Under the pieces are notes generated by a model. It ran no database searches. It saw nothing but the letters and a program-made list of their open reading frames with translations, and was not told the DNA's origin. Made by a program: the position numbers and the translations under genes. Source: Thermocrinis sp. (GTDB lineage Bacteria > Aquificota > Aquificia > Aquificales > Aquificaceae). Taken from it: a stretch of DNA of 64,000 nucleotides. Shown in pieces: positions 1-64,000 of the stretch. Position 1 is the stretch's first letter; the number at the start of each line of letters is the position of its first letter. The stretch covers positions 9,652 to 73,651 of the forward strand of contig JAPYWH010000002.1 of NCBI GenBank assembly GCA_028276475.1, given 5' to 3'.

Positions 1-501
1 GCCTTTTTGCACTTGGCGAGCCCTTACTATCCCACTCCCTTAGAGAGCCTTAGCCTTGAGGATTTTATGAACCACCTTATGCCCATAGCCACCGCCTTTT
101 TGTTTTTGACTAAAGAATGTGCCAAGCATATGCAAAAGAACAGCCAAGGTCCCAAGGGAAGGGTGGTTGCCTTTGGCGATTGGGCAACCAACACCACTCC
201 CTACAAAAACTACTCTGCCTATTTCCTTGCCAAGGGGGCACTGCATACTGCCATAAAGGTTCTGGCAAAGGAGTTGGCACCGCACATTTTAGTAAACGGC
301 ATAGCCTTGGGTCCCACCCTAAAGCCTCCTGACTTTTCCCAAGAGAGGTGGGACGCCTACATACAAAAAACGCCCTTGAAGAGGGAGGTATCTTTGGAGG
401 ATGTGGTGGAGCTAACAAAGTATTTGCTAAGGGTGGAGACCATGACCGGTGAGATCATAAACTTAGACAGCGGAAGGCACGTGGCGGGCGAATGCACTTA
501 A
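1..501 (+). CDS. Short-chain dehydrogenase/reductase (pteridine reductase/FolM-like), 5'-partial
   Basis: YxxxK catalytic motif (YFLAK), 'LAKELAPHILVNGIALG' and 'TGEIINLDSGR' SDR C-terminal signatures; frame open from base 1. Confidence 0.8.
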   Translation, partial: AFLHLASPYYPTPLESLSLEDFMNHLMPIATAFLFLTKECAKHMQKNSQGPKGRVVAFGDWATNTTPYKNYSAYFLAKGALHTAIKVLAKELAPHILVNGIALGPTLKPPDFSQERWDAYIQKTPLKREVSLEDVVELTKYLLRVETMTGEIINLDSGRHVAGECT

Positions 502-725
502 ACCTTCTGGCTGTTTAAAAACTCCTGAATTTTCAACTCCACCATATCCCTGTGATAGAGCCTCTCCTTTTTGAGCTTTTCCAGTTCCATCTCCAAGTCG
601 TGGGTCATGGGATGATGCTTTTCCAACTTGTCTATTTGCTTGTCAAGCTCCTCGTGCTTTTCGTAGTGATACCTAAACTCCTTGTCCTCTTGGAAAAGCT
701 TTTGGATGATCTCTTCCCTTGTCAT
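498..725 (-). CDS. YdcH/DUF465 family small coiled-coil protein
   Basis: 75 aa, 'HEELDKQI..LE..LKKERL..RD' pattern. Confidence 0.75.
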   Translation of the reverse strand: MTREEIIQKLFQEDKEFRYHYEKHEELDKQIDKLEKHHPMTHDLEMELEKLKKERLYHRDMVELKIQEFLNSQKV

Positions 726-1129
726 ATTAGGTCCTCCTCTCTTGGTCTTAATAATATTAAACCAGAAACCGTTAGCAGGTAGCCCTCAATCAAAAGGGCA
801 AGGCTCGCAAAGACTATAAAAACCAAAAAGCTAAAGGCAAAGGGAATACCCACCAAAAAGTAGAGCCAAAAGTAGCGGGCGGTTGCCCTCTGGCTCCAGT
901 AGGGCTCTTCCACTTTGATGGGGAACAGCCTTTTACGCAAAAACAGGGCTAAGGAAATAAAGATCACACCCAAAAACAGATTAAAGGCGAGCATACCCAA
1001 GACCAAGTTTGGATGCAAAGGCAGTTTAAAGTAAGGATACAAGGGAAGGCACGCAAAAAAGACAAGGCTAACAAAGCCCAAAGTGGCAAAGAAGAACTGT
1101 CTTGCCCTTTTAAAATAAAGCTCCTTCAT
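722..1129 (-). CDS. Hypothetical membrane protein (about 4 TM)
   Basis: ATG at 1129 overlaps truA stop (ATGA); hydrophobic segments from MKELYF onward; the longer ORF-track start overlaps truA and is unlikely. Confidence 0.7.
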   Translation of the reverse strand: MKELYFKRARQFFFATLGFVSLVFFACLPLYPYFKLPLHPNLVLGMLAFNLFLGVIFISLALFLRKRLFPIKVEEPYWSQRATARYFWLYFLVGIPFAFSFLVFIVFASLALLIEGYLLTVSGLILLRPREEDLI

Positions 1130-1848
1130 AGAAAAACCTTCTCCAAGGTTAAGCCCTTTGCCTGGGCGGTGTAGGGGCACTTTTTTCCCTTTAAAAACTC
1201 CTTTATGTCCTCCAAGTAAAGCTTGCCCATTCCCAAGTATATAAGGGCACCAGCCATACGCCTTACCATATATCTTAAAAATCTCTTTGCCCTCACCCTT
1301 ATCTCCACTATGCCTTCGTTTTCCACCACCTCGCACTCCTCAATCTCCACGAAAGGGTCTTCTTCTCCCTCCAGCTTGGCAAAGCCCGAAAAGTCATGCC
1401 CACCCAAAAATAGCCCGGAAGCCTTTTTCATCTCTTCAAGTTCTAAAGTATAAGGTATCCTCCAAAGGAAGGGCTCCCAAAAGGGGTTCCTTGCGTGGGA
1501 AGGATAAACCCTGTATATGTAGAGCTTGCCCTTTACCGAATACCTTGCGTTAAAGTTTTCTTCCGCCAGCCATACCTCAGAAACTCCCACATCCTCGGGC
1601 AGGAGGGCGTTTAGTGCTTTTAAGAGATTATTCAGAGGAAAAAACTTTGAAGCTTTGAAGTTTGCTATGTAGTCCTTGGCATGGACGCCTGCGTCAGTCC
1701 TGCAACAGCCCGTCGGTCTTATGCCCTCTCCAAATAACTCGTCAAGCGCCTTCTCCAGAACTCCCTGCACCGTCCTTAAGCCCGGTTGCACCTGCCAACC
1801 GTGAAAGTTTGTGCCCACAAAGGAAAGCCGAAGGCAGTAATTATACAT
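1126..1848 (-). CDS. truA: tRNA pseudouridine(38-40) synthase
   Basis: 'GTNFHGWQVQP', 'RTDAGVHA', 'FNARYS', 'RFLRYMVRRMAG' motifs. Confidence 0.95.
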   Translation of the reverse strand: MYNYCLRLSFVGTNFHGWQVQPGLRTVQGVLEKALDELFGEGIRPTGCCRTDAGVHAKDYIANFKASKFFPLNNLLKALNALLPEDVGVSEVWLAEENFNARYSVKGKLYIYRVYPSHARNPFWEPFLWRIPYTLELEEMKKASGLFLGGHDFSGFAKLEGEEDPFVEIEECEVVENEGIVEIRVRAKRFLRYMVRRMAGALIYLGMGKLYLEDIKEFLKGKKCPYTAQAKGLTLEKVFL

Positions 1849-3382
1849 TCCCCCTTCCTCTGAGCCTGACGGGGTCTTTCTTGCTTCTTATCTTTTCCAA
1901 ACTAACATCCTCCTCCACCCTTGGGTCTGGCGTTAGCTTTTTTAGGCTCTCCTCAAAGGCCCTCTGTGGGTCATAAAAGCTCTGTCTTTTAACCTCCTCT
2001 GGGATCAGGTGATAGTCTTCTCTAATTATGGCTTCCGCCAACTCCATGGCGTAAGGAGAAAGGTTTAGCTTTTTTAAGAGTTCATCGCTACCGAGCCCTA
2101 TGTATAGCCCATAGAGGAATACCTTTTCGTGGTAGCTGAGCTTTTGTCCCTCCCTTGAGCTTTCCAAATGCCTTTGACGGGAGAGATGCTCTCCGATCTT
2201 CTCTCTTAGGACCGCCATTGGTAGGTTTGTTTTCTTTGAGAGGGCGCTCAAAAGTTCCATCTGACGGACTTTGTCCTTTACAAAGGCACAAAAATAAAGG
2301 TAGTCTTCTAAAGCCTGCTTGCTGTTTTCCTTTAAAAGGCTATCAAAGATCTCCTCCGCGCTTTCTATGGATTTTCTTAGCTCACTGGCAAACTTTTTTA
2401 CGTAGGTGTCTGGGTCTTCTCCCTCTGGGAGCAAAAGAACTTTTACCTTTATTCCTTCCCTTAAAAGGTAGGGTGCGGTTTGTCTTACTGCCCTCCTGCC
2501 CGCCTGATCTCCATCAAACAGTAGCACCACCTCCTGCACATAGGCGGATAAAAGCTTTGCGTGTTCTTGTCCAAAGGAGGTTCCCATTACCGCCACCGCC
2601 TCCTGAAAGCCCTCCTGATGCATACTCATCACATCAAAGTATCCTTCCACAAGGATCGCCCTCTTCCTCTCCTTTATGTAGCCAAGCCCCTCATAAAAGC
2701 CAAAGAGGATTTCCCTTTTTTTGAAGAACTCCGTCTCGGGAGAGTTTATGTATTTGGGACCCGCGCCCGTCAAAGTCCTACCACCAAAGCCCAAGATGTT
2801 TCCCCTTTGGTCCCTTATGGGAATTATGAGCCTGCCCGCAAAGAGGTCCTTGTAATGTTTTTCGTCTATCCTTAAAAGGTTGCCCGTCTTCTCGTAGGTG
2901 GCTAACAGTTGGTTTTCCCTCAGAAAGCCCAAAAGCTCCTCCGAGGAGGGCGAGTATCCAAGCCTAAACTTTTTTATAGTCCTCTCTGATATACCCCTCT
3001 CTTTGAGGTAATCAACCACCTTTGGATGTTCCCTGAGCTTTCTGTGGTAATATTCCGCCACCAGGTTGATGGCGTTCAAAAGGTTTTCGTCCTTTTTTTT
3101 GCGCTCCAGCTTGACGGGTATTTTGTACTTCTTTGCCAGTTCCAAGAGGGCTTCCGTATAGGTCAGGTTTTCGTAGAGTGCTACAAACTTTACCGCATCG
3201 CCCCCCATACCACAACCAAAGCACTTCCATATACCCTTTGAGGGAGATACATACAAAGAGGGAGTATCGTCCGGGTGAAAGGGACACCTTGCCTTGTAGT
3301 TGTTGCCACTTCTCTCAAGGTCTATGTAAGAGGAGATCACATCCACTATGTCAAGTTTTTTTACCACCTCCCTGAGGTCCAT
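1841..3382 (-). CDS. dnaG: DNA primase
   Basis: Zn finger CPFH..CFGC, 'KYINSPET', Toprim 'VEGYFDV' and 'FDGDQAG'; start may instead be GTG 3391. Confidence 0.97.
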   Translation of the reverse strand: MDLREVVKKLDIVDVISSYIDLERSGNNYKARCPFHPDDTPSLYVSPSKGIWKCFGCGMGGDAVKFVALYENLTYTEALLELAKKYKIPVKLERKKKDENLLNAINLVAEYYHRKLREHPKVVDYLKERGISERTIKKFRLGYSPSSEELLGFLRENQLLATYEKTGNLLRIDEKHYKDLFAGRLIIPIRDQRGNILGFGGRTLTGAGPKYINSPETEFFKKREILFGFYEGLGYIKERKRAILVEGYFDVMSMHQEGFQEAVAVMGTSFGQEHAKLLSAYVQEVVLLFDGDQAGRRAVRQTAPYLLREGIKVKVLLLPEGEDPDTYVKKFASELRKSIESAEEIFDSLLKENSKQALEDYLYFCAFVKDKVRQMELLSALSKKTNLPMAVLREKIGEHLSRQRHLESSREGQKLSYHEKVFLYGLYIGLGSDELLKKLNLSPYAMELAEAIIREDYHLIPEEVKRQSFYDPQRAFEESLKKLTPDPRVEEDVSLEKIRSKKDPVRLRGRGNV

Positions 3383-3383
3383 A

Positions 3384-4466
3384 TCAAACACCTTGCAGTG
3401 AGGCGCGCAGTTTCTCCTCCATCTCGTGCTCCTCTAAGGCGGAGATGATCTCATCAAGCTTTCCTTCTAAGATGTCCTGAAGGCGATGGGAGGTGTAGTT
3501 GATGCGATGGTCTGTAACCCTGTTTTGTGGAAAGTTGTAGGTTCTGATCTTTTCGCTCCTTTCCCCAGTTCCCACCTGCTCCCTCCTCTCCTGTGCGATC
3601 TTTTCTTCCTTTTGCCTCTCGTAGTGATCCTTTAGCCTTGCGTAGAGTATTTTCATAGCCTTTAGCTTATTCTGAAATTGGGAACGCTCGTCTTGGCAGG
3701 ATACCACTATCCCCGTGGGTAAGTGGGTGATCCGGACCGCAGTCTCAGTGGTATTCACATACTGCCCACCCGCACCACTGGCACGAAAGGTTTCTATCTT
3801 TAGGTCCTCCGGGTTTATTTGCACCTCCGTCTCGTCTGCCTCAGGAAGGACAGCTACTGTGGCGGTGGAGGTGTGTATTCTTCCTCCCGCTTCCGTTTTT
3901 GGCACCCTCTGGACCCTATGAACCCCACTTTCATACTTTAACTTCGCGTAGGCGTCCTTACCCTCAATTAGGGCTATAACCTCCTTGTATCCTCCGAGCC
4001 CTGTCTTTTGGGCGCTAAGTATGGAAAACTTCCAGCCTTTTTCCTCTGCGTACTTTTGATACATGTTCAGCAAGTCGGCAGCAAAGAGGGCAGCCTCTTC
4101 GCCACCAACCCCCGCCCTGATTTCCAGTATAACATTTTTAGAATCCTTTTCATCCTTTGGAACCAACAGCCGTTTTATCTCCTTTTCTAACTCCTCCTTT
4201 TCTTTTTCTAACCTTTTGAGTTCCTCCTTTGCTAAATCTTCAAACTCCTTGTTTTCCAAAAGTTCCTTGGCAGATTCCATTTCCCTCTTTATCTTTGCAT
4301 ATTTGTTGTATGCCTCGTAGGCAGGCTCCAACTCCTTGAATTCTTTGCTTAGCTTGGAGTAAAGGTCTATGTCCTTTAGGGTCTCTGGGTCTGAGAGCTT
4401 AGCCTGAAGTTGAATGTATTTTTGGTGTAATACCCTTAGTCTTTCCTCTAAGTCCTTATGAAGCAT
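3384..4466 (-). CDS. prfA: Peptide chain release factor 1
   Basis: GGQ motif, 'ESGVHRVQRVP', 'IRTYNFPQNRVTDHRI'. Confidence 0.97.
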   Translation of the reverse strand: MLHKDLEERLRVLHQKYIQLQAKLSDPETLKDIDLYSKLSKEFKELEPAYEAYNKYAKIKREMESAKELLENKEFEDLAKEELKRLEKEKEELEKEIKRLLVPKDEKDSKNVILEIRAGVGGEEAALFAADLLNMYQKYAEEKGWKFSILSAQKTGLGGYKEVIALIEGKDAYAKLKYESGVHRVQRVPKTEAGGRIHTSTATVAVLPEADETEVQINPEDLKIETFRASGAGGQYVNTTETAVRITHLPTGIVVSCQDERSQFQNKLKAMKILYARLKDHYERQKEEKIAQERREQVGTGERSEKIRTYNFPQNRVTDHRINYTSHRLQDILEGKLDEIISALEEHEMEEKLRASLQGV

Positions 4467-4653
4467 CGACGGACTTTCCTGCAGTCTCCAGCAGGAAGGG
4501 TTTGATCCTCAACTTGCCCGTATAGAAGGGGTGGCAAGCGTTGCACGCTTCAAGATAGACAGTGCCACCTTTTGTGGAAAGCAGTGTAAAGGTGTTCCCA
4601 CACCCACACACAAAGGTGGTAGGCTTCAATTCAGGATGAATACCCTTCTTCAT
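4456..4653 (-). CDS. rpmE: 50S ribosomal protein L31 (Zn-binding type)
   Basis: 'MKKGIHP', CGCGN and CNACHPFYTGK. Confidence 0.95.
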   Translation of the reverse strand: MKKGIHPELKPTTFVCGCGNTFTLLSTKGGTVYLEACNACHPFYTGKLRIKPFLLETAGKSVDAS

Positions 4654-4722
4654 TTTTGCACCTCCAAAAGAGTGAGAGATATATATTATATCCCTTATAA
4701 TCAGAAAACAAGGAGGTTTGGT

Positions 4723-5166
4723 ATGCTGACGCCAGAACAGTTAAGGGTTTTAAAGGAAAGGCTTGAAGAAGAAAGGGCAAAGCTCTTGGAAAGGTTCAGA
4801 AAAATTGAAGACACGCAGAGTAAGATCGGAGAGCAGATAAGGGAGCCGGGGGACCAAGAGGACCTGAGCCAAATGACTTACACCCAAGAGGTCCTTGATA
4901 ATCTTTCCGCAAGGGAGATGTTCATAATAAGGGAAATAGACTATGCAATGCAAAAGCTTCGGGCGGGCACCTACGGTGTATGTGAATACTGCGGAGAGTA
5001 CATAGAGTATGAGAGACTGTTAGCTATACCTTGGACTAGATACCATGCGGTCTGTGCAGAAAAAGCAGAAGAGGAGGGCATAGTGCCTACCTATACACCC
5101 ATTATCTTTGAAGGCACACTGCCGGAAGAGATGGAAATTCAGAGGGAAGATATTACGGAGGCATGA
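4723..5166 (+). CDS. DksA/TraR family Zn-finger protein
   Basis: Start MLTPEQL after AAGGAGG; coiled coil with D-x-x-D, 'GTYGVCEYCGEYI..ERLLAIPWTRYHAVC'. Confidence 0.85.
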   Translation: MLTPEQLRVLKERLEEERAKLLERFRKIEDTQSKIGEQIREPGDQEDLSQMTYTQEVLDNLSAREMFIIREIDYAMQKLRAGTYGVCEYCGEYIEYERLLAIPWTRYHAVCAEKAEEEGIVPTYTPIIFEGTLPEEMEIQREDITEA

Positions 5167-6323
5167 GGTTTGATTTTTACCTGCCCGTTGAAGTCCTCTT
5201 TGGAAGTGGAAGGCTAAACGCCTTAGGAGAGGTTGCCAAAAGATACGGCTACAGGGCAATAATCATAACTGGTAAGCATAGCACCAAAGAGAGCGGAGCT
5301 TTAGAGAGGGCAATGCATTCCCTCAAAAGATGGGGTGCGGAGGAGGTGATCCTTTACGACCGGGTGGAGCCAAACCCTACCGATCAAATGGTAAATGAAG
5401 CGAGCGCCATAGTGGTGGAAAATAAGATAGACTACATAGTGGGCTTGGGGGGAGGAAGTGCCTTGGACACCGCCAAAGCGGTTTCCATTGTTTCCTCCAA
5501 CGAGGGCTACGCATGGGATTATGTGAATTATCCAGAGGGTCCCAGGCTCATTCCCTACCTCAACAGACCGGTAATATGCATACCAACCACTGCGGGCACG
5601 GGTAGCGAGGTAAACAGATACTCGGTTATATCAAACCCAAAGAGAAAGGAAAAGCTGGTCATCTCTCACTCCCTGAACTATCCAAAGGTTGCCATCATAG
5701 ACCCAACCCTGACCCTTTCCATGGGTCCAAGGCTAACCGCCATCACGGGAGTGGATGCCTTTGTCCATGCCCTTGAATCCCTTACCAACAAGGTGGAAAA
5801 CACCTTTGCGGACGATTTAGCGATAAAAGCCCTGAGGATTATCAAAGAGTGGCTACCGGTGGCGGTTAATGAGCCGGAGAACCTAACCGCAAGGGAGTGG
5901 ATGGGCTATGCGTCCATGCTGGCGGGCATAGCCATAGACAAAAAGAGGGTAGCCCTAATACACGGCATGGAACACCCTGTTTCCGCCCACTATCCGAATA
6001 TAGCCCACGCGGAGGGACTTGCGGCGCTTGCCCCGGCAATAACCGCCTTCAACTACAGAGGGAACCCACACAAGTATGCCCTCTTTGCGGAGATTATGGG
6101 CTATGAACCAAAGCCCGAAAAGGCTGTGGATGCGGTTGTTGAGCTCTTGGAAAAGGTGGGATTGAGGGTTTCTCTCAAAGAGCTTGGTGTGGAACGGGAG
6201 AAGTTAGAGAGACTAACAGAAGATACCTATATGCTCTCCAGAGGGATCTTTCCCATAAACCCGGTGGAGCCAAGTATGGAAGACATACACGAGCTCTATG
6301 TGAAGGCTTATGAGGGCTTTTGA
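5163..6323 (+). CDS. Iron-containing alcohol dehydrogenase
   Basis: 'GLGGGSALDTAK', 'IPTTAGTGSEV', 'DAFVHALES', 'HGMEH'. Confidence 0.92.
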   Translation: MRFDFYLPVEVLFGSGRLNALGEVAKRYGYRAIIITGKHSTKESGALERAMHSLKRWGAEEVILYDRVEPNPTDQMVNEASAIVVENKIDYIVGLGGGSALDTAKAVSIVSSNEGYAWDYVNYPEGPRLIPYLNRPVICIPTTAGTGSEVNRYSVISNPKRKEKLVISHSLNYPKVAIIDPTLTLSMGPRLTAITGVDAFVHALESLTNKVENTFADDLAIKALRIIKEWLPVAVNEPENLTAREWMGYASMLAGIAIDKKRVALIHGMEHPVSAHYPNIAHAEGLAALAPAITAFNYRGNPHKYALFAEIMGYEPKPEKAVDAVVELLEKVGLRVSLKELGVEREKLERLTEDTYMLSRGIFPINPVEPSMEDIHELYVKAYEGF

Positions 6324-8410
6324 GCCTCCGCCAAGACAAAGCTTAGCCTACCCCTCTCCTCATCCACTGATATTAGCTTTACCTTGACCTTGTCTCCTAA
6401 GCGATAGACCTTGCCCGTTCTGTAGCCCACAAGCCGATGGGCTTTTTCGTCGTATATGTATTCATCCTCCTCCAAAGACGCCACATTGACCAAACCCTCC
6501 ACCAAGTAATCTTTAAGCTCCACAAAAAAGCCAAAGGATACCACGCCCGTTATTATGCCCTCAAAGTCCTCCCCTATGTGTGCCCTCATGAGCCTCACCT
6601 TTAACCGGTCTATGGCTTCCCTTTCCACATCCTCCGCCAACTCCTCCTGTAGGGAAAGGTGCTCTCCCACCATTTCCAAGTAGCTAACCGTCTGCTCGTA
6701 GTTTATGCTTTCCCCTCTGAGGGCTTTCTTCAAAAGCCTATGAACCACCAGGTCCGCATACCTTCTTATGGGAGAGGTAAAGTGTGCGTATCCGTCGCTG
6801 GCAAGCCCAAAGTGTCCCAAATTGTGTGGAGAATACCTTGCCTTCATCATACTGCGCAAGGTCAAAAACCTAACCAAGTGCTCTTCATCCCTACCTTCAA
6901 AGTCCTCTATGATTTTTTGGAAAAACTTGGGCTCAAGGGAAAACCTTTTAACTTTGTAGCCAAGTCCCTCTAATATCTCCAGTAGATTTTCCACCTTTTT
7001 TGGGTCTGGCTTTTCATGAACCCTGTAAAGGCAGGGATAGCCCATGCTGGCAAGATGCTTTGCCACCGTTTCGTTGGCGGAGATCATAAAGTGCTCTATA
7101 ATTCGGTGGGCTATGTGGCGCTCATAGGGCACTATGGCGGTAGGTTCCCCATATTCATCCACTATCAACTCTGCCTCTGGCAGGTCAAAGTCTATGCTAC
7201 CCCTCTCCCACCTTCTGTAAGAGAGAATTCGGTATAGGTCCTCCATGAGCCTGAGTGGTTCTACAAGGTCTGGATACTTCTTCTCAAGGGCTGGGTCCCC
7301 TACGATAAGTCGCAGGGCTTCGTCGTATGTTAGCCTTGCCTTGCTCCTTATTACGCTCTCGTAGATGTCATACCATAGCAGGTCTCCCTTTGGGCTAAAG
7401 ACCATCTCACAGGTAAAGGCAAGCTTGTCTTCATTGGGCTTTAGACTGCAAAGGTCTGCGGAGAGCCTTTCCGGTAGCATGTGGATTGCCCTGTCGGGCA
7501 GATAAAAGGTAAAGCCCCTCTCAAAGGCGCTTTTGTCAAGGGCGGAGCCCTCCCTTACAAAGTAAGACACGTCCGCTATATGCACCCAGAGGCGGTAGTT
7601 CCCCTCGGGCGTTTTCTCTATGGCGACCGCATCGTCAAAGTCCCTCGCCTTTGGTGGGTCTATGGTAAAGCATACCTGATCCCTTAGGTCCCTTCTCCTC
7701 TTGAGCTCCTTCTCCCAATCTATGGAAAGGCTTTGGGCTTCTTTTAGAACTTCCGGCTCGTAATCCTGAGGTAGCTTATACTTGTGGATGATTATATCCA
7801 CAATGAGGTTCTTTTCTGCTGGGTCTCCAAGGACCTTTTTAACTTTGCCCAACATTGGGCTCTCTTTGGAAGGGTATCGCACAATTTCCGCCAATATTAC
7901 GGTGCCTTCCTTTAACTCTTTGCAGGCATCCTTTGGCAGAAAGACCCTGTGAAAGCTGTTTTGGTCCAAGGGAACTCCCACACACTGTCCCTTTTCTTTT
8001 TTTATAGAACAGACCAACTCCTTTGTGCCCCTCTTTAGAACCTTTAGCACCCTTATTTCCTTTTTGCCTTTGAATTCCACCACCTTAGCCTTGACCCTGT
8101 CTCCGTGCAAGAGCCTTTCCATCTCAAAGGGTGGTATGTATATATCCTTTTTGCCTTCTCCCACTTCAAGAAAACCAAAGCCGTTGGGATTTGCCAAAAC
8201 TGTGCCTGCCACCACCTCCTCCTGCGCCAACCTATACCTTCCGCCATCCACCATAATTGTTCCTTCCTTTTTTAGCTTTTTCAGAAGCTTTTTCAACGCC
8301 TTTCTACCCTTTTTGTCCAAAGACAAAAGGTGGGCAAGCTCGTTAAAATGCAGAGGCTTTTTGCTAAGGGCTTTTATAATATCCTTCTCCTCAAGGGAAA
8401 TTTCAGCCAT
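6308..8410 (-). CDS. rnr: Ribonuclease R
   Basis: N-terminal HTH/CSD, RNB 'TIDPPKARDFDDA', 'HFTSPIRRYADL', C-terminal S1. Confidence 0.95.
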   Translation of the reverse strand: MAEISLEEKDIIKALSKKPLHFNELAHLLSLDKKGRKALKKLLKKLKKEGTIMVDGGRYRLAQEEVVAGTVLANPNGFGFLEVGEGKKDIYIPPFEMERLLHGDRVKAKVVEFKGKKEIRVLKVLKRGTKELVCSIKKEKGQCVGVPLDQNSFHRVFLPKDACKELKEGTVILAEIVRYPSKESPMLGKVKKVLGDPAEKNLIVDIIIHKYKLPQDYEPEVLKEAQSLSIDWEKELKRRRDLRDQVCFTIDPPKARDFDDAVAIEKTPEGNYRLWVHIADVSYFVREGSALDKSAFERGFTFYLPDRAIHMLPERLSADLCSLKPNEDKLAFTCEMVFSPKGDLLWYDIYESVIRSKARLTYDEALRLIVGDPALEKKYPDLVEPLRLMEDLYRILSYRRWERGSIDFDLPEAELIVDEYGEPTAIVPYERHIAHRIIEHFMISANETVAKHLASMGYPCLYRVHEKPDPKKVENLLEILEGLGYKVKRFSLEPKFFQKIIEDFEGRDEEHLVRFLTLRSMMKARYSPHNLGHFGLASDGYAHFTSPIRRYADLVVHRLLKKALRGESINYEQTVSYLEMVGEHLSLQEELAEDVEREAIDRLKVRLMRAHIGEDFEGIITGVVSFGFFVELKDYLVEGLVNVASLEEDEYIYDEKAHRLVGYRTGKVYRLGDKVKVKLISVDEERGRLSFVLAEAQKPS

Positions 8411-8452
8411 AGCCTCTGCCGAGGTTTAAAATTTTAAACTATTTTTATTACG

Positions 8453-9694
8453 ATGATGGTAAAAGATCAGATTCTCTACGAACTTTATAAAGGAAAAGAT
8501 TATCACATTGAACCCACCTTAGAGAGGATTGAAAAGGCGGTTGAGTATGTGGGTTTAAAAGAGCCCTCCTATGTGTCCCTTTTGGTAGGAGGCACCAATG
8601 GGAAAGGCTCTACCTGTGCCTTTGCGGAGCGTATTCTCAGGGAGCATGGCTACAAAACCGGTTGGTTTGTCTCTCCGCATCTTTACGATGAGAGGGAAAG
8701 ATGGAGGCTGAACGGACAAAAGATAGAGCAAGAGAGGTTAAAGGAGTATGTAAAGGAGCTAAAGGGCGTCTTTGAAAGGTTTAACCTTACCTACTTTGAA
8801 GCTTGCACCCTAATAGCCCTAAAGTTCTTTGAGGATGAAAAGGTGGATTTTGCAGTCTTTGAGGTGGGAATGGGAGGCAGGTGGGACGCCACCAGAACCT
8901 GCAGACCTTCCGCCTGTGCCATAACCAACGTTCAGAGAGACCATGTAAAGTGGCTGGGTAAAAGTCCCGAAGAGAGGGCTTATGAAAAGCTGGGCATATA
9001 TGTGCCCGGCAGACCCATTGTGATCGGCAGTCCTAAGGAACCTCTATATCCCAAAGCCTTGGAGTTATGCGATCTGAAGGACTTGATCGTGGCGGGCATG
9101 GACTTTTTTGCCTACGGCAGAGTGGAGGGCATGCAAACCTACTTGGAGAACTTTAGCTCTGACTTTTTTTCAATAAGCTCCGCCAAGCTGGGGCTTTGGG
9201 GCAAGTGGCAAATAGACAATGCAAGCGTAGCTATTGCTTTGGTAAGCCAAGTTATAAAACTAAAAGAAGACCACACGAGAAGAGCCCTTGAGAGAACAAG
9301 GTGGGAGGGAAGGATGGAAATTTTGAGGGAAAACCCCCTGCTGGTAATAGACGGTGCCCATAACCCGGATGGTGTCAAAAGGGTAGTCCATCAGTTGATA
9401 AAACATGGCATAAAGCTAACTCCCGTATTTACCGGGCTAAAGGACAAGGAGTGGAGAGAGTCTATGACTTTTCTCCGAAAGCTTTCAGAAAAGATCTATT
9501 TGGTGCCCATCAACCACCACAGGGGAGAAGGGCTATCTGAACTGGTGCAACAAGCCCAAAGGCTGAACTTTAGGGAGGTCGTCCCTCTGAGCTCTGCGGG
9601 AGATGTTTTTGGGCTAAAGGAGGATGTGCTAGTGCTTGGCTCTCTATACTTGTTGGGAGAAGTAAAGGAATGTCTGGAAGAAAAGAGGGAGTAG
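8453..9694 (+). CDS. folC: Folylpolyglutamate synthase/dihydrofolate synthase
   Basis: 'GGTNGKGST', 'EVGMGGRWDAT', 'DGAHNPDG'. Confidence 0.95.
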   Translation: MMVKDQILYELYKGKDYHIEPTLERIEKAVEYVGLKEPSYVSLLVGGTNGKGSTCAFAERILREHGYKTGWFVSPHLYDERERWRLNGQKIEQERLKEYVKELKGVFERFNLTYFEACTLIALKFFEDEKVDFAVFEVGMGGRWDATRTCRPSACAITNVQRDHVKWLGKSPEERAYEKLGIYVPGRPIVIGSPKEPLYPKALELCDLKDLIVAGMDFFAYGRVEGMQTYLENFSSDFFSISSAKLGLWGKWQIDNASVAIALVSQVIKLKEDHTRRALERTRWEGRMEILRENPLLVIDGAHNPDGVKRVVHQLIKHGIKLTPVFTGLKDKEWRESMTFLRKLSEKIYLVPINHHRGEGLSELVQQAQRLNFREVVPLSSAGDVFGLKEDVLVLGSLYLLGEVKECLEEKRE

Positions 9695-10236
9695 TTTTTG
9701 TAGGCTCTTTTAGGGAGAACTTTCCAGAGGATCATAGAAGGCATGTGGTCTTTGTGGGAAGGTCCAATGTGGGTAAATCCTCGCTTATAAACATGCTGGT
9801 GGGCAAAAAGGTAGCCCATGTTAGCAAAGAGCCAGGCAGGACGAGGGATATTAACTTCTTCCTGTGGGATGATGGGCTATATCTGGTGGATGTGCCTGGT
9901 TATGGCTATGCAAAGGTTTCCGGTGAAGAAAGGGAAAGGTGGAGGCTTATGATGGAAAAATATTTTACCCAGTGCAAAGAAAAAATCCAATGGGTGTTTT
10001 TGCTCATAGACAGCAAAGTAGGACCTACACCCTTAGATAGGTCTATGATAGAGTTTCTTTCTTCTTTTAACCTATCCTATGTGCTCGTTTTGACAAAAGG
10101 AGATAAAGCAGATCAGAGGGAAAAAGAGAAAACCATAAAGGAACTGAGCCTTCTTTCAAAAGCACCAATTCTTATAACATCAGCCAAGGAGGGGAAAGGT
10201 AAAAGGGAGCTTTTAAAGTTCCTGAAAGTTGAATAA
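9670..10236 (+). CDS. yihA: Ribosome biogenesis GTPase YihA/YsxC (EngB)
   Basis: 'GRSNVGKSSLIN', 'PGRTR', 'DVPGYGYA', 'TKGDK'. Confidence 0.93.
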   Translation: MSGRKEGVVFVGSFRENFPEDHRRHVVFVGRSNVGKSSLINMLVGKKVAHVSKEPGRTRDINFFLWDDGLYLVDVPGYGYAKVSGEERERWRLMMEKYFTQCKEKIQWVFLLIDSKVGPTPLDRSMIEFLSSFNLSYVLVLTKGDKADQREKEKTIKELSLLSKAPILITSAKEGKGKRELLKFLKVE

Positions 10237-10248
10237 ATTTAGTTAAAT

Positions 10249-10259
10249 TGTGGTAGAAT
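10249..10259 (+). promoter_or_regulatory. Extended -10 promoter element (TGgTAGAAT) for the 10291 gene and hisC cluster
   Basis: TGTGGTAGAAT about 30 nt upstream of AAGGAGG-ATG. Confidence 0.5.
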
Positions 10260-10290
10260 ATTAGCATAAAACTTTTTAAGGAGGTTTAAA

Positions 10291-10545
10291 ATGGCTAAGA
10301 GAGGAAGAAGGAAGGGCGGAGCCAGATACAGAAGGGTCACCCTTTCTCTGCCCAAAAGGCTTTATTATGTGCTCAACGGCATAGCTATGGGGGACGAAAG
10401 AAAGCTAAACAGATTGATCAAGGGCATACTTGAGGATAAGCTCATGGAATCCACCGTCGCAGAACTGGAGCTTTATCTGGGAAGGGGCGAAGAGTTAGAG
10501 GAAGAGGATGAGATGGAAGAGGTAGAGGAAGAGAAGAAGGAGTAA
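10291..10545 (+). CDS. Small hypothetical protein, probable ribbon-helix-helix fold with basic N-tail and acidic C-tail
   Basis: Strong SD; 'RVTLSLPKRLYYVLNGIA....KLNRLIKGILED' beta-alpha-alpha pattern. Confidence 0.6.
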   Translation: MAKRGRRKGGARYRRVTLSLPKRLYYVLNGIAMGDERKLNRLIKGILEDKLMESTVAELELYLGRGEELEEEDEMEEVEEEKKE

Positions 10546-11601
10546 ATGATCCATCCACGCATAAAGGAACTATCTGCATACAAAACGGAGACCACTCCCT
10601 GCAAGGTAAAGCTCTCCTCCAACGAACTACCCATAAAATTTCCGGAGGAAGTTAAAAGAAAAATAGGGGAGGTGGTCTCCTCCCTACCTTTGAACCGCTA
10701 CCCAGACCCACAAGCATCAGGGCTGAAAGAAGTTATAGCCAAAAGGTTTGGTGTTTCCACGGATAACCTTGTCCTGGGCAATGGCTCCGACGAGCTCATC
10801 CAATACTTGACCATAGCGGTAGGAGAATTAAACAGTCCCGTCCTCTATCCTATACCCACCTTTCCCATGTATGGCATATGTGCCACCGCCTTGGGAAGGG
10901 AAAAGGTAGAAGTGCCCCTCAAAGAGGACCTGGACTTAGACTTGGAAGCCCTCTTGAGGGCAGTGGAGGAAAAAAGACCCTCCTTAGCCTTCTTCTCTTA
11001 TCCAAACAATCCCACGGGCAACTGCTTTAGGGAGGACGCCATCAAGAGGGTTAGACAGGAGGGCGTATTTACCGCAATAGATGAGGCTTATTATCACTTC
11101 TCCGGAAGGACCTTTCTTGCTGACGCCCTTCAAAGGGAAGATACTGTGGTCTTAAGAACTCTCTCCAAGATAGGTTTAGCGGGCTTGAGAGTGGGCGTGC
11201 TGATAGCAAAGGAGGAAATAGCCAAAGAAATAAACAAGCTTAGGCTCCCTTTCAACATAACCTATCCTTCTCAGGCAATAGCCAAGCTTATGTTGGAGGA
11301 CTTTTACCCTATAATAGAGGAACATGTGCAGATGGTCCTGAGGGAACGGGAAAGGCTGATGAGGGAGCTCTCTAACATAGAAGGTGTAAAGGTCTTTCCT
11401 TCGGATGCTAACTTCTTCCTGTTTAAAACTCCCTACCCGGCGGGTTTGGTGCACGCTGAGCTTATAAAAGAGGGGGTATTGGTAAGGGATGTTTCTTACC
11501 TTCCCAACTTGGAAAACTGCCTTAGGGTCAGCGTAGGCTTCCCGGAGGAAAACGACCAATTCTTACAAGCCATGCAAAGGGTGATGAAGAGGCTATGTTG
11601 A
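10546..11601 (+). CDS. hisC: Histidinol-phosphate aminotransferase
   Basis: 'NRYPDP', 'GNGSDELI', 'PNNPTG', 'DEAYY', 'RTLSKIGLAGLRVG'. Confidence 0.95.
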   Translation: MIHPRIKELSAYKTETTPCKVKLSSNELPIKFPEEVKRKIGEVVSSLPLNRYPDPQASGLKEVIAKRFGVSTDNLVLGNGSDELIQYLTIAVGELNSPVLYPIPTFPMYGICATALGREKVEVPLKEDLDLDLEALLRAVEEKRPSLAFFSYPNNPTGNCFREDAIKRVRQEGVFTAIDEAYYHFSGRTFLADALQREDTVVLRTLSKIGLAGLRVGVLIAKEEIAKEINKLRLPFNITYPSQAIAKLMLEDFYPIIEEHVQMVLRERERLMRELSNIEGVKVFPSDANFFLFKTPYPAGLVHAELIKEGVLVRDVSYLPNLENCLRVSVGFPEENDQFLQAMQRVMKRLC

Positions 11602-12374
11602 GGGTTGCCACTTGGAATGTAAATTCTATAAAGTCCAGAAAAGATTTGGTTTTTATGTGGTTGGAGAGGGTTCCTGTGGAGATCTTGTGCCTTCAGGAGC
11701 TAAAAACAGAAACCCAAAATTTTCACTTTTCTGACTTTGAAAGGCTTGGATACAGGTGCTATGTGCATGGACAGAAAACCTACAATGGCGTTGCCATATG
11801 CTCTAAGTTTGGGCTGGAGGATATTTTTAAAGGCATAGGAGATGCAAGGTTTGATGTGGAAAGTCGGGTAATAGGAGGAAGGCTCAAGGACCTTTGGCTC
11901 ATAAACTGCTACTTCCCTCATGGAGAAGAGAGGGGAGGTAAAAAGTTTTACTATAAGTTGGAGTTTTACGACGCCTTCTGTAAATTCTTGGAAAAAAGCT
12001 TTAGTCCTTCAGATAAAATTGTGCTCGTGGGCGACATGAACGTAGCCTTGGAAGACATAGACGTTTATGACCCAGTTGTTCTGAAGGATACCATAGGGAC
12101 CATGCCAGAGGAAAGGCAAGCCCTAAGAAGACTCTTAGATTGGGGCTTTGTGGACGCCTTCAGGTATTTATACCCTAACAAGGTGGAATTTACCTGGTGG
12201 GATTACATTGGGGGTGCCATATGGAAAAACCAGGGCATGCGTATTGACTACATATTTATCACAGAGCCTCTTTTAAAGAGCCTGAAAGATGTGTTTGTGG
12301 ATACATGGGCAAGAAAGAAGAGACAGCCAAAGCCCTCAGACCATGCGCCCGTGGTGGGAGTTTTTGAACTGTGA
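11595..12374 (+). CDS. xth: Exodeoxyribonuclease III / AP endonuclease
   Basis: 'TWNVNS', 'LQELK', 'GDMNVA', 'RIDY', 'SDHAPV'. Confidence 0.95.
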   Translation: MLRVATWNVNSIKSRKDLVFMWLERVPVEILCLQELKTETQNFHFSDFERLGYRCYVHGQKTYNGVAICSKFGLEDIFKGIGDARFDVESRVIGGRLKDLWLINCYFPHGEERGGKKFYYKLEFYDAFCKFLEKSFSPSDKIVLVGDMNVALEDIDVYDPVVLKDTIGTMPEERQALRRLLDWGFVDAFRYLYPNKVEFTWWDYIGGAIWKNQGMRIDYIFITEPLLKSLKDVFVDTWARKKRQPKPSDHAPVVGVFEL

Positions 12375-12793
12375 GGGGAGTGATCTTTGCAATACTTACT
12401 AGCTTTGCGTGGGGGCTTGCCCCCATCCTCTTTAAGCTGGGACTGAGGGCTGAAGTTAGCAACCTATTTGCCCTCATGGTGCATAATTTTTCCGCCTTTC
12501 TGTTGGCATCTTTGCTCTTTTTTACCCTGGGAGAACCCCTCAAGGTAGGCTTGAAGGAGCTTGTTTTTATATCCTTTGGGGGCATGCTCTCAGGATTCTT
12601 GGGTTTGTTCTTTTACTTTGAAGCGGTTAGGCACGGCAAAGTTTCCATAGTGGCACCCATTGCCTCCACATCTCCCCTTTGGAGCGTGCTCTTTGCCTAT
12701 ATTCTGCTGGGTGAGGGCTTAAACCTTCAAAAATTGGTGGGCGTCCTTTTGATAGTGTTAGGTATTACCCTTTTGAGCCTTTCAAAGCAATGA
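12371..12793 (+). CDS. EamA/DMT family transporter (single repeat)
   Basis: 140 aa hydrophobic; 'GKVSIVAPIAST..L.GE.L'. Confidence 0.85.
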   Translation: MRGVIFAILTSFAWGLAPILFKLGLRAEVSNLFALMVHNFSAFLLASLLFFTLGEPLKVGLKELVFISFGGMLSGFLGLFFYFEAVRHGKVSIVAPIASTSPLWSVLFAYILLGEGLNLQKLVGVLLIVLGITLLSLSKQ

Positions 12794-14097
12794 AAAAGGT
12801 CCTCCTTTCCATTTTGGCGGGCTTGTTGCTTTACCTACCCTTCTCCAAGCTAAACCTATGGTTTTTGCCCTTTCCTGCCCTCTTTCTTTTTGTTAAATAC
12901 CGGGGAGTGTCCTTTTGGACCTTGGGAGGGTATGTGTTTATCTTTCTTTCCCTGAGGTGTGCCAACATTGCCAGCGTTGAGTTTGGCGGTATAAATCCCA
13001 TTCTCTCTTACTTTATGTATTCCCTGTTTGTTCTCCTTTTTACCCTTTTTCAGTTTTCCCTGCCAGCCTTTATTGCCCAGAGTTTTTTTAAAAACTCCCC
13101 CTTAGCCTACGGCTTTTTTTATACCCTCTTTGAACTGTTTCGGTCCCACTTTCCCTTTGGTGGCTTTCCATGGCTTTTGATGGGAGAGGTTATCTCTCAG
13201 GTGCCCCTTTTGAAATATTCCCTGTACTTTTTGAGCATACCCCTTTACACCTTCTTACTCTGGGTTCTGGTAATTTTCCTATTCCAAAAAAGGCTTTTCT
13301 CTTTTGCCTTGGTTCTTTTGGCTTTGCTCTCTCTTAGCCTTTCCGCTTACTTTGTGCCACCAAAGAAACTAAACGGAGTAAAGGTAGCCCTCGTTCAAAC
13401 TGCAGTGCCCCAGGACGATAAGTTAAGCAAAGAAGCCTTTGACCAGCATACGCCACAGATACTGCAGATGGTGGAAAGGGCATTGGAAGAAAAACCAGAC
13501 CTCGTAGTCCTACCCGAGTCCGCCCTGCCTTTTTACTTCTCGGAGGAGCAAACAGACATCCTCTATCATCTGAGCCTTAAAGGTCCCATTCTGGTAGGTC
13601 TGATTGATGTTAGGGAAAACCTAAAACCCTTCAACTCTGCCTACTTGTTTGCGGAGGGTATGCTAATAGACTACTACGATAAGGTAAAGCTTATGCCCGT
13701 AGGCGAATATATACCAAAGCCCTTTGGGTTTTTAAAGGAAATATTCCAAGCCATAGGAGGTATTGACTACGTTCCCGGGCAATCTTCAAAGGTTATCAAA
13801 TACAAAGACCTTCGCATTGCAGTGCCCATATGCTTTGAAGTTGCCCATTATAGCTACATGGAAAGATTAGTCAAAGATGCCGATCTTATTGTGGTTTTAA
13901 CCAACGATGGCTGGTTTAAAGACAGCGACTGCACCTTTCAACATTTTAGATTTGCCCAGTGGGCTTCTTTGCGCTTTAAAACCTACACCCTTTGGGTGAA
14001 TAACTCCGGCTACACCGCCATCATTGACCCCTACGGCAGGGTTCTGAAAAAACTGGGCTACATGGAAAGGGATGTATTGGTGGAGGTTTTGAAATAA
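12790..14097 (+). CDS. lnt: Apolipoprotein N-acyltransferase
   Basis: TM N-half plus nitrilase triad 'LPES', 'YDKVKLMPVGEYIP', 'ICFE'. Confidence 0.93.
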   Translation: MKKVLLSILAGLLLYLPFSKLNLWFLPFPALFLFVKYRGVSFWTLGGYVFIFLSLRCANIASVEFGGINPILSYFMYSLFVLLFTLFQFSLPAFIAQSFFKNSPLAYGFFYTLFELFRSHFPFGGFPWLLMGEVISQVPLLKYSLYFLSIPLYTFLLWVLVIFLFQKRLFSFALVLLALLSLSLSAYFVPPKKLNGVKVALVQTAVPQDDKLSKEAFDQHTPQILQMVERALEEKPDLVVLPESALPFYFSEEQTDILYHLSLKGPILVGLIDVRENLKPFNSAYLFAEGMLIDYYDKVKLMPVGEYIPKPFGFLKEIFQAIGGIDYVPGQSSKVIKYKDLRIAVPICFEVAHYSYMERLVKDADLIVVLTNDGWFKDSDCTFQHFRFAQWASLRFKTYTLWVNNSGYTAIIDPYGRVLKKLGYMERDVLVEVLK

Positions 14098-14149
14098 TCT
14101 AATCATCTTTAGGAGTAAGCACCGTCGGTAGCTTATAATTAACTTTCTG

Positions 14150-15628
14150 ATGTATATTCCCTTTGCCAGAAAGTATAGACCTCGGAAGTTCTCAGAGCTT
14201 GTAGGACAAGAAACCGCCAAAAGGGTTTTGCTCAACGCGGTAAAGCTTGGCAGGCTCTCTCATGCTTACCTATTTGCTGGTCCCAGAGGAACGGGCAAAA
14301 CCACCGTAGCGCGTATATTAACAAGGGCAATAAACTGCCTAAAACCTATTGATGGAGAACCCTGCGGTGAGTGTGAAAACTGCGTCGCCATTGAAAAGGG
14401 AAATTTCCCAGACCTCATAGAAATAGACGCTGCATCCAACAGAGGAATAGACGATATAAGGGCCCTGAGGGATGCGGTCTCTTACACGCCCATAAAAGGG
14501 AAGTTCAAGGTCTATATTCTGGACGAGGCACATATGCTAACAAAGGAAGCTTTTAATGCCCTTTTGAAAACCCTTGAGGAGCCCCCTCCCAGAACGGTCT
14601 TTATCCTGTGCACCACCGAGTATGACAAAATAATTCCCACCATACTTTCCCGTTGTCAGAGGATCATCTTTAGTAAACTCAGAGAGGAAGAAATCATAAA
14701 GTATCTTAAGTTTATATGCGAAAGGGAGAACATAGAGTATGAGGAGAGAGCCCTGTATACCATCGCCAAGGTAAGCGATGGAGGGATGAGGGATGCGGTG
14801 TCCTTGCTGGACCAAAGTGCCACCTTTGGAGAGGGAAAAGTAAAGGAGGAAATAATAGAGGAGTTTTTGGGTATTCTCTCTCAGGGAAAGGTAAGGGATT
14901 TTATAAAGATGCTACTCTCTGCAGACACGGACTCCGCCCTTGAGTTTTTAAACCAGATAAGAGAAAAGGGCTACAACCTTTCAAGGTTTTGGGAGAGTGT
15001 GGAGGAGGAAGTAAGGACGCTTGTTCTTTACAAAAGCCTAAAGAACCCAGAAAAACTAATGCAGGTGGAAGACTTTCACAGAGAAGTTTCCGCAAACCTG
15101 AACGCTTTGCTGTATCTTGAAAAATTGGTTAGTCAAGTGAGGGTAGAGGCAAGAACCAAGGACCTCTTTAGGGCATGCCAGATAGCCATCATCAAAAGTG
15201 CCCTGGTCAAAGACATCCTTTCCATAGAGGAACTTATAAAAGGGCTGGGAAGCTCAAGCAAAGAAACTCCTAAGGATGAAAAGAAGGAGGAAAAGGAAGA
15301 AAAAAAGGAGGAGAGGAAAGACGAACCACAGAAGGAAAACCCTTGGGACGTTCTTCAGAAAAGCCTTAGCAGGATTGACTTTGAAAGGCTAAGAAGACTT
15401 CCCTATGAGGAAAAAGAGGGAAAGCTCATCCTAAAGGTGGGTAAAGAGGATGCAAAGGCTTTGGAAATAGAAAAGCTAAAGGTAAAGTTTCCCTTCCTTG
15501 ATTTTGTGGTGGAGGGAAAAGAGGAAGATAAAGAGGAGCTTCCGGAGTTTTTAAAAAAGACAAAAACCCTCTTTAGCGCCAAGATCCTCAAACATGAGAG
15601 AGATAAAGGCAAGGATAATCCTTCTTAG
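14150..15628 (+). CDS. dnaX: DNA polymerase III subunit tau/gamma
   Basis: 'ARKYRP', 'GPRGTGKT', Zn module, 'DEAHML..AFNALLKTLEEPP', 'SRC'. Confidence 0.97.
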   Translation: MYIPFARKYRPRKFSELVGQETAKRVLLNAVKLGRLSHAYLFAGPRGTGKTTVARILTRAINCLKPIDGEPCGECENCVAIEKGNFPDLIEIDAASNRGIDDIRALRDAVSYTPIKGKFKVYILDEAHMLTKEAFNALLKTLEEPPPRTVFILCTTEYDKIIPTILSRCQRIIFSKLREEEIIKYLKFICERENIEYEERALYTIAKVSDGGMRDAVSLLDQSATFGEGKVKEEIIEEFLGILSQGKVRDFIKMLLSADTDSALEFLNQIREKGYNLSRFWESVEEEVRTLVLYKSLKNPEKLMQVEDFHREVSANLNALLYLEKLVSQVRVEARTKDLFRACQIAIIKSALVKDILSIEELIKGLGSSSKETPKDEKKEEKEEKKEERKDEPQKENPWDVLQKSLSRIDFERLRRLPYEEKEGKLILKVGKEDAKALEIEKLKVKFPFLDFVVEGKEEDKEELPEFLKKTKTLFSAKILKHERDKGKDNPS

Positions 15629-15848
15629 GCTACCCGTTCCAAAAATAGGGCTATTCACCGCCCTTATGGACGGTTCTGGAAGAAATGCGGTAGTCCGAAC
15701 AAAGGAAAAGAAAAAGGATTTAGTTTATGTTATTGCCACACCTCATACTTACGAAAGGACCTTGGAGGTCCTCAATTACATAAAAAGGCACATACCAGAG
15801 CTAGAAGTTCTGGGAGAAGTATCCTCGGAGGAGTTGGACATTGGCTAG
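15594..15848 (+). CDS. Hypothetical protein (DUF4911-like)
   Basis: 84 aa coupled to dnaX; 'G.NAVVRT.....VYVIATP' pattern. Confidence 0.55.
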   Translation: MREIKARIILLRLPVPKIGLFTALMDGSGRNAVVRTKEKKKDLVYVIATPHTYERTLEVLNYIKRHIPELEVLGEVSSEELDIG

Positions 15849-17019
15849 CCCTTACATCTTTATCCTCTTGATGGGTGTGGTTAGCCTGCTTTCTGACTTC
15901 ACATACGAAGGTGGCAGAAGCATTCTCGGACCCTATTTGGCTTTGCTTTCCGCCTCTCCCTTCGTTATAGGCTTTCTCTCAGGGCTTTCTGAACTGGTGG
16001 GATATGTGCTAAGGTTAGTTTCTGGCTACCTATCGGACAAGTTAAAAAGCCCTTGGGCTTTTGTCTTTTTGGGTTATGCTATGAACCTCCTTTCTGTGCC
16101 ACTCCTTGCTTTAGTGCCAAACTGGCAATGGGCTGGTGCCTTGATGGTTCTTGAACGCTTTGGAAAAGCCCTCAGAACTCCCTCCCGGGATGCATTGCTT
16201 TCTCAAGCTACTGAAAGGGTTGGGCATGGCAAGGGTTTTGGCATCCACGAGTTTTTAGACCAGCTTGGTGCCTTTTTGGGTCCCCTCTTTGTATCCGCGG
16301 TGCTTTACTACTTTACCAATAATTACCGCTTGGCTTTTGCAAGCCTTCTGCCAAGTGCCCTCTTAGCCCTTCTTGTTCTCTTCCTTTCAAAAAGATATCA
16401 TCAAGGAAATGTGAAAACCGCTGAAGGCTCCAAAGAAGAAGGCAAAGGAACCCATCCCGGCTTTTGGTACTATGTAGCCTTCTCTTCCCTGCTTGGGCTC
16501 TCCTTTGTGCCCATTACATTGATCACCTATCATGGCAAAGTTCATCTAAGTTTGCCCGACGCCTTACCTCCCTTTCTCTTTGCCCTTGCTATGCTTGTGG
16601 ATGGCTTTTCCGCCCTCCTTTTTGGCTATCTCTTTGACAGGATTGGCTTTAAGGCTTTAGCCCTTGGTGTTGTTATCACCGCAATCTATCCCTACCTTAT
16701 CTTCTCCAGTGGTGAAGTCCTTTTCATAATTGGGACTCTGCTGTGGGGAGTTCAGCTGGGTATGCATGAGTCCATTGTGCGCTCGGGCGTTGCAAAACTT
16801 TCCACACCTTCCTTCAGAGGAAGGGCTTACGGCATATTTCATCTTTTCTTTGGGTTGTCCATCTTTTTGGGTGCCTCTGTGATGGGGCGCTTGTATGAGA
16901 TCTTGCCCGTCCTTTTGGCGGTCTTTTCGATCGGTTTTCAACTTTTATCCCTGCTGATCCTTAAGAAGGTTATAGACCACCGCCATCCGCACAAAGGGTC
17001 CATTCTGCACCTGTTTTAA
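15841..17019 (+). CDS. MFS transporter
   Basis: About 12 TM; 'GYLSDKLK', 'GYLFDRIG' MFS motif-A variants; TTG start. Confidence 0.88.
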   Translation: MASPYIFILLMGVVSLLSDFTYEGGRSILGPYLALLSASPFVIGFLSGLSELVGYVLRLVSGYLSDKLKSPWAFVFLGYAMNLLSVPLLALVPNWQWAGALMVLERFGKALRTPSRDALLSQATERVGHGKGFGIHEFLDQLGAFLGPLFVSAVLYYFTNNYRLAFASLLPSALLALLVLFLSKRYHQGNVKTAEGSKEEGKGTHPGFWYYVAFSSLLGLSFVPITLITYHGKVHLSLPDALPPFLFALAMLVDGFSALLFGYLFDRIGFKALALGVVITAIYPYLIFSSGEVLFIIGTLLWGVQLGMHESIVRSGVAKLSTPSFRGRAYGIFHLFFGLSIFLGASVMGRLYEILPVLLAVFSIGFQLLSLLILKKVIDHRHPHKGSILHLF

Positions 17020-17841
17020 CACCAGAGATTTTTCTCCATAAAGCACCTCCGGGTCTATATCCACGTCCAGATTTACCGGTCCCGGATGCATAAAGTAGCC
17101 CTTTAGCCTTTTGTAGCGTTCCTTCGTTAAACCAAACTGCAGAAAGTAGCTATCCTTTGAGGGCACATAACTCTCTTTGAACCTTTCCTCTTGCAACCTA
17201 AGGTATACTACCAAATCTGCCCACTCTATGCCCTCATCCACACTGTCAAAAACTTTCACATCTCCAAAGGGTGAAAGGTCAGAAGGGATAAGGGTGGCAG
17301 GACCGCAAACTCCAAGCTGGGCAGAAAACCTGCTAAAAAGCTCTCCGGAGGACCTAAAAACCCTACTGTGGAGGACATCTCCCACAAAGAGAACTTTCAA
17401 TCCCTCCAAAGAGGGATAATGCTCAAGGGCGGTAAATAGGTCTATTAGCCCCTGGGTGGGATGCTGATGGGTGCCGTCCCCTGCGTTTATAAGGCTTATG
17501 CTTTCCTCAAGGTAAGGTTCGTAGGGAAATAAAACAAAGGGCACTCTAAAGACCAACAGCCTAAAGCCCAAGGCGGAGAGAACTTTGATGGTGTCCTTAA
17601 AGGATTCACCCTTTTCTATGGCTGATTCTCCTCTTCCCACGTAGTGGGTTTCCATGCCAAGTTCCCTGAGGGCAACTTCAAAGGACAGGCGAGTGCGGGT
17701 AGAAGCTTCCAAAAACAAAAGAACAGCCCTTCCCTTTAACTTTTCCCTCCTGCCTCCCTTAAAGCTACGAAAGAGGGAGTATAACTCTTGAATGTCCTCT
17801 GTGCTTAGGTCTTTGGTGTTTATGAGGTGTCTTGCTTGCAT
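16945..17841 (-). CDS. pyrB: Aspartate carbamoyltransferase catalytic subunit
   Basis: 'EASTRTRLSF', 'INAGDG.HQHPTQ', 'HPGP'. Confidence 0.95.
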   Translation of the reverse strand: MQARHLINTKDLSTEDIQELYSLFRSFKGGRREKLKGRAVLLFLEASTRTRLSFEVALRELGMETHYVGRGESAIEKGESFKDTIKVLSALGFRLLVFRVPFVLFPYEPYLEESISLINAGDGTHQHPTQGLIDLFTALEHYPSLEGLKVLFVGDVLHSRVFRSSGELFSRFSAQLGVCGPATLIPSDLSPFGDVKVFDSVDEGIEWADLVVYLRLQEERFKESYVPSKDSYFLQFGLTKERYKRLKGYFMHPGPVNLDVDIDPEVLYGEKSLVLKQVQNGPFVRMAVVYNLLKDQQG

Positions 17842-17879
17842 TTTTCCCAAAGGCGTTTTATATTTTAAGTAAAGTTTAA

Positions 17880-18911
17880 ATGGAAAAGGTAGAGGAGATC
17901 ATAGACCTCGGAGACCTTGACGAGAGGTTTTATGCCATAGTAGGAAGGGGCGACGAAAACCTAAAGTTCTTTTCCCAACTCTTTGGCGTCAAAGTCCTCG
18001 CAAGGGGCACAGAAATACTTATAAGGGGAGAGGAGGAAAAAGTCCAAAATATAAGCAGGTTTATAAGAGAAGTGCTAAGGGAGTTTGCCAAGGGTCCCCT
18101 GAGCAGTGGAGAGGTGAGAGAAAGGGCAAAGGCTTTTGTAAAGGGCACCACAGAGGGTGTAAGTCCTGACGCAGAAGAGGTGGTGTTAATAACATACAGA
18201 AAAAAGGCTATAGTGCCAAAGACAGAAAACCAAAAGGTCTATGTTAGGGCAATAAGGGAAAAGGATGTAGTCTTTGGCATAGGTCCTGCGGGCACGGGAA
18301 AAACCTACCTGGCGGTAGCCATGGCTCTTGCCTTCATGAAGGAAAACAAAATAAGCAAGATCATACTAACAAGACCGGCGGTGGAGGCTGGAGAAAAGTT
18401 GGGCTTCCTTCCGGGCACTATAGCAGAAAAGGTGGACCCCTACCTTCGTCCCCTTTACGATGCACTGTATGATATGGTGGGATATGATAAAACCGCCTAC
18501 ATGTTGGAAAAGAACATTATAGAGATAGCTCCTTTAGCCTTCATGAGGGGTAGGACCCTAAACGACGCCTTTATAATCTTGGATGAAGCCCAAAACTCCA
18601 CCCGGGAACAGATGAAGATGTTTTTAACGAGGATCGGCTTTGGCTCCAAGGTGGTGATCACGGGCGACATAACTCAAATAGACCTACCCAAAAAGGAGGA
18701 GTCCGGTTTAGTGGAGGCAATAAAGATCCTCAAAGGCATTGAAGGCATAGGTTTTGTTCAATTTGGACAGGAGGATGTGGTAAGACACCCCATAGTGGCA
18801 AGGATAATAAGGGCTTATGAAGAGTATGAGAAAAAACAGGGTGCTGGTCAAGAAAAGGGTAAGAGGAGTAGAAAGCAAACTTCTGAGCAAAATAGCCCAC
18901 AGAGCCCTTGA
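17880..18911 (+). CDS. phoH: PhoH family ATPase/RNA helicase
   Basis: 'GPAGTGKTYLA', 'LTRPAVEAGEKLGFLPG', 'RGRTL', 'DEAQN'. Confidence 0.95.
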   Translation: MEKVEEIIDLGDLDERFYAIVGRGDENLKFFSQLFGVKVLARGTEILIRGEEEKVQNISRFIREVLREFAKGPLSSGEVRERAKAFVKGTTEGVSPDAEEVVLITYRKKAIVPKTENQKVYVRAIREKDVVFGIGPAGTGKTYLAVAMALAFMKENKISKIILTRPAVEAGEKLGFLPGTIAEKVDPYLRPLYDALYDMVGYDKTAYMLEKNIIEIAPLAFMRGRTLNDAFIILDEAQNSTREQMKMFLTRIGFGSKVVITGDITQIDLPKKEESGLVEAIKILKGIEGIGFVQFGQEDVVRHPIVARIIRAYEEYEKKQGAGQEKGKRSRKQTSEQNSPQSP

Positions 18912-19251
18912 GGTTCTTGGCTTAAACAGAGCGGAACTCAGCATTGTCTTAGTCTCCGACGCACAAATAAGAAGGTTAAACAAACTATACAGGAACAAAG
19001 ACAAACCCACCGATGTGCTTTCCTTTCCCATAGGTGAGAAAGTGAACGGTTGGCTTATTCTTGGGGACATCGTTATCTCGGTGGATACCGCCAAAAGGCA
19101 GGCACAGGAGCTTGGCTACAGCCTTGAAGAAGAACTAAAGAGACTTTTGGTGCACGGCTTGGTGCATCTTTTGGGCTACGACCACGAACTTGGTGGAGAG
19201 GAGGAAAAGAAGTTTTTTGAACTGGAGGAGTTTGTTTTAAGGGAACTTTAA
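18826..19251 (+). CDS. ybeY: rRNA maturation RNase YbeY
   Basis: 'KDKPTDVLSFP', 'LGDIVIS', 'HGLVHLLGYDH'; start may instead be 18817. Confidence 0.96.
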   Translation: MRKNRVLVKKRVRGVESKLLSKIAHRALEVLGLNRAELSIVLVSDAQIRRLNKLYRNKDKPTDVLSFPIGEKVNGWLILGDIVISVDTAKRQAQELGYSLEEELKRLLVHGLVHLLGYDHELGGEEEKKFFELEEFVLREL

Positions 19252-19271
19252 AAGCCCTTATAATCTAATCT

Positions 19272-21260
19272 ATGCGAGACTACTTCAAGAACGCAAGTGA
19301 GAGAGATTTGCTTTTGATAAACACTATAAGATTTTTGAGCGTGGATCAGGTGGAGAGGGCAAAGTCCGGGCATCCGGGTATGCCCCTTGGGGCAAGCCAC
19401 ATTCCTTACATAATCTACGATAGATTTTTGAGGTTTAACCCAAAGAACCCCAAATGGTTCAACAGGGACCGCTTTGTGCTCTCCGCAGGGCATGCCAGCG
19501 CCATGCTCTACTCTTTGCTCTTTGTAATGGGTTATGACCTGAAACTTGAGGACCTAAAGGGCTTTAGACAGCTGGGTAGCAGAACGCCGGGGCATCCCGA
19601 GAGCTTTCTTACACCGGGGGTAGAGGCAACCACTGGACCCCTCGGACAGGGCATTGGCAACGCGGTCGGTATGGCTTTGGCAGAAAAATTCCTTGCGGAC
19701 AGGTTCAACAGGGAAGGTTTTCCCATAATAGACCACTATACCTTTGCCTTTGTGAGCGATGGGGACCTTATGGAGGGTGTCTCCTGTGAAGTTTCCCAGC
19801 TGGCGGGACATTGGCAGTTAAACAAACTCATAGTTATCTGGGACAACAACAAGGTTTCCATAGACGGACCCACATCCTTAGCCTGGTCGGAGGATGTGCT
19901 AAAGAGGTTTGATGCCTTTGGTTGGTTTGTGCAGGAGGTGGAGGATGGCTACGATCTTGTTCAGCTTGAAGAAGCTATAAGGAGGGCGATGGAGCAAGGA
20001 GAAAAACCATCTTTTATATCCGTCCGAACTCACTTGGCTTATGGCTCTCCAAAGCAGGATGACGCCAGCGCCCACGGCGCACCCCTTGGAGAGGAATTAG
20101 CCCTGCAAACCAAGAAAAACTTTGGATGGTCTGAGGAAGAGTTCTTTGTCCCCGAGGAGGTGTGGGGCTACAGAGAAGAAAAAATAAAGAAGGGCGAACT
20201 TCTGGAAAGGGAGTGGAACGCCCTGTTTGAGAGGTATAGAGAAAGCTATCCAGAGTTGGCAAGGCTTCTGGAAAAGTCTTTGAACAAAGATTGGGAGGAG
20301 GATTACAGGGAGCTGTTGCCCGAGTTCAAGGATGCCATGGCGACCCGTCAGGCGAGCGGTAAGGTTTTGGCGTCCATATCAAAGGCAATTCCCACCCTCT
20401 TTGGAGGTTCTGCGGACCTTTCGGAATCCAACAACACCTACCTTCACGGAGAGGGAGACTTTCCACAGGGCAGGAACCTACACTTTGGAGTTAGGGAACA
20501 CGCCATGGGGACTATTCTCAACGGCATGGCATACCATGGTGGTATTATCCCTTACGGTGGCACCTTTTTGGTGTTCTCCGATTACATGAGACCTTCCATA
20601 AGGATGGCTTCCCTCTCCCACTTGCAGGTCGTTTATGTTTTCACCCACGACTCCATTGGGCTTGGAGAGGACGGACCTACCCACCAACCGGTGGAACAGC
20701 TTTCATCCTTGAGGCTCATTCCAAACCTTTTGGTTCTCAGGCCTGCAGACCCCAACGAGGTTAGCGTAGCCTGGCACATAGCACTAAAAAGAAAGGACGG
20801 ACCCACCGCAATAATCCTTACAAGGCAAAAGGTCCCTGTTATAGACCGCCAAAAATATCCCTCCCACTGGTCTGCCCTGAAGGGAGCATACGTGATAGCG
20901 GACACGGAGGGAACACCCGATGTGATAGTCTTTGCCTCCGGCTCGGAGGTTTATCCATCCTTGATGGCAAAGGAGATTTTAGAAAAGGAGGGCATAAAGG
21001 TAAGGGTGGTAAACATCTTTTCCTTTGAAGTCTTTGAACACCAACCAGAGGAGTATAAAGACTATACTCTTGCACCGGAGGTCAAAAAACGGGTAGCGGT
21101 GGAAGCGGGGAGAGGATTGCTTTGGTATAAATTTGTAGGAATGGATGGGCTTTTGATCACCCTTGAGGAGTTTGGAAGGTCTGCCCCGGGTGATGTACTC
21201 ATGGACTACTTTGGCTTTAGTCCCGAAAAAATCGCAAGGAGGATCAAAGAATGGCTGTAG
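19272..21260 (+). CDS. tkt: Transketolase
   Basis: 'SGHPGMP', 'GDGD'-type 'SDGDLMEG', 'GEDGPTHQP'. Confidence 0.97.
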
Positions 21261-21811
21261 ATAAAGAAAAGCTAAAGCGAGCCATAAGGCTCTTTTTGGA
21301 GGCAATAGGAGAAGACCCGGATAGGGAAGGGCTGAAAGAGACACCCGAGCGGGTAGCCCGCATGTGGGAGGAGTTTGACCGCCAAAGGTCCTTTGATTTC
21401 AAGCTCTTTGAAGAGTTTGGAGATTACAACGAGATGGTTTTGGTTAAGGACATAAATATATACAGCCTGTGTGAGCATCATCTCTTGCCCTTCTTTGGAA
21501 AGGCACACATAGCATACATACCCAACGGTATAGTCTGCGGTCTTTCAAAGCTTGTCCGAACGGTCCGAGCCTTTGCCCTCCGACCTCAAGTCCAAGAAAG
21601 GCTCACCAACCAAATCGCAGACTTTTTGATAGAACAGTTAAAGCCAAAGGGTGTGGCGGTGGTCTTGGAAATGGAACATCTGTGCATGTCTATGAGAGGG
21701 GTGATGTCCCCGGGGCACCTTACAACTACTTCAGCCCTTAGGGGTATATTCCTCTCTGACCTGCGCACAAGGGAGGAGTTCCTCAAGCTAATAGGAAAGT
21801 CTAGGCAATGA
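21251..21811 (+). CDS. folE: GTP cyclohydrolase I
   Basis: 'ETPERVA', '[10 protein letters not shown]', 'RPQVQERLT', 'HLCMSMRGV'. Confidence 0.97.
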
Positions 21812-22746
21812 AACTGCAAGCCTTTTTGGAAAGAATGTTCAATCAAAAACGGGTGCCCCAAGCCTTACTTTTTTATGGAAAGGAGGGAGTAGGAAAGCGG
21901 GAAATTGCCTTTGAGCTTTCCAAGGCTTTACTGTGCTTAAATGCTCAATATCCTGCCTGCGGTGTTTGTGAATCCTGCCGTCTTTTGAGGGACTTTTTCT
22001 CCCAGCCTGAAGAAAAGCTAAAGGTATACGAGGACGGTGCCTTTGTTTATCTTCAGGGAGATCACCCAGATTTTATCTATCTCAAGCCCGAAAAGACGGA
22101 GATAAAGGTAGACCAAGTTAGGGCTGTTAGAGAGTTTGTTTATATAAAGCCTGCCCTGTCCCACAAAAAGGTGGTTGTTATATATAACGCGGACGCCATG
22201 AACCCCTACGCCCAAAATGCCCTGCTAAAAGTCTTAGAAGAACCTCCCTTAGATACTCACTTTATCCTCGTTTCTCATAACCTAAACAGTGTATTGCCTA
22301 CCATAAAGTCAAGGTGTTTTATGTTAGAGGTTCCACCCCTTACCAAAGAGGAGCTTGCCCAAAGGACGGGTGTAAAGGATGAGCTTCTTTTGGAGCTTTC
22401 GGAGGGTAGTCTTATCTTACTTGAAAGCTTAAAAGAGAAGAAAGAGATAGTAGAAACCGCACTGAAGTTTTGGCAATTAGATTGGGTCAACCTTTTTAAA
22501 TTAGCCAACAAATTGGAAGACTGGAGCACGGAGGATAAGCTCTTATTCCTTAAGATTCTCTCGGGTTTGATCCACAAAAAATACCTACAAGGGCGGGAGG
22601 AAAGGTATAAACTTATGCTTGATAGGGTGTATTTTGCCATGGAGTATTTGGGCAAAGGCATTAACTTAAAGCTCACATTGTTTTATCTTTATTTAAAAGG
22701 AGGTGATAAAAATGCTTTATATAAAGGCGCGTTGTCAGGACACTAA
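21808..22746 (+). CDS. holB: DNA polymerase III subunit delta'
   Basis: CxxC..CxxC Zn module, 'HPDF', '[13 protein letters not shown]', 'TIKSRC'. Confidence 0.9.
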
Positions 22747-23578
22747 GAAGGTCATAGGAGTGGATGGGGTGAGGGAGGATGTTCAAAGGGGGGAGTTAGT
22801 GGTTGTAAGCTCTGAAAGGGGAGAAGAGTTGGTGGAGGTGCTCGGCTGCTCAAAGGAGGGGCTGTCTTCAAAGGCGACCTTTTTAAGAAGGGCAATGGAG
22901 GAGGACAAAAGAAGGGCTCAGGAAAACGAAGAGCGTGCAAAAGAATTTCACCAACTCTGCAAAAGAAAGATCAGAGAGTATAACTTGGAGATGAAGCTCT
23001 TAAAAACTTACATTCCCTTGGATGGGTCCAAGGTGTTCTTTTACTATACCGCAGAGCAGAGGGTGGATTTTAGGGCTCTGGTAAGGGATCTGGCAAAATC
23101 CCTAAAAAGGCGCATAGAGATGAGGCAGATTGGTGTCCGAGATGCAGTTCAGATGATGGGTTGGCTTGGGAACTGCGGTAATGATGCCTGCTGTGCAAAG
23201 TTTGCAGAGAAAATGGAATCCGTTTATGTGCACGATATAAACCTCCAGAACCTTCCCCTGTCTCCCTCCAAATTTACCGGACCTTGTGGAAGGCTCTTGT
23301 GCTGTTTAGCCTACGAGCGGGAAAACTATTTGATAAAGGAAATCCTACCCGATGTAGGGACTTCTCTATGCTACGACGGAAGGGAATACAACCTAATTTT
23401 TGTGGAGCCACTGCGGGGTTATGCCCTGTTGGAGAGGGAAGGGAAAAAAATTGAAGTACCCTTGAAGGAGCTTTTGCCCAACCATTACGAAAGGGCTTTG
23501 GAACACTGCAGGGCGTGTCCCACATGTTGCAGAAGGGTTGGTATAGACCATGAAGCTACTGTGGGAGCTACAGAGTGA
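22712..23578 (+). CDS. PSP1/RicT (YaaT)-family Fe-S regulatory protein
   Basis: 'FYYTAEQRVDFRALVRDLA', 'RIEMRQIGVRD', 'GPCGRLLCCLAYE'; holB-adjacent as in Bacillus. Confidence 0.9.
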   Translation: MLYIKARCQDTKKVIGVDGVREDVQRGELVVVSSERGEELVEVLGCSKEGLSSKATFLRRAMEEDKRRAQENEERAKEFHQLCKRKIREYNLEMKLLKTYIPLDGSKVFFYYTAEQRVDFRALVRDLAKSLKRRIEMRQIGVRDAVQMMGWLGNCGNDACCAKFAEKMESVYVHDINLQNLPLSPSKFTGPCGRLLCCLAYERENYLIKEILPDVGTSLCYDGREYNLIFVEPLRGYALLEREGKKIEVPLKELLPNHYERALEHCRACPTCCRRVGIDHEATVGATE

Positions 23579-24350
23579 GCTAAACCGATTGTTTTTGTTT
23601 GAGTTGGAGGATGGCTCAAGAGTTGAGTCGGTTTTTTACAGAGCAGACACCCTTTGCCTTTCCACTCAAGTGGGCTGTGCTCTGGGATGTCCCTTCTGTC
23701 TTTCAGGTTCAAAGGGGCTACTGAGAAACCTTTCCGCAGAAGAAATATACTCCCAATACAGGCTTTTGAAGGATAAACTTCCAATAAAGAGAATAGCCAT
23801 GTCGGGCATTGGAGAGCCATTGATGAACTACGCGAACGTCCAAGAAGCTTTCTGGATGTTAAAGGAGGAGGGACTGAAGGTTTCCTTCTATACCACGGGC
23901 TTTCCCACGGAAAAACTGCCCATGCTACTTAGTCTTCCCCACAACGGCGTAACCATATCTGTGCATACAGTAAGGGAGGAAAAAAGAAAACTTTTAATTC
24001 CTCATGGAGGGAGCCTTGAGAAGTTGGTCCGCACATTGAAATATTCCCTCAAAGGGCTCAGTTCAAGCAAGAGAAAAAAAGTTGCCTTGGCGTATTTGCT
24101 CATAAAGGACATAAACGACACACAAGAGGAACTTTTGGAGTTTTCAAAGCTTGTTAAGGAGCTGGGCTTGAGGGCAGTGCTTCTTTACTATAACTCCACA
24201 AAGCCTGACTTTGAAGCGCCATCTTTGGAGGAATACGAGAGGGCTTTTTTGACCTTAAAGTCTCAGGGCATAAAGGTTTCCCTTTCCACAAGATACAGAA
24301 AGGACAAACTTGGGGGCTGTGGAACCCTCTTGGTCAATCGGTCTTTATAA
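23550..24350 (+). CDS. RlmN/Cfr-like class A radical SAM methyltransferase, N-terminally shortened
   Basis: 'TLCLSTQVGCALGCPFC', 'MSGIGEP', C-terminal 'GGCGTL'. Confidence 0.8.
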   Translation: MKLLWELQSELNRLFLFELEDGSRVESVFYRADTLCLSTQVGCALGCPFCLSGSKGLLRNLSAEEIYSQYRLLKDKLPIKRIAMSGIGEPLMNYANVQEAFWMLKEEGLKVSFYTTGFPTEKLPMLLSLPHNGVTISVHTVREEKRKLLIPHGGSLEKLVRTLKYSLKGLSSSKRKKVALAYLLIKDINDTQEELLEFSKLVKELGLRAVLLYYNSTKPDFEAPSLEEYERAFLTLKSQGIKVSLSTRYRKDKLGGCGTLLVNRSL

Positions 24351-24738
24351 GGTCCGCTATTATTTCCTCTTGGTCATCCTTTGCCACACAGTGCAAGGGC
24401 ATCACCTGAACCTTAGCCACTCCCTTTTTGAGCATTCCGAGCTTTTCCGCCGCAGACCTTGAAAGGTCTATGATCCTGCCTTTTTTGTATGGTCCCCTAT
24501 CATTAACCCTAACCACCACTTCCTCTCCGTTTTCTAAGTTCCTCACCAAAAGGTATGTATGCATACCAAAGTGCTTTGACGCGGCGGTGTATTTGAATTT
24601 ATCAAAGTTTTCTCCGCTAAATGCCTTTCTTCCGTGAAACTTTCCACCATACCAAGACGCATAGCCCTCTAACACCTTGCACTCTTGGGCGTAAGAAAAG
24701 CCAAAGGCAAGGCAGAGGACCAAAAACCACCTCCGCAT
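24334..24738 (-). CDS. rlpA: Septal ring lytic transglycosylase RlpA family
   Basis: Signal peptide; 'GYASWYG', 'VVRVNDRGPY', 'IIDLSRSAA'. Confidence 0.92.
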   Translation of the reverse strand: MRRWFLVLCLAFGFSYAQECKVLEGYASWYGGKFHGRKAFSGENFDKFKYTAASKHFGMHTYLLVRNLENGEEVVVRVNDRGPYKKGRIIDLSRSAAEKLGMLKKGVAKVQVMPLHCVAKDDQEEIIADLIKTD

Positions 24739-24774
24739 AGCAAAAAGGATACCATAGATTGAATTGTTGATCAA

Positions 24775-24789
24775 GGAGGCAAAGCCCCC
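24775..24789 (-). terminator. Hairpin downstream of acs (terminator-like)
   Basis: Minus-strand GGGGGC-TTT-GCCTCC followed by TTGA; weak U-tract. Confidence 0.45.
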
Positions 24790-24795
24790 GAGATT

Positions 24796-26691
24796 TTAGT
24801 CCTCCAAGGTAGAAACGTCTCCCACCGGCAGTCCGAGCTCCTGAGCCTTCAGAACCCTCCTCATGATCTTACCGCTTCTGGTCTTTGGTAATTTTTCCAC
24901 AAATTCTATTTCATCTGGCACCGCAATGGCACCAAGCACCTGTCTGACATGCTGTTTTATGTCCTCCTTTAGCCTGTCGGAGGGCTCCACGCCCTTCTTT
25001 AGGATCACAAAAGCCTTTATGGATTCTCCCTTTATCTCGTGGGGCTTTCCTATAACTGCCGCTTCAGCCACCGCTGGATGGTCCACCAAAGCAGATTCCA
25101 CCTCCATGGTTCCTATCCTATGCCCTGCCACATTAAGCACATCGTCAGCCCTTCCGAGGATCATTATGTAGCCCTCTTCATCGTAAGTAGCCAAGTCTCC
25201 GGTGAAATAGACCTGACCGGGTATGGCGGTCCAATACTTTTCATACCTCTCGGGCTCTCCCCAGCATGTTCTTAGCATGGAGGGCCAAGGGGACTTTATA
25301 ACCAAGTTTCCAACGGTGTTGGGAGGAAGGGGATTACCTTGGCTATCCACCACTGCGGGCTCTATGGTAAAGAAGGGCTTTCCTGCCTTACCGGGTTTGG
25401 CTGGATAGGAGGGTATGGTGGTGATCATGTGGGCTCCCGTTTCTGTTTGCCACCAAGTATCCACGATCACACACCTTTCCCTTCCTATGTGTTTGTAATA
25501 CCATTCCCAAGCCTCTGGGTTTATAGGCTCACCCACAGAACCAAGCACCCTTAAGGAAGACATGTCATACTTAGCAGGCCACTCATCTCCAAACCTCATG
25601 AACATCCTTATGGCGGTGGGTGCGGTGTAAAAGATGTTTACCCTGTACCTTTCCACGTAGCTCCACCATCTGCCTGGGTTTGGATAGTCTGGGGCACCCT
25701 CCACCGTCAGAGAGGTTAGCCCGTTTGCCAAAGGTCCATAAACTATGTATGAATGCCCCGTAACCCAGCCTATGTCTGCAGTGCACCAGTAAATGTCATC
25801 CTCATGGGCATCAAAGACTACCTTGGTGGTGTAGTAAGTTCCCACCATATAACCACCGGTGGTATGGAGAACTCCCTTTGGCTTTCCAGTTGTGCCAGAT
25901 GTGTAGAGGATAAACAGCGGGTCCTCTGCGTCCATAACTTCCGGCTCGCAAACAGGAGAAGACTCTTTTATCAGCTTGTCTAAGCTAACCAAGAGTGGGC
26001 TTTCTTCGTTGAGCACATCTCCATCCCTGTCCCAAACCACCACTTTTTCCACAAAGGAAAGCCCGTCTATAGCCCTCTGGGCGGTTGCCAAAAGGTCTAT
26101 CTTTTTGCCCCTTCTCTTGGTGTAGGTGGCGGTAATGAGCACCTTAGCTTTGGCGTCCTCTATCCTAGTTCTGAGGGCACCCTCGCTAAAGCCCGCAAAA
26201 ACCACGCTGTGTATTGCGCCAATTCTGGCACAGGCTAACATGCAAGCTATGGCGGGTATGGTGTTTGGCATATATATAGATACCCTGTCTCCTTTTTTAA
26301 CACCTAAGGACTTCAGACCGTTGGCGATGCGATTGACAAGTTCCAAAAGTTCTCCGTAAGTGATCTTCTGCTCGTTGTTGTCCTCATCCAACCATATGTA
26401 TGCAACCTTATTTCTCCTACCGTTTAAAACATGCCTGTCTAAGCAGTTGTAGGTAATGTTGGTTTGGGCACCCACAAACCACTGGGCGTAAGGAAACTGC
26501 CAATCTAAAACCTTGTCCCACTTTTTGAACCAGTGAAGCTCCTCTGCAGCATTAGCCCAAAAACCCTCTCTGTCTTTGATGGACTCCTGATACAGGCTCT
26601 CGTAGTCCTTTACCCACGCCCTTTCTACAATGTGCTTGGGTGGGTAATACTTGCCCTCCACCTTCAAAAGAACTTCACTCCTCTCTTCCAT
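24796..26691 (-). CDS. acs: Acetyl-CoA synthetase
   Basis: 'LYTSGTTGKPKG', 'DTWWQTETG', 'LPKTRSGKIMRR'. Confidence 0.97.
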   Translation of the reverse strand: MEERSEVLLKVEGKYYPPKHIVERAWVKDYESLYQESIKDREGFWANAAEELHWFKKWDKVLDWQFPYAQWFVGAQTNITYNCLDRHVLNGRRNKVAYIWLDEDNNEQKITYGELLELVNRIANGLKSLGVKKGDRVSIYMPNTIPAIACMLACARIGAIHSVVFAGFSEGALRTRIEDAKAKVLITATYTKRRGKKIDLLATAQRAIDGLSFVEKVVVWDRDGDVLNEESPLLVSLDKLIKESSPVCEPEVMDAEDPLFILYTSGTTGKPKGVLHTTGGYMVGTYYTTKVVFDAHEDDIYWCTADIGWVTGHSYIVYGPLANGLTSLTVEGAPDYPNPGRWWSYVERYRVNIFYTAPTAIRMFMRFGDEWPAKYDMSSLRVLGSVGEPINPEAWEWYYKHIGRERCVIVDTWWQTETGAHMITTIPSYPAKPGKAGKPFFTIEPAVVDSQGNPLPPNTVGNLVIKSPWPSMLRTCWGEPERYEKYWTAIPGQVYFTGDLATYDEEGYIMILGRADDVLNVAGHRIGTMEVESALVDHPAVAEAAVIGKPHEIKGESIKAFVILKKGVEPSDRLKEDIKQHVRQVLGAIAVPDEIEFVEKLPKTRSGKIMRRVLKAQELGLPVGDVSTLED

Positions 26692-26740
26692 GTTTTACCT
26701 CCTTGGAAGTTTTTAAAAAGTATAAACGCTGTCTATTCAA

Positions 26741-28450
26741 ATGGCTGGTGCCTTGGCACTGCAAGGCTACAACGGACTTGCCTTCATAATGGGATGGACT
26801 GGTGGTTATGTGCTCCTTGGTGTTCTGATCGCACCATACCTCAGAAAGTTTGGTGCATACACAGTGCCCGACTTTTTGGACGCAAGATATGGTGGAAAGA
26901 TCCCCCGTCTTGTAGGAATAATAGCAACGATCATAACTTCCTTTACTTATTTAACCGCTCAGATCACCGGTGTGGGCATCATAGCCAGTAGGCTTTTGGG
27001 TCTGCCCTTTGAGGTGGGTGTTTTCTTGGGTCTGGCGGGAATATTGGTCTGCTCCTTCCTGGGTGGAATGAAAGCAGTTACATGGACGCAGGTTGCCCAG
27101 TATATAGTGCTGATAATTGCCTACCTTATACCCGTTACTGTTCTATCCTTTAAATACACAGGAAATCCCATATCCCAAATATCCTACGGCTTTGCCCTGC
27201 AAGGAATAGAACAGAAGTTCGCCCAGTTGAAGGATGATCCCAAAGAGCAGGAAGTTAGGGAAATTCACAAGAAAAGGGCAGAGGAGCTAAAAGCCAAGAT
27301 CGCCGCACTTCCTCAAAGCTGGGAAGAAGGAAAGAAACAGCTACAAGAAAAGCTCGCCTCTTTGCCACCCGACGACTCCAAGAGGGCTGAGCTTGAAAAG
27401 CAGTTAAAAGACTATCCAAAGTCTCCCGAAGAGGCTAAGGAAAAATGGACACAGGCTATGAAGGACGAAGAGGATGCATCAAAGCCTCCAAAATCTTACA
27501 TAGCACCCCCCTCTGACGCAAAGGGCATGGTTAATTTCTTAGCACTAACCCTAATGCTCATGCTTGGAACCGCAGGATTGCCCCACGTCATAATGAGGTT
27601 CTACACCACACCCACCGTTAGGGAGGCGAGGACTTCCGCCGCATGGGCGCTGTTTTTCATACTTCTCCTTTATATAACCGCACCCGCTTACGCTGCCTTT
27701 GGTAGGTATGAGATGCTAAACCTTGTAGGCAAAGCCTTCTCCGAAATGCCCTCTTGGGTTGAAAAGTGGGCAAAGGTTGGACTTATTACCATAAAGGACC
27801 TTAACGGAGACGGAATAATACAGTTTGCGGAGATAAAGATCTACCCAGACATGGTAGTGTTGGCAACCCCCGAGATAGCCGGTCTTCCCTATGTTATAGC
27901 GGGCTTTGTGGCGGCGGGTGGTCTTGCAGCGGCGCTATCCACCGCAGACGGTCTTTTGATCACCATATCCAACGCCATATCCCACGACCTTTACTACAAG
28001 ATCATCAACCCAAACCTCGCCCCATCCACAAGGGTTAAGATCGGAAAGGCTCTGCTCTTGGTGGTTGCCTTGCTCGGTGCCTATGTGGCATCCTTCAAGC
28101 TCGCCATAATCGTTGAGCTGGTGGCTTGGGCATTCTCCTTAGCTGGCGCCTCTCTCTTTCCCGCCCTGGTGCTGGGTATATGGAATAAAAGGACCAATAA
28201 ATACGGTGCTGTGGCTGGCATTCTGGTAGGTCTTGGTGTAACCCTTGCTTACCTAATAGCCAGCAGGTTCTACGGCTTTGAGTTATTTGGAATAAAGACC
28301 ATCGCTGCGGGAATCTTTGGCATGCCCCTTAACTTCATAGTTGCCTTTGTGGTCTCCCGTCTTACTCCTCCGCCACCCCAGGAAATTCAAGAGTTTGTGG
28401 ACCACATTAGGTATCCCAAGGGTGCGGTCAAAGCGGGTGCGGAGGAATGA
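26741..28450 (+). CDS. Sodium:solute symporter (ActP/VC_2705-like acetate permease), apparently 5'-truncated
   Basis: 'GWTGGY', 'APYLRKFG.YTVPDF', 'GTAGLPHV', 'AAALSTADGLL'; starts at the internal MAG motif with an in-frame stop at 26723. Confidence 0.85.
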   Translation: MAGALALQGYNGLAFIMGWTGGYVLLGVLIAPYLRKFGAYTVPDFLDARYGGKIPRLVGIIATIITSFTYLTAQITGVGIIASRLLGLPFEVGVFLGLAGILVCSFLGGMKAVTWTQVAQYIVLIIAYLIPVTVLSFKYTGNPISQISYGFALQGIEQKFAQLKDDPKEQEVREIHKKRAEELKAKIAALPQSWEEGKKQLQEKLASLPPDDSKRAELEKQLKDYPKSPEEAKEKWTQAMKDEEDASKPPKSYIAPPSDAKGMVNFLALTLMLMLGTAGLPHVIMRFYTTPTVREARTSAAWALFFILLLYITAPAYAAFGRYEMLNLVGKAFSEMPSWVEKWAKVGLITIKDLNGDGIIQFAEIKIYPDMVVLATPEIAGLPYVIAGFVAAGGLAAALSTADGLLITISNAISHDLYYKIINPNLAPSTRVKIGKALLLVVALLGAYVASFKLAIIVELVAWAFSLAGASLFPALVLGIWNKRTNKYGAVAGILVGLGVTLAYLIASRFYGFELFGIKTIAAGIFGMPLNFIVAFVVSRLTPPPPQEIQEFVDHIRYPKGAVKAGAEE

Positions 28451-28680
28451 CCTTAGGGCAGTTTTTGAACTACACCCTTGCCTTTTTTATGTGGCTCGTC
28501 CTCGGGCGGGCCGCCCTTGAATTTTTTACAAGGGACCTTAACAACTTCTTTTACAGGTTCTTCTACCAATTTACGGAGCCTTTATACAGACCCTACAGAA
28601 AGCTCTTTCCCTGCTGTCATACCCTCTTGCTTTTGGTAAGCCTTCTGATTCTTAGGTTTCTTGTGATAAAACTTTTGTGA
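28447..28680 (+). CDS. Small membrane protein, YggT-like
   Basis: 77 aa, 'FFYQFTEPLYRPYRKLFP'; ATGA-coupled. Confidence 0.65.
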   Translation: MTLGQFLNYTLAFFMWLVLGRAALEFFTRDLNNFFYRFFYQFTEPLYRPYRKLFPCCHTLLLLVSLLILRFLVIKLL

Positions 28681-28681
28681 A

Positions 28682-30535
28682 ATGCTTGACGCAGAAAGGT
28701 TTTTGAGGGAACACGAGCCCTTTAACCTCCTTACCCCAGAGGTCTTAAGAAGCGTGGTCTACAACCTCCAAGTTCAACATTACCAAAAGGATGAGGTAAT
28801 ATTCCAAGAGGGCTCTGCACCGCTCAGCAGTCTTTACATAGTTAGAAAGGGTGTGGTTCTTTTGAAGAGAGGTTCTGAGGTGCTGGATTACCTTCAGGAG
28901 GGTGATAGCTTTGGTTTTGTGTCCCTTTTGACCGGTGAGCGTCCATCTTCCACCGCAATAGCCTACGAGGATACCTTGCTTTTCCTTTTACCGGATAAGG
29001 TCTTCAAAAAGCTATGCAAGGATTTTGAAGCTTTTAATCAATACTTTCTAAGAAAGCTAACCGGAAGGTTTGAAACAAAGAAAGAAGAGAATAGTTCCCT
29101 TTTAGAAAGGCTGGCAAGAGTGCAGGTAAAAGACCTAAACCCAAGAGGGATACCCATTGTGGGAGAAAACGACAGCATAGACCAAGTAATAAACCTGATG
29201 GCGAAGGAGGACCATCGGGCAGTCCTCGTTAAATTTAAAGATGGTTACGGCATAATCACAGAAAGGGATATAATCAAGCGGGTTTTAGGAGAAGGTAAAG
29301 ACCCAAGGGAGACAAAAGCTGTTGAGGTAGCAACCTTTCCCGTAATTGGAGTGGATGAGAGGGATTACCTTATGGATGTACTTACCCTCATGTCCAAGCA
29401 TGCCATAAGGAGGGTGGTTGTCTTTTCCAACCAACAGCCCTCAGGAATTTTGGAGGATAGGGATATTATCCTCTACGAGAGCAAGAACTTTGTGTTTCTG
29501 TTCAAAGAGATAGAGAAGGCTAAGGATGAGGAAAGTTTGGCTTTTCTATACAGGCAGACCACAAAGGCGGTGGTGGAGCTTGTTTTGGAGGGGGCGGACC
29601 CGGAGAAGGTAGGAAAGTATGTCTCGGAGTTAAACGACCGCTTTATGAAAAGGGCTGTCTTTTTGACCATATCAAGGCTTGGAGAGGAGCCCTTGGTTCC
29701 CTTCTGTATTTTAGTTTTGGGGAGTGAAGGTAGGCAAGAGCAGAGCCTAAAAACAGACCAAGACAACGCCCTAATATACAGAGACCTTCCCATCATTGAC
29801 TTTGACGCCAAGGAGTATTTCAAAAGGTTCTCGGAGGAGTATATAAAAGTGCTATTAAAGGTGGGCTTCCCACCCTGTCCGGGGAATGTGATGGTATCAA
29901 ACCCAGAGTGGAGGGGCTCAGAAAAGGAGTGGGAAAAAAGGGTCAGCTCTTGGCTAAACACTCCCGTCCCGGAGAATGTTTTGAACTCCGCCATATTTTT
30001 TGACTTTAGAAGCGTCTTTGGAGATAAAACCTTGGCAGATGGACTGGAGGAGTATGTCCGTAAAAAGATAAAAGGAAAGAGCCTGTTTATGGGCTATTTT
30101 GTAAGGGAGGGTTTAAAGTTCAGACCACCTTTAACATTCTTTAAAGGCTTTGTGGTGGAGAGGGGCGGAGAACACAAAGGAAAGCTTGACCTAAAGAAGG
30201 GGGGAATATTTCCCATAACCCACGGCGTCAGGTGTCTTAGTCTTTTTAATGGGATTTTGGAGAGAAACACCTACGACCGAATAAGGGTGCTTATAGAAAG
30301 GGGTGTCTTGGAGAAGAACTTTGGAAGAGACCTTTTGGAGGCGTACAGGTTTTTGAACATGTTAAGATTTAGAGAGCAGGCGGACAATATCATTAAGGGA
30401 AAGGAGCCGGATAACTACATAAACCCAGAAAAAATCTCAAAGCAAGAGAAGGGACTCCTAAAGGACGCCTTCAGGGTCGTGGAGAACTTTCAGGAATTTT
30501 TAAGACACAGCTTTGGTAGTGTGCTTTTGGAGTAA
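28682..30535 (+). CDS. cNMP-binding/CBS/DUF294 nucleotidyltransferase-like protein
   Basis: cNMP domain 'EGDSFG', CBS pair, NTase 'GSEGRQEQSLKTDQDNAL', 'DLKKGGIFPI'. Confidence 0.9.
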   Translation: MLDAERFLREHEPFNLLTPEVLRSVVYNLQVQHYQKDEVIFQEGSAPLSSLYIVRKGVVLLKRGSEVLDYLQEGDSFGFVSLLTGERPSSTAIAYEDTLLFLLPDKVFKKLCKDFEAFNQYFLRKLTGRFETKKEENSSLLERLARVQVKDLNPRGIPIVGENDSIDQVINLMAKEDHRAVLVKFKDGYGIITERDIIKRVLGEGKDPRETKAVEVATFPVIGVDERDYLMDVLTLMSKHAIRRVVVFSNQQPSGILEDRDIILYESKNFVFLFKEIEKAKDEESLAFLYRQTTKAVVELVLEGADPEKVGKYVSELNDRFMKRAVFLTISRLGEEPLVPFCILVLGSEGRQEQSLKTDQDNALIYRDLPIIDFDAKEYFKRFSEEYIKVLLKVGFPPCPGNVMVSNPEWRGSEKEWEKRVSSWLNTPVPENVLNSAIFFDFRSVFGDKTLADGLEEYVRKKIKGKSLFMGYFVREGLKFRPPLTFFKGFVVERGGEHKGKLDLKKGGIFPITHGVRCLSLFNGILERNTYDRIRVLIERGVLEKNFGRDLLEAYRFLNMLRFREQADNIIKGKEPDNYINPEKISKQEKGLLKDAFRVVENFQEFLRHSFGSVLLE

Positions 30536-30544
30536 AATATCCTC

Positions 30545-31186
30545 ATGGAGGTAAGGGGCAAAAAACTAAAGGCAGAGATGGTGCTTGAACATATAGTAGA
30601 TTTAAAAACGCAACAGCTTTTTGGGTACAAAGTGCTGTCCCGCATTATTATGGATGGTGAAAAAGAGCTAAGGTTTCAAGAGATCGGCGATGAAAGTTTA
30701 AGAAAGCAAGCAGAATTAAGCGTTTTGAAGGGAGTGGCAAAATTTTCAAGGGACAAAGAGCTTTTCATAAACATGCCCGTATCTATAGATATGGAAAGCT
30801 TACCTTTATACGGTCGCAATTTTGTAGTCTGCATACCCGCTGACCTAAGCTCTGACACTCTTGGAAAAATCTTGCTTAGTATAAAAAAACTTAAGCTGAA
30901 GAGTGCCCTGGACGATTTTTATATAGCAAGATATGGTGTGGGAGAAGAGGCAGAGGAAATTAAGCTGGGCACCTTTGATTTTGTTTTCATAAAAGAGGAG
31001 TTTTATATGAACTCCAGCAGGTCTGATGTTGCCAAGGCAGTGTCCTATGCTAAGAGCTTTGGGGCAAAGGTAATATTCAAGAAAATAGACACTTACAAAA
31101 AGGTTCAGTTAGCCATAGACTGTGGTGCAGATTACGGACATGGCTACTTTTTTGGCTACGAAACATACAATATTCCCTTAGAATGA
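30545..31186 (+). CDS. Degenerate stand-alone EAL-domain protein
   Basis: 'GYKVLSR' (EAL->KVL), 'FINMP', 'ALDDFYI', 'ADYGHGYFFG'. Confidence 0.75.
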   Translation: MEVRGKKLKAEMVLEHIVDLKTQQLFGYKVLSRIIMDGEKELRFQEIGDESLRKQAELSVLKGVAKFSRDKELFINMPVSIDMESLPLYGRNFVVCIPADLSSDTLGKILLSIKKLKLKSALDDFYIARYGVGEEAEEIKLGTFDFVFIKEEFYMNSSRSDVAKAVSYAKSFGAKVIFKKIDTYKKVQLAIDCGADYGHGYFFGYETYNIPLE

Positions 31187-31614
31187 AAAAGCTTATTTCT
31201 CTTCTCATTATTATGCTTTGCGGGAGCTGTGCGGTGCCACAGATTGTAATCCTAAAAGACCCTTTGACCGCAGAGGAACATATAAACTTAGGGTATCTAT
31301 ACGAAAAACAGGGAAAGTTGGACTTGGCGGAGGAAGAGTATAAAAAAGCCATAAGGAAAGATAAGAAAAACTATTTAGCATACTTTAATTTGGGAAATAT
31401 CTATGCCCAAAAGGGAGAGTATGAGAAGGCTGAAAAGCAATACAAAAAAGCCCTTGAGCTAAAGGAGGATCCGGATGTGCTGAACAACTTGGCGTATGTT
31501 TTAAGCAAGCAGGGTAAAAAAGAGGAAGCCCTCCCTTATATAAAAAAGGCTTTGGAGATGAAGGATGAACCTTCCTACAGAAAAACACTGGAGGAAATAC
31601 TCAAAAAAGAATGA
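31183..31614 (+). CDS. TPR-repeat lipoprotein
   Basis: Lipobox-like 'LCGSC'; three TPR repeats. Confidence 0.85.
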   Translation: MKKLISLLIIMLCGSCAVPQIVILKDPLTAEEHINLGYLYEKQGKLDLAEEEYKKAIRKDKKNYLAYFNLGNIYAQKGEYEKAEKQYKKALELKEDPDVLNNLAYVLSKQGKKEEALPYIKKALEMKDEPSYRKTLEEILKKE

Positions 31615-32174
31615 TGGAATGCTATGTCCTCGCAGGTGGGCAAAGCAGAAGGTTTGGAGAGGATAAAACACTTTTTCCCTTAAAGGGAAAACCTTGCATC
31701 CAGTGGGTGGTTGAACAAGCCCAGAAGGTATGCGATAGAGTTTTCATAGTAGCAAAGGAGCTACAAAAGTATAGCTTTCTGAAAGGAGTAGAACTTTTAA
31801 AGGACATACTACAGGGGCAGTTTGCCCTTGCGGGTTTATATACAGCCCTGTCTCATACCAACCAAGATAAAGTGATTGTTTTAAGCGCAGACATGCCACT
31901 TATTAAAGGAGAGCTCATTTCTCTGATTTGGAGAAAGTCAAGAGACAAAATAACGCTTTTTAAGGTCAAGGGTAAAACCTTTCCACTCTTTGGGGTGTAT
32001 CCCAAGGGAGTAAAATCCGCCCTTGAGGAGTATTTGAAGAGTGGTGGGCTGAGGGTTATGGAATTTGTGGAGAAGGTAGGCTACGAAGTAGTAGAGGATG
32101 TGGAACCTTTTTCTTACGCCTTTATCAACATGAACACCAAAGAGGACGCAAGGATTATATTAGAAATGTTATGA
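31611..32174 (+). CDS. mobA: Molybdenum cofactor guanylyltransferase
   Basis: 'LAGGQSRRFGEDK', 'SADMPLI', 'NMNTKED'. Confidence 0.92.
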   Translation: MMECYVLAGGQSRRFGEDKTLFPLKGKPCIQWVVEQAQKVCDRVFIVAKELQKYSFLKGVELLKDILQGQFALAGLYTALSHTNQDKVIVLSADMPLIKGELISLIWRKSRDKITLFKVKGKTFPLFGVYPKGVKSALEEYLKSGGLRVMEFVEKVGYEVVEDVEPFSYAFINMNTKEDARIILEML

Positions 32175-32383
32175 AAGAGATAGAGTTAAAAATTATAGGT
32201 ATGACCTGCGAGCATTGCGTTAGGACAGTGAAGAATGCCCTTTACAGCGTGGAGGGTGTCTCCGAGGTGGATGTTTCTCTTCATGAACAAAGTGCAAGGG
32301 TAAAGGTGGAAGATCATGTGTCTTTTGAGAGCCTAAAGTCCGCAGTGGAAAGTTGGGGATACAAAGTGGTGGATGAGGTTTGA
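32171..32383 (+). CDS. Heavy-metal-associated (CopZ-like) chaperone
   Basis: 'GMTCEHCV', 70 aa. Confidence 0.9.
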   Translation: MKEIELKIIGMTCEHCVRTVKNALYSVEGVSEVDVSLHEQSARVKVEDHVSFESLKSAVESWGYKVVDEV

Positions 32384-32975
32384 GGAGCTAAAACCCAAGA
32401 TACAAGGTCTAACCTATTTGGATGAAGGCTGGAGGGGGATTGTATACAGGGGTTTTTTTGAAGGGAAGGAAGTTGCCATAAAGGTGGCAAAAGCCCAAGA
32501 GAAGGAATATGCCATAAGGAAGGAGGCAAGAATTTTAGAAAGGCTAAAAGGCTACCCTTACTTTCCAAAGCTTATTCTCAGTGGAGAAGATTTTATCATG
32601 TATGAGTTTATTGATGGTGTGCCCATAGAGGACCTTTCCCTCAGCCCAGAGGAGAGGTTAAGTTTATACATGCAGATTTTGGAGGTCGCCTATCTCCTAG
32701 ACAGTCTAAGGATCAACAGGGATGAGTTTGCAAGGCTTGACAAGAATCTACTGGTAGGGAAAGACGGAAGGATTTACCTCCTTGACTTTGAGAGGGGTGC
32801 CTTGGATGTTAAAAAGCCACACAACTTTACCCAATTTTTACAGTTTTTGAGGAAGGAAGGAATAATATCCACAACGCAAGCCCTTGAGCTGGGAAAGGAA
32901 TACAAAAAAGAGCCAAAGTTAGTAAAGGAAAAGGTTCATGCTATCCTTAGTTCAGCTTTATCAGTTGCTACTTGA
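32373..32975 (+). CDS. Atypical Ser/Thr protein kinase-like protein
   Basis: 'GWRGIVY', 'VAIK', alphaC Glu, 'N' loop, 'LLDFE'. Confidence 0.7.
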   Translation: MRFEELKPKIQGLTYLDEGWRGIVYRGFFEGKEVAIKVAKAQEKEYAIRKEARILERLKGYPYFPKLILSGEDFIMYEFIDGVPIEDLSLSPEERLSLYMQILEVAYLLDSLRINRDEFARLDKNLLVGKDGRIYLLDFERGALDVKKPHNFTQFLQFLRKEGIISTTQALELGKEYKKEPKLVKEKVHAILSSALSVAT

Positions 32976-33591
32976 TTTTTACGGCTATCAAGGTTGGTGG
33001 CCTGTGGATGAAGACTATCACGCAACCAAGGGCACAGACCCAAGGGACGAGGTAATAATAGGGGCGGTGCTAACGCAAAACACCGCATGGAGGAACGTAG
33101 AACAAGCTTTAGAAAACCTTAAAAGATATGGAGAGCTTTCCCTTGAGTTTATTCGGCAGACATCCACCAAAGAGCTTGAGGAATTAATAAGACCCTCCGG
33201 CTTTTACAGGCTAAAAGCCCAGAGGTTAAAGCATGTTGCGGAGTTTTTTAATCCAACGGATGTAGTGGAGAAAGTGAGCAGAGAAGGGCTCTTGAAGGTG
33301 AAAGGTATTGGCAAAGAAACTGCAGACGCAATTCTTTTGTATGCAGGAGATCGCCTGAGCTTTGTAATAGACGCCTACACAAAAAGGCTTTTCAAAAGGC
33401 TATATGGTCTGGATGGTGGCTACGAAGACCTTAAAACCTATGTGGAGGAGAACATTCCAAAAGACCTAACCATCTACAAAGAGTTTCATGCTTTGATTGA
33501 TGAGCATGCAAAAACATATTGTAAAAGCACCCCCCAGTGTGGGGGATGTTTTTTGAAAAACTTCTGTCTTAGTGCAATCCCATCCTTTTGA
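32938..33591 (+). CDS. Endonuclease III-related HhH-GPD glycosylase
   Basis: 'LTQNTAW', HhH 'KGIGKETADAILLY', 'CKSTPQCGGCFLKNFC'. Confidence 0.88.
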   Translation: MLSLVQLYQLLLDFYGYQGWWPVDEDYHATKGTDPRDEVIIGAVLTQNTAWRNVEQALENLKRYGELSLEFIRQTSTKELEELIRPSGFYRLKAQRLKHVAEFFNPTDVVEKVSREGLLKVKGIGKETADAILLYAGDRLSFVIDAYTKRLFKRLYGLDGGYEDLKTYVEENIPKDLTIYKEFHALIDEHAKTYCKSTPQCGGCFLKNFCLSAIPSF

Positions 33592-34198
33592 GAATCCTAC
33601 CCCTCCAAAGCCATATTAGAACGCCCACAACTATGAGATAGCCTATGGTCACCACACCCATAATGTTTCTCTTTGCCTTTTCCTGAGGGGGCGGTTCAGA
33701 TACATACCTCAAATAGGCAACGATCTTGGCGGTCTCCTCTGGTCTTCCGGTCATAACAGGGGGCATCGTAGTCCCGGGGAGAACTTTTTGAGGTTCAAGG
33801 ATAAAGTTGTAAAGATACTCGGGACCTTTTACCAAGTATATGGTAGAGAGGTCTGGAGGAACCTTTCCAAAGGATTCCTTCAGGGCGTTCAGGTCGTTCA
33901 TAAAGACAGATTCATAAACATCTCTCGGAAGGACCTTTCCGTATTTTTCTTGGAGGGATGCCAGCATAGGGTTAGCCTGCACCTGTGTTGGGTAGAGGGC
34001 ATCATACCTTACCGAGTGGCAAGCCGCACAGTTTTGAATGAATAGTTCCCTCCCTTCCTTTGCATACTTGTAGTCCATGGCGATCTTTCTGTGTTCTGGG
34101 GGCATTTCATACTTTTCGTGGGGGGCAAATATGTTGTTGATCCATACTATGTAGAAAAAGACTACGGTAAGCACTGTGAAGAATATTGTCTTAATCAT
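33569..34198 (-). CDS. petC: Cytochrome c1
   Basis: 'CAACH', 'PPDLS', 'PGTTMP', C-terminal TM. Confidence 0.92.
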   Translation of the reverse strand: MIKTIFFTVLTVVFFYIVWINNIFAPHEKYEMPPEHRKIAMDYKYAKEGRELFIQNCAACHSVRYDALYPTQVQANPMLASLQEKYGKVLPRDVYESVFMNDLNALKESFGKVPPDLSTIYLVKGPEYLYNFILEPQKVLPGTTMPPVMTGRPEETAKIVAYLRYVSEPPPQEKAKRNIMGVVTIGYLIVVGVLIWLWRGRILKRMGLH

Positions 34199-35405
34199 TT
34201 TTGCTACCTCCTTTGGCTTTGTACCAACCCCATTCCAAGATGGATATTATGGGCAAAGAGATAAAAAAGGATATGAAGCCTAAGGTAAATATGAGCCCAA
34301 GCAATGCGTTGGTTGGGGTTGGAGGCATTGTTCCCAATATGGTCAGAGCCATAGAGGATATTACGAGCACCACAAACATCGCAAAGAATAGGGGTCTGTT
34401 TCTTGCGCTTCTTAGGGGCGAAAAGTCCAAGAAGGGTAGGATCAACAGAAGGATAAGGGCTAAGTTAAACACCACAAAGCCCAAGAACTTGTCTGGAATA
34501 GACCTAAACATAGTGTAAAAAGCCAAAAGATACCACTCGGGTGCTATGTGGGCGGGTGTCTTGAAGGGATTGGCTGGGTCGTAGTTATCTGCGGGCAAGA
34601 AGTGTTTCATGTAGAAGAACACAAAGAAGAAGAACACTGCCAAATATCCCATCAAGTAAGCACCTTCCTTAAGAGTTATATAGGGATGGAAGGGAACACC
34701 CTCTTTTTTCTTATCTATCTCCCTGCCGTCTGGTGAGGTTATGCCATGTGCCCTGATAAGGTAGAAGTGAAAGCCCACAAGACCCAAAAGAATGAGAGGC
34801 AATAGCCATATGTGAAGCCCAAAGAACCTTCCGAGGGTTATCTGCCCCAGTTCATAACCACCCTTCATCCATACGGATATGGTTTCTCCGATCTTTAGCT
34901 TGCCTATGATGGGGGCGCTGTCTATGGAGGTGGGTATCTCGGTGGTAACCACCATTCCCCAGTAGGAGAGCTGTCCCCAAGGCAGGAGATAACCGGATAG
35001 GGCGGTCATAAGAAGGACAAAGTATATGAAAAAGCCCACAATCCAGGTTAGTTCTCTGGGTTTTTTGTATGCGTTGTAGTATATTCCAGTGAATATGTGG
35101 AGATAAACTACCGCAAGGAAGAAGTTTGCACCCGCCGCATGGACATTTCTAATGAGCCACATAAAGGGAACTTCCTTCATTATGGTGTAGTTAGCACTAT
35201 CAAAGGCGGTATGGATGTTGGGTTGGTAGTACATCACCAAAAATATGCCAGAGATTATCTGAATGAGAAAAGCCACTATAGCCATTACGCCAAAGGCGTA
35301 AGGAAATGTTAGAGTTTTTGGAACTTTGTAATCTACCATTTGGGACTGCCATAGTTCTGATAGCTTTGCCCTTTCGTTAAACCATCTTCCGACCCTTCCG
35401 ATCAT
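34191..35405 (-). CDS. petB: Cytochrome b
   Basis: Heme His motifs, 'GYLLPWGQLSYWG', 'PEWY'. Confidence 0.97.
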   Translation of the reverse strand: MIGRVGRWFNERAKLSELWQSQMVDYKVPKTLTFPYAFGVMAIVAFLIQIISGIFLVMYYQPNIHTAFDSANYTIMKEVPFMWLIRNVHAAGANFFLAVVYLHIFTGIYYNAYKKPRELTWIVGFFIYFVLLMTALSGYLLPWGQLSYWGMVVTTEIPTSIDSAPIIGKLKIGETISVWMKGGYELGQITLGRFFGLHIWLLPLILLGLVGFHFYLIRAHGITSPDGREIDKKKEGVPFHPYITLKEGAYLMGYLAVFFFFVFFYMKHFLPADNYDPANPFKTPAHIAPEWYLLAFYTMFRSIPDKFLGFVVFNLALILLLILPFLDFSPLRSARNRPLFFAMFVVLVISSMALTILGTMPPTPTNALLGLIFTLGFISFFISLPIISILEWGWYKAKGGSKND

Positions 35406-35417
35406 GGCTAAACCTCC

Positions 35418-35936
35418 TTAAGTTAATTCCTTTACGAAACCTTCTTCTCCAATGATAAGCTTGTTGCCCTCCCTCTTTTGAGGGGGCACATACAGTGGTC
35501 TCGGTGGAGGACCCGCTATGTTGTCGCCCCATGGCGAGTAGAACCCTCCATGACAGGGACAGTGGAACAGAGGATAGTTAAACTCTCCTTCTCCCTGTGG
35601 TTTCCACAGGGGCACACAGCCAAGATGGGTGCACACCGCCACGAGGGCGTAGGCATCTTGTCCTTGCAATAGCTTTGTGTTTTGGTCGTTTGCCCTCTTG
35701 CCATTCCACTGAAAGCCCTGCGGCAGTTTGACCACAAAGACGGGTTTGCCCTTCCAAGAGACAACCCTAACCTGAAGGTCTGGGATCTGGGAAACATCCA
35801 CCTCCACCTTGGCTCCTGCCAAAGAGGCTTGGCTGGGGGAAAGCACCTTAACTATAGGGTACAGCACACCTATTGCCCCCAGAACACCCAAGCTTCCCAC
35901 TGCAACGCCTAAAAGGTCTCTCCTTGAGGCTTCCAT
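35418..35936 (-). CDS. petA: Rieske Fe-S protein
   Basis: Tat 'SRRDLL', 'CTHLGC', 'CPCHGG'. Confidence 0.97.
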   Translation of the reverse strand: MEASRRDLLGVAVGSLGVLGAIGVLYPIVKVLSPSQASLAGAKVEVDVSQIPDLQVRVVSWKGKPVFVVKLPQGFQWNGKRANDQNTKLLQGQDAYALVAVCTHLGCVPLWKPQGEGEFNYPLFHCPCHGGFYSPWGDNIAGPPPRPLYVPPQKREGNKLIIGEEGFVKELT

Positions 35937-36087
35937 AGCACAACCTCCTTCGGTGGTATAACAGATTAATTATAATCGCATACTCTAAAATAAATATAAA
36001 AATTATCACCTAAAGCTTTTAAAACGCTTTTTCGCATAAAGGTGTTAGAATTATATAATTTCTATCACAAACTTTTGGAGGAGGCTT

Positions 36088-36969
36088 ATGGCAATTTTGG
36101 TGGATAAAAACACCAGGGTAGTGGTGCAAGGTATTACAGGAAAGGAAGGTTCTTTCCATGCCCTCCAGTGTAAGGCCTATGGCACGCAGGTGGTGGCGGG
36201 CGTTACCCCCGGTAAAGGTGGGCAAGAGGTGGAGGACATTCCCGTCTTCAATACGGTGGAGTCCGCAGTGAAGGAAACCTCTGCCAATTGCTCTTTGATC
36301 TTTGTGCCCCCAGCCTTTGCGGCGGACGCTATAGTGGAGGCTTTAGATGCAGGTATAGAATTGGTGGTTTGTATAACGGAGGGCATACCTGTAAGAGATA
36401 TGCTTAAAGTGAAACACTATATGCTGAGGAACTACCCAAAGGCAAAGCTCATAGGTCCAAACTGCCCCGGGGTTATCACACCGGGAGAGGCAAAGGTGGG
36501 CATAATGCCCGGGCACATATTCAAGAGGGGGACCATAGGGATCGTCTCAAGGAGCGGAACGCTGACCTATGAGGCATCCCATCAGCTTACCCGCTATGGA
36601 CTTGGGCAATCTACCGCGGTGGGTATAGGGGGAGACCCTGTGCATGGGCTATCCCACAAGGATGTGATCGCTATGTTCAACGAGGACCCAGAGACGGAAG
36701 CTATACTCATGATCGGTGAGATAGGTGGGACTGCAGAGGAGGAGGCGGCAGAGTATATAAAGCAGTTTGTAAAAAAGCCTGTTTTTGCATACATTGCCGG
36801 TATAACCGCACCACCGGGTAGAAGGATGGGACACGCTGGTGCCATAATCACCGGTGGAAAGGGCACCGCCCAGGCTAAGATGTCAGCCCTTAGGGATGCA
36901 GGGGTTCATGTAATAGAAAATCCAGCCTTTATAGGAAAAACTGTGGCGGAGGTTTTGGGTAAAGGATGA
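36088..36969 (+). CDS. sucD: Succinyl-CoA synthetase alpha subunit
   Basis: 'QGITGKEG', 'GPNCPG', 'SRSGTLTYE', 'MGHAGA'. Confidence 0.93.
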
Positions 36970-36995
36970 TTAAAAGCATGTTTATTTTCTAAATG

Positions 36996-37004
36996 TGCTA
37001 TAAT
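36996..37004 (+). promoter_or_regulatory. Extended -10 promoter for the ferredoxin cluster
   Basis: TGCTATAAT upstream of AGGAGG-ATG. Confidence 0.6.
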
Positions 37005-37037
37005 TTTTCCACTTCAAAACTTTTAGGAGGTTAAGGT

Positions 37038-37256
37038 ATGGCTATAAAGACAAAGGTGGACCCAGACACCTGCACCGCCTGTGAGCTATGCTACGACAGA
37101 ATTCCAGAAATTTACAAAAACCGGGGTGATGGCATTGCGCAGGTAGTTTCTCCTGGACCCGATGGATATGCAATCGTCCCCCCTGAGCTTGAGGCTGAGG
37201 TAAAAGAGGTCGCAGACGAATGTCCCAGTGGCTCCATAATTACAGAGGAAGCATAA
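37038..37256 (+). CDS. fdx1: Monocluster [4Fe-4S] ferredoxin 1
   Basis: CxxCxxC...CP; closely resembles Hydrogenobacter Fd1 as recalled. Confidence 0.93.
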   Translation: MAIKTKVDPDTCTACELCYDRIPEIYKNRGDGIAQVVSPGPDGYAIVPPELEAEVKEVADECPSGSIITEEA

Positions 37257-37435
37257 TCGTTGATATAGATACCTGCACTGCCTGTGCCCTCTGCTACGAG
37301 GAGGTGCCAGAGCTCTTTACAAACAGAGGGGATGGTCTGCCCATAGTCTATATCAAGCCTTTCAAAGAGGACACCCTCCAAAGGCTGCAGAAAGTAGCCC
37401 AAGACTGCCCCAGCGGGTCTATAATACTTGAGTGA
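37220..37435 (+). CDS. fdx2: Monocluster [4Fe-4S] ferredoxin 2
   Basis: CTACALC...CPSG; GAGGT SD 8 nt before ATG 37220; paralog of fdx1. Confidence 0.88.
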   Translation: MSQWLHNYRGSIIVDIDTCTACALCYEEVPELFTNRGDGLPIVYIKPFKEDTLQRLQKVAQDCPSGSIILE

Positions 37436-38189
37436 TAGGCTTATATTCCTCGGCACCGCAGGCGGAAGGGCGAGCGTCTTTAGGTATCTACGTCGTTCCG
37501 GTGGCTTTTTGTTAAGGCTTTCGAACCTCTGGGTTCATACAGACCCGGGGCCGGGTGCCTTTGTTTATCTTCACCAGATGGGCTTTGACCCAAGGCAGAT
37601 AAACTGCGTTGTCCTGTCCCATGTACATTTGGACCACTCTGCGGATATAAACTCTGTCATTGAGTCTGCCACCGACGGTGGAAAGAAGAGGGAAGTGGTT
37701 CTGTTTGCACCAAGGTCTGCCCTTGAAGGAGAAAACAGAGTGGTCCTTCCCTTTATAAGAAGGGAGAGGCTTGCAGGAGAGTTTATATTAGAGGAGGGCA
37801 AAGAGTATAACTACAATGGGTTCCGCATAAAGGCGGTGATGAAGCACAAACACCATCACACAGAGACCTACGCCATACTCTACAACGAGAGAATACTTTA
37901 TGTTTCCTGTGCCCTCTATGAGGACCGCATGCTTGAGGCTTATCCCAAAGGGCTGGATCTAATGATCATAAACACCACCCTTTACAAAAAAACCAAGTAT
38001 ATAGAACACCTTACAGTCCAAGACGCAAAAAAGCTGTTAACCCACCTAAAGCCAAAGCTTGCCATACTTACCCATTTTGGCTATGAAATGCTTATGAACC
38101 ACCACTTGCAGGACATAGCCTTGGAGGTGGAAAAGGAAACGGGAGTAAAAACCCTCTGTGCCTATGACGGAATGGAGGTAGAACTCTGA
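37428..38189 (+). CDS. MBL-fold metallo-hydrolase
   Basis: 'FLGTAGG', 'DPGPG', 'SHVHLDH'. Confidence 0.88.
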   Translation: MSDRLIFLGTAGGRASVFRYLRRSGGFLLRLSNLWVHTDPGPGAFVYLHQMGFDPRQINCVVLSHVHLDHSADINSVIESATDGGKKREVVLFAPRSALEGENRVVLPFIRRERLAGEFILEEGKEYNYNGFRIKAVMKHKHHHTETYAILYNERILYVSCALYEDRMLEAYPKGLDLMIINTTLYKKTKYIEHLTVQDAKKLLTHLKPKLAILTHFGYEMLMNHHLQDIALEVEKETGVKTLCAYDGMEVEL

Positions 38190-38209
38190 TAGAGCAGTTT
38201 TTTCCCGAG

Positions 38210-38662
38210 TTGAAAAAGTGGGCGGAAGATTTTGTTATGGAACACGGATACACTGCCCTCTTTGTTCTTTCCTTCACTGAGTCCATAATCCAGCCCATTC
38301 CTCCTTATCCCTTCATAACCGCTGCGCCCCTTTTCAAGTTGAACCCATATACCGCCGGTTTTGTGGCTTTTATTGGCAACCTATTGGGTGCCCTCGTAGC
38401 CTTCTTTTTGGCAAAGCTTTTGGGAGAAGGCTTTGTAAGAAAGATCTTTGGGAATAGGTTATACACAAGGGGGGAAGCCCTTTTCAACAGGTACGGCTTT
38501 TTTGCGGTGCTTTTAGGAGAGCCCTATAAGTTAGTTTGTTGGCTTGCGGGCATTTTCAACATGCCCCTGCTTACCTTTCTTGTAGCAAGTGTGATCGCCC
38601 GTGGGGTGAGGATAGGCATTTTTGTCTTTTTTGGGGATGTTCTGAAAAGGTTTTTAAGCTAA
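38210..38662 (+). CDS. YqaA/DedA (VTT) membrane protein
   Basis: 'SFTESIIQPIPP', 'PYKLVCWLAG', 'RGVR'. Confidence 0.85.
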   Translation: MKKWAEDFVMEHGYTALFVLSFTESIIQPIPPYPFITAAPLFKLNPYTAGFVAFIGNLLGALVAFFLAKLLGEGFVRKIFGNRLYTRGEALFNRYGFFAVLLGEPYKLVCWLAGIFNMPLLTFLVASVIARGVRIGIFVFFGDVLKRFLS

Positions 38663-38665
38663 AAA

Positions 38666-38737
38666 TGGGTGCGGGAGGACTCGAACCCCCAACCGGGCGG
38701 TTATGAGCCGCCCGCTCTGCCATTGAGCTACGCACCC
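38666..38737 (-). tRNA. tRNA with CAT anticodon, most likely tRNA-Ile2 (lysidine); CCA not encoded
   Basis: Cloverleaf GGGTGCG/CGCACCC-A, anticodon arm GGCGG-CT-CAT-AA-CCGCC, T-loop GGTTCGAGTCC. Confidence 0.93.
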
Positions 38738-38749
38738 ACCTAATCTATA

Positions 38750-38779
38750 ATTATAACACCTTAGAGTAAAGTCTGTAAA
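38750..38779 (-). promoter_or_regulatory. Sigma70 promoter for the tRNA
   Basis: Minus-strand TTTACA-N18-TATAAT with TG extension, 12 nt before G1. Confidence 0.6.
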
Positions 38780-38896
38780 GGAGTCTGCTTGGATACTTTC
38801 TCATCCGAGGTATAAGAGGGACTTATAAAATTATAAGAGAGTTGAAAGTAAAAACTAAGAAAGGCTTATAAACTTTTATGTTCAGGAGGTTCCGTT

Positions 38897-41740
38897 ATGG
38901 ACATAGGCGGTAGCTTTTACGACAGGAAGGCTTACAGCACCTGCTATATGTGTGCCTGTAGATGCGGTATAGAAGTATATGTTAGAAACAACAAGGTTGC
39001 ATACATAAAGGGAAATGATGCACACCCTACCAACAAGGGTGTTCTGTGTGCAAAGGGTTCCTCGGGCATAATGAAAGAATACAGTCCCGCAAGGCTCAGA
39101 AAACCGCTTTTAAGGGTAGGACCCCGTGGCTCAGGACAGTTCAAGGAGATAGAGTGGGAAGAAGCCCTTCAGATCGCAACCCAATGGTTGGAAGAGGCAA
39201 GGAAGAAAGGTCCCTACAAGATCGCCTTCTTCACAGGAAGGGACCAGATGCAAGCTATAAACAGTTGGTTTGCAAGTCAGCTCGGAACAGTCAATTGGGC
39301 GGCGCACGGTGGCTTTTGCTCGGTAAATATCGCTGCAGCGGGGCTTTACTCTATAGGTGGTTCCTTCTGGGAGTTTGGAGAGGCGGACTTTGAAAACACC
39401 AAATACTTCATGCTGGTGGGTGTGGCAGAAGACCACTCCTCCAACCCGTTCAAACTTGGCATTCAGGAGATGAAGCGTAAGGGTGGAAAGTTTGTGGTGG
39501 TAAATCCCGTCCGTTGGGGCTACGGTGCGGTAGCTGACGAATGGGTGCCCATAAAACCGGGAACGGACGGAGCATTCTTCCTTGGCATAATGCATGTGCT
39601 CTTTAAACACAACCTGGTAAATTGGGAGTTTTTAAAGGAATACACCAACGCACCATGGCTTGTTATTCAAGCACCCGGCACTTCAAAGGACGGTCTCTTT
39701 TACAGGAACCCAGAAGGCAAGCCAATGGTCTTTGACAAAAAGAGCCAAAGCTTTAAACCCGCAGACCGCATCGTCCCAGAGGACTTAGACCCCGCCTTTA
39801 TTGGAGAATTTACCACTCCCGAGGGCTACAAGGTCCGACCCGCCTTTGATATGTTTGCAGAAAGGCTTGTGAAAGATTACTCTCCCGAAAAGGTAGAAAA
39901 GATCACTGGCATCTCCGCAAAGGATATAGAAAGGATCGCCAAAGAGATGGGCACTATAGCCCTCTACCATCCCATAGAGATTCCAATAGAATGGACCGAT
40001 GTTTGGGGCAGAAAGCACAAAAAGTTCATAGGAAGACCTGTCTCCTTTCACATAATGAGGGGCATAGCGTCCCACACCAACGGCTTTCAGACCGCAAGAA
40101 CTGTGTTCTTGCTCATGATGATGTTGGGGGTGGTGGATGTGCCCGGAGGCTTTTTGAACAAGCCCCCATACCCCAAGCACATAGAAGACCTGCCAAAACC
40201 TTACAAAATCACTAGACCAGACGAAATAAAGTATGGAGAAGTGTATCCAGGACCCCACCTTGGATATCCGCAGAACCCAGATGACCTCTTGGTGGATGAG
40301 AAAGGAAACCCGGTTAGAATAGATTGGGCATACAGCTGGTGGTTTCCGCTCACCGCCCACGGGCTTATACATAATGTGATCCCCGCCGCATACCAGCAAA
40401 ATCCCTACAGCATAGAGGTTTTGATGATCTATATGGCAAACATGGCTTGGAACTCCTCCCAAAACATACCATACATCCTCCAAGCCCTTACCGCCACAGA
40501 CCCCGCAGGAAACTACATAATTCCCAAGGTAATCACCATAGATGCCTTTTACAGCGAACAGGTAGCATACTCAGACTTGGTTTTCCCCGATGCCACCTAC
40601 TTGGAACAGTGGTTTGCCCTGTCTTTGCTTGACAGACCCCCTTCTGCAGTGGATGGCCCTGTAGATGCCCTAAGGCATCCCATTATAGATCCCAAAGCTA
40701 ACGGTTACGATGTGATGGGTTGGGGTGATGTGATGGTGGAACTTGGTTCAAGGCTAAAGCTTCCGGGTTTTGTCAATCCGGATGGTTCAAGGAAATACAA
40801 AGATTTCAAAGACTTTTTAATAAACTGGCAAGTAAGACCGGGCGTGGGTGCCTTGGCAGGCTGGAGGGGTAAAAACGGCGACAAGCACTTTGTAGGAGAA
40901 CCGAACCCCAACCAGCTTGAGATGTATATAAAGAACAAGGGCTTTTTCTACTACAAACTGCCAGAAAACATGAGATTTTACAGGCACGCCAACAAAGACT
41001 ACCAAGAGTGGGCGGTTAGCGTAGGCTTCCTCAAAAAGGTGGCGCCATTAACCTTTAACTTTTACCTTGAGACCTTGCAAACCTTCAGGCTTGCGGGTCA
41101 AGGGCTCTGGGAAGGCAAAAACCAACCACCCAACGACCCCATACTCAGAGACAGGCTCGTCAAATACTTTGACCCACTACCCTTCTGGCATCCACCCTTT
41201 GAGGAGGAAGTCTCTGGTAAGGACTATCCCCTCTACGCCTTTACCCAAAGACCCCAGTGGATGTATCACTCTTGGGACTCTCAAAACGTATGGCTAAGGC
41301 AGATATCCACGAGGAACTACCTTTACATGAACCCCAAAACCGCAGAAAAGCTCGGCATAAAGCACTTGGACTGGGTCTGGGTAGAGTCAAGGGTCGGCAA
41401 GGTAAAATGTCAGGTCTTTTTAACCAACACTACAGAACCCAACTCTGTATGGACTTGGAACGCCATAGGAAAAATGAAAGGTGCTTGGGGACTAAAGCCC
41501 GAGGCAGAGGAAGGGCATCAGGGCTTTTTGTTAAACCATGTGATCCCCCACAGCATCAACATAGGCGGAAGGGAGGTTTACTACGGAGACCCTATAACAG
41601 GACACTTGGCGTGGTTTGACACAAAGGTAAAGGTTTATAAGGCAGAGGACCAAACACTAGAGACTTATCCGCAGTTTGAAGTTGAACCACTGGATTACAT
41701 AAAAGAAAGATGGGTGAAGGTCTTAAGGTATAAGCCATGA
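38897..41740 (+). CDS. soeA: Sulfite:quinone dehydrogenase molybdopterin subunit
   Basis: 'TCYMCACRCGI', 'FFTGRDQ', 'AAHGGFCSVN', 'GGSFWEFG'; no Tat signal. Confidence 0.9.
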   Translation: MDIGGSFYDRKAYSTCYMCACRCGIEVYVRNNKVAYIKGNDAHPTNKGVLCAKGSSGIMKEYSPARLRKPLLRVGPRGSGQFKEIEWEEALQIATQWLEEARKKGPYKIAFFTGRDQMQAINSWFASQLGTVNWAAHGGFCSVNIAAAGLYSIGGSFWEFGEADFENTKYFMLVGVAEDHSSNPFKLGIQEMKRKGGKFVVVNPVRWGYGAVADEWVPIKPGTDGAFFLGIMHVLFKHNLVNWEFLKEYTNAPWLVIQAPGTSKDGLFYRNPEGKPMVFDKKSQSFKPADRIVPEDLDPAFIGEFTTPEGYKVRPAFDMFAERLVKDYSPEKVEKITGISAKDIERIAKEMGTIALYHPIEIPIEWTDVWGRKHKKFIGRPVSFHIMRGIASHTNGFQTARTVFLLMMMLGVVDVPGGFLNKPPYPKHIEDLPKPYKITRPDEIKYGEVYPGPHLGYPQNPDDLLVDEKGNPVRIDWAYSWWFPLTAHGLIHNVIPAAYQQNPYSIEVLMIYMANMAWNSSQNIPYILQALTATDPAGNYIIPKVITIDAFYSEQVAYSDLVFPDATYLEQWFALSLLDRPPSAVDGPVDALRHPIIDPKANGYDVMGWGDVMVELGSRLKLPGFVNPDGSRKYKDFKDFLINWQVRPGVGALAGWRGKNGDKHFVGEPNPNQLEMYIKNKGFFYYKLPENMRFYRHANKDYQEWAVSVGFLKKVAPLTFNFYLETLQTFRLAGQGLWEGKNQPPNDPILRDRLVKYFDPLPFWHPPFEEEVSGKDYPLYAFTQRPQWMYHSWDSQNVWLRQISTRNYLYMNPKTAEKLGIKHLDWVWVESRVGKVKCQVFLTNTTEPNSVWTWNAIGKMKGAWGLKPEAEEGHQGFLLNHVIPHSINIGGREVYYGDPITGHLAWFDTKVKVYKAEDQTLETYPQFEVEPLDYIKERWVKVLRYKP

Positions 41741-42294
41741 AAGTGCTCTCGGAAGAAAGAAAATACACTGCCCAAGACTTTGAAAGGCTTCCAGAGGGAC
41801 CGCCTTACTATCAGCTTATAGAGGGAGAGTTGATAGAGACCCCCACCCCTGAGGTTATACATCAGAAAGTGGCAGGAAGGCTCCTCTATCTTCTCCATAA
41901 ACTTGAGAAAGAAACAAAAATGGGCACTGTAATTCATTTCATAGACCTCTATCTTGACGAGAGGAATGTTTTTCAGCCAGATATAGTGGTCCTTCTTAAA
42001 GAGGGCAAGGCAAAGATTGAAGAAAAGGGCATATTTGGACCTCCCGATGTGGTGGTGGAAATTCTCTCTCCCTCCACCGCTTATTACGACCTGATCGTGA
42101 AAAAGGAGGTTTATGAAAGGGCAGGAGTAAAAGAGTATTGACTTTTGGACCCAAACAGAAAGACCTTTGAGATTTATAAAAACACAGAAGAGGGCTTTAA
42201 ACTTACCTCCCAAGCAAGGGAGAAGGGAAAGGTTCTCTCGGATATGTTAAAATTAGAAATAGACCTAAAAGAAATCTTTGAAGGAGGTATTTAA
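41737..42294 (+). pseudogene. Uma2/DUF820 PD-(D/E)XK nuclease-like gene with in-frame TGA at 42139
   Basis: 'YQLIEGEL', 'QPDIVV', 'VEILSPST', 'GVKEY*LLDP'; frame continues to TAA 42292-42294 (185 codons). Confidence 0.88.
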
Positions 42295-42296
42295 AG

Positions 42297-42671
42297 ATGC
42301 CGCTGACAAGGTTAAGAGAGCTTCTTAATGAAATGAGTATGTTTATTTCTCAGCACGCCATTTATATATCCAAGTTAGAAAGGGCTGTTAAAAACCGCGA
42401 AGAATTTGCCCACAAAACCTGCCATCAATGCAATTTTGGTGTAGAGTTGGACAGTATGGTGGTGCCTGTAAAGGACAAACTTCCTGAGGAAGTGAGGACT
42501 TTGGTGGACGAAATAGAAAAAATTCATTGCGAGTTTCATGAGGTTAGCATGCAAATAGACCCCAAAAATCCTCAGCCCTCAGATGAGGAAAAGCTTAATA
42601 GAATGAGAGAGCTAACCACTGAATTGTTTCAGAAACTTTTAGCCCTAAAAAGGCTTGCAAAGGAGGAGTAG
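42297..42671 (+). CDS. Stand-alone CZB (chemoreceptor zinc-binding) domain protein, copy 1
   Basis: H..., HxxCxFG, HxxFH ligand pattern; W of the FGxxW motif replaced by L. Confidence 0.8.
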   Translation: MPLTRLRELLNEMSMFISQHAIYISKLERAVKNREEFAHKTCHQCNFGVELDSMVVPVKDKLPEEVRTLVDEIEKIHCEFHEVSMQIDPKNPQPSDEEKLNRMRELTTELFQKLLALKRLAKEE

Positions 42672-42673
42672 CC

Positions 42674-42720
42674 ATGCCCCAGTATGTGTTGGTAATATAT
42701 ATATAAACGCATATTTGGGC
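42674..42720 (+). pseudogene. Decayed duplicate of the soeB 5' end
   Basis: ATGCCCCAGTATGTGTTGGTAATA matches true soeB start ATGCCCCAGTATGCGTTGGTGATA, then stops. Confidence 0.85.
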
Positions 42721-42739
42721 TTGAGGGAGGTGTGTAGAG

Positions 42740-43129
42740 ATGCCGTCTAGAGTATTAAAGGAGCTTGCTAACAAGGTAGGTATTTTTATTTCTCACCACG
42801 ATACTTATGTATCCAGATTAGAGAGGGCTATAAAAGATGGTGAAGAATTTACCCACAAAACTTGCCATGAATGTAATTTTGGTTTAGAGTGGGACAGTAT
42901 GGTGGTGCCTGTAAAGGGCAAACTTCCTGAGGAAGTGAGGACTTTGGTGGACGAAATAGAAAAAATTCATTGTGAGTTTCATGAGGTTAGCATGCAAATA
43001 GACCCCAAAAATCCTCAGCACTCAGATGAGGAAAAGCTTAATAGAATGAGAGAAATGAGCAACTTATTGCTTCGTAAGCTTTTAGCCTTAAAAAGGCTTT
43101 TATCAAAAAGGCTTGTAAAGGAGGAGTAG
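42740..43129 (+). CDS. Stand-alone CZB domain protein, copy 2
   Basis: 'HHDTY', 'HECNFGLEW', 'IHCEFH'. Confidence 0.82.
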   Translation: MPSRVLKELANKVGIFISHHDTYVSRLERAIKDGEEFTHKTCHECNFGLEWDSMVVPVKGKLPEEVRTLVDEIEKIHCEFHEVSMQIDPKNPQHSDEEKLNRMREMSNLLLRKLLALKRLLSKRLVKEE

Positions 43130-43131
43130 TC

Positions 43132-43830
43132 ATGCCCCAGTATGCGTTGGTGATAGACCTAAACACATGCGTTGGTTGTCATGCCTGTGCCACAAACTGC
43201 AAGGAGTGGAACACCCAAGCCTCTTTTGGACCCCTATCGGACTTTGAACCCTACGGCAGAAACCCGGAGGGTGTCTGGTATAACCGCATCATGTCCTACG
43301 AGGTGGGAGACTTTCCAGATACGCAGGTTTTCCATCTTCCCAAGTCTTGCCTACATTGTCAGGATGCCCCCTGTGTGCCCGTTTGCCCCACCGGTGCCAG
43401 CTACAAGAGGGAGCAGGATGGCATAGTGCTTGTCAATTACGACGATTGCATAGGCTGTAAGCTCTGCTCTTGGTCTTGCCCCTATGGTTGTAGGGAGTTT
43501 GACGAGGCGGACAAGGTGATGAAAAAATGCACCCTGTGTATAGATAGGATATACGACGAGTCTTTGCCACCGGAACACAGAAAGCCCGCCTGCGTGCTAA
43601 CATGCCCTGCAAGGGCAAGGTTCTTTGGAGACATAGAGGACCCAAACAGCGAAGCCTACAAGATGATAAAGGAACGCAACGGCTTTGTGCTCTTCCCAGA
43701 TATGGGCACAAACCCAGCCAACCATTACCTCCCAAGGACCGAGACCAAGGTCCATGTGGATGAACATCTATTAGAAGCAGAAAACCCACTTTTCCTTGAA
43801 GTGGTTAGAAGACACTACAAAGGAGGTTGA
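43132..43830 (+). CDS. soeB: Sulfite dehydrogenase Fe-S subunit
   Basis: Four CxxCxxC-type motifs, DmsB-like. Confidence 0.9.
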   Translation: MPQYALVIDLNTCVGCHACATNCKEWNTQASFGPLSDFEPYGRNPEGVWYNRIMSYEVGDFPDTQVFHLPKSCLHCQDAPCVPVCPTGASYKREQDGIVLVNYDDCIGCKLCSWSCPYGCREFDEADKVMKKCTLCIDRIYDESLPPEHRKPACVLTCPARARFFGDIEDPNSEAYKMIKERNGFVLFPDMGTNPANHYLPRTETKVHVDEHLLEAENPLFLEVVRRHYKGG

Positions 43831-43832
43831 AG

Positions 43833-44846
43833 ATGCATCCACCATTTTCTTTGATCTGGTTTTTTTTGACTGCGGGCGTCTCCATTGGGCTCTTTAACTT
43901 TACCTACTTTATGGAATTTTTGACACTCTTTGGTAAGGATACTGCCTTACCCAAGCATATGGTGTTGATATCCAACGTTATATCCTTGGTGCTTATAGGT
44001 CTTGGTGCCATAGGTGCCAGCTTTCACTTGGGACACAAGCTTAGGGCGTGGAAGGCAATAAAGAGATTTCATACCTCTTGGCTTTCGCGTGAGGCGGTCT
44101 TTAGCGGAGCCTATGGCTTTACCCTTCTGATCTTTGCCCTTTTGAGGTACTTTGACCATACGGGCTTTTGGTATCACTTCTTTGGCATAATAACTTTTAT
44201 CCTTGGGTGGCTGAGCGCCTTCTCTACAGCCATGATTTACGCATCCAACAAGTTTGTCCTTGAGTGGAATACATCCATCTCTGTGCTTTACTATCTGAAC
44301 ATGTATCTGATGCTTGGCTCCTCTGCCTTTTTGGCTTTGACTTACTTTTATCGCAAGGAGTTTGTGGGAACATACATATTTTTGACGTTTCTTTTCTTGG
44401 CTTTGGGGCTTGCCTTCAGGCTTGCCTTCAACATAAGGCAGTTTTACATAAAAAAACCTACCATTAACGAAGCCCTAAACCTTCCACACAACAGACCCAT
44501 AAGGGTTTTGGACACGGGCACCACAACGGATAATTACTGCACAGAGGAGTTTTACTACAGAAAGGGTAAAGAGTTGCTTCCCAGCATCCTTCCCTTGGCA
44601 TACATTCTTACCTTCATAGTTCCTCTGTTTTTTGTGCTTTATATGTGGATCACGGGCAGGGTAGATTACAACTTTATAAAATTTACCTTCCTCTTTATTG
44701 TGGTAGGTAGTGCCTTAGAGAGATGGAGTTTCTTTGTAGAGGGCAATCACGTGCAGAACCTCTTCTATGGTCTTTATCCAGAAGAAGGGTACACTCTAAG
44801 AAAGGGCTACATGGAAAGGAAGAAAACAAGGATCTCTTACAGATAA
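43833..44846 (+). CDS. soeC: Sulfite dehydrogenase membrane anchor (DmsC/NrfD-like)
   Basis: 'MHPPFSLIWF', 'SFHLGH..RAW', 'SWLSREA', 'ERWSFF'. Confidence 0.88.
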   Translation: MHPPFSLIWFFLTAGVSIGLFNFTYFMEFLTLFGKDTALPKHMVLISNVISLVLIGLGAIGASFHLGHKLRAWKAIKRFHTSWLSREAVFSGAYGFTLLIFALLRYFDHTGFWYHFFGIITFILGWLSAFSTAMIYASNKFVLEWNTSISVLYYLNMYLMLGSSAFLALTYFYRKEFVGTYIFLTFLFLALGLAFRLAFNIRQFYIKKPTINEALNLPHNRPIRVLDTGTTTDNYCTEEFYYRKGKELLPSILPLAYILTFIVPLFFVLYMWITGRVDYNFIKFTFLFIVVGSALERWSFFVEGNHVQNLFYGLYPEEGYTLRKGYMERKKTRISYR

Positions 44847-44872
44847 AAGCGGGGGCAAAGCCCCCTTTTTTT
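44845..44872. terminator. Bidirectional intrinsic terminator between soeC and ccsB
   Basis: AAAAGC-GGGGGC-AAA-GCCCCC-TTTTTTT. Confidence 0.85.
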
Positions 44873-45890
44873 ATCCTACGAACTTGCAAGTTTCTTCGTC
44901 TATGGTGGAATAAAGAGGTTTTACCTTTCCGCCGGGAGTGGTGTCTTCAAAGTCCCTTGGGACTCCAAGTTCCTCTATGCAATGCACCAGGTCATGGTAA
45001 AACTCTGCAACCTTTACAAGCCCCGTCTCTTTGCCCACCTCGTTGAACATCCTGATCTTGTCGGTAGCTTTACCCTTGCCCCTTTCCACTATGGCACCCG
45101 CATGTCCAAAGGACACACCCTCCAAGCCCTCTTGGAACCTTCCAGCTACAAAGGCAGCAACAGGCTTGTTCCACTTGCCCTCTTTATACAGTCTTAGGAT
45201 TGTTTCCGCCGCCTTCTCTTCGTAAGAACCGCCCACTTCTCCCTGAATGATCACACCCTTCACCTTAGGGTCGTCGGCTATCTTTTCCAGCACATCCGCA
45301 AAGGTGGTGCAGGAGATCACATCCCCACCGAGGGCAAGCGCCATATAAACACCCCAACCCCTTCTTTTAAACATCTCCGCAGTGGTGGTGGTAAGCCCGC
45401 CAGACTTGGACAGGATCACAAGACCACCCGGTGCGTATGCTATGGTTGGGTCCTTTCCACCTATGGCACCGATCCTCGCAGGGATTTCAGGCACCATGCA
45501 ACCCAAAGAAGTGGGTCCCACTATGATCACATCCCTTTCCTTTGCGTAATGGTAAAAATACACCGTGTCCCTTATGGGCACGTGCTCCGTTACTATGTAT
45601 ATAACCTTGATGCCCGCGTCTATCAGCTCAATGACCGCATCCTTTACGGATGTGGGTGGCACATAGACAAGCCCCGTGTTGATCTCCGGATGTTTTTGCA
45701 GGGCTTCCTTTACAGTGTTATAAACGGGTTTGTTTGCCACCTGAGTGCCACCCTTCCCGGGCGTAACGCCGGCTACTACAAAGCCCGGATAGAGGGCTTC
45801 CGATTCGCTAACCACCTGAGACGCTTCCCTTCCGGTGATGCCCATTACTATTATCCTTGTGTTCTCATTGAGATAAACTGTTCCCTTCAT
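44871..45890 (-). CDS. ccsB: Citryl-CoA synthetase small subunit (reverse TCA cycle)
   Basis: SucD-like fold with 'SKSGGLTTT', 'SFGHAGA'; paired with a 429-aa beta-like subunit. Confidence 0.88.
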   Translation of the reverse strand: MKGTVYLNENTRIIVMGITGREASQVVSESEALYPGFVVAGVTPGKGGTQVANKPVYNTVKEALQKHPEINTGLVYVPPTSVKDAVIELIDAGIKVIYIVTEHVPIRDTVYFYHYAKERDVIIVGPTSLGCMVPEIPARIGAIGGKDPTIAYAPGGLVILSKSGGLTTTTAEMFKRRGWGVYMALALGGDVISCTTFADVLEKIADDPKVKGVIIQGEVGGSYEEKAAETILRLYKEGKWNKPVAAFVAGRFQEGLEGVSFGHAGAIVERGKGKATDKIRMFNEVGKETGLVKVAEFYHDLVHCIEELGVPRDFEDTTPGGKVKPLYSTIDEETCKFVG

Positions 45891-45902
45891 CGTTTTTCCT
45901 CC

Positions 45903-47192
45903 TTAAATGCCTAAGTCTTTCGCTTGCTCTTCCGTCAAAGTTCCCTCTTCCTTTTGGGAACCTTGGCACTTATCCAAAAGCTCCTTTAATCTTATTGGAG
46001 CTTCCGTCAAGGGCAGTGTGGAATCATAAATTTCTCCTTTCACACCGCACTCTCTGAAGGCTTCATATAGCATTCTCAAGCCCTTCTCCGCCTCTGGACC
46101 GTTCCTGCGAACCACCCATATCCAGTTGGGGTCCAGCTTGCCCTCCTTGTATAGGTCCCTTATGGCGTTGGCTACGCCCTCTCCAAGGGTGACATCTATC
46201 CGTGTGTTGTTGGCAGTTCCACCGCACACCAGCACACCCCTTATACCTGGCTTAGAAAGGATTATGCGGGTGATCTTATACATCTTCTCCGCCGGTGGGT
46301 TGCCCCCAATATCGGTAAAGTTGGCGGGCTTCATACCAACCGCGTAGGTAGTCTCTATGGTTACGGTGGAGCCACCACCCCCAAAGGTCATCATGGCTAT
46401 ATCTCCGTCCATTTCCACATAAGAACCCGCCTTACCCCTATGGTCATCCCTGTCTATTAAAGATGCCTGCACCTCCCTCTCGGTGGGCGGTCTCTTTAGG
46501 GCTGTCCTCAGCCCATAGATCTTGGCAGGGGGCACTGATGCATCATCATCAATGATCACCACCGCATCCAAAGCTAATACCTTTTGCTTGCCATCCACAT
46601 CGCATATAGCCAAGGGGTTGATCTCCAAAAGCCTTGCTTCTGCCTCCCAAAAAGCCCTCCACATGTTAGTTATAACTTCTGAGAGCTCCCTTAAAACACC
46701 CATAAACTCTTCAGGGAAGTTCAGCTCCAAAAGATAGTTCCTTGCCATGTGAGGATAGAGCCCTTTAATGGGGTCTATGGTCCAGCTCTTTACCTTCTCA
46801 GGTGGCACTTCCTCTATGTCCATACCACCTTCTAAGCTAAGGGTCAAAACGGGTGCCCTCACCTCCGTAGAGTAGGTAATGGATGCGTAAAGCTCCTTAA
46901 GTATGTTTGCCTTTTGGCTAACTATAACACCCACGGGCATTTCGCCATACACGGGGTATTTCAGAAGGGCTTCCACCGTCTCCACACCCTCTTGGGGAGT
47001 TTTACACAGCTTAACTGCCCCAGCCTTACCCCTTTTGCCCACCAGCACCTGAGACTTTACCACGCACTCACCCAGTTGGTTAATAAACTCCACCACCTCA
47101 TCGTTCAAATGGTCTGTAAATATATACTTGGGAGTAGGTATGGCATACCTTTTGAAGATCTTATCGTAGGCTTCGTATTCGTATAGGTTCAT
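45903..47192 (-). CDS. ccsA: Citryl-CoA synthetase large subunit
   Basis: 'MNLYEYEAY', ATP-grasp 'KSQVLVGKRGKAG', 'FGGGGST', 'CGGTANNT'. Confidence 0.88.
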   Translation of the reverse strand: MNLYEYEAYDKIFKRYAIPTPKYIFTDHLNDEVVEFINQLGECVVKSQVLVGKRGKAGAVKLCKTPQEGVETVEALLKYPVYGEMPVGVIVSQKANILKELYASITYSTEVRAPVLTLSLEGGMDIEEVPPEKVKSWTIDPIKGLYPHMARNYLLELNFPEEFMGVLRELSEVITNMWRAFWEAEARLLEINPLAICDVDGKQKVLALDAVVIIDDDASVPPAKIYGLRTALKRPPTEREVQASLIDRDDHRGKAGSYVEMDGDIAMMTFGGGGSTVTIETTYAVGMKPANFTDIGGNPPAEKMYKITRIILSKPGIRGVLVCGGTANNTRIDVTLGEGVANAIRDLYKEGKLDPNWIWVVRRNGPEAEKGLRMLYEAFRECGVKGEIYDSTLPLTEAPIRLKELLDKCQGSQKEEGTLTEEQAKDLGI

Positions 47193-47288
47193 ACTCTACC
47201 TCCGTCAAAAAGTTATGACAAAAATTATAACTCAAAACCTTATTGCTTTATCCTCCTATTGGGCTTATAATTAAAGGCGGAGGTTTTT

Positions 47289-48383
47289 ATGGAATTTGAT
47301 TTTTCACAACTGAGCGAACCACTGAGGAGGGCGCTTAAGGATTTAGGGTTTGAAAAGCCCACACCCATACAAAAGGAAGCAATACCCTTAGCACTCAAGG
47401 ACTACGATATTTTGGGACAGGCGGCAACGGGCACAGGCAAGACCGCAGCCTTTGGCATACCCATAATAGAAAAGGTAAAAAAGGAAGAGGGTTTAAAGGC
47501 GCTCATACTTACTCCCACCCGAGAGCTTGCCATTCAGGTAAAGGAACAACTGCAAGAGCTTGCCAAGTATAAGGGTCTGAGGGTCTCTGTCTTTTACGGT
47601 GGAACACCCGTGGCGGGCAACATTGAGTTTTTAGCAAAATACACCCACAACATAGTGGTGGGGACGCCCGGCAGGGTCAAGGACCTTATAAACCGTTCCG
47701 CTTTAGACCTTAGCAATGTCTCTTACTTTGTCCTTGACGAGGCGGACCTTATGCTTGATATGGGCTTTATTGAGGATGTGGAAGAGATCATTTCCTATAT
47801 TCCCACCCAAAGGCAGAGTTTTATGTTCTCCGCCACCATACCAAGGCAGGTGGAAGAGCTTGCGAGGAAATACCTAAGGGAAGGCTACAAGTTGGTGAGA
47901 GTAATAAACGCTGAGCTCAAGCCAAAGATAGAGGAAAGGTTAATAAAGCTGAGCTCTCCGGAGCAAAAACTTTCAGAGTTGGAAAAGCTTCTAAGGGAGC
48001 ACCTTTTGGAGAAGGTGATTATCTTTGTTAAAACTCGCAAGGATGCAAAGGAATTGGCGGAAAGGCTGAAGGCTAAGAACTTTAAAGTGGTTGCCCTACA
48101 CGGAGATATGACCCAACGGCAGAGGGAAAACGCCCTTAGGCTCTTTAAGGATGGAAAGGTAAGAATTGTGGTGGCTACCGATGTGGCGTCAAGGGGTTTG
48201 GATATAAAGGGTGTAGGCGTGGTGATCAACTACCATATACCCGAAGACCCAGAGGTCTATATCCACCGCATAGGTAGAACTGGAAGGATTGGAAACTACG
48301 GGAAAGCTTACAGCTTTGCAACGCCCGAAGACAGCCGGGCACTGTGGAGGATAAAAAAACTTAAGGAATCCCAAAAAGCTTAG
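47289..48383 (+). CDS. DEAD-box RNA helicase (minimal core)
   Basis: Q motif, 'ATGTGKT', 'PTRELA', 'DEAD', 'SAT', 'HRIGRTGR'. Confidence 0.95.
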   Translation: MEFDFSQLSEPLRRALKDLGFEKPTPIQKEAIPLALKDYDILGQAATGTGKTAAFGIPIIEKVKKEEGLKALILTPTRELAIQVKEQLQELAKYKGLRVSVFYGGTPVAGNIEFLAKYTHNIVVGTPGRVKDLINRSALDLSNVSYFVLDEADLMLDMGFIEDVEEIISYIPTQRQSFMFSATIPRQVEELARKYLREGYKLVRVINAELKPKIEERLIKLSSPEQKLSELEKLLREHLLEKVIIFVKTRKDAKELAERLKAKNFKVVALHGDMTQRQRENALRLFKDGKVRIVVATDVASRGLDIKGVGVVINYHIPEDPEVYIHRIGRTGRIGNYGKAYSFATPEDSRALWRIKKLKESQKA

Positions 48384-48413
48384 GGTTATAATCTAAATTA
48401 AGGAGGTGGTGCC

Positions 48414-48707
48414 ATGCCGATATTTGTGATGCTAACCACACTAACCGATGAAGGTATGAAAACCCTAAAGCACAAGCCCGAAAGGATCAAAGAGGTGGAT
48501 AGGGAGGTTATGGAGAAGTTTGGGGTTAAGATCATCGCCCAGTATGCCCTGATGGGACCCTACGACTTTGTCAATATCATTGAAGCACCCGATAACGACA
48601 CAGTGGTAAAGATGGCGATAGAGCTCGGCTCCAGGGGAACCATAAGGACCCTTACCATGCCCGCCATAGAGGTGGAAAGGTTAATAGAGGACCTCAAAAG
48701 CCTATAA
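48414..48707 (+). CDS. GYD-domain protein
   Basis: 'MGPYDFVNIIEAPD', 'G.IRTLTM.A'. Confidence 0.85.
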   Translation: MPIFVMLTTLTDEGMKTLKHKPERIKEVDREVMEKFGVKIIAQYALMGPYDFVNIIEAPDNDTVVKMAIELGSRGTIRTLTMPAIEVERLIEDLKSL

Positions 48708-48711
48708 GTTT

Positions 48712-49047
48712 ATGCACCCCGCCCTTGAGCTCTTTTTGAGCATAGCAAAGGAATACACTGACCTTACATTTGGAAGGAGTAAGGACGAGCTCATAAGCAG
48801 GTCCATAAAAGCCCTGAGGGCTCTGAGGGAGGAGGATTTAGAGAAGGTAAAGGAAAACAAAGAACTTAGCTCGGGCGTTGAGTTTTTTTTGGAGAGGTTC
48901 GCAAGCTTTGTCAAAGAGCATCCGGAGGATGTGGAAACCCTTATAAAGCTGTTAAGTTTATTCATAAAGTCGCCCGTCCCATGTAAAATAAGGCTAATAA
49001 ACTTTTCGGAGGTGCTCGTTGAAGGTCGGAGAGCTTCTCAAGAGTGA
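48712..49047 (+). CDS. Hypothetical protein
   Basis: 111-aa ORF in operon context with typical codon usage. Confidence 0.6.
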
Positions 49048-49912
49048 GTTCAGCGTATCCTTTGAGTTTTTCCCTCCCAAGTCTCCCGAGGGAGAGAAAG
49101 AGCTCTTTGAAACCATAAAGGAGCTTGAAGCACTCAAGCCCACCTTTGTATCTGTTACCTACGGGGCGGGTGGGAGCACTCGGGACAGAACAAGAAGTAT
49201 AGCTTATAGAATACACACAGAAACAAAGCTTACTGTTATGGCACATTTGACTTGCATAGCCCACTCAAAGGAGGAACTTTTAGAGATCCTTCAAGACTAC
49301 AAAAGTATAGGCATTGAGAACATATTAGCCCTCAGGGGTGATATGCCAAAGGGAGATTTTCAGGCTCCAAAAGGTGCTTGCAAGTATGCGGTGGAATTGG
49401 TAAGGTTTATAAGGGAAAATTTTGACAACTTTTTTTCTGTAGGTGTTGCCAGCTATCCAGAAAAGCATCCCGAGTCTCCCAACATGGAGTGGGAGATAAG
49501 GTTTTTCAAAGAAAAGGTCTTGGCGGGTGCTGACTTTTCCATAACTCAGATGTTCTTTGATAACTCATACTATTACAGGTTTGTGGAAAGGTGCCATAAG
49601 GAAGGTATAAACGTCCCCATAATACCGGGCATTATGCCCATAACCAATTTTTACCAGATCAAAAAGTTTGCCAGCATGTGCGGGGCAACCATACCACAGG
49701 GTCTGGTGGATACCTTGGAGCCCCATGCGGAGGACCCGGAGGAAACCACAAAAAGGGGCGTAGAGTTTGCTATAAGGCAGTGCGAAGACCTAATAGCCAA
49801 TGGAGTCCCCGGACTTCACTTTTACACCCTCAACAAATCAAAGGCAACCCTGCTTATCTACCAAGCCATAAAGCACCTTATACCGCCTAAGGTCCTATCG
49901 AGGCTGTTTTAA
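49019..49912 (+). CDS. metF: 5,10-methylenetetrahydrofolate reductase
   Basis: 'SFEFFPPK', 'SVTYGAGG', 'LRGD', 'ITQMFF', 'HFYTLN'; stop codon lies inside the TIR element. Confidence 0.96.
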
Positions 49913-50148
49913 AAATCCCTTATCGGGACCGTCCCCCCCAGCGGATAAGGGAACTAACCCTTTCCCCACCCTGTCCCACGCTCCCTTGCGGGAGGAGAGG
50001 AGTATCTTCCTCTCAAGAACAGGGAAGAGGAGGGCTACCTTCAGAACCTGCTGGACAATGGTAAGGATTTTAAAATCCTTCCCGTCTTCAGGGTTCCTTC
50101 CATTGGTCCCACAACGGGCACCCAGCAAGTTCTGAAAGCTTTGCATAG
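49900..50148 (-). ncRNA. Candidate structured ncRNA inside element copy 1
   Basis: Extended -10 TGATATAAT (50154-50162), 15-bp helix, three-way junction, terminal hairpin plus U-run; covaries with copy 2. Confidence 0.5.
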
Positions 50149-50206
50149 GAAAAATTATATCACTTCTCAAAAACTTTTCCTCAGTTTGTATTTTTAGAAC
50201 AGTATC
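49900..50206 (-). mobile_element. MITE-like non-autonomous element, copy 1 (307 bp)
   Basis: Terminal inverted repeats GAGGCTGTTTTAAAAAT / GATACTGTTCTAAAAAT (14/17), 11-bp TSD, no transposase. Confidence 0.85.
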
Positions 50207-51173
50207 AAGGTCCTATCTGTCTGAGAAAGGGTGGAATCTCTTCCGTTTTTGTCCACCCGCACTCCTCCAAGATTATATCCACCGTCTCTTCTTGCTTTCC
50301 CGTCTTTTGAGAGGCATACTTCACAAACTCTGCCCTTTTGCCCTTAAAGTTCTCTATATCTTCCTCAGAGACCTCAGGCAGTCTTGCTGTTATCCTCTGC
50401 TTGACGATTTTCCAAGCGGTAGTGTTGCTATAAAGGTCAAACTTTTTGTCTTTTACTGTTATCTTGGCGGTTAGTTCCTTAAGAAAGTCCAGCCTTTTTG
50501 GGTCTATAGTCAGTATAGCCTCCGCCATGAGAGGGTCTGCGGTGTAGAAGATGCCAAAGAGCTTTCCTAACACCCTCCTGTGGGTTAGAATGATCCTATC
50601 AAGGATCAACTGAACATCCTCCTCTACCTTTTCGTATATGAGGTCATAGTAGTTTAGTGTTTCAAGCTCAAGACCTCCAACATGCCTTATGAAGTTTGCC
50701 ACGTTCCCATAGTCCAACTCCTGCTTTTCTTCCTCCACCTTTTCTTTTACCACCTGCGTGCTCCCGTAGTCAAGGACCACATCCGTATGCACGGGTGAGA
50801 TTATGTGATAAGTTTCCGATTCCCAACCTGCTTTGCGCAGAATTTGCTCCGCACCGCTTTCGTCAATGTTTAGCCTTTCCATGAGCAACCTCTTTAGTCC
50901 TTCCCTGTCCCTTCTGTATTTGTCCAATTCCTCCTCGGGAATATCCACATCCACATAAACGAACCTTTCTACGCCGTTTTCCTTTATGAATATATTTTTC
51001 CTGCCTCTTATGTGCCTTTTGATGAACGCCCACTCCTCGTCGGTCATAATAGGTTCTGGATGCCACAGTTTGGACATCTCCTCCTCAAGCTCTAAGTAAG
51101 GTACCGATTCATACCATGTGGCGTTGTTGAGCTTCATCTCCACAGATTCCCTGCTCTCTCCCGTCTTTTTCAT
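50205..51173 (-). CDS. Hypothetical protein with CsbD/YjbJ-like helical repeats; 5' part separated by a frameshift
   Basis: Repeats W..[IV]K..I..R...EE...R......L...GW at about aa 48-117 and 254-308; repeat homology continues upstream of the ATG. Confidence 0.65.
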   Translation of the reverse strand: MKKTGESRESVEMKLNNATWYESVPYLELEEEMSKLWHPEPIMTDEEWAFIKRHIRGRKNIFIKENGVERFVYVDVDIPEEELDKYRRDREGLKRLLMERLNIDESGAEQILRKAGWESETYHIISPVHTDVVLDYGSTQVVKEKVEEEKQELDYGNVANFIRHVGGLELETLNYYDLIYEKVEEDVQLILDRIILTHRRVLGKLFGIFYTADPLMAEAILTIDPKRLDFLKELTAKITVKDKKFDLYSNTTAWKIVKQRITARLPEVSEEDIENFKGKRAEFVKYASQKTGKQEETVDIILEECGWTKTEEIPPFLRQIGP

Positions 51174-51210
51174 TACATAGTCTATGAACTCTTTCCTTTT
51201 GAACTTAAAG

Positions 51211-51459
51211 CTATATTACCTGAAGTAGCCGGGCTAAGTTGAGCTTTTTTATGTTTTCAATGTGGCAAAGTTCCGCCCGGTATTCGGGTGGAAGGTTAAT
51301 GACGCAATACTCGTTCATAACGTCCATTTCCCGCTTTAGCATACTACGAAAGAAGGCGAGCTTTTCCCTCCTGCTTAGGTTTTGTTTTTCTAAAAGTTTT
51401 TCCATCATGGCTGTTCCCTCCTTTGTTAGATAAATATAATCTACTGAGGGAGGTCTCAC
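51211..51459 (-). pseudogene. Probable frameshifted 5' fragment of the 50205-51173 gene
   Basis: C-terminal 'IKKLNLARLLQV' matches repeat segment 'VKQRITARLPEV'. Confidence 0.5.
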
Positions 51460-51545
51460 TATGTCCTAAATCAACATTGCCTTGTCCAATTATTTAGCTA
51501 CTCGCCTCCGCAAAGCCGATAGGATTTCTCTATGATATAGGGAAC

Positions 51546-52211
51546 CTAATTTATTGGATAATGCGGAGAACGTTTGAAAAAACCGCAAAAATCCCTTATA
51601 GGGCATACATCGCACCTTGGTTTTTGAGGTTTGCATATCGTTTGCCCGAAGGCTACAAGTAGTTTATTAAAATCCATCCAATAATCTTGGGGCAGTATTT
51701 CCGTTAGTGCCCTTTCCGTCTCCTCCGGAGTTTTTGTGCTAATTAGCTTCCATCGGTTGCATATGCGATGCACATGGGTATCTACACCTATGGCGGGCTT
51801 TCCGAAGGCTTCCACCAGAACAATGTTTGCCACCTTTCTACCCACACCCTCTAACCTCAGAAGTCCCTCGAGGTCCGAAGGAACCTCTCCGCCGAACTCC
51901 TCCTTTATCTGCCTTGCCAACTCTTTGAGATACCTTGCCTTGTTTTTGTAAAAACCCACTGGGTATAAAAGCCTTTCAAGTTCCCTCAGGTCTATGGCAA
52001 GCAGGTCTTCCCAGTTTTTTACCCTTTCAAAGAGCCTTTGGCAGACCTCCGCGGTGGTTTCATCCTTGGTGCGGGTAGATAAGAGGGTGCAAACCAGAGC
52101 CCTAAAGGGGTCTCCCTTTTTGTGGGCTATGAGCTTTTCTATGGGAGCCTTTAGCTTTGGGTATTCCTCTCTGAGGATCTCTATAACCTTTTTTAGCTCT
52201 TCAATTTTCAT
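51546..52211 (-). CDS. nth: Endonuclease III
   Basis: 'LLSTRTKDETT', 'GVGRKVAN', 'VDTHVHRI', 'CKPQKPRCDVCPIRDFC'. Confidence 0.95.
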   Translation of the reverse strand: MKIEELKKVIEILREEYPKLKAPIEKLIAHKKGDPFRALVCTLLSTRTKDETTAEVCQRLFERVKNWEDLLAIDLRELERLLYPVGFYKNKARYLKELARQIKEEFGGEVPSDLEGLLRLEGVGRKVANIVLVEAFGKPAIGVDTHVHRICNRWKLISTKTPEETERALTEILPQDYWMDFNKLLVAFGQTICKPQKPRCDVCPIRDFCGFFKRSPHYPIN

Positions 52212-52234
52212 ACTCAGGGCATATAATTTTAATC

Positions 52235-52465
52235 ATGGCAGACAGGGAATTAGACATCAGAGGCGAGGTTTGCCCTTTTACCTTTGTCAAGAGCAAGCTG
52301 GTGTTGGAGCAGATGGAGCTGGGTCAAGTGCTTAGGGTGGTCTTGGACTATCCACCCTCCGTGGAGAATGTGCCAAAAAGCATGAGAGAAGAAGGACAGG
52401 AGGTCCTTGCCATAAACAAGCTTGACAACAACACCTGGGAAATCCTTATAAGGAAGGCGAAATGA
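52235..52465 (+). CDS. TusA/SirA-family sulfur carrier
   Basis: 'LDIRGEVCPFTF', 'VLDYPPSVENVP'. Confidence 0.9.
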   Translation: MADRELDIRGEVCPFTFVKSKLVLEQMELGQVLRVVLDYPPSVENVPKSMREEGQEVLAINKLDNNTWEILIRKAK

Positions 52466-52764
52466 GAGTTCTCTTTGTAGTAAGCAGTAATCCCTTCTCA
52501 AAGGACTACACCACCATTTTTAACTTGGTGAAGGAGCTTGTAAAGAGGGGAGAGGTTATCATCTTTTTCACGGGCAACGGTGCATACTACACCATAAGAC
52601 CCGAGACAGAAGAGCTTAACAAATTGGGGGCGAGGCTTTTGTATTGTGCTCACTCTGCCCACCAGAGGGGCATAAAGGAGACCCTTCCCTTCTTTGAAAG
52701 CAGTTCCACCTATAACCTTTCCAGGATCATGCTTGAATGTCAAAAGGTGTTATCTTTTAACTGA
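52462..52764 (+). CDS. DsrE/TusD-family sulfurtransferase
   Basis: 'IFFTGNGAY', 'CAHSAHQRG'. Confidence 0.8.
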   Translation: MRVLFVVSSNPFSKDYTTIFNLVKELVKRGEVIIFFTGNGAYYTIRPETEELNKLGARLLYCAHSAHQRGIKETLPFFESSSTYNLSRIMLECQKVLSFN

Positions 52765-52827
52765 TGGAAAGAAAAGATTTTCTCGGGTTCTCTATATCAG
52801 AGTTGGGTGTGGGCACCTGTATGGTGG

Positions 52828-53077
52828 TAGGGTGTTCTGAAAATACAAACCCATTCCTGACCTACCGACCAAATATATTGTTTCAGCTATTTACAACTGC
52901 TTGGCGAGTTCTGAAGGTAGCCTTCCTCTTCCCTATACTTGGAAAGGTCTTACTGAGGGACCTTTCTCCTCTGAAGCCCACATTGGTGGAAGGGGCGTGG
53001 GTAAGGGAGAGGAAACGGTTAGCCCCTTTATCCGTTGGAGGGGCGTATCCCGACGAGGGATTTTTTAGAACAGCCTC
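52828..53077 (+). mobile_element. MITE-like element, copy 2 (250 bp, diverged)
   Basis: Ends TAGGGTGTTCTGAAAATACAAAC / GAGGCTGTTCTAAAAAA; shares GTTCTGAAGGTAGCC and downstream fold with copy 1; no convincing TSD. Confidence 0.75.
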
Positions 53078-54160
53078 ATGGAAGAAACACAAAAAATACG
53101 TCTTTTGAGTAGGTTGGCAAGCTTTGAAAGAGACGGAGATGCCAACTTGGAGGATTGTATATACATGGCTTCCACTCCAAAGGGCAGAGTTCCCATACTT
53201 AAGGTTATGCAAACTACTATGTGCGATAAAAACTGTCTTTACTGTGTCTTTAGAAGGGGCAGAGATGAAACCCCTCGGATTTACATACCTCCAGACCAGT
53301 TGGCGAGGAGCTTTATGGAACTTTACAGAAGGGGTAAGGTAAAGGGGCTTTTCTTGTCCTCTGGGATCTTTGGGCATCCAGAATTTACCATGGAAAAAAT
53401 GATAGACACGGTAAAGATACTGCGAGAGAAATATCATTTTAATGGATATGTTCATTTAAAGCTAATGCCCGGCGTTTCTTTGCAAACAGTAGAGGAGGCT
53501 GTAAAAGTAGCAGACAGGGTCTCCATAAACATAGAGACCTCCAAGGAGGAGAGGCTCAAAAGGATTGCCAAAGGAAAGAGCATACTGCAGGATATTCTTC
53601 CAAAAATAGAAGCGGTGGATAAGCTCATTAGGGAATACAGGGGAAAAAGCCAGATAACCCAAATGATGGTGGGTGTGGATGGAGAAAGGGATGAGGAGAT
53701 CATCAAAGTGGTGAATTTCCTGCATAGAAAATACAGGCTCAGCAGGATCTACTTTAGCGCCTTCTTCCCGATAAAGGGAACGCCTCTTGAGGACAGGCAA
53801 GCGGAGAACCCTTTACGGGAACACAGGCTCTATCAGGCAGAATTTTTGATCAAAGATTATGGCTTTAGCGTAGAGGATTTTAGCAAAGTGCTTGTGGATG
53901 GGAACCTCCCCTTAAACATTGACCCAAAAGAGGCGTGGGCCCTTGCCAACAGGGAGCTATTCCCCGTGGAGATAAACAGAGCAGATTATCATCTTCTTAT
54001 GCGGGTGCCTGGTATAGGCAAGAAATCCGCGGAGGAAATAATCTCAAGGCGCAAAGTAAAAAGGCTCTCTTCCTTGGAAGACCTTAAGGGTATAAGAAAC
54101 CTCAAGAAAATACTCAAATACATAACGATAAATGGGCGCTACTACGGAAAGGGGCTATAA
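53078..54160 (+). CDS. Putative DNA modification/repair radical SAM protein with C-terminal HhH
   Basis: 'CDKNCLYC', 'GLFLSSG', 'GYVHLKLMPG', 'REHRLYQAEFL', 'RVPGIG'. Confidence 0.88.
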   Translation: MEETQKIRLLSRLASFERDGDANLEDCIYMASTPKGRVPILKVMQTTMCDKNCLYCVFRRGRDETPRIYIPPDQLARSFMELYRRGKVKGLFLSSGIFGHPEFTMEKMIDTVKILREKYHFNGYVHLKLMPGVSLQTVEEAVKVADRVSINIETSKEERLKRIAKGKSILQDILPKIEAVDKLIREYRGKSQITQMMVGVDGERDEEIIKVVNFLHRKYRLSRIYFSAFFPIKGTPLEDRQAENPLREHRLYQAEFLIKDYGFSVEDFSKVLVDGNLPLNIDPKEAWALANRELFPVEINRADYHLLMRVPGIGKKSAEEIISRRKVKRLSSLEDLKGIRNLKKILKYITINGRYYGKGL

Positions 54161-54167
54161 TTCTTAA

Positions 54168-54926
54168 ATGCCTTCCATAAAGCTTCCCAAGGAGCATCTA
54201 CAAAAAGCTGTGGAGCTTTTGCTAAAAAAGGGCTTTCAAAAAAGGGATGTCCAAAACGCCTACGCCAGCTTGACCGATGGCAAAGCTTACATTACCCTTT
54301 ATCCTTCAGGTAGTGTGCTACTTCAGGGAGATTATCCCGAAAGCTTGAAGGATGAGATTTTGGCTTTGGTGCAAGCGGGGGGTGTTCTGGTGGGTTGCGA
54401 CGAGGCGGGCAAGGGGGATGTTTTTGGTCCCCTGGTGGTCTGCTGTGCCCTAATTAGACCGGAGAACTTTCGCAAGGTCCTTGAGTTGGCACCAAAGGAC
54501 TCAAAAAAGATCCAAGACAGGGAACTTTTCAAAAAACTCCCCATGTTAGAAAGATCTGTAGAGTTTTACTGTAAGGTTTTGGAACCTTTGGAGCTAAACC
54601 GCCTCCACAGGGAGGGAAAAAACCTAAACAGGATTTTAGATTGGGCATACCAGGAGCTGATAGAAGAGATCCTCTCCAAGGAACCCTACGCCAAGATAAC
54701 GGTGGATGCTTATTCCCACCGAAACCCCTTTGGCAGTTTGGTATCCTTTGAACACAAAGCGGAGGAAAAGGTGGAGGTTGCCTGTGCCAGCATGAAGGCA
54801 AGGGCTGAGTTTTTAAGGTGGCTGGAAAAACACAACCTACCAAAGGGAGCAAGCAAAGAGGTGATGGAGCTTGCAAGGAAAATGAAGGATCGGGAAAGGT
54901 ATTTAAAGGCTTTCTTTCTTTCTTAG
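54168..54926 (+). CDS. rnhC: Ribonuclease HIII
   Basis: TBP-like N-domain 'ITLYPSGSVLLQG', 'GCDEAGKGDVFGPL', 'KDSKK'. Confidence 0.9.
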   Translation: MPSIKLPKEHLQKAVELLLKKGFQKRDVQNAYASLTDGKAYITLYPSGSVLLQGDYPESLKDEILALVQAGGVLVGCDEAGKGDVFGPLVVCCALIRPENFRKVLELAPKDSKKIQDRELFKKLPMLERSVEFYCKVLEPLELNRLHREGKNLNRILDWAYQELIEEILSKEPYAKITVDAYSHRNPFGSLVSFEHKAEEKVEVACASMKARAEFLRWLEKHNLPKGASKEVMELARKMKDRERYLKAFFLS

Positions 54927-57900
54927 CTTGATCCTATCAAAGGTCTCGTAAAGAACGGGCAGTAGGAACAGACTTAGAGGAAGACCGGTAAAGATGCCAC
55001 CTATGACCACCAGGGCTAAGGGCTTTCTTAGCTCTGCACCGGCGGTAAGCCCCAAAGCTACGGGCAACAGCGCGGAAACTATGGTTATGGTGGTCATCAG
55101 AATGGGTCTTAGCCTTTCCCTTCTTGCCTGAAGGATGGCTTCCCTTGTTTGGAGTCCCTCCTTCCTAAGTTGGATTATTCTCTCAATGAACAGCACCGCG
55201 TCCCTGACTATGATCCCAACCAACAGTATCACGCCAAAGTAGGAGGGAACGCTCAGAGAGGTATTTGTAAGTATCAAAAGACCAAAGGCGCCCATAACCG
55301 CCAAGGGCACCATCACGAGCACCGTAAAGGGATGCCTGTAGCTCTCAAAGAGGGACGCCAAAACCATATAAACGCCCACCAAAGCAAAGATGAGGGCAAA
55401 GCCAAGCCCTTGGAAGGAACGGGCAAACTCCTTTGCCTGACCTGTTGCCTCAAAGGTATAGCCGGGGGGAAGGTTAGCCCTGAGCCATCCTTCAAGCTCC
55501 GCCACCGCATCCGCCAAAGACTTTTCACCAGAGAGGTTGGCAAAAAAGGAAAAAGAATACTGCCTGTTGTATCTGTTTAGCACCTGATAGCCGGTGGCTT
55601 CTTGCACCTCCACCACCTCCGTTAAGGGCACCAGCTCGCCCCTAAAGTTCTTCAGATAGACCTTTTTTAGGTTTTCTGTGCTCTGCACAAACTCAGGGAC
55701 CGCCTTTACATAAAGGTTGTAGCTCTCGGAACCGAGCTCGTAGGTGCCCAGCTGGAATTTACCAAAGAGGACGTTAAGGGTTTTGGAAACCTGCTCTACG
55801 CCCAGCCCAAGGTCTGCCAGTTTTTCCCTCTTTACCTTCACGTGCACTTGGGGTTCGTTTAACCTCAGGTCTGTGTCTATGTCCCTGTAGCCTGGCTTTC
55901 CTCTGAACTCTGCTATTAATCTTTCAGAGATCCTTTGAAGTTCCTCTATGTCCGGACCCTTTATTACATACTGCAGGTCCACCTGCCTACCGCCCGCCGG
56001 ACCCACAATGCCCGCAGACTCCACGCTTACCCTGATGTCCTTTATCTTTGCCAACTCCCTCCTCATCATCTCCATCACTTCCCTCTGGTGTGGTCTTTTA
56101 CTCCTATCCACCAGATAGACAAAGGATAAACCACCATTGACGGTGGGTCTGCCCGCCACCCCCTGCCCCATAGCCAAGCCAAAACGATCCACATAAGGAT
56201 TTTTCCTGATGACTTCCTCCACCTCTTTGGTTTTTTGCTCCGTATATTCAAAGGAAGAACCCACGGGCGTTTCAAACCTTACCAAAAACCTCCCTTCATC
56301 CACCAGAGGGAAGAACTCCTTCTTTACCGCCTTCAAAAGCTGAAAGCCAATTAACACGCTTACAAGAGAAAGACCCACCACCACCAGCTTGTGCTCCAAG
56401 GACCACCTTAAAAGCTTGTCAAAGAAAGCCTCAAAGCGGGCGTAAGCCCTCGTAAATGGGTTTTCCTCCACTACCCTATCCACCAGACGGGCAACAGCCA
56501 TAGGCGTAAAGCTTATGGCCACCAAGTAAGAGAGGGCTATGGCTACGATCAAGGTTAAAGCAAAGCTTCCAAAGAGTTTGCCCACCACTCCCTTCAGGAA
56601 CACTATGGGAATGAACACGATCACCAAAGAGGCAGTGGATGCAAGGAGGGCAAACACCACCACACGGGTCCCTTTTATTGCGGACTCCACAGGCGACAGG
56701 TCCTCCTCCCTTCTCCTTCTGTATATGCTCTCTAACACCACTATGGCGTCGTCTATGACTATGCCAACAGCCACCGCAAGGGCAAGTAATGTAAAGGTGT
56801 TCAAAGACTGCCCAGTTTGGTACAGGAAAAAGACCGTTCCCAAAAGGGTTATCGGTATGGCGAATATGGGCACAAGGGTTAGCCTTAAGCTTCCAAGGAA
56901 GAAATAGACCACCACTGCGGTTAAAAGGCTTCCTATGATGATCTCCTCTATGGCTGCCCTGACGCTGTCCTTGACGAAGACGCTTGAATCAAAGGTGATG
57001 TCCATACGCATGCCGGGAGGCAGTTGTCTGTTCCACTCCTCCATTCTCTGCTTGATCCTGTCTGCGGTTGCCACCGTGTTGGTTTTTGACTGCTTGTATA
57101 TGATAAGGGCAACCGCCTGCTCTCCCATGAACCTTGCCATTCCCCTTTTTTCGTCCTCTCCAAACTCCGCATAGCCCACATCCCTGAGCTTCAAGTTTGG
57201 AGTGATGGCGACCTCTTCAAGCTCCTTTGCATCCTTTGCCTTGCCGTAAAACCTTATTATGTACTCCCTTTCTTTGCCGTAGATGGCGCCCGCGGGTGCT
57301 TCCAGATGGTTCTTGGCGATAGCATCTATTACATCCTGGATGGAGAGGTTCCTTGAGTATAATTTTTGTGGGTCTATCCTAACCCACATCACATTGTCCC
57401 TAAAGCCTCCCAAATCCACCTGCCCTACGCCATCTATCCGCTCAAAGTCCCTTTTTATGACCTTGTCTGCCCAGTAGGCTAAGGTCTGATAGTCTGCAGT
57501 TTTTGAATGAAGCAGGATTGCCATTATTGGCGCTAAGGATGTATCCACCTTTCTGACCACGGGCGGGTCCACACCCTCTGGGAGCCTTCTCATAGCCCTT
57601 TGAACTGCATCCCTAACCTCCTGCGCTGCAACATCTATGTCCTTCTCAAGGGAAAAGGAGATGGTGATCCGGGATGTGCCAGAAAAACTCTGAGAAGTTA
57701 TGGCTTCTATACCGCTTATGGTGGATATTTGGTCCTCTATTACCCTTGTTACGTTCACATCCACCACGCTTGGGTCTGCCCCTGGGTAGGTGGTTGTTAT
57801 TGAAACAGTAGGAAAATCTACATCGGGCAGTCTGTCTATGGGAATGTTCCGCAGTGAATACAGACCCAAGAGGATAAAAGAGAGCATAAACATCCAGGAG

Positions 57901-57932
57901 GTGACGGGTCTAGCTATGAAAAATTTATACAT
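54903..57932 (-). CDS. RND efflux transporter (AcrB/AcrD/AcrF family)
   Basis: 'FIARPV', 'PDVDFP', 'GIVIDDAIVVLE', 'RLRPILMTT'. Confidence 0.95.
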   Translation of the reverse strand: MYKFFIARPVTSWMFMLSFILLGLYSLRNIPIDRLPDVDFPTVSITTTYPGADPSVVDVNVTRVIEDQISTISGIEAITSQSFSGTSRITISFSLEKDIDVAAQEVRDAVQRAMRRLPEGVDPPVVRKVDTSLAPIMAILLHSKTADYQTLAYWADKVIKRDFERIDGVGQVDLGGFRDNVMWVRIDPQKLYSRNLSIQDVIDAIAKNHLEAPAGAIYGKEREYIIRFYGKAKDAKELEEVAITPNLKLRDVGYAEFGEDEKRGMARFMGEQAVALIIYKQSKTNTVATADRIKQRMEEWNRQLPPGMRMDITFDSSVFVKDSVRAAIEEIIIGSLLTAVVVYFFLGSLRLTLVPIFAIPITLLGTVFFLYQTGQSLNTFTLLALAVAVGIVIDDAIVVLESIYRRRREEDLSPVESAIKGTRVVVFALLASTASLVIVFIPIVFLKGVVGKLFGSFALTLIVAIALSYLVAISFTPMAVARLVDRVVEENPFTRAYARFEAFFDKLLRWSLEHKLVVVGLSLVSVLIGFQLLKAVKKEFFPLVDEGRFLVRFETPVGSSFEYTEQKTKEVEEVIRKNPYVDRFGLAMGQGVAGRPTVNGGLSFVYLVDRSKRPHQREVMEMMRRELAKIKDIRVSVESAGIVGPAGGRQVDLQYVIKGPDIEELQRISERLIAEFRGKPGYRDIDTDLRLNEPQVHVKVKREKLADLGLGVEQVSKTLNVLFGKFQLGTYELGSESYNLYVKAVPEFVQSTENLKKVYLKNFRGELVPLTEVVEVQEATGYQVLNRYNRQYSFSFFANLSGEKSLADAVAELEGWLRANLPPGYTFEATGQAKEFARSFQGLGFALIFALVGVYMVLASLFESYRHPFTVLVMVPLAVMGAFGLLILTNTSLSVPSYFGVILLVGIIVRDAVLFIERIIQLRKEGLQTREAILQARRERLRPILMTTITIVSALLPVALGLTAGAELRKPLALVVIGGIFTGLPLSLFLLPVLYETFDRIKLRKKESL

Positions 57933-57965
57933 AGGGTTATTATAACTGACCGACCAGTCGGTATA

Positions 57966-59024
57966 TTAGAGTTCTATGAGCTTTAACACCTCCTCCAAAA
58001 CTGGTGGTAAGCTTATGGGCTGTTGGCATACCTTCATGGCGGTGTCTGGGTCCTTTAGCCCATTGCCCGTCAGGGTGCATACCACCACCTCCCCCCCTTT
58101 AAAGAACCCTTCCCTGCAGAGCTTTATTAACCCAGCTACCGATGCGGCGGAGGCAGGCTCGCAGAAGATCCCCTCCTTTGAAGCTACCAACTTGTAGGCG
58201 TAGAGTATTTCGTCGTCGCTAACCGCATCAATGAGCCCTCCCGATTCCCTTGAAGCCTGCAGGGCGGATTGCCAGCTGTAGGGATTTCCGATCTTTATGG
58301 CGGTGGCTATGGTTTGTGGGTTTTTTATAGGGTAGCCCTTCACTATGGGCGCAGCACCCTCCGCTTGCCAGCCCATCATCTTGGGCAGTTTTTCAACCTT
58401 TCCCCTTTGGAAATATTCCTTGTAGCCCTTCCAGTAGGCGGTGATGTTGCCCGCGTTGCCCACGGGTATAAAGTGATAATCGGGTGCAAATCCAAGGGCA
58501 TCGCAAACCTCAAAGGCTCCTGTCTTTTGCCCTTCAATACGGTAAGGATTTACAGAATTTACCACCTCCACCGGCAAAATCTCTCCGAGCTTTCGGACAA
58601 TCTCCAAGGCGTCGTCAAAGGTCCCCTGAAGGGCGATCACCTGTGCCCCATAGATCACCGCCTGGGAGAGCTTTCCCAATGCTACCGCACCCTTCGGCAA
58701 AAGCACATAAGCTTTGAGCCCAGCCTTTGCAGCGTACGCGGCGGCAGAAGCGGAGGTGTTCCCCGTAGATGCGCATATAACCGCCCTCTTTCCAGCTTCC
58801 ACCGCCTTAGAAATAGCCAAGGTCATGCCCCTGTCCTTAAAGGAACCCGTAGGGTTTAGTCCCTCGTACTTTAAGAATATCTCCCCCTTAAAACCGATCT
58901 CCCTTGCCAAGTTTTGGGCGTGCACCAGGGGAGTGTTTCCCTCATAGAGGGTGATAACTGGAGTGTTTTCGTCCACCGGCAGGTATTCTCTGTAATGGTG
59001 TATGATACCTTTCCAATAATCCAT
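57966..59024 (-). CDS. thrC: Threonine synthase
   Basis: 'EGNTPL', 'NPTGSFKDRG', 'ASTGNTSASAAAY', 'TGNGLKDPD'. Confidence 0.96.
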   Translation of the reverse strand: MDYWKGIIHHYREYLPVDENTPVITLYEGNTPLVHAQNLAREIGFKGEIFLKYEGLNPTGSFKDRGMTLAISKAVEAGKRAVICASTGNTSASAAAYAAKAGLKAYVLLPKGAVALGKLSQAVIYGAQVIALQGTFDDALEIVRKLGEILPVEVVNSVNPYRIEGQKTGAFEVCDALGFAPDYHFIPVGNAGNITAYWKGYKEYFQRGKVEKLPKMMGWQAEGAAPIVKGYPIKNPQTIATAIKIGNPYSWQSALQASRESGGLIDAVSDDEILYAYKLVASKEGIFCEPASAASVAGLIKLCREGFFKGGEVVVCTLTGNGLKDPDTAMKVCQQPISLPPVLEEVLKLIEL

Positions 59025-59068
59025 GAGCAAGCTACACAATAATTATAACCCGTGATAATATTGCCCTA

Positions 59069-59902
59069 ATGGCTAAGCCTCTTTTAGTTTTGGGCAGAAC
59101 CCACCAACTGAAGGCGCTTTTAAGAAGGGCAAACCTCCATACTGTCTGCGAAGAATCCCGATGTCCCAACATTTCCCAATGCTTTGGTTCCGGCACCGCC
59201 ACCTTTATGATCCTTGGAAATCAATGCACAAGGACTTGCAGTTTTTGCAACCTAAAGAGGGGAAATCCGGAGCCCTTGGACCCAGAGGAGCCCTACCGCC
59301 TTTTGGAGGCGGTTAAGACTTTGAACCTCAGGTATGTGGTGATCACCTCTCCCACCAGGGATGACCTGGAGGACGGTGGGGCGGGACAGTTTGCCAGATG
59401 CATAAGGGTCTTAAAGGAGAACCTCCAAAACATCAAGGTGGAGGTGCTTGTGCCTGATTTTGGTGGCTCTCACCAAGCCCTAAAAACTGTCCTCTTGGCA
59501 GAGCCCGATGTGTTGGCACACAATGTGGAAACGGTGCCAAGGCTATATCATAGGGTCAGAAAGGGTGCGGATTACCAAAGGAGCTTAGAGCTTTTAAAAA
59601 GGGCAAAGGAATTCAACCCAAACATCATAACCAAGTCCGCCCTCATCCTGGGCTTTGGAGAAAGGGAAGAAGAGATCGTGGAAGTTATGAAAGATCTAAG
59701 AAGGATGGGATGTGATGTGCTAACCATTGGGCAGTATTACCAACCTTCTAAAAGGCATCACCCCGTGGTTAAGCTTTACACCCAAGAGGAGTTTGAAAGG
59801 TTAAAAGAGATTGCCCTCAGCCTTGGCTTTAGCGGTGTCTTTAGTGGTCCCAATGTTAGGAACTCCTACATGGCAGAGAGTGTGTTTTATAATTATCTTT
59901 GA
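59069..59902 (+). CDS. lipA: Lipoyl synthase
   Basis: 'CEESRCPNISQC', 'CTRTCSFC', 'HNVETV', 'RNSY'. Confidence 0.96.
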   Translation: MAKPLLVLGRTHQLKALLRRANLHTVCEESRCPNISQCFGSGTATFMILGNQCTRTCSFCNLKRGNPEPLDPEEPYRLLEAVKTLNLRYVVITSPTRDDLEDGGAGQFARCIRVLKENLQNIKVEVLVPDFGGSHQALKTVLLAEPDVLAHNVETVPRLYHRVRKGADYQRSLELLKRAKEFNPNIITKSALILGFGEREEEIVEVMKDLRRMGCDVLTIGQYYQPSKRHHPVVKLYTQEEFERLKEIALSLGFSGVFSGPNVRNSYMAESVFYNYL

Positions 59903-60327
59903 TGGTAAGCTTAGAGATTGATTACATCTACTTTGCAGAGTTGGAAATGCTCCTGAACTATGGGGTCGGCTATCCTAACTTTATCATTTCCCTGAGGGAG
60001 AGGATCCATCAGGAGGGTTTGGAGGAGAGCCCTTATGTGATAAAGGCAGACAGAAAACTCTTTCAAAACGTGCATAGGTTCATAGAGCTCATGGAATCCA
60101 GCGATGAGCCCTTGGAGGATGACGAGAGCCAACCCATAGAAAAATGGTGGTGGCATTTGCATAAGGTTGCGAAGGGCAAGTATCCGAGCCTAAAACTAAA
60201 GGAATATCTAAGGGAAATTTATAGGAAGAGAAGAAAGCACTGGAGACAAAAAAGCAAAGAAAACCACCTTCTGCTGGAGGACCTAAAGAGCAAACCCAAG
60301 TATCTTTCCTTCCTATGGAAGAGATAA
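59902..60327 (+). CDS. Hypothetical protein
   Basis: TGATG-coupled to lipA; 'PIEKWWWHL' motif. Confidence 0.6.
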   Translation: MVSLEIDYIYFAELEMLLNYGVGYPNFIISLRERIHQEGLEESPYVIKADRKLFQNVHRFIELMESSDEPLEDDESQPIEKWWWHLHKVAKGKYPSLKLKEYLREIYRKRRKHWRQKSKENHLLLEDLKSKPKYLSFLWKR

Positions 60328-61406
60328 AAAGGCTCAGGGCTGAAATTGATGTTATAGATGAAGAAATTCTAAAGCTACTCAACAAAAGGGCTAAACTTGC
60401 CAAGTCCATTGGGGAAATAAAAAAACAGCTCAACTTGGAGATCCACTCGCCGGAGAGGGAAAGGGAGGTTGTAGATAGACTGGTGAAGCTGAACAAGGAA
60501 CTCTATGGAGAAGAGTTTCCTTCAGAAGCGGTAAAGCATGTCTTTAGGGAGATTATGTCCGCGTGCCTTTCTTTGGAAAAAGAGCTAAGGGTGGCATACC
60601 TTGGACCAAAGGCAACCTTTACCCATCAAGCGAGCTTGGAACACTTTGGACTTTCTGCCTATTATGTGCCCGCCCCCACCATAAGGGATGTTTTTATAGA
60701 GGTTGAAACGGAAAGGGTAGATTACGGCGTGGTTCCAGTGGAAAACACCACGGAGGGAGTGGTCAATTACACCTTGGACATGTTCTTAGAATTTAGCGTC
60801 AAGATCGTGGGGGAGGTGGTAATACCCATAAAGCTACACCTTCTTTCAACGGGCAGAAGCTTGGAAGAGATAAAGGAGGTCTATTCCCACAGGCAAGCAC
60901 TTGCCCAGTGCAGAAACTGGCTTGAAAAGAACCTACCTCACGCCAAGCTAATAGAGACCGACAGCACCGCAAGGGCATGCGAGATCGTTCTGGAAAAGGA
61001 GGGAAGCGCCGCAATAGCCAGCGAGGTTGCGTCTTACACCTATCACCTAAACATACTGGCGGAGAATATCCAAGACAGCCTCAACAACTACACGCGCTTT
61101 TTGGTGCTCGGCAAAAGGGATATGAAGAGAACGGGCAAAGATAAAACTAGCCTTCTCTTTGCAGTCAGGGATGAGGCAGGAGCCCTTTATAAAGCCCTGG
61201 AGAGTTTTTACAGATACGAAGTAAATCTTACAAAGATTGAATCAAGACCATCAAGGAAAAAGGCTTGGGATTATGTCTTTTTTGCAGACCTGGAGGGACA
61301 CCTTGAGGACGAGAACGTGAGGTTAGCCCTTGAGATGCTAAAGGAGAGAACCCAGATGGTAAAGGTATTAGGCTCTTACCCTAGGGCTATCACCGAAGAG
61401 GGCTAA
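60315..61406 (+). CDS. pheA: Chorismate mutase/prephenate dehydratase
   Basis: 'LRAEIDVIDEEI', 'PVENTTEG', 'NYTRF', ACT 'KIESRP'. Confidence 0.96.
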   Translation: MEEIKRLRAEIDVIDEEILKLLNKRAKLAKSIGEIKKQLNLEIHSPEREREVVDRLVKLNKELYGEEFPSEAVKHVFREIMSACLSLEKELRVAYLGPKATFTHQASLEHFGLSAYYVPAPTIRDVFIEVETERVDYGVVPVENTTEGVVNYTLDMFLEFSVKIVGEVVIPIKLHLLSTGRSLEEIKEVYSHRQALAQCRNWLEKNLPHAKLIETDSTARACEIVLEKEGSAAIASEVASYTYHLNILAENIQDSLNNYTRFLVLGKRDMKRTGKDKTSLLFAVRDEAGALYKALESFYRYEVNLTKIESRPSRKKAWDYVFFADLEGHLEDENVRLALEMLKERTQMVKVLGSYPRAITEEG

Positions 61407-62252
61407 CTCTCTGAGCATTTTTCTCTTGTGCTCTTCACCCAAGGCGGGCTCAAGGTAAGTGCCATCCAGCCTCAAGCCCACTGGCGTGCCCCTTTTTGAA
61501 TACTCCAAGACCAGATAGGCTAACTTTGAAAGCTTATCCTCTAAGCCACCATCCACCATATCCAAGCTGAGAACCACCGGCGGGCTCTCCTCCGCCAAAA
61601 AGTCCTTAACGTAGAGCTTTCCAACCTTTGCGGACAACTTCCAGTGAATGAGCTTTACGGGCTCTCCCATATACTCCCTAACAGACTGAAGATGCTCATA
61701 ACCTTTTCTTCTTCCAACGGTTAGCCATTCTCCCCTCTGCAAACCCTCCACCCTTATCCTCTTTGAAACAGCCATAGGGTAAGGATAAACCACCAAGCTT
61801 ACGGGAACATCCATGTGGAAGAACCTCTCAAAGAGCCCTACGGGAAAGGAGGAGGAAACCCTAACGGATAGTTTGTCATAATAGCCCCTCCTTGGAAACT
61901 TTAAGGTTATAGAACCTACCTCCTCCTTTTTCAGAATGGGAAAGAAAGCCCTTGAGCCCTGTGCCTCCACCAAAAGGGTAAAGGAGGGAAATCTCTTTTG
62001 ATTTTTTAGGATAAGCCTAAAGTTCTCAGCCTTTTGGGCATAAACCTCCTTGGGCGGGACAAGTTCAAGGCTTAAACCCCTCAGGTTATAAAGGGAGAGC
62101 ATGCCCGAGAGTAGCATAAAGGAGAGCAAAAAGGAGACCACCAAATAGAGCAGATTGTTGGAGGTATTTACCGCGGATACGCCAAGGAATATGGTCACTC
62201 CCGTGAAAAAGATGCCCGCCCTATTGACCTTGACCCTGTATCTTCGAACCAT
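61368..62252 (-). CDS. DUF58 domain membrane protein
   Basis: N-terminal TMs '[10 protein letters not shown]', 'FPRRG', '[19 protein letters not shown]'. Confidence 0.85.
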
Positions 62253-63093
62253 CCTTAGCGAAATAGGAGAGCATCTCTATGGGCAGTGGTATAAGAACCG
62301 TGTTTCCGGGTTTTGAGACCACATTCTGTATGGTTTCTAAGTATCTTAGCTGTAGGGCTAAGGGCTGAGACGCAAGGATCTGGGCTGCGTCTGCCAACTT
62401 CTGCGCCGCTTGGTATTCTGCCTCTGCGGTTATGATCTTTGCCCTCCTTTCCCTTTCCGCCTCTGCCTGCCTTGCCATGGCACGCCTTAGCTCCTCCGGA
62501 AGGTCAATCCTTTTGAGCTCCACCGCCACCACCTTTACACCCCACGGGTCCGTTTGCCTGTCTATGATCTCCTGAAGCTGTAAGTTTAGCCTTTCCCTCT
62601 CTGAGAGAAGTTCATCCAGCTCCACCGCACCGCAGACGCTTCTGAGGGTAGTTTGGGCTATCTGGGAGGTGGCATACTGATAATTTTCCACCTCTACTAT
62701 TGCCCTTACCGGGTCCACTACCCTAAAATAAACCACCGCATCCACGCTAACAGACACATTGTCCCTTGTGATGATGTCTTGGGTGGGCACATCCAAGGTG
62801 ACAGTCCGAAGGTCCACCCTTACCATTTTGTCTATTATGGGAACCAGTATAAAGAGACCAGGTCCCTTGGCACCTATGACCCTTCCCAAACGGAATATAA
62901 CCGCCCTCTGATACTCGGGCACGATCTTTAGGGAAGTAGCCAAAAAGATAACCACCAGTATGGCTATTACTATAAGTGGTGAAAAACCCATGACTAAACC
63001 TCCCAAAGCTTTTAAAACCTCTCCCCCAAAGATGGAAAGGAGAACAATGCCTAAAAAGATTATAAAGGGTATAAGGTCAAGGATGCCCTTCAT
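62221..63093 (-). CDS. SPFH/stomatin (slipin) family protein
   Basis: '[12 protein letters not shown]', 'ITRDNVSV', 'AQTTLRS', 'AEAERERRA'. Confidence 0.93.
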
Positions 63094-63094
63094 T

Positions 63095-64000
63095 TCAAAC
63101 CTCCGTCCCACCCAAGGCTAAGGACTTGACCCTTATGGTGGGTTGGGCATCTGAGACGGGCACCCCCTGTCCATCTTTACCGCAGGTGCCAATGCTCCAG
63201 CCCAGGTCCCATCCCACTCCGTCCACATCCTGAAGAACCTTTGGACCGTTGCCGATCAAGGTGGCAGACCTTATGGGATAGGTGATCTCTCCGTTCTCTA
63301 TCATATACCCTTCCATGATCTCAAAGACAAAGTCTCCGGTCACCGTATTCACCTCCCCTCCACCCATTTTAACCACAAAAACACCCCTTTTTGTATCCCT
63401 TATTATATCCTCCGGGTTATCCTTACCGGCGTCTATGTAGGTGTTGGTCATACGCACCATGGGGATGTGGGCGTAGCTTTGTCTTCTGCCGTTTCCTGTG
63501 GAGCTTTTACCCTCCCTCATAGCGCTTAGCCGATCATACATATATCCCACCAAGTAGCCCTTATCTATAAGAACTGTCCTTTGGGAAGGCACTCCTTCGT
63601 CATCCACCACAAAGTGTCCGTTTTTTCCCACAATAGAGCCATCGTCTATAACGGTGATCAGCTCGCTGGCAACCTTCTGCCCCAGCTTTCCCTTATACAC
63701 AGAGAGCCCCTTTTGCACCAGGTCCGCCTCCAAGCCATGTCCAACCGCCTCGTGGATCATGGTTCCACCCGCCTCTCCCGAAAGCACCACGGTAAATTGC
63801 CCCGCAGGGGCAGGTTTTGCAGAGAGCATCAAAATCGCCCTCTTGGCAGACTTTTCCGCCACCAGCTCTGGAGGTGTTTCCTCAAAAATTTCAAAGCCCT
63901 TTGTGCCACCCACAGACTCATAACCCCTCTGTAGAGTGCTTCCGTCGCTTGCCACTACCTCCACAAAGAAAACCACCCTCTTTTGTAGGTCATCCGCCCA
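63095..64000 (-). CDS. tldD: TldD/PmbA family metalloprotease, 5'-partial
   Basis: '[11 protein letters not shown]', 'GNGRRQSY', 'RMTNTY', 'CGKDGQ.VPV..AQPT'. Confidence 0.92.

Follow-up and report, generated by a model that had tools for sequence, protein, structure and literature searches.

Two gene-less Thermocrinis elements probably retain the omega-RNA-like module of a TnpB-family insertion sequence

The closest described relatives of the locus studied here are the TnpB-omegaRNA (OMEGA) systems of IS200/IS605 and IS607 elements such as ISDra2. In these systems a RuvC protein of the TnpB/Cas12f fold is accompanied by a structured RNA, longer than 200 nt, which overlaps the 3' end of the gene, ends at the right end of the transposon and greatly exceeds the mRNA in abundance. 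A pseudoknot engages the last bases of the RNA scaffold, solo tnpB elements occur in many copies, and relatives adjoin a serine-recombinase TnpA. Derivatives of IS200/IS605 elements (PATE or MITE-like) have also been described that carry no gene, keep the ends and the omega-RNA, and provide extra guides in trans. TnpB has been reported to be especially common in Aquificae (PMC10691335). IS607 elements have no inverted terminal repeats (TIRs) and no target duplication (PMC6188088). Symmetric inverted terminal repeats do bound the TnpB-type genes of DDE-associated TnpB branches and of eukaryotic Fanzor, where the 3' end of the gene lies less than 250 bp from the transposon end and where mobilisation in trans is presumed for solo copies (PMC10691335, PMC10530073). 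Finally, IS110/IS1111 elements encode a structured bridge RNA or seekRNA that is used by a RuvC-like (DEDD) enzyme (PMC11187229).

The 64-kb stretch of Thermocrinis DNA analysed here (the window) contains two gene-less elements, and the core that they share is probably an omega-RNA-like guide-RNA module belonging to an abundant TnpB-family insertion sequence of Thermocrinis and Hydrogenobacter. This is a variant form of a known system and not a new RNA class. The family has all of the OMEGA features listed above, the pseudoknot as a candidate. Unlike in those systems, the Thermocrinis protein has no C4 zinc finger and carries a C-terminal extension of ~150 aa, so that the whole RNA lies within the ORF. 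The element is bounded by 19-bp TIRs and flanked by target duplications of 8-13 bp, whereas OMEGA elements have asymmetric ends without duplication; a U-tract precedes its end, and its RNA matches no Rfam family. The symmetric repeats and the short distance from gene to transposon end recall the DDE-associated TnpB branches and Fanzor, but the Thermocrinis loci searched contained no DDE transposase bearing these TIRs, and the closest sequence relatives pair with serine recombinases. Like the PATE and MITE-like derivatives, the window elements are gene-less deletion forms that retain the ends and a putative guide-RNA region, yet derivatives in this family are of the TIR and target-duplication kind, and the type-1 form fuses its own left-end promoter directly to the RNA. 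The IS110/IS1111 RNA differs in lying in the 5' non-coding end, with one fixed target and a different protein family, whereas insertion sites vary here and the protein has the TnpB/Cas12f fold.

The window has exactly two occurrences of the 15-mer GTTCTGAAGGTAGCC, at 50033-50047 (minus strand) and 52908-52922 (plus strand), within two copies that are alignable over ~240 nt at ~70% column identity and both have TIR-like ends. The preliminary description had proposed two diverged TIR elements sharing a folded core with compensatory changes, and we confirmed them at 49900-50206 (minus) and 52828-53077 (plus), with the following features.

49889-49899, no strand: target-site duplication AAGGTCCTATC on the right-end side of copy 1; the 11-mer is repeated at 50207-50217
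49900-50206, minus strand: copy 1, a 307-bp 'type 1' MITE
49900-49918, minus strand: right-end TIR of copy 1, with the terminal 6 nt AGCCUC
49911-50039, minus strand: RNA domain 2 of copy 1, a three-way junction; covariance model R1, 118 bits
50034-50142, minus strand: RNA domain 1 of copy 1; covariance model R2, 124 bits
50154-50162, minus strand: extended -10 box TGATATAAT, just 5' of the first RNA helix
50188-50206, minus strand: left-end TIR of copy 1, GATACTGTTCTAAAAATAC, inverted repeat of 49900-49918
50207-50217, no strand: target-site duplication AAGGTCCTATC on the left-end side of copy 1; GACA precedes it in element orientation
52828-53077, plus strand: copy 2, a 250-bp 'type 2' deletion derivative
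52853-52900, plus strand: relic of the tnpB-like gene within copy 2, codons ~60-75; DNA match to locus L006, 3828-3868
52916-53065, plus strand: RNA domain 2 of copy 2; covariance model R1, 147 bits, with three non-pairs in P3

In element orientation, copy 1 runs from the left-end TIR (family consensus GAGGYTGTTCTAAAAATAC) through a promoter remnant, RNA domain 1 and RNA domain 2 to the right-end TIR. Over its full length it shares 88-95% identity with ~15 copies of ~307 bp in Thermocrinis/Hydrogenobacter assemblies. In copy 2 a left-end segment of ~27 nt is followed by ~45 nt derived from the N-terminal region of the tnpB-like gene and then by the final ~180 nt of the element; the corresponding stretches of the full-length element in L006 are 3581-3607, 3828-3868 and 5042-5223. 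The codon relic is 69% identical across 16 aa (tblastn, query P0001). Inspection of 52828-53077 revealed no promoter, no RNA domain 1 and no clear target duplication. Copy 2 is probably a decaying relic that keeps domain 2 alone, promoterless and with mismatches in P3.

Judged by alignment, both window elements (MITEs) arose by internal deletion from a ~1,643-bp element that is present in many copies in Thermocrinis and Hydrogenobacter. The full-length element has 19-bp TIRs, a left-end promoter and a single 522-aa gene. The derivatives, of 307 and 250 bp, are gene-less, multi-copy and bounded by 19-bp TIRs, and with this longer parent they conform both to MITEs and to the TIR-bounded non-autonomous elements suggested earlier. 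The core common to both copies corresponds to the 3'-terminal ~265 nt of the parent and overlaps the C-terminal ~90 codons of the tnpB-like gene; a structured RNA there overlaps the 3' end of the gene and reaches the right end of the transposon. The region is in dual use, protein-coding in full-length elements and folded as a conserved RNA everywhere. Around 50 further copies lie in unrelated contexts, mostly within a TnpB-like gene. Many independent deletions share a breakpoint at the border between domains 1 and 2.

Copy 1 is a polymorphic insertion with an 11-bp target duplication. An allele lacking it was seen in four runs, and at the empty-site joint (49888->50207) exactly 11 nt are common to both sides. 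Copy 1 is recently mobile. Across the family, direct repeats of 8-13 bp flank 12 of 22 copies (3 of 462 mismatched controls). Insertion sites vary in sequence; G-N-C-A lies immediately 5' of the duplicated target at 9 of 12 distinct sites and is also found at copies without duplication. No transposase, neither TnpA nor a DDE enzyme with these TIRs, was found in ~350 kb of Thermocrinis loci. The single ORF, the TIRs and the 8-13-bp duplications set the element apart from IS607, with its serine-recombinase TnpA and lack of TIRs and duplication, and the symmetric TIRs and direct repeats set it apart from IS200/IS605 (Y1 TnpA), with asymmetric ends, subterminal hairpins, insertion 3' of a fixed 4-5-nt site and no duplication. 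TIRs with 8-13-bp target duplications are unlike the products of Y1 or serine-recombinase TnpB elements.

Domain 1 of the RNA is a long helix (AGCUUUCAGAAC..CUGG with CCAG..GUUCUGAAGGU) enclosing two hairpins, and domain 2 comprises P1, P2, P3, hairpins a and b, P5, and P6 followed by a U-tract. The pairings proposed earlier for domain 2 are present in the sequence: the basal helix P1 (UAGCC:GGUUA); P3, which is CCCUGUUC:GGACAGGG in copy 1 and CCCU..AGGG in copy 2; hairpin a, GAGAGGA:UCCUCUC in copy 1 and GGAAAGGUC:GACCUUUCU in copy 2; and hairpin b, CUCCC:GGGAG in copy 1 and CCUCU:AGGGG in copy 2. The 15-bp helix (50136-50122 with 50054-50040) is also present, but rather than an addition to copy 1 it is part of the conserved domain 1, which has been deleted from copy 2. 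The terminal structure, drawn earlier as a single CCCUU..AGGGA hairpin, is better described as two, GUUCCCUU:GGGGGGAC and GUCCC:GGGAU, followed by the U-tract.

Compared with shuffled sequence, copy 1 folds with z = -5.8 and copy 2 with a more modest z = -2.9. In alignments fitted to the covariance models, 97.2% of cells in domain 2 are paired and 31 of 45 pairs show changes on both sides (controls: 12.7 in shuffles, 8-13 with partners slid), while in domain 1 the values are 93.9% and 26 of 34 pairs, against 14.6 in shuffles. Homologues with only 36-49% identity have side-by-side matches of R1 (25-76 bits) and R2 (21-37 bits) at the 3' ends of their ORFs. Pair counts this far above chance across the family support the earlier proposal of selection on structure, which is strand-specific here, and not neutral decay. 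A candidate pseudoknot would pair a loop with the last six bases of the element, AGCCUC forming the 3' strand in most family members, and loop and terminus covary (GAGGCU/AGCCUC, GAGGUU/AACCUC, UUGGUGG/CCACCAA, CUUGGU/ACCAGG, CCUGGU/ACCAGG). Both window copies and ~10 others have the loop variant AUCCGCU, for which the proposed pseudoknot is impossible.

A perfect extended -10 pointing into the fold had been described, and the box TGATATAAT is indeed present; a consensus scan does not return a full promoter, the -35 being degenerate in the window copy. Nearly all type-1 copies conserve TTGAAA-N16-(TG)ATATAAT (also written TTGAAA-N16-TGnTATAAT) before domain 1. Among four hot-spring metatranscriptomes, represented by assembled, unstranded contigs that may include DNA, three show a depth over the 3' 265 nt that is 20-50x that of the ORF body, consistent with expression of an RNA of about the predicted size. 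Coverage extends through the element's final base, and in each run 8-12 contigs carry on into differing flanks. A hairpin followed by U5-6, located 11 nt short of the element end, could stop most transcripts ahead of any guide.

The 522-aa protein is a RuvC protein of the TnpB/Cas12f fold without zinc finger (Pfam SSO2105_N). It scores 55.4 bits against NCBIfam TIGR01766 (cutoff 32) and 45 bits against guided_TnpB, below that model's cutoff of 100. The family profile matched Cas12f and TnpB chains in the PDB at 6e-10 to 6e-8, and Foldseek matched the AlphaFold2 model (pLDDT 88) to Cas12f, Cas12k, ISDra2 TnpB, ISFba1 TnpB and Fanzor2, all with probability 1.0. The catalytic D-E-D triad of TnpB/Cas12 RuvC domains aligns as D225, E288 and D357, the third Asp being replaced by His in distant family members. 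The family alignment contains no CxxC pair at any position; between RuvC-II and RuvC-III, AYTSVIGxLKYAPQ stands in place of the C4 zinc finger (TNB domain), and the Pfam Cas12f1-like_TNB match is weak (E = 0.007, 26 residues). The zinc finger has been lost in some large TnpB branches (PMC10691335). Homologues P0123 and P0160 are encoded directly downstream of IS607-type serine recombinase genes, and TnpA is carried only by distant relatives (L072, L077). In the databases the protein is named 'IS200/IS605 family accessory protein TnpB-related'.

The core might be conserved only as code for the C-terminal ~90 residues of this protein, with the fold as a by-product. Part of its conservation is at the protein level, because the peptide it encodes is itself conserved and confidently modelled: almost all ~520-aa homologues keep the frame open as far as the element end, the motif W.VL.VA.L.P.LG..RD.S.LK..L..G.W is kept down to ~30% identity, and the peptide is modelled as helices at pLDDT 77-87. 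The preliminary description had set a coding transposase fragment against a structured RNA; the core is in part such a fragment, overlapping the last ~90 codons, but the conserved RNA fold stands too. A protein-only explanation is highly improbable given that double changes hold 94-97% of cells paired across the 36-49%-identical homologues, that one upstream hairpin exists in at least four sequence versions, each rewriting the peptide, and that third-position codon periodicity collapses across codons 420-480, leaving no third-position excess. Furthermore, gene-less MITEs keep the fold, those of type 1 lacking the RD.S.LK motif and retaining both hairpins, and the RNA is 20-50x above the ORF body. 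It is also very unlikely that the structure is a single-stranded DNA hairpin recognised by a transposase, as at IS200/IS605 ends. Its location at the element end, the use of such hairpins by IS200/IS605-type TnpB elements and the frequency of DNA-level palindromes in MITEs fit this view, but at ~265 nt with 79 pairs it is much bigger than end hairpins. Many conserved pairs are G:U, which assigns the structure to the sense strand; as G:T, or C:A on the opposite strand, they are weak in DNA. The segment is also massively over-represented in metatranscriptomes and fused to a promoter in type-1 MITEs, and 'peel-and-paste' ssDNA elements have neither the TIRs nor the target duplications seen here.

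An RNA with another role, such as stabilising or terminating the tnpB-like mRNA at its 3' end, regulating translation or acting as an antisense RNA, or serving transposition as scaffold or cofactor, would account for the hairpin and U-tract near the 3' end, for bulk RNA whose 3' ends may lie at the element terminus or short of it, and for the common loop variant incapable of the pseudoknot. We nevertheless regard this as unlikely, since position, size and ORF overlap fit TnpB/Fanzor guide RNAs, the candidate pseudoknot engages the final bases next to the flank, a family with the Cas12f/TnpB fold maintains the covariation, some contigs read through into flanks, and the target has a conserved 4-nt motif on its 5' side. 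The notion of an independent new riboswitch or ribozyme tied to SAM metabolism, with incidental MITE-like ends, is almost certainly wrong. Each copy has a SAM-related gene beside it (the 3' end of metF for one, a radical-SAM gene for the other), and the core indeed matches no known riboswitch, ribozyme or housekeeping RNA: a cmscan-type Rfam check found no family, IS605-orfB motifs and HEARO included, with only a tRNA reaching the gathering threshold over the whole window and, at E <= 10 within 49700-53300, four weak eukaryotic matches (lncRNA, snoRNA) far below theirs. However, copy 1 is antisense to and downstream of metF and missing from an otherwise identical allele, and the ~50 other copies in unrelated contexts, mostly inside a TnpB-like gene, bear out the earlier caution that the neighbourhood may be coincidence. 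A SAM-linked riboswitch or ribozyme is effectively refuted by this genomic distribution. Instead of the orphan, unclassified riboswitch- or ribozyme-like RNA first envisaged, the core is the RNA module at the 3' end of an insertion sequence of the TnpB family.

The last ~265 nt of the element fold into an RNA of two domains, present at levels well above those of the mRNA body, and by analogy with TnpB and omega-RNA (reRNA) the TnpB-like protein most likely binds this RNA scaffold. A minority of transcripts would cross the right end and carry the adjoining flank as guide, and the complex would cut unoccupied insertion sites, with G-N-C-A immediately 5' of the duplicated target as the putative TAM. 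Such cutting would favour retention or homing of the element. In copy 1 the left-end promoter is fused directly to the whole RNA, making it a putative stand-alone guide-RNA gene. The gene-less leftovers retain only the highly structured, abundantly expressed RNA of the element, most likely a guide for the TnpB-like nuclease.

The two copies and the two ORFs between them are arranged as follows.

49900-50206, minus strand: copy 1, a 307-bp type 1 MITE, in opposite orientation to copy 2
50205-51173, minus strand: ORF322, between the copies
51211-51459, minus strand: ORF82, between the copies
52828-53077, plus strand: copy 2, a 250-bp type 2 MITE, in opposite orientation to copy 1

The copies align with ~70% column identity across ~240 nt and share the 15-mer GTTCTGAAGGTAGCC, which occurs exactly twice in the 64 kb, once per copy. 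Both are bounded by inverted repeats (GAGGYTGTTCTAAAAAT... and ...ATTTTTAGAACAGCCTC), and the TIR-end motif of the element is GAGGCTGTTCTAAAAAT. Scanning one genome per species for the conserved 'island' of the preliminary description gave 70 loci; 53 were from assemblies of Thermocrinis and Hydrogenobacter, or from hot-spring bins that probably carry contamination from these genera, and the remaining 17 were chance matches. The window itself matches Thermocrinis MAG contigs at 93-95% identity across several kb. The family copies split into two subfamilies, type 1 (copy 1-like), which is ~307 bp without exception, and type 2 (copy 2-like), which in most loci forms the final ~180 nt of a repeat of ~1,643 bp (in genomic locus L006, for instance, 3581-5223). 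This long element has 19-bp TIRs and a single 522/523-aa ORF for a TnpB-like protein that ends no more than 9 nt short of the right end. Its left end (L006 3601-3650) carries a promoter-like TTGACG-N17-TAAAAT ~6 nt upstream of the TTG/ATG start, a short distance that suggests that the mRNA of the gene may be leaderless.

Copy 2 corresponds to the long element after two internal deletions, which bring together the left end, 45 nt of N-terminal coding sequence and the last ~180 nt. In copy 1, the left end, promoter included, is fused to the final ~264 nt of a related element. Annotation can easily mistake such short copies for small ORFs (91 and 114 aa here). Metatranscriptome contigs contain many variants of the long element with independent internal deletions; their right breakpoints cluster at the border of the two RNA domains described below (L006 5047-5055, equivalent to window ~52900-52908), and the junctions of copy 2 and locus L042 lie at the same border. 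No full-length TnpB-like gene is present in the window, where tblastn with the TnpB-like query P0001 matches only the two MITEs. ORF322 and ORF82 were considered as a frameshifted TnpB gene and rejected on this result, their different frame and their lack of a family match. Neither ORF has a match in Pfam, NCBIfam, PHROG or PADLOC. Close to the end of ORF322, a stretch of 55 nt is similar to sequence just upstream of its start (repeat D9), and both ORFs are absent from the syntenic Thermocrinis P10 contig.

The helices listed in the preliminary description of two related elements are present. Copy 1 folds at -124.5 kcal/mol (z = -5.8 against shuffled sequence); the same comparison is less clear for copy 2 (z = -2.9). 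The RNA family is missing from Rfam, as the scan proposed earlier found no relevant family at the gathering threshold or at E ≤ 10. RNAalifold with 44 copies predicts two domains. Domain 1 is a long helix (..AGCCUUCAGAG..CCAAGC with GCUUGG..GUUCUGAAGGU) with two hairpins inside; the '15-bp helix' described previously is this helix, whose 3′ strand is the 'island'. Domain 2 is the three-way junction of that description, followed by two more hairpins and a U-tract. A further helix proposed in domain 1, 25-29:58-62, had poor support (73% paired) and is to be dropped. The conserved and frequent G:U pairs place the fold on the sense strand.

Covariance models were built from Thermocrinis copies for domain 2 (R1, 149 positions) and domain 1 (R2, 109 positions). 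R1 matches ORF 3′ ends in homologues that share only 36-49% protein identity, scoring 76 bits in L071, 66 in L072, 60 in L073, 47 in L074 and 25 in L075, and R2 matches immediately upstream of the R1 matches in L072 and L074-L078 (21-37 bits). Single-sequence MFE folds of each distant homologue give the same architecture. Pairs were counted on model-fitted alignments because MAFFT misregistered hairpins a and b and the upstream hairpin between the subfamilies. In both domains, the number of pairs changed on both sides was above that of the shuffles, which upholds the structural inference made earlier.

Pairing in the model-fitted alignments, which are biased toward the models
Cells paired: domain 2, 97.2%; domain 1, 93.9%
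Cells paired, shuffles: domain 2, 90.4%; domain 1, 83.7%
Cells paired, partners slid: domain 2, 48-65%; domain 1, 31-49%
Pairs changed on both sides: domain 2, 31/45; domain 1, 26/34
Both-side changes, shuffles: domain 2, 12.7 ± 1.7 (0/500 reach the observed value); domain 1, 14.6 ± 1.6 (0/500)

In most copies, the loop of the penultimate hairpin is complementary to the six bases that end the element. This candidate pseudoknot covaries among the loci below, as judged partly by direct reading of folds and model alignments.

Loop and terminus sequences of the candidate pseudoknot
Most copies: GAGGCU / AGCCUC
L032, L041: GAGGUU / AACCUC
L055: GGGGUU / AACCUC
L071: UUGGUGG / CCACCAA
L072: CUUGGU / ACCAGG
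L074: CCUGGU / ACCAGG

For L071, L072 and L074, all distant homologues, the 3′ strand of this pairing lies just downstream of the stop codon. TnpB omega-RNAs have a pseudoknot next to the guide, which the candidate described here resembles. The loop is dimorphic (window 49932-49938 and 53039-53045), with a GAGGCU form that pairs with the last 6 nt and an AUCCGCU form that cannot. The latter is found in both window copies and ~10 others, and each form is represented in both subfamilies and in Hydrogenobacter.

Public names for the protein are 'IS200/IS605 family accessory protein TnpB-related' or 'IS605 OrfB transposase', and its precomputed Pfam family is PF27229, SSO2105_N; a literature search under 'SSO2105' found nothing. 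Pfam searches with the 523-aa ORF give only weak matches, and NCBIfam, profile or fold searches are required. NCBIfam TIGR01766 matches at 55 bits, above its cutoff of 32, and the full guided_TnpB model at 45 bits, below its cutoff of 100. A family profile finds Cas12f and TnpB chains in the PDB (6e-10 to 6e-8) across RuvC-II and the AYTS motif, compared with E = 0.016 at best for a single sequence. AlphaFold2 with a 40-sequence alignment gave pLDDT 88.4 and pTM 0.81 (pLDDT 42 from single sequence), and the best structural matches of this model are Cas12f, Cas12k, the ISDra2 and ISFba1 TnpB proteins and Fanzor2, with probability 1.0 each. The RuvC positions are filled by D225, E288 and D357, the last becoming His in distant family members, and no C4 zinc finger was found across the whole family, which comprises 1,715 clusters (50% identity, E ≤ 1e-3). 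The cultured species T. ruber has a member of the family, P0086. PADLOC profile PDLC01039, 'Csx1 (found elsewhere)', matches residues 10-342 of P0001 over most of its length (2e-12); this profile is probably mislabelled and in fact represents the TnpB-like family. Two distant members are directly preceded by IS607-type serine-recombinase genes with stop/start overlap. IS607 elements are described as lacking TIRs, whereas L077, a distant IS607-type relative with a serine recombinase and a TnpB-like gene, has 17-nt inverted repeats on either side (298-314 and 2321-2337).

The RNA lies within the coding sequence of the long element. In a comparison of 14 full-length copies, third-position diversity is in 2.4-6.2-fold excess across codons 1-420, and this value drops to 1.2 and 0.85 across codons 420-480. 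The upstream hairpin has at least four sequence versions, all of which pair and all of which rewrite the peptide; the reading frame nonetheless remains open over the RNA region in full-length elements. The C-terminal motif W.VL.VA.L.P.LG..RD.S.LK..L..G.W is kept down to ~30% identity, and its region is modelled as confident helices. As both peptide and fold are conserved, the region serves protein and RNA in full-length elements. Type 1 copies have lost RD.S.LK and retained both hairpins; in the MITEs, RNA constraint alone can act on the core.

Expression was evaluated in hot-spring metatranscriptomes, in which the RNA is very abundant. The 3′ segment exceeds the ORF body 20-50-fold in runs X12, X24 and X23, far above anything that DNA copy number could yield, and only ~3-5-fold in a fourth run, X16.

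Summed k-mer depth on L006 (unstranded contigs, possible DNA carry-over)
X12: 3′ segment (~4950-5223), 90,000-324,000; ORF body, 3,800-31,000
X24: 3′ segment, 98,000-243,000; ORF body, 1,200-10,000
X23: 3′ segment, 3,000-9,900; ORF body, 17-550

Coverage extends to the last base of the element at 5-nt resolution. In each run, 8-12 of the unstranded contigs continue into differing flanks and read-through therefore exists; a strict terminator scan did not call the hairpin and U-tract. A consensus scan of copy 1 found neither promoter nor terminator. Type 1 MITEs keep TTGAAA-N16-(TG)ATATAAT immediately upstream of domain 1, a promoter apparent only through conservation across these copies, and its -35 is degenerate in copy 1. 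Since the type 1 -35 shares homology with the promoter at the left end of the full-length element, these MITEs are natural promoter-RNA minigenes. The copy 1 promoter segment (50132-50173) resembles 36985-37026, upstream of a ferredoxin gene (ATG 37040), with TGnTATAATTTTTCC in common. Elsewhere in the window, 42297-42671 and 42740-43129 (plus strand) are adjacent paralogues in tandem, small genes of 124 and 129 aa that stem from a 300-bp DNA repeat with 85% identity; a gene for a 4Fe-4S cluster protein lies downstream of them. Copy 2 is probably decaying, having neither a promoter nor domain 1 and showing three mismatches in helix P3 of domain 2.

The 11-bp repeat AAGGTCCTATC lies on both sides of copy 1, and the empty-site joint 49888→50207, with exactly 11 nt in common, is present in four metatranscriptomes. 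The insertion point is the overlap of the convergent metF and ORF322 3′ ends, and insertion alters the MetF C-terminus from ..LSV to ..LSRLF. The empty allele is without copy 1 alone, on which ground a composite transposon made by the two inverted copies was rejected. In Thermocrinis Bin P10 (L066 ~3815-3836, minus strand; window ~49889-49914), a 21-nt TIR footprint, GAGGCTGTTCTAAAACAGTAT, comes after the metF 3′ end, and synteny with the window then stops; the footprint resembles a scar left by excision or recombination at the site of copy 1. At 53077/53078, copy 2 meets with its right end the first ATG of a 360-aa radical-SAM/HhH ORF; a later ATG (~53166) with GGAGGA in front of it looks like the real start. 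A SAM-related role, suggested earlier from the neighbours, was not upheld.

Direct repeats of 8-13 bp flank 12 of the 22 copies with both ends, compared with 3 of 462 mismatched flank pairs. G-N-C-A lies immediately 5′ of the left repeat at 9 of 12 distinct sites, and 9-10 nt upstream of the left end in copies without duplication. The full-length copy L006 is without a short target duplication and is flanked by a 24-nt direct repeat, GGTGTCCCATTTTTTTGTCAAATT (3553-3577 and 5251-5275), 5 and 27 nt outside its ends.

The best-supported reading is that the core serves a TnpB-family element as a guide-RNA module resembling omega-RNA, with the window elements as MITE derivatives of that element. 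The RNA is likely to be a cofactor of the TnpB-like nuclease, and the chances are about even that the right-end flank acts as guide and G-N-C-A as TAM. The finding is real; on this reading it is a guide-RNA-type module and not the unknown class of RNA implied in the preliminary description.

How the element moves can be read in another way. Some DDE families, IS4 among them, typically produce duplications of variable length (9-13 bp). TnpB branches occur within DDE-type elements with inverted terminal repeats, whose solo copies are presumed to be mobilised in trans (PMC10691335). The loci searched contained no second type of TIR-bounded element and no extra cargo, and the Thermocrinis loci searched contained no serine-recombinase (IS607-type TnpA) gene. 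The lack of another transposase or matching TIR partner, the >15 full-length copies per genome, the outer bases that are variable at the left end and nearly invariant at the right, and the TAM-like motif at insertions leave room for an autonomous element, in which the zinc-finger-less RuvC protein and its embedded RNA would perform or direct insertion, recognising G-N-C-A and generating the variable 8-13-bp duplication. We consider this quite improbable; if true, this TnpB relative would be an RNA-assisted transposase, beyond a homing nuclease.

Read as a guide-RNA module of a TnpB-family element, the system is distinctive in its missing zinc finger, an RNA wholly within the ORF, TIRs with variable target duplications and natural promoter-RNA MITEs. 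It offers a useful thermophilic variant, a ~520-aa TnpB relative with a ~265-nt RNA. Occupied and empty alleles coexist in the wild, making a direct test of the homing/retention model possible. A TnpB-type gene accompanied by TIRs, variable duplications and G-N-C-A is unusual among bacterial TnpB elements, a combination relevant to the ways in which TnpB works with different transposition machineries.

Follow-up and report, generated by a model that had tools for sequence, protein, structure and literature searches.

The gene for methylenetetrahydrofolate reductase (metF) in a Thermocrinis sp. contig runs at its 3' end into a 307-bp segment that, within the 64-kb stretch of DNA analyzed here (the window), raises the question of whether it is a mobile element and, if so, what mobilizes it. 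The initial annotation described it as a MITE lacking a transposase, with 17-bp terminal inverted repeats (TIRs), an exact 11-bp flanking repeat and, tentatively, a relationship to IS1182/IS5-type DDE elements. The features of this segment, hereafter copy 1, are as follows, where the left end (LE) and right end (RE) are named in the sense of a parental TnpB-like gene.

49019..49912, plus strand: metF ORF, from the ORF list; empty-site junction CCTAAGGTCCTATC followed by TGTCTGAG
49889..49899, no strand: target-site duplication AAGGTCCTATC adjoining RE, single at the empty site
49895..50170, minus strand: 91-aa relic ORF, left over from codons ~433-522 of the TnpB-like gene
49900..50206, minus strand: MITE copy 1, 307 bp; the parental TnpB-like gene sense is the window minus strand
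49900..49916, minus strand: RE terminal inverted repeat (GAGGCTGTTTTAAAAAT on the plus strand)
49916..50040, minus strand: structured-RNA module, helices B-F, omega-RNA-like (covariance model R1, 99.7 bits, E 9e-21; covariation)
50061..50081, minus strand: hairpin A of the RNA module (GAAGGATTTTAAAATCCTTAC on the minus strand), retained throughout the family by five or more distinct helix sequences
50154..50162, minus strand: TGATATAAT, extended -10-like, read from the sequence
50190..50206, minus strand: LE terminal inverted repeat (GATACTGTTCTAAAAAT on the minus strand, then ACAAAC)
50207..50217, no strand: target-site duplication adjoining LE, exact AAGGTCCTATC, read from the sequence
50218..50222, minus strand: target motif AGACA (TGTCT on the plus strand), adjoining the 5' side of the LE duplication and conforming to the family-wide G-N-C-A

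Copy 1 starts with GAGGCTGTTTTAAAAAT and finishes with ATTTTTAGAACAGTATC (reverse complement GATACTGTTCTAAAAAT), and its 17-bp TIRs match at 15 of 17 positions. With three or fewer mismatches allowed, the TIR pattern occurs four times in the window, at exactly the four ends of copy 1 and a second copy (0.87 occurrences expected; four reached in none of 100 shuffles), and the sequence and this shuffle control bear out the segment, its TIRs and its 11-bp repeat as first described. An empty site, which the initial annotation had suggested looking for, was found at metF: contigs from four hot-spring metatranscriptome runs join position 49888 directly to 50207, skipping 318 nt (307 plus 11, with the 11 letters fitting either side), and one DNA run has matching loose ends at this locus. 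Copy 1 was shown to be missing at the same metF site in related natural populations, its duplication is a true target-site duplication (TSD), and the 307 bp that follow metF are a genuine miniature transposon that moved recently. The final metF codons now extend into the MITE and read ...PPKVLSRLF before the stop codon, compared with ...PPKVLSV at the empty site.

The second copy noted in the initial annotation, inverted, with matching ends and with ACAAAC at both left ends, is also present, and comprises the following features.

52764..53108, plus strand: 114-aa relic ORF, whose middle and end are the remnant of codons ~465-522 of the TnpB-like gene
52811..52815, plus strand: GGGCA target motif, 12 nt upstream of the copy 2 LE, the same motif as at copy 1
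52828..53077, plus strand: MITE copy 2, 250 bp, opposite in orientation to copy 1, with its sense on the plus strand
52828..52844, plus strand: degenerate LE inverted repeat (TAGGGTGTTCTGAAAAT)
52915..53060, plus strand: structured-RNA module, helices B-F (R1, 132.2 bits, E 5e-28)
53061..53077, plus strand: RE inverted repeat (reverse complement GAGGCTGTTCTAAAAAA)

Copy 2 shares ~77% identity with copy 1 over their common part and carries internal deletions; it lacks hairpin A and has three broken pairs in helix B. It is a separate deletion derivative; compared with the full-length element of Thermocrinis Bin P10, it has 82% identity to the 3' end. No recognizable TSD was found in its flanks, and a search for a clean empty site found none. 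Both copies are present and identical in the metagenome contig WYEB01001644.1 (L080), while blastn and the covariance model detected no further copy, and no full-length TnpB-like element was found, in the 64-kb window. Both are short (307 and 250 bp) and hold relic ORFs only, with no complete gene. The initial annotation regarded these two ORFs as spurious and mutually similar; they are not random, being relics of the last 60-90 codons of the TnpB-like gene. The 91-aa relic has 43% identity over 93 aa to the TnpB-like protein P0001 (E 2.6e-11, tblastn) and the 114-aa relic 62% identity over 58 aa to the TnpB-like protein (E 5e-16, tblastn), and both overlap the conserved structured RNA described below.

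A longer partner with the same ends was found as well. It is an element of 1638-1642 bp (~1.64 kb) that recurs dozens of times across Thermocrinis genomes and metagenomes from hot springs, and its sole ORF encodes a TnpB-related protein of 522 aa. The family comprises 52 genome loci, mainly in Thermocrinis MAGs, and at least 120 metagenome loci; some 20 Thermocrinis MAG copies, each 302-308 bp long, have 89-95% identity to copy 1, and a full-length copy is present in the complete T. ruber genome among ordinary housekeeping genes. The MITE retains ~90 nt of the left end of the parent and its last ~215 nt. In full-length copies, a sigma-70 promoter (11/12) lies in the LE, and the stop codon of the parental ORF falls within the RE terminal inverted repeat. 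These family copies and the relic-only ORFs bear out a multi-copy MITE without a transposase of its own. We therefore regard it as very probable that the 307-bp segment is a MITE of a TnpB-only Thermocrinis (Aquificota) element, i.e., a non-autonomous internal-deletion derivative of the TIR-bounded ~1.64-kb insertion sequence.

Searches for other genes within these ends were negative. Among the loci listed, the only longer elements (1.75-9 kb) with the same TIRs were an 1808-bp variant and a head-to-head pair. Clustering of ORFs of at least 180 aa from the ~190 loci listed (~1 Mb) revealed no multi-copy family besides the TnpB homologue. A DDE transposase within the same ends was found neither among the ~190 loci listed nor in the viral contigs inspected by hand, and no Y1 TnpA or serine TnpA was found in any Thermocrinis copy examined. 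A TIR scan of viral contigs gave chiefly chance matches, but two contigs, L177 and L190, share 26 nt with the LE end; L177, the one inspected, is phage-like. Four Methanococcoides loci proved unrelated, as the common sequence was limited to the 20-mer used for the scan.

The 522-aa protein matches TIGR01766 with 55.5 bits against a cut-off of 32 and is assigned PF27229 (SSO2105_N), while the Pfam search alone gave weak matches to DUF2192 and to a fragment of Cas12f1-like_TNB that spans only positions 3-28 of the 60 in the profile. A PDB sequence search with this protein gave no significant match, and a literature search on SSO2105 and on prokaryotic TnpB MITEs with TIRs found nothing specific. 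The AF2 model (pLDDT 81.8) matches Cas12f, Cas12k, the TnpBs of ISDra2 and ISFba1 and Fanzor2 over 420-500 columns, with E-values of the Foldseek top matches from 1e-8 to 2e-4. A RuvC catalytic triad is present, of which D225 is invariant, E288 nearly so and D357 (in SVDKD) found in the Thermocrinis clade; the RuvC-III position is Asp in this clade and its nearer relatives and His in seven of the 14 aligned members, all distant. The C4 zinc finger is absent, the corresponding stretch (...VNPAYTSVIGMLKYAPQLSVDKD...) having no Cys motif. Over codons 1-440, pN/pS is 0.15 (dN/dS ~0.15), and the gene is under purifying selection as judged from these codons. By its sequence and model, the only gene product of the element is a zinc-finger-less homologue of the TnpB family of RNA-guided nucleases. 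One relative, 47% identical, follows a serine recombinase (MerR-HTH+Resolvase) gene in the arrangement classical for IS607.

The 3' part of the MITE is predicted by RNAalifold to form a multi-helix fold that overlaps the end of the TnpB-like ORF. This multi-branch fold is ~190 nt long, and a 17-pair long-range helix encloses two hairpins. Across 94 sequences, 27 of the 47 pairs carry compensatory changes, altered on both sides, and such changes occurred in 246 cells compared with 65 in shuffles, none of 500 of which equalled that number; on the MAFFT alignment, 99.1% of cells are paired, compared with 51-65% when the partners are slid. Hairpin variants across the family likewise preserve pairing. 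Synonymous divergence is 0.18 in codons 471-522, about half the 0.40 found upstream. Part of the DNA conservation of the RNA core is due to coding, because the core also encodes a protein motif, W.VLK.A.L.P...RD.S.LK, that is kept in distant relatives. In four metatranscriptomes, depth over the RNA part is far above that of the flanks, a crude measure from unstranded contigs and a multi-copy sequence. In copy 1, TGATATAAT could promote transcription through the RNA module, past RE and into metF in antisense, although a strict two-hexamer scan found no promoter at this position. The RNA core holds a third TIR-like motif, GTTCTGAA; pairing of the core with the TIR-derived 3' end was ruled out, as its variants are not compensated. 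Rfam at the gathering threshold gave no match over the element. The 3' module occupies the position of a TnpB omega/reRNA, and we consider it likely to be an omega-RNA-type RNA.

Other copies with TSDs, whose absence along with that of an empty site would have counted against the initial annotation, are common in the family. Among the 69 independent complete copies, 28 have TSDs of 8-13 bp (mode 10; chance rate, 1 in 1977) and 41 have none; at two TSD-less insertions whose empty site is known, the target has lost 136 and 67 bp. Besides metF, precise empty sites were found for seven other insertions, five full-length and two MITE, and by these empty sites the full-length copies moved recently. 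The duplications begin directly after an asymmetric G-N-C-A(A), ~10 bp from LE and on the left-end side only. In 76 of 104 independent LE flanks, CA ends 9-12 nt upstream (~20 expected), while the 90 strict RE flanks contain no mirror motif; a weak mirror TTG signal on the RE side vanished once reversed left ends were excluded. In a hand tally of the TSD-verified insertions, CA stands just before the TSD in 22 of 28 and TG just after it in three of 28. The T. ruber copy follows this pattern, with GGCA and then an 11-bp TSD with one mismatch. The G-N-C-A motif resembles a TAM. The idea that TSD-less copies carry hypermutated left-side duplicates, by which they escape self-targeting, was dropped because the distribution of matches is near random apart from four copies.

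To explain these features together, we lean towards a MITE of a TnpB-only element that carries an omega-RNA-like module and is moved by a mobilizing enzyme supplied in trans. TIR recognition and staggered joining to the target would most likely be carried out by that enzyme, which may be a transposase that works on the 17-bp TIRs; the same has been proposed for other solo TnpBs whose ends are inverted. The 3' module RNA would be transcribed towards and across RE, so that its 3' tail, the guide, would consist of flanking DNA, namely the duplicated 10-11 nt and the sequence after them. In the empty site, the guide-matching sequence would lie directly 3' of G-N-C-A, and G-N-C-A would therefore be the TAM. 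A TnpB-like RNP from full-length copies could then, in trans, recognize and cut empty alleles, which would be the retention or homing role known for TnpB. At occupied sites, the match beside the TAM would shrink to ~10 nt, and this would protect them. We infer RNA-guided cleavage by the TnpB-like protein and the TAM role of G-N-C-A from this geometry. The weaker step is the transposase: in the ~1 Mb of related loci listed, none with these TIRs was found, the TnpB homologue aside, and the lack of such a gene, of longer variants beyond those described above and of another multi-copy ORF weakens the proposal that an unlinked transposase mobilizes the element, which we hold to be possible yet somewhat doubtful. 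Furthermore, a one-sided, oriented motif and an 8-13-bp spread of TSD lengths would not be expected of a symmetric-TIR DDE transpososome.

This asymmetry is among the reasons to consider that transposition, or at minimum the choice of target, is the work of the TnpB-family protein itself, alone or together with its RNA. Binding G-N-C-A as a TAM, it would join the element ~10 bp downstream of the motif, always in one orientation, and so create the duplication, and the protein from full-length copies would mobilize the MITEs. A one-sided motif with a variable stagger is natural for an asymmetric, TAM-reading factor and hard to obtain with a symmetric transpososome. The TnpB-like ORF is the sole ORF between the TIRs in every full-length copy, that of T. 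ruber included, and the only multi-copy family in the ~1 Mb of loci listed; the gene is under purifying selection, the full-length copies moved recently by their empty sites, and its RuvC/RNase-H fold is shared with DDE transposases. Known TnpB and Cas12 enzymes cleave 15-24 nt from the TAM, whereas this role requires cuts at 0 and ~10 nt from it, and TIR binding and strand transfer by the protein would be hypothetical activities. In addition, the 47%-identity relative belongs to an IS607-type unit behind a serine recombinase, IS608, ISDra2 and IS607 can transpose without TnpB, and no case of transposition mediated by TnpB has been demonstrated (PMC3627910). On balance, we consider a transposase or target-selector role rather unlikely. 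Its more specific form, that a TnpB lacking the zinc finger and TNB directs or performs, with the 3' RNA, oriented insertion ~10 bp past G-N-C-A with an 8-13-bp duplication, appears less likely still; if true, the element would be a minimal single-gene, TAM-directed transposon and the MITEs its RNA-carrying passengers.

Three further explanations fare worse. The conserved pairing could work at the level of DNA, as ssDNA hairpins or subterminal binding sites like the ends of IS200/IS605; covariation reveals single-strand pairing, for which RNA and ssDNA are indistinguishable, and the GTTCTGAA motif within the core is TIR-like. A multi-branch fold of ~190 nt is nevertheless what omega/reRNAs typically show, in contrast to the short hairpins at IS605 termini, the structure is confined to the 3' end, where it overlaps the ORF as in TnpB loci, and it is abundant in metatranscriptomes, which makes a DNA-level role quite improbable. 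The family suggested in the initial annotation, a MITE of an IS1182/IS5-type DDE insertion sequence with no relation to TnpB, would account for the TIRs and the long TSD, but it is unsupported because the full-length partner encodes only a TnpB-related protein. Inside the MITE lies sequence homologous to the 3' end of the TnpB-like gene, that gene alone is encoded by the only longer elements that share these ends among the loci listed, and no DDE ORF was found in those loci; we consider such an origin very improbable. Finally, strong folding (z -4.4 and -5.9) would suit a resident, repeated regulatory or ncRNA locus beside which the 11-mer repeat is coincidental. This explanation is refuted by the precise empty site with its single 11-mer, dozens of copies lie at unrelated sites with differing TSDs, and we assign it almost no probability.

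The Thermocrinis element combines traits of several known systems. With IS200/IS605 (including the TnpB-only IS1341 group), IS607 and their non-autonomous derivatives, the PATEs, it has in common a TnpB-family gene (TIGR01766; Cas12f/TnpB fold), a structured RNA that overlaps the 3' end of the gene and reaches the right end, a short one-sided target motif on the left-end side, and abundant TnpB-only copies with short, end-keeping derivatives. IS200/IS605 and IS607 elements have no TIRs and no target duplication, and their left end abuts the target motif (PMC3627910, PMC13565253, PMC6188088), whereas the Thermocrinis element has 17-bp TIRs and 8-13-bp TSDs, and its motif lies 9-12 nt from the left end with the duplicated ~10 nt between. 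As described in the main text of Altae-Tran et al. (2023, PMC10691335), TnpBs are especially common in Aquificae, and those of clade RIIIr-4 likewise lack a C4 zinc finger between RuvC-II and RuvC-III and have His for the RuvC-III Asp, as do distant members of the family here, while the Thermocrinis clade retains Asp (D357). That main text gives no TIR/TSD ends for RIIIr-4. It also describes TnpB branches associated with DDE transposases, and solo TnpBs that share their inverted ends, the latter presumed to be mobilized in trans, in which the TnpB homologue lies within inverted terminal repeats as it does here; the Fanzor-only transposons with TIRs and TSDs that occur in eukaryotes and eukaryotic viruses (PMC10711439) similarly place a TnpB homologue in a TIR-bounded element. 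In these systems, as far as described in those sources, and in the Thermocrinis element, the RNA scaffold would run through the TIR, so that the TSD would start the flank-derived part. The Thermocrinis element differs from DDE-associated TnpBs and Fanzor transposons, as so described, in that no DDE partner, linked or unlinked, was found in the loci listed, its motif is one-sided and orientation-locked with a TSD of 8-13 bp, and its host is a bacterium with a 1.5-Mb genome. Like classical bacterial MITEs, its derivatives are small, TIR-bounded, TSD-making, multi-copy, strain-polymorphic and derived by internal deletion; unlike those DDE-derived elements, they have a parent that encodes no recognized transposase, and they keep a selected, functional-looking RNA module besides the ends. 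The element is an unusual TnpB element with inverted-repeat ends, target duplications and a guide-RNA-like 3' module.

For annotation, the MITEs explain two 'hypothetical protein' ORFs and the altered C-terminus of metF in the window. More broadly, the means by which TnpB-only elements spread have long been debated: a protein other than TnpB is the transposase in those IS605/IS607 systems that have been studied, and descriptions of TnpB-only elements mention neither TIRs nor TSDs but state that both are lacking (PMC3627910, PMC13565253, PMC6188088). The present family is a bacterial TnpB-only family with hallmarks of the cut-and-paste type, i.e., TIRs, TSDs, precise empty sites and many recent insertions, whose one-sided target motif sits exactly where a TAM is expected and whose MITEs keep the RNA module. 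If the TnpB relative is not involved, the family could reveal the missing transposase and how TAM, TSD and guide are made compatible. Being compact, thermophilic and represented in a cultured species, Thermocrinis ruber, the family could be used to test whether a TnpB relative has a part in target choice or transposition.

The 307-bp segment at metF and its inverted relative in the window are very probably miniature inverted-repeat elements (MITEs) derived from a TnpB-only transposable element of Thermocrinis. The features concerned are:

49889-49899 and 50207-50217: the 11-mer AAGGTCCTATC, exact at both places
49900-50206: copy 1, 307 bp, with 17-bp inverted repeats at its ends (15/17 positions matching)
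52828-53077: copy 2, inverted relative to copy 1

Read from the window sequence, the order at copy 1 is CCGCCT AAGGTCCTATC / GAGGCTGTTTTAAAAATCCC ... GTTTGTATTTTTAGAACAGTATC / AAGGTCCTATC TGTCTGAG. With at most three mismatches, the inverted repeat occurs four times in the 64 kb, precisely at the ends of both copies, against a chance expectation of 0.87, and four was reached by no shuffle. The exact 11-mer, the 15/17 repeats and the terminal inverted repeats (TIRs) at four ends bear out what the initial annotation had described, namely TIRs, an 11-bp duplication and an inverted second copy. The copies are about 77% identical across their shared part. Copy 2 is internally deleted and lacks a duplication at its flanks. 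Neither a third copy (blastn and covariance model, 64 kb) nor a full-length TnpB-like element is present in the window.

Mobility was assessed by comparing this stretch with contigs from public hot-spring runs. Position 49888 is joined straight to 50207 in contigs of four metatranscriptome runs, a junction that omits 318 nt (307 + 11), with 11 letters that fit either side, and that is the empty site holding a single AAGGTCCTATC. Matching loose ends come from one DNA run, with TGTCTGAG following 49899 and TTATACCGCCT preceding 50207. MetF is predicted to end in ...PPKVLSV* at the empty site vs ...PPKVLSRLF* in the window. With this empty site, the TIRs, the target-site duplication (TSD) and a multi-copy family, the segment was correctly labeled a MITE. 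The syntenic contig of Thermocrinis sp. Bin P10 (L049; 95% identical) has at the metF position merely a 21-bp remnant, GAGGCTGTTCTAAAA+CAGTAT (~3812-3832 on the reverse strand, corresponding to window 49900), which is a fusion of both ends of the same insertion and has the unusual CAGTAT end of copy 1. Synteny breaks downstream of the remnant and the DNA past it resembles no part of the window; thus, the MITE marks a synteny break. Between the inverted copies (50205-51459) lie two minus-strand ORFs of 322 and 82 aa, which the syntenic Bin P10 contig lacks and whose 3' parts have in common a 55-nt stretch with 71% identity (50295-50349 vs 51156-51210).

At other loci, the same two ends are 1638-1642 bp apart and enclose one 522-aa ORF, which runs from the left end (LE; the "right" end of the initial annotation, GA..CTGTTCTAAAAATACAAAC) to the right end (RE; its "left" end). 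The stop codon falls within the RE repeat, and LE holds a predicted 11/12 sigma-70 promoter. The 522-aa protein scores 55.5 bits against NCBIfam TIGR01766 "TnpB-related" (cut-off 32), is assigned to Pfam PF27229 (SSO2105_N) by precomputed annotation, and has >2000 close relatives in hot-spring data and 1681 related cluster representatives (E<1e-3). The top 18 PDB matches of its AlphaFold model (pLDDT 81.8) are Cas12f, Cas12k, CasLambda, the TnpBs of ISDra2 and ISFba1, and Fanzor2, over 420-500 columns. Both D225 and E288 are conserved, and at the RuvC-III position the Thermocrinis clade has Asp where distant members have His; a zinc finger is absent. As far as the account of TnpB major clade RIIIr-4 in PMC10691335 goes, that clade is without the zinc finger and has an Asp-to-His change at RuvC-III; our protein agrees with this description, although the Thermocrinis clade keeps the Asp. 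Intact copies show a pN/pS of 0.15, indicative of purifying selection. Because longer elements with the same ends encode this protein, the earlier IS1182/IS5-type assignment was wrong, and an IS1182/IS5 MITE identity is rejected. The two ORFs at the MITEs that had been called spurious are relics of the TnpB-like gene, one from codons ~433-522 and the other from codons ~465-522.

A 20-mer from the conserved core matched 52 loci among species-representative genomes, nearly all in Thermocrinis MAGs (~18 in one MAG), with others in Hydrogenobacter and in one MAG each of Thermodesulfobacteriaceae and Caldipriscus. Some 20 copies have a length of 302-308 bp and are 89-95% identical to copy 1. The copies in MAGs of other genera or phyla, all from hot springs, are:

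L011, L024 and L047: Thermodesulfobacteriaceae
L020: Caldipriscus
L022: Hydrogenobacter sp. RSW1

They are due either to horizontal spread or to Thermocrinis contigs that contaminated these MAGs in binning. Four archaeal loci of Methanococcoides (L001, L004, L008, L036) were rejected as members, as they have the exact 20-nt search word in common and nothing else. Two IMG/VR viral contigs, L177 (3034-3059) and L190 (~2611-2636), each have a 26-nt match to the element LE; L177, the one of this pair that was examined, has a terminase gene and lacks a matching right end.

Perfect or near-perfect duplications of 8-13 bp (mode 10) flank 28 of 69 independent complete copies, vs a chance rate of 1 in 1977, and one of 11 bp with one mismatch flanks the copy in the complete T. 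ruber genome. Five full-length and two further MITE insertions can be matched to a precise empty site elsewhere among the loci. On the LE side, the duplication starts directly after CA, mostly within T-G-N-C-A: by hand tally of printed flanks, CA stands just before it in 22/28 verified insertions, while TG follows it in just 3/28. Likewise, CA ends 9-12 nt upstream of LE in 76 of 104 independent LE flanks (~20 expected), and no mirror motif emerges across 90 strictly defined RE flanks. Both window copies fit (AGACA+11 in copy 1, GGGCA+12 in copy 2). The 41 complete copies (~60%) without recognisable duplication mostly retain the left-side motif and are compatible with later flank alteration of about 36% per side. 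Two of these with a known empty site lack 136 and 67 bp of target; the 136 bp, from the Bin P10 helicase gene (window 47416-47551), are missing, not duplicated. This DEAD-box helicase gene (L049:5335-7874 vs window 47289-48383) is intact in the window, but in Bin P10 a full-length TnpB-like element interrupts it; there it has a further 66-bp deletion (window ~48187-48251) and looks like a decaying pseudogene. At L066:~764-1530, a MITE is nested in the LE of another copy, with its TSD ATTGTATTT directly after GTGTCA. Read on the opposite strand, the -35-like TTGACA within the element is an instance of its own target motif, TTGNCA generally being the reverse complement of -35-like hexamers.

Read in the sense of the gene, which for copy 1 is the minus strand, the MITE is made up of ~90 nt of LE and the final ~215 nt, and the latter form a conserved multi-helix structure. 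Hairpin A has at least five unrelated helix sequences across the family. Hairpin C occurs as GGAAAGGTC/GACCTTTCT, as GGACGAAT/ATTTGTCC, where the 5' arm has conservative replacements and synonymous changes in the 3' arm restore the pairing, and in the shorter MITE form GAGAGGAG/CTCCTCTC. Hairpins C and D sit inside a 17-pair long-range helix, which is followed by two more hairpins. MAFFT aligned 45 full-length-type sequences without gaps, and in this alignment 99.1% of cells pair, vs 51-65% with partners slid. Among 94 distinct sequences, in an alignment fitted to the covariance model and hence biased towards structure, 27/47 pairs have changes on both sides, and two-sided changes amount to 246 cells vs 65 in shuffles (0/500 as high) and 22-61 in slid controls. 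In the codons overlapping the module, synonymous divergence is 0.18, compared with 0.40 upstream. Since the region also codes for a protein motif kept in 30%-identical relatives, it is dual-coding, like the 3' end of tnpB genes. As a crude indication, metatranscriptome depth over the module in four runs exceeds that of the flanks beyond the DNA copy-number excess. By position, size and architecture, the module is probably a TnpB omega/reRNA-type guide RNA.

TnpB is established as cutting empty sites, thereby retaining or re-homing its element. We propose that the Thermocrinis element works like TnpB/OMEGA elements, with MITEs similar to PATEs, the non-autonomous derivatives of TnpB elements. 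The RNA would be read out through RE, so that its 3' tail would be the flank, i.e., the duplication and downstream DNA. In the empty allele this flank-derived sequence would sit immediately 3' of G-N-C-A, which may serve as target-adjacent motif (TAM) in the TnpB TAM-target arrangement, whereas the occupied site would leave just ~10 nt of match beside the motif.

Among the genes seen, none accounts for TIR-bounded insertion with duplication. IS200/IS605/IS607 elements have neither TIRs nor TSD, and their LE adjoins the target (PMC3627910; PMC13565253; PMC6188088); in contrast, the Thermocrinis element has both, its LE is set off from the motif, and it therefore fails their defining features. 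Our preferred, more conservative reading, held tentatively at somewhat below even chances, is that a so far unfound transposase acts on it in trans, as proposed for Fanzor-only elements (PMC10711439) and for solo TnpBs whose inverted ends recur in DDE-linked relatives (PMC10691335). Target choice or catalysis of insertion by the TnpB relative itself seems less likely: all that is known of TnpB in IS605/IS607 speaks against TnpB as a transposase, and a 47%-identical relative (L174:5192-7380) lies directly after a MerR-HTH+Resolvase gene (IS607-type TnpA, a serine recombinase), with a 4-nt overlap, even though the target motif is one-sided and orientation-locked, ~1 Mb of related loci holds no other candidate transposase and the neighbours of the T. 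ruber copy are housekeeping genes. The same L174 contig has a canonical OrfB_IS605 TnpB 1.9 kb upstream.

The variant found here is thus a TnpB-only element with TIRs, TSDs and a one-sided TAM-like motif, accompanied by MITEs bearing the putative RNA module, and the family may make the movement of TnpB-only elements directly testable in a cultured thermophile.
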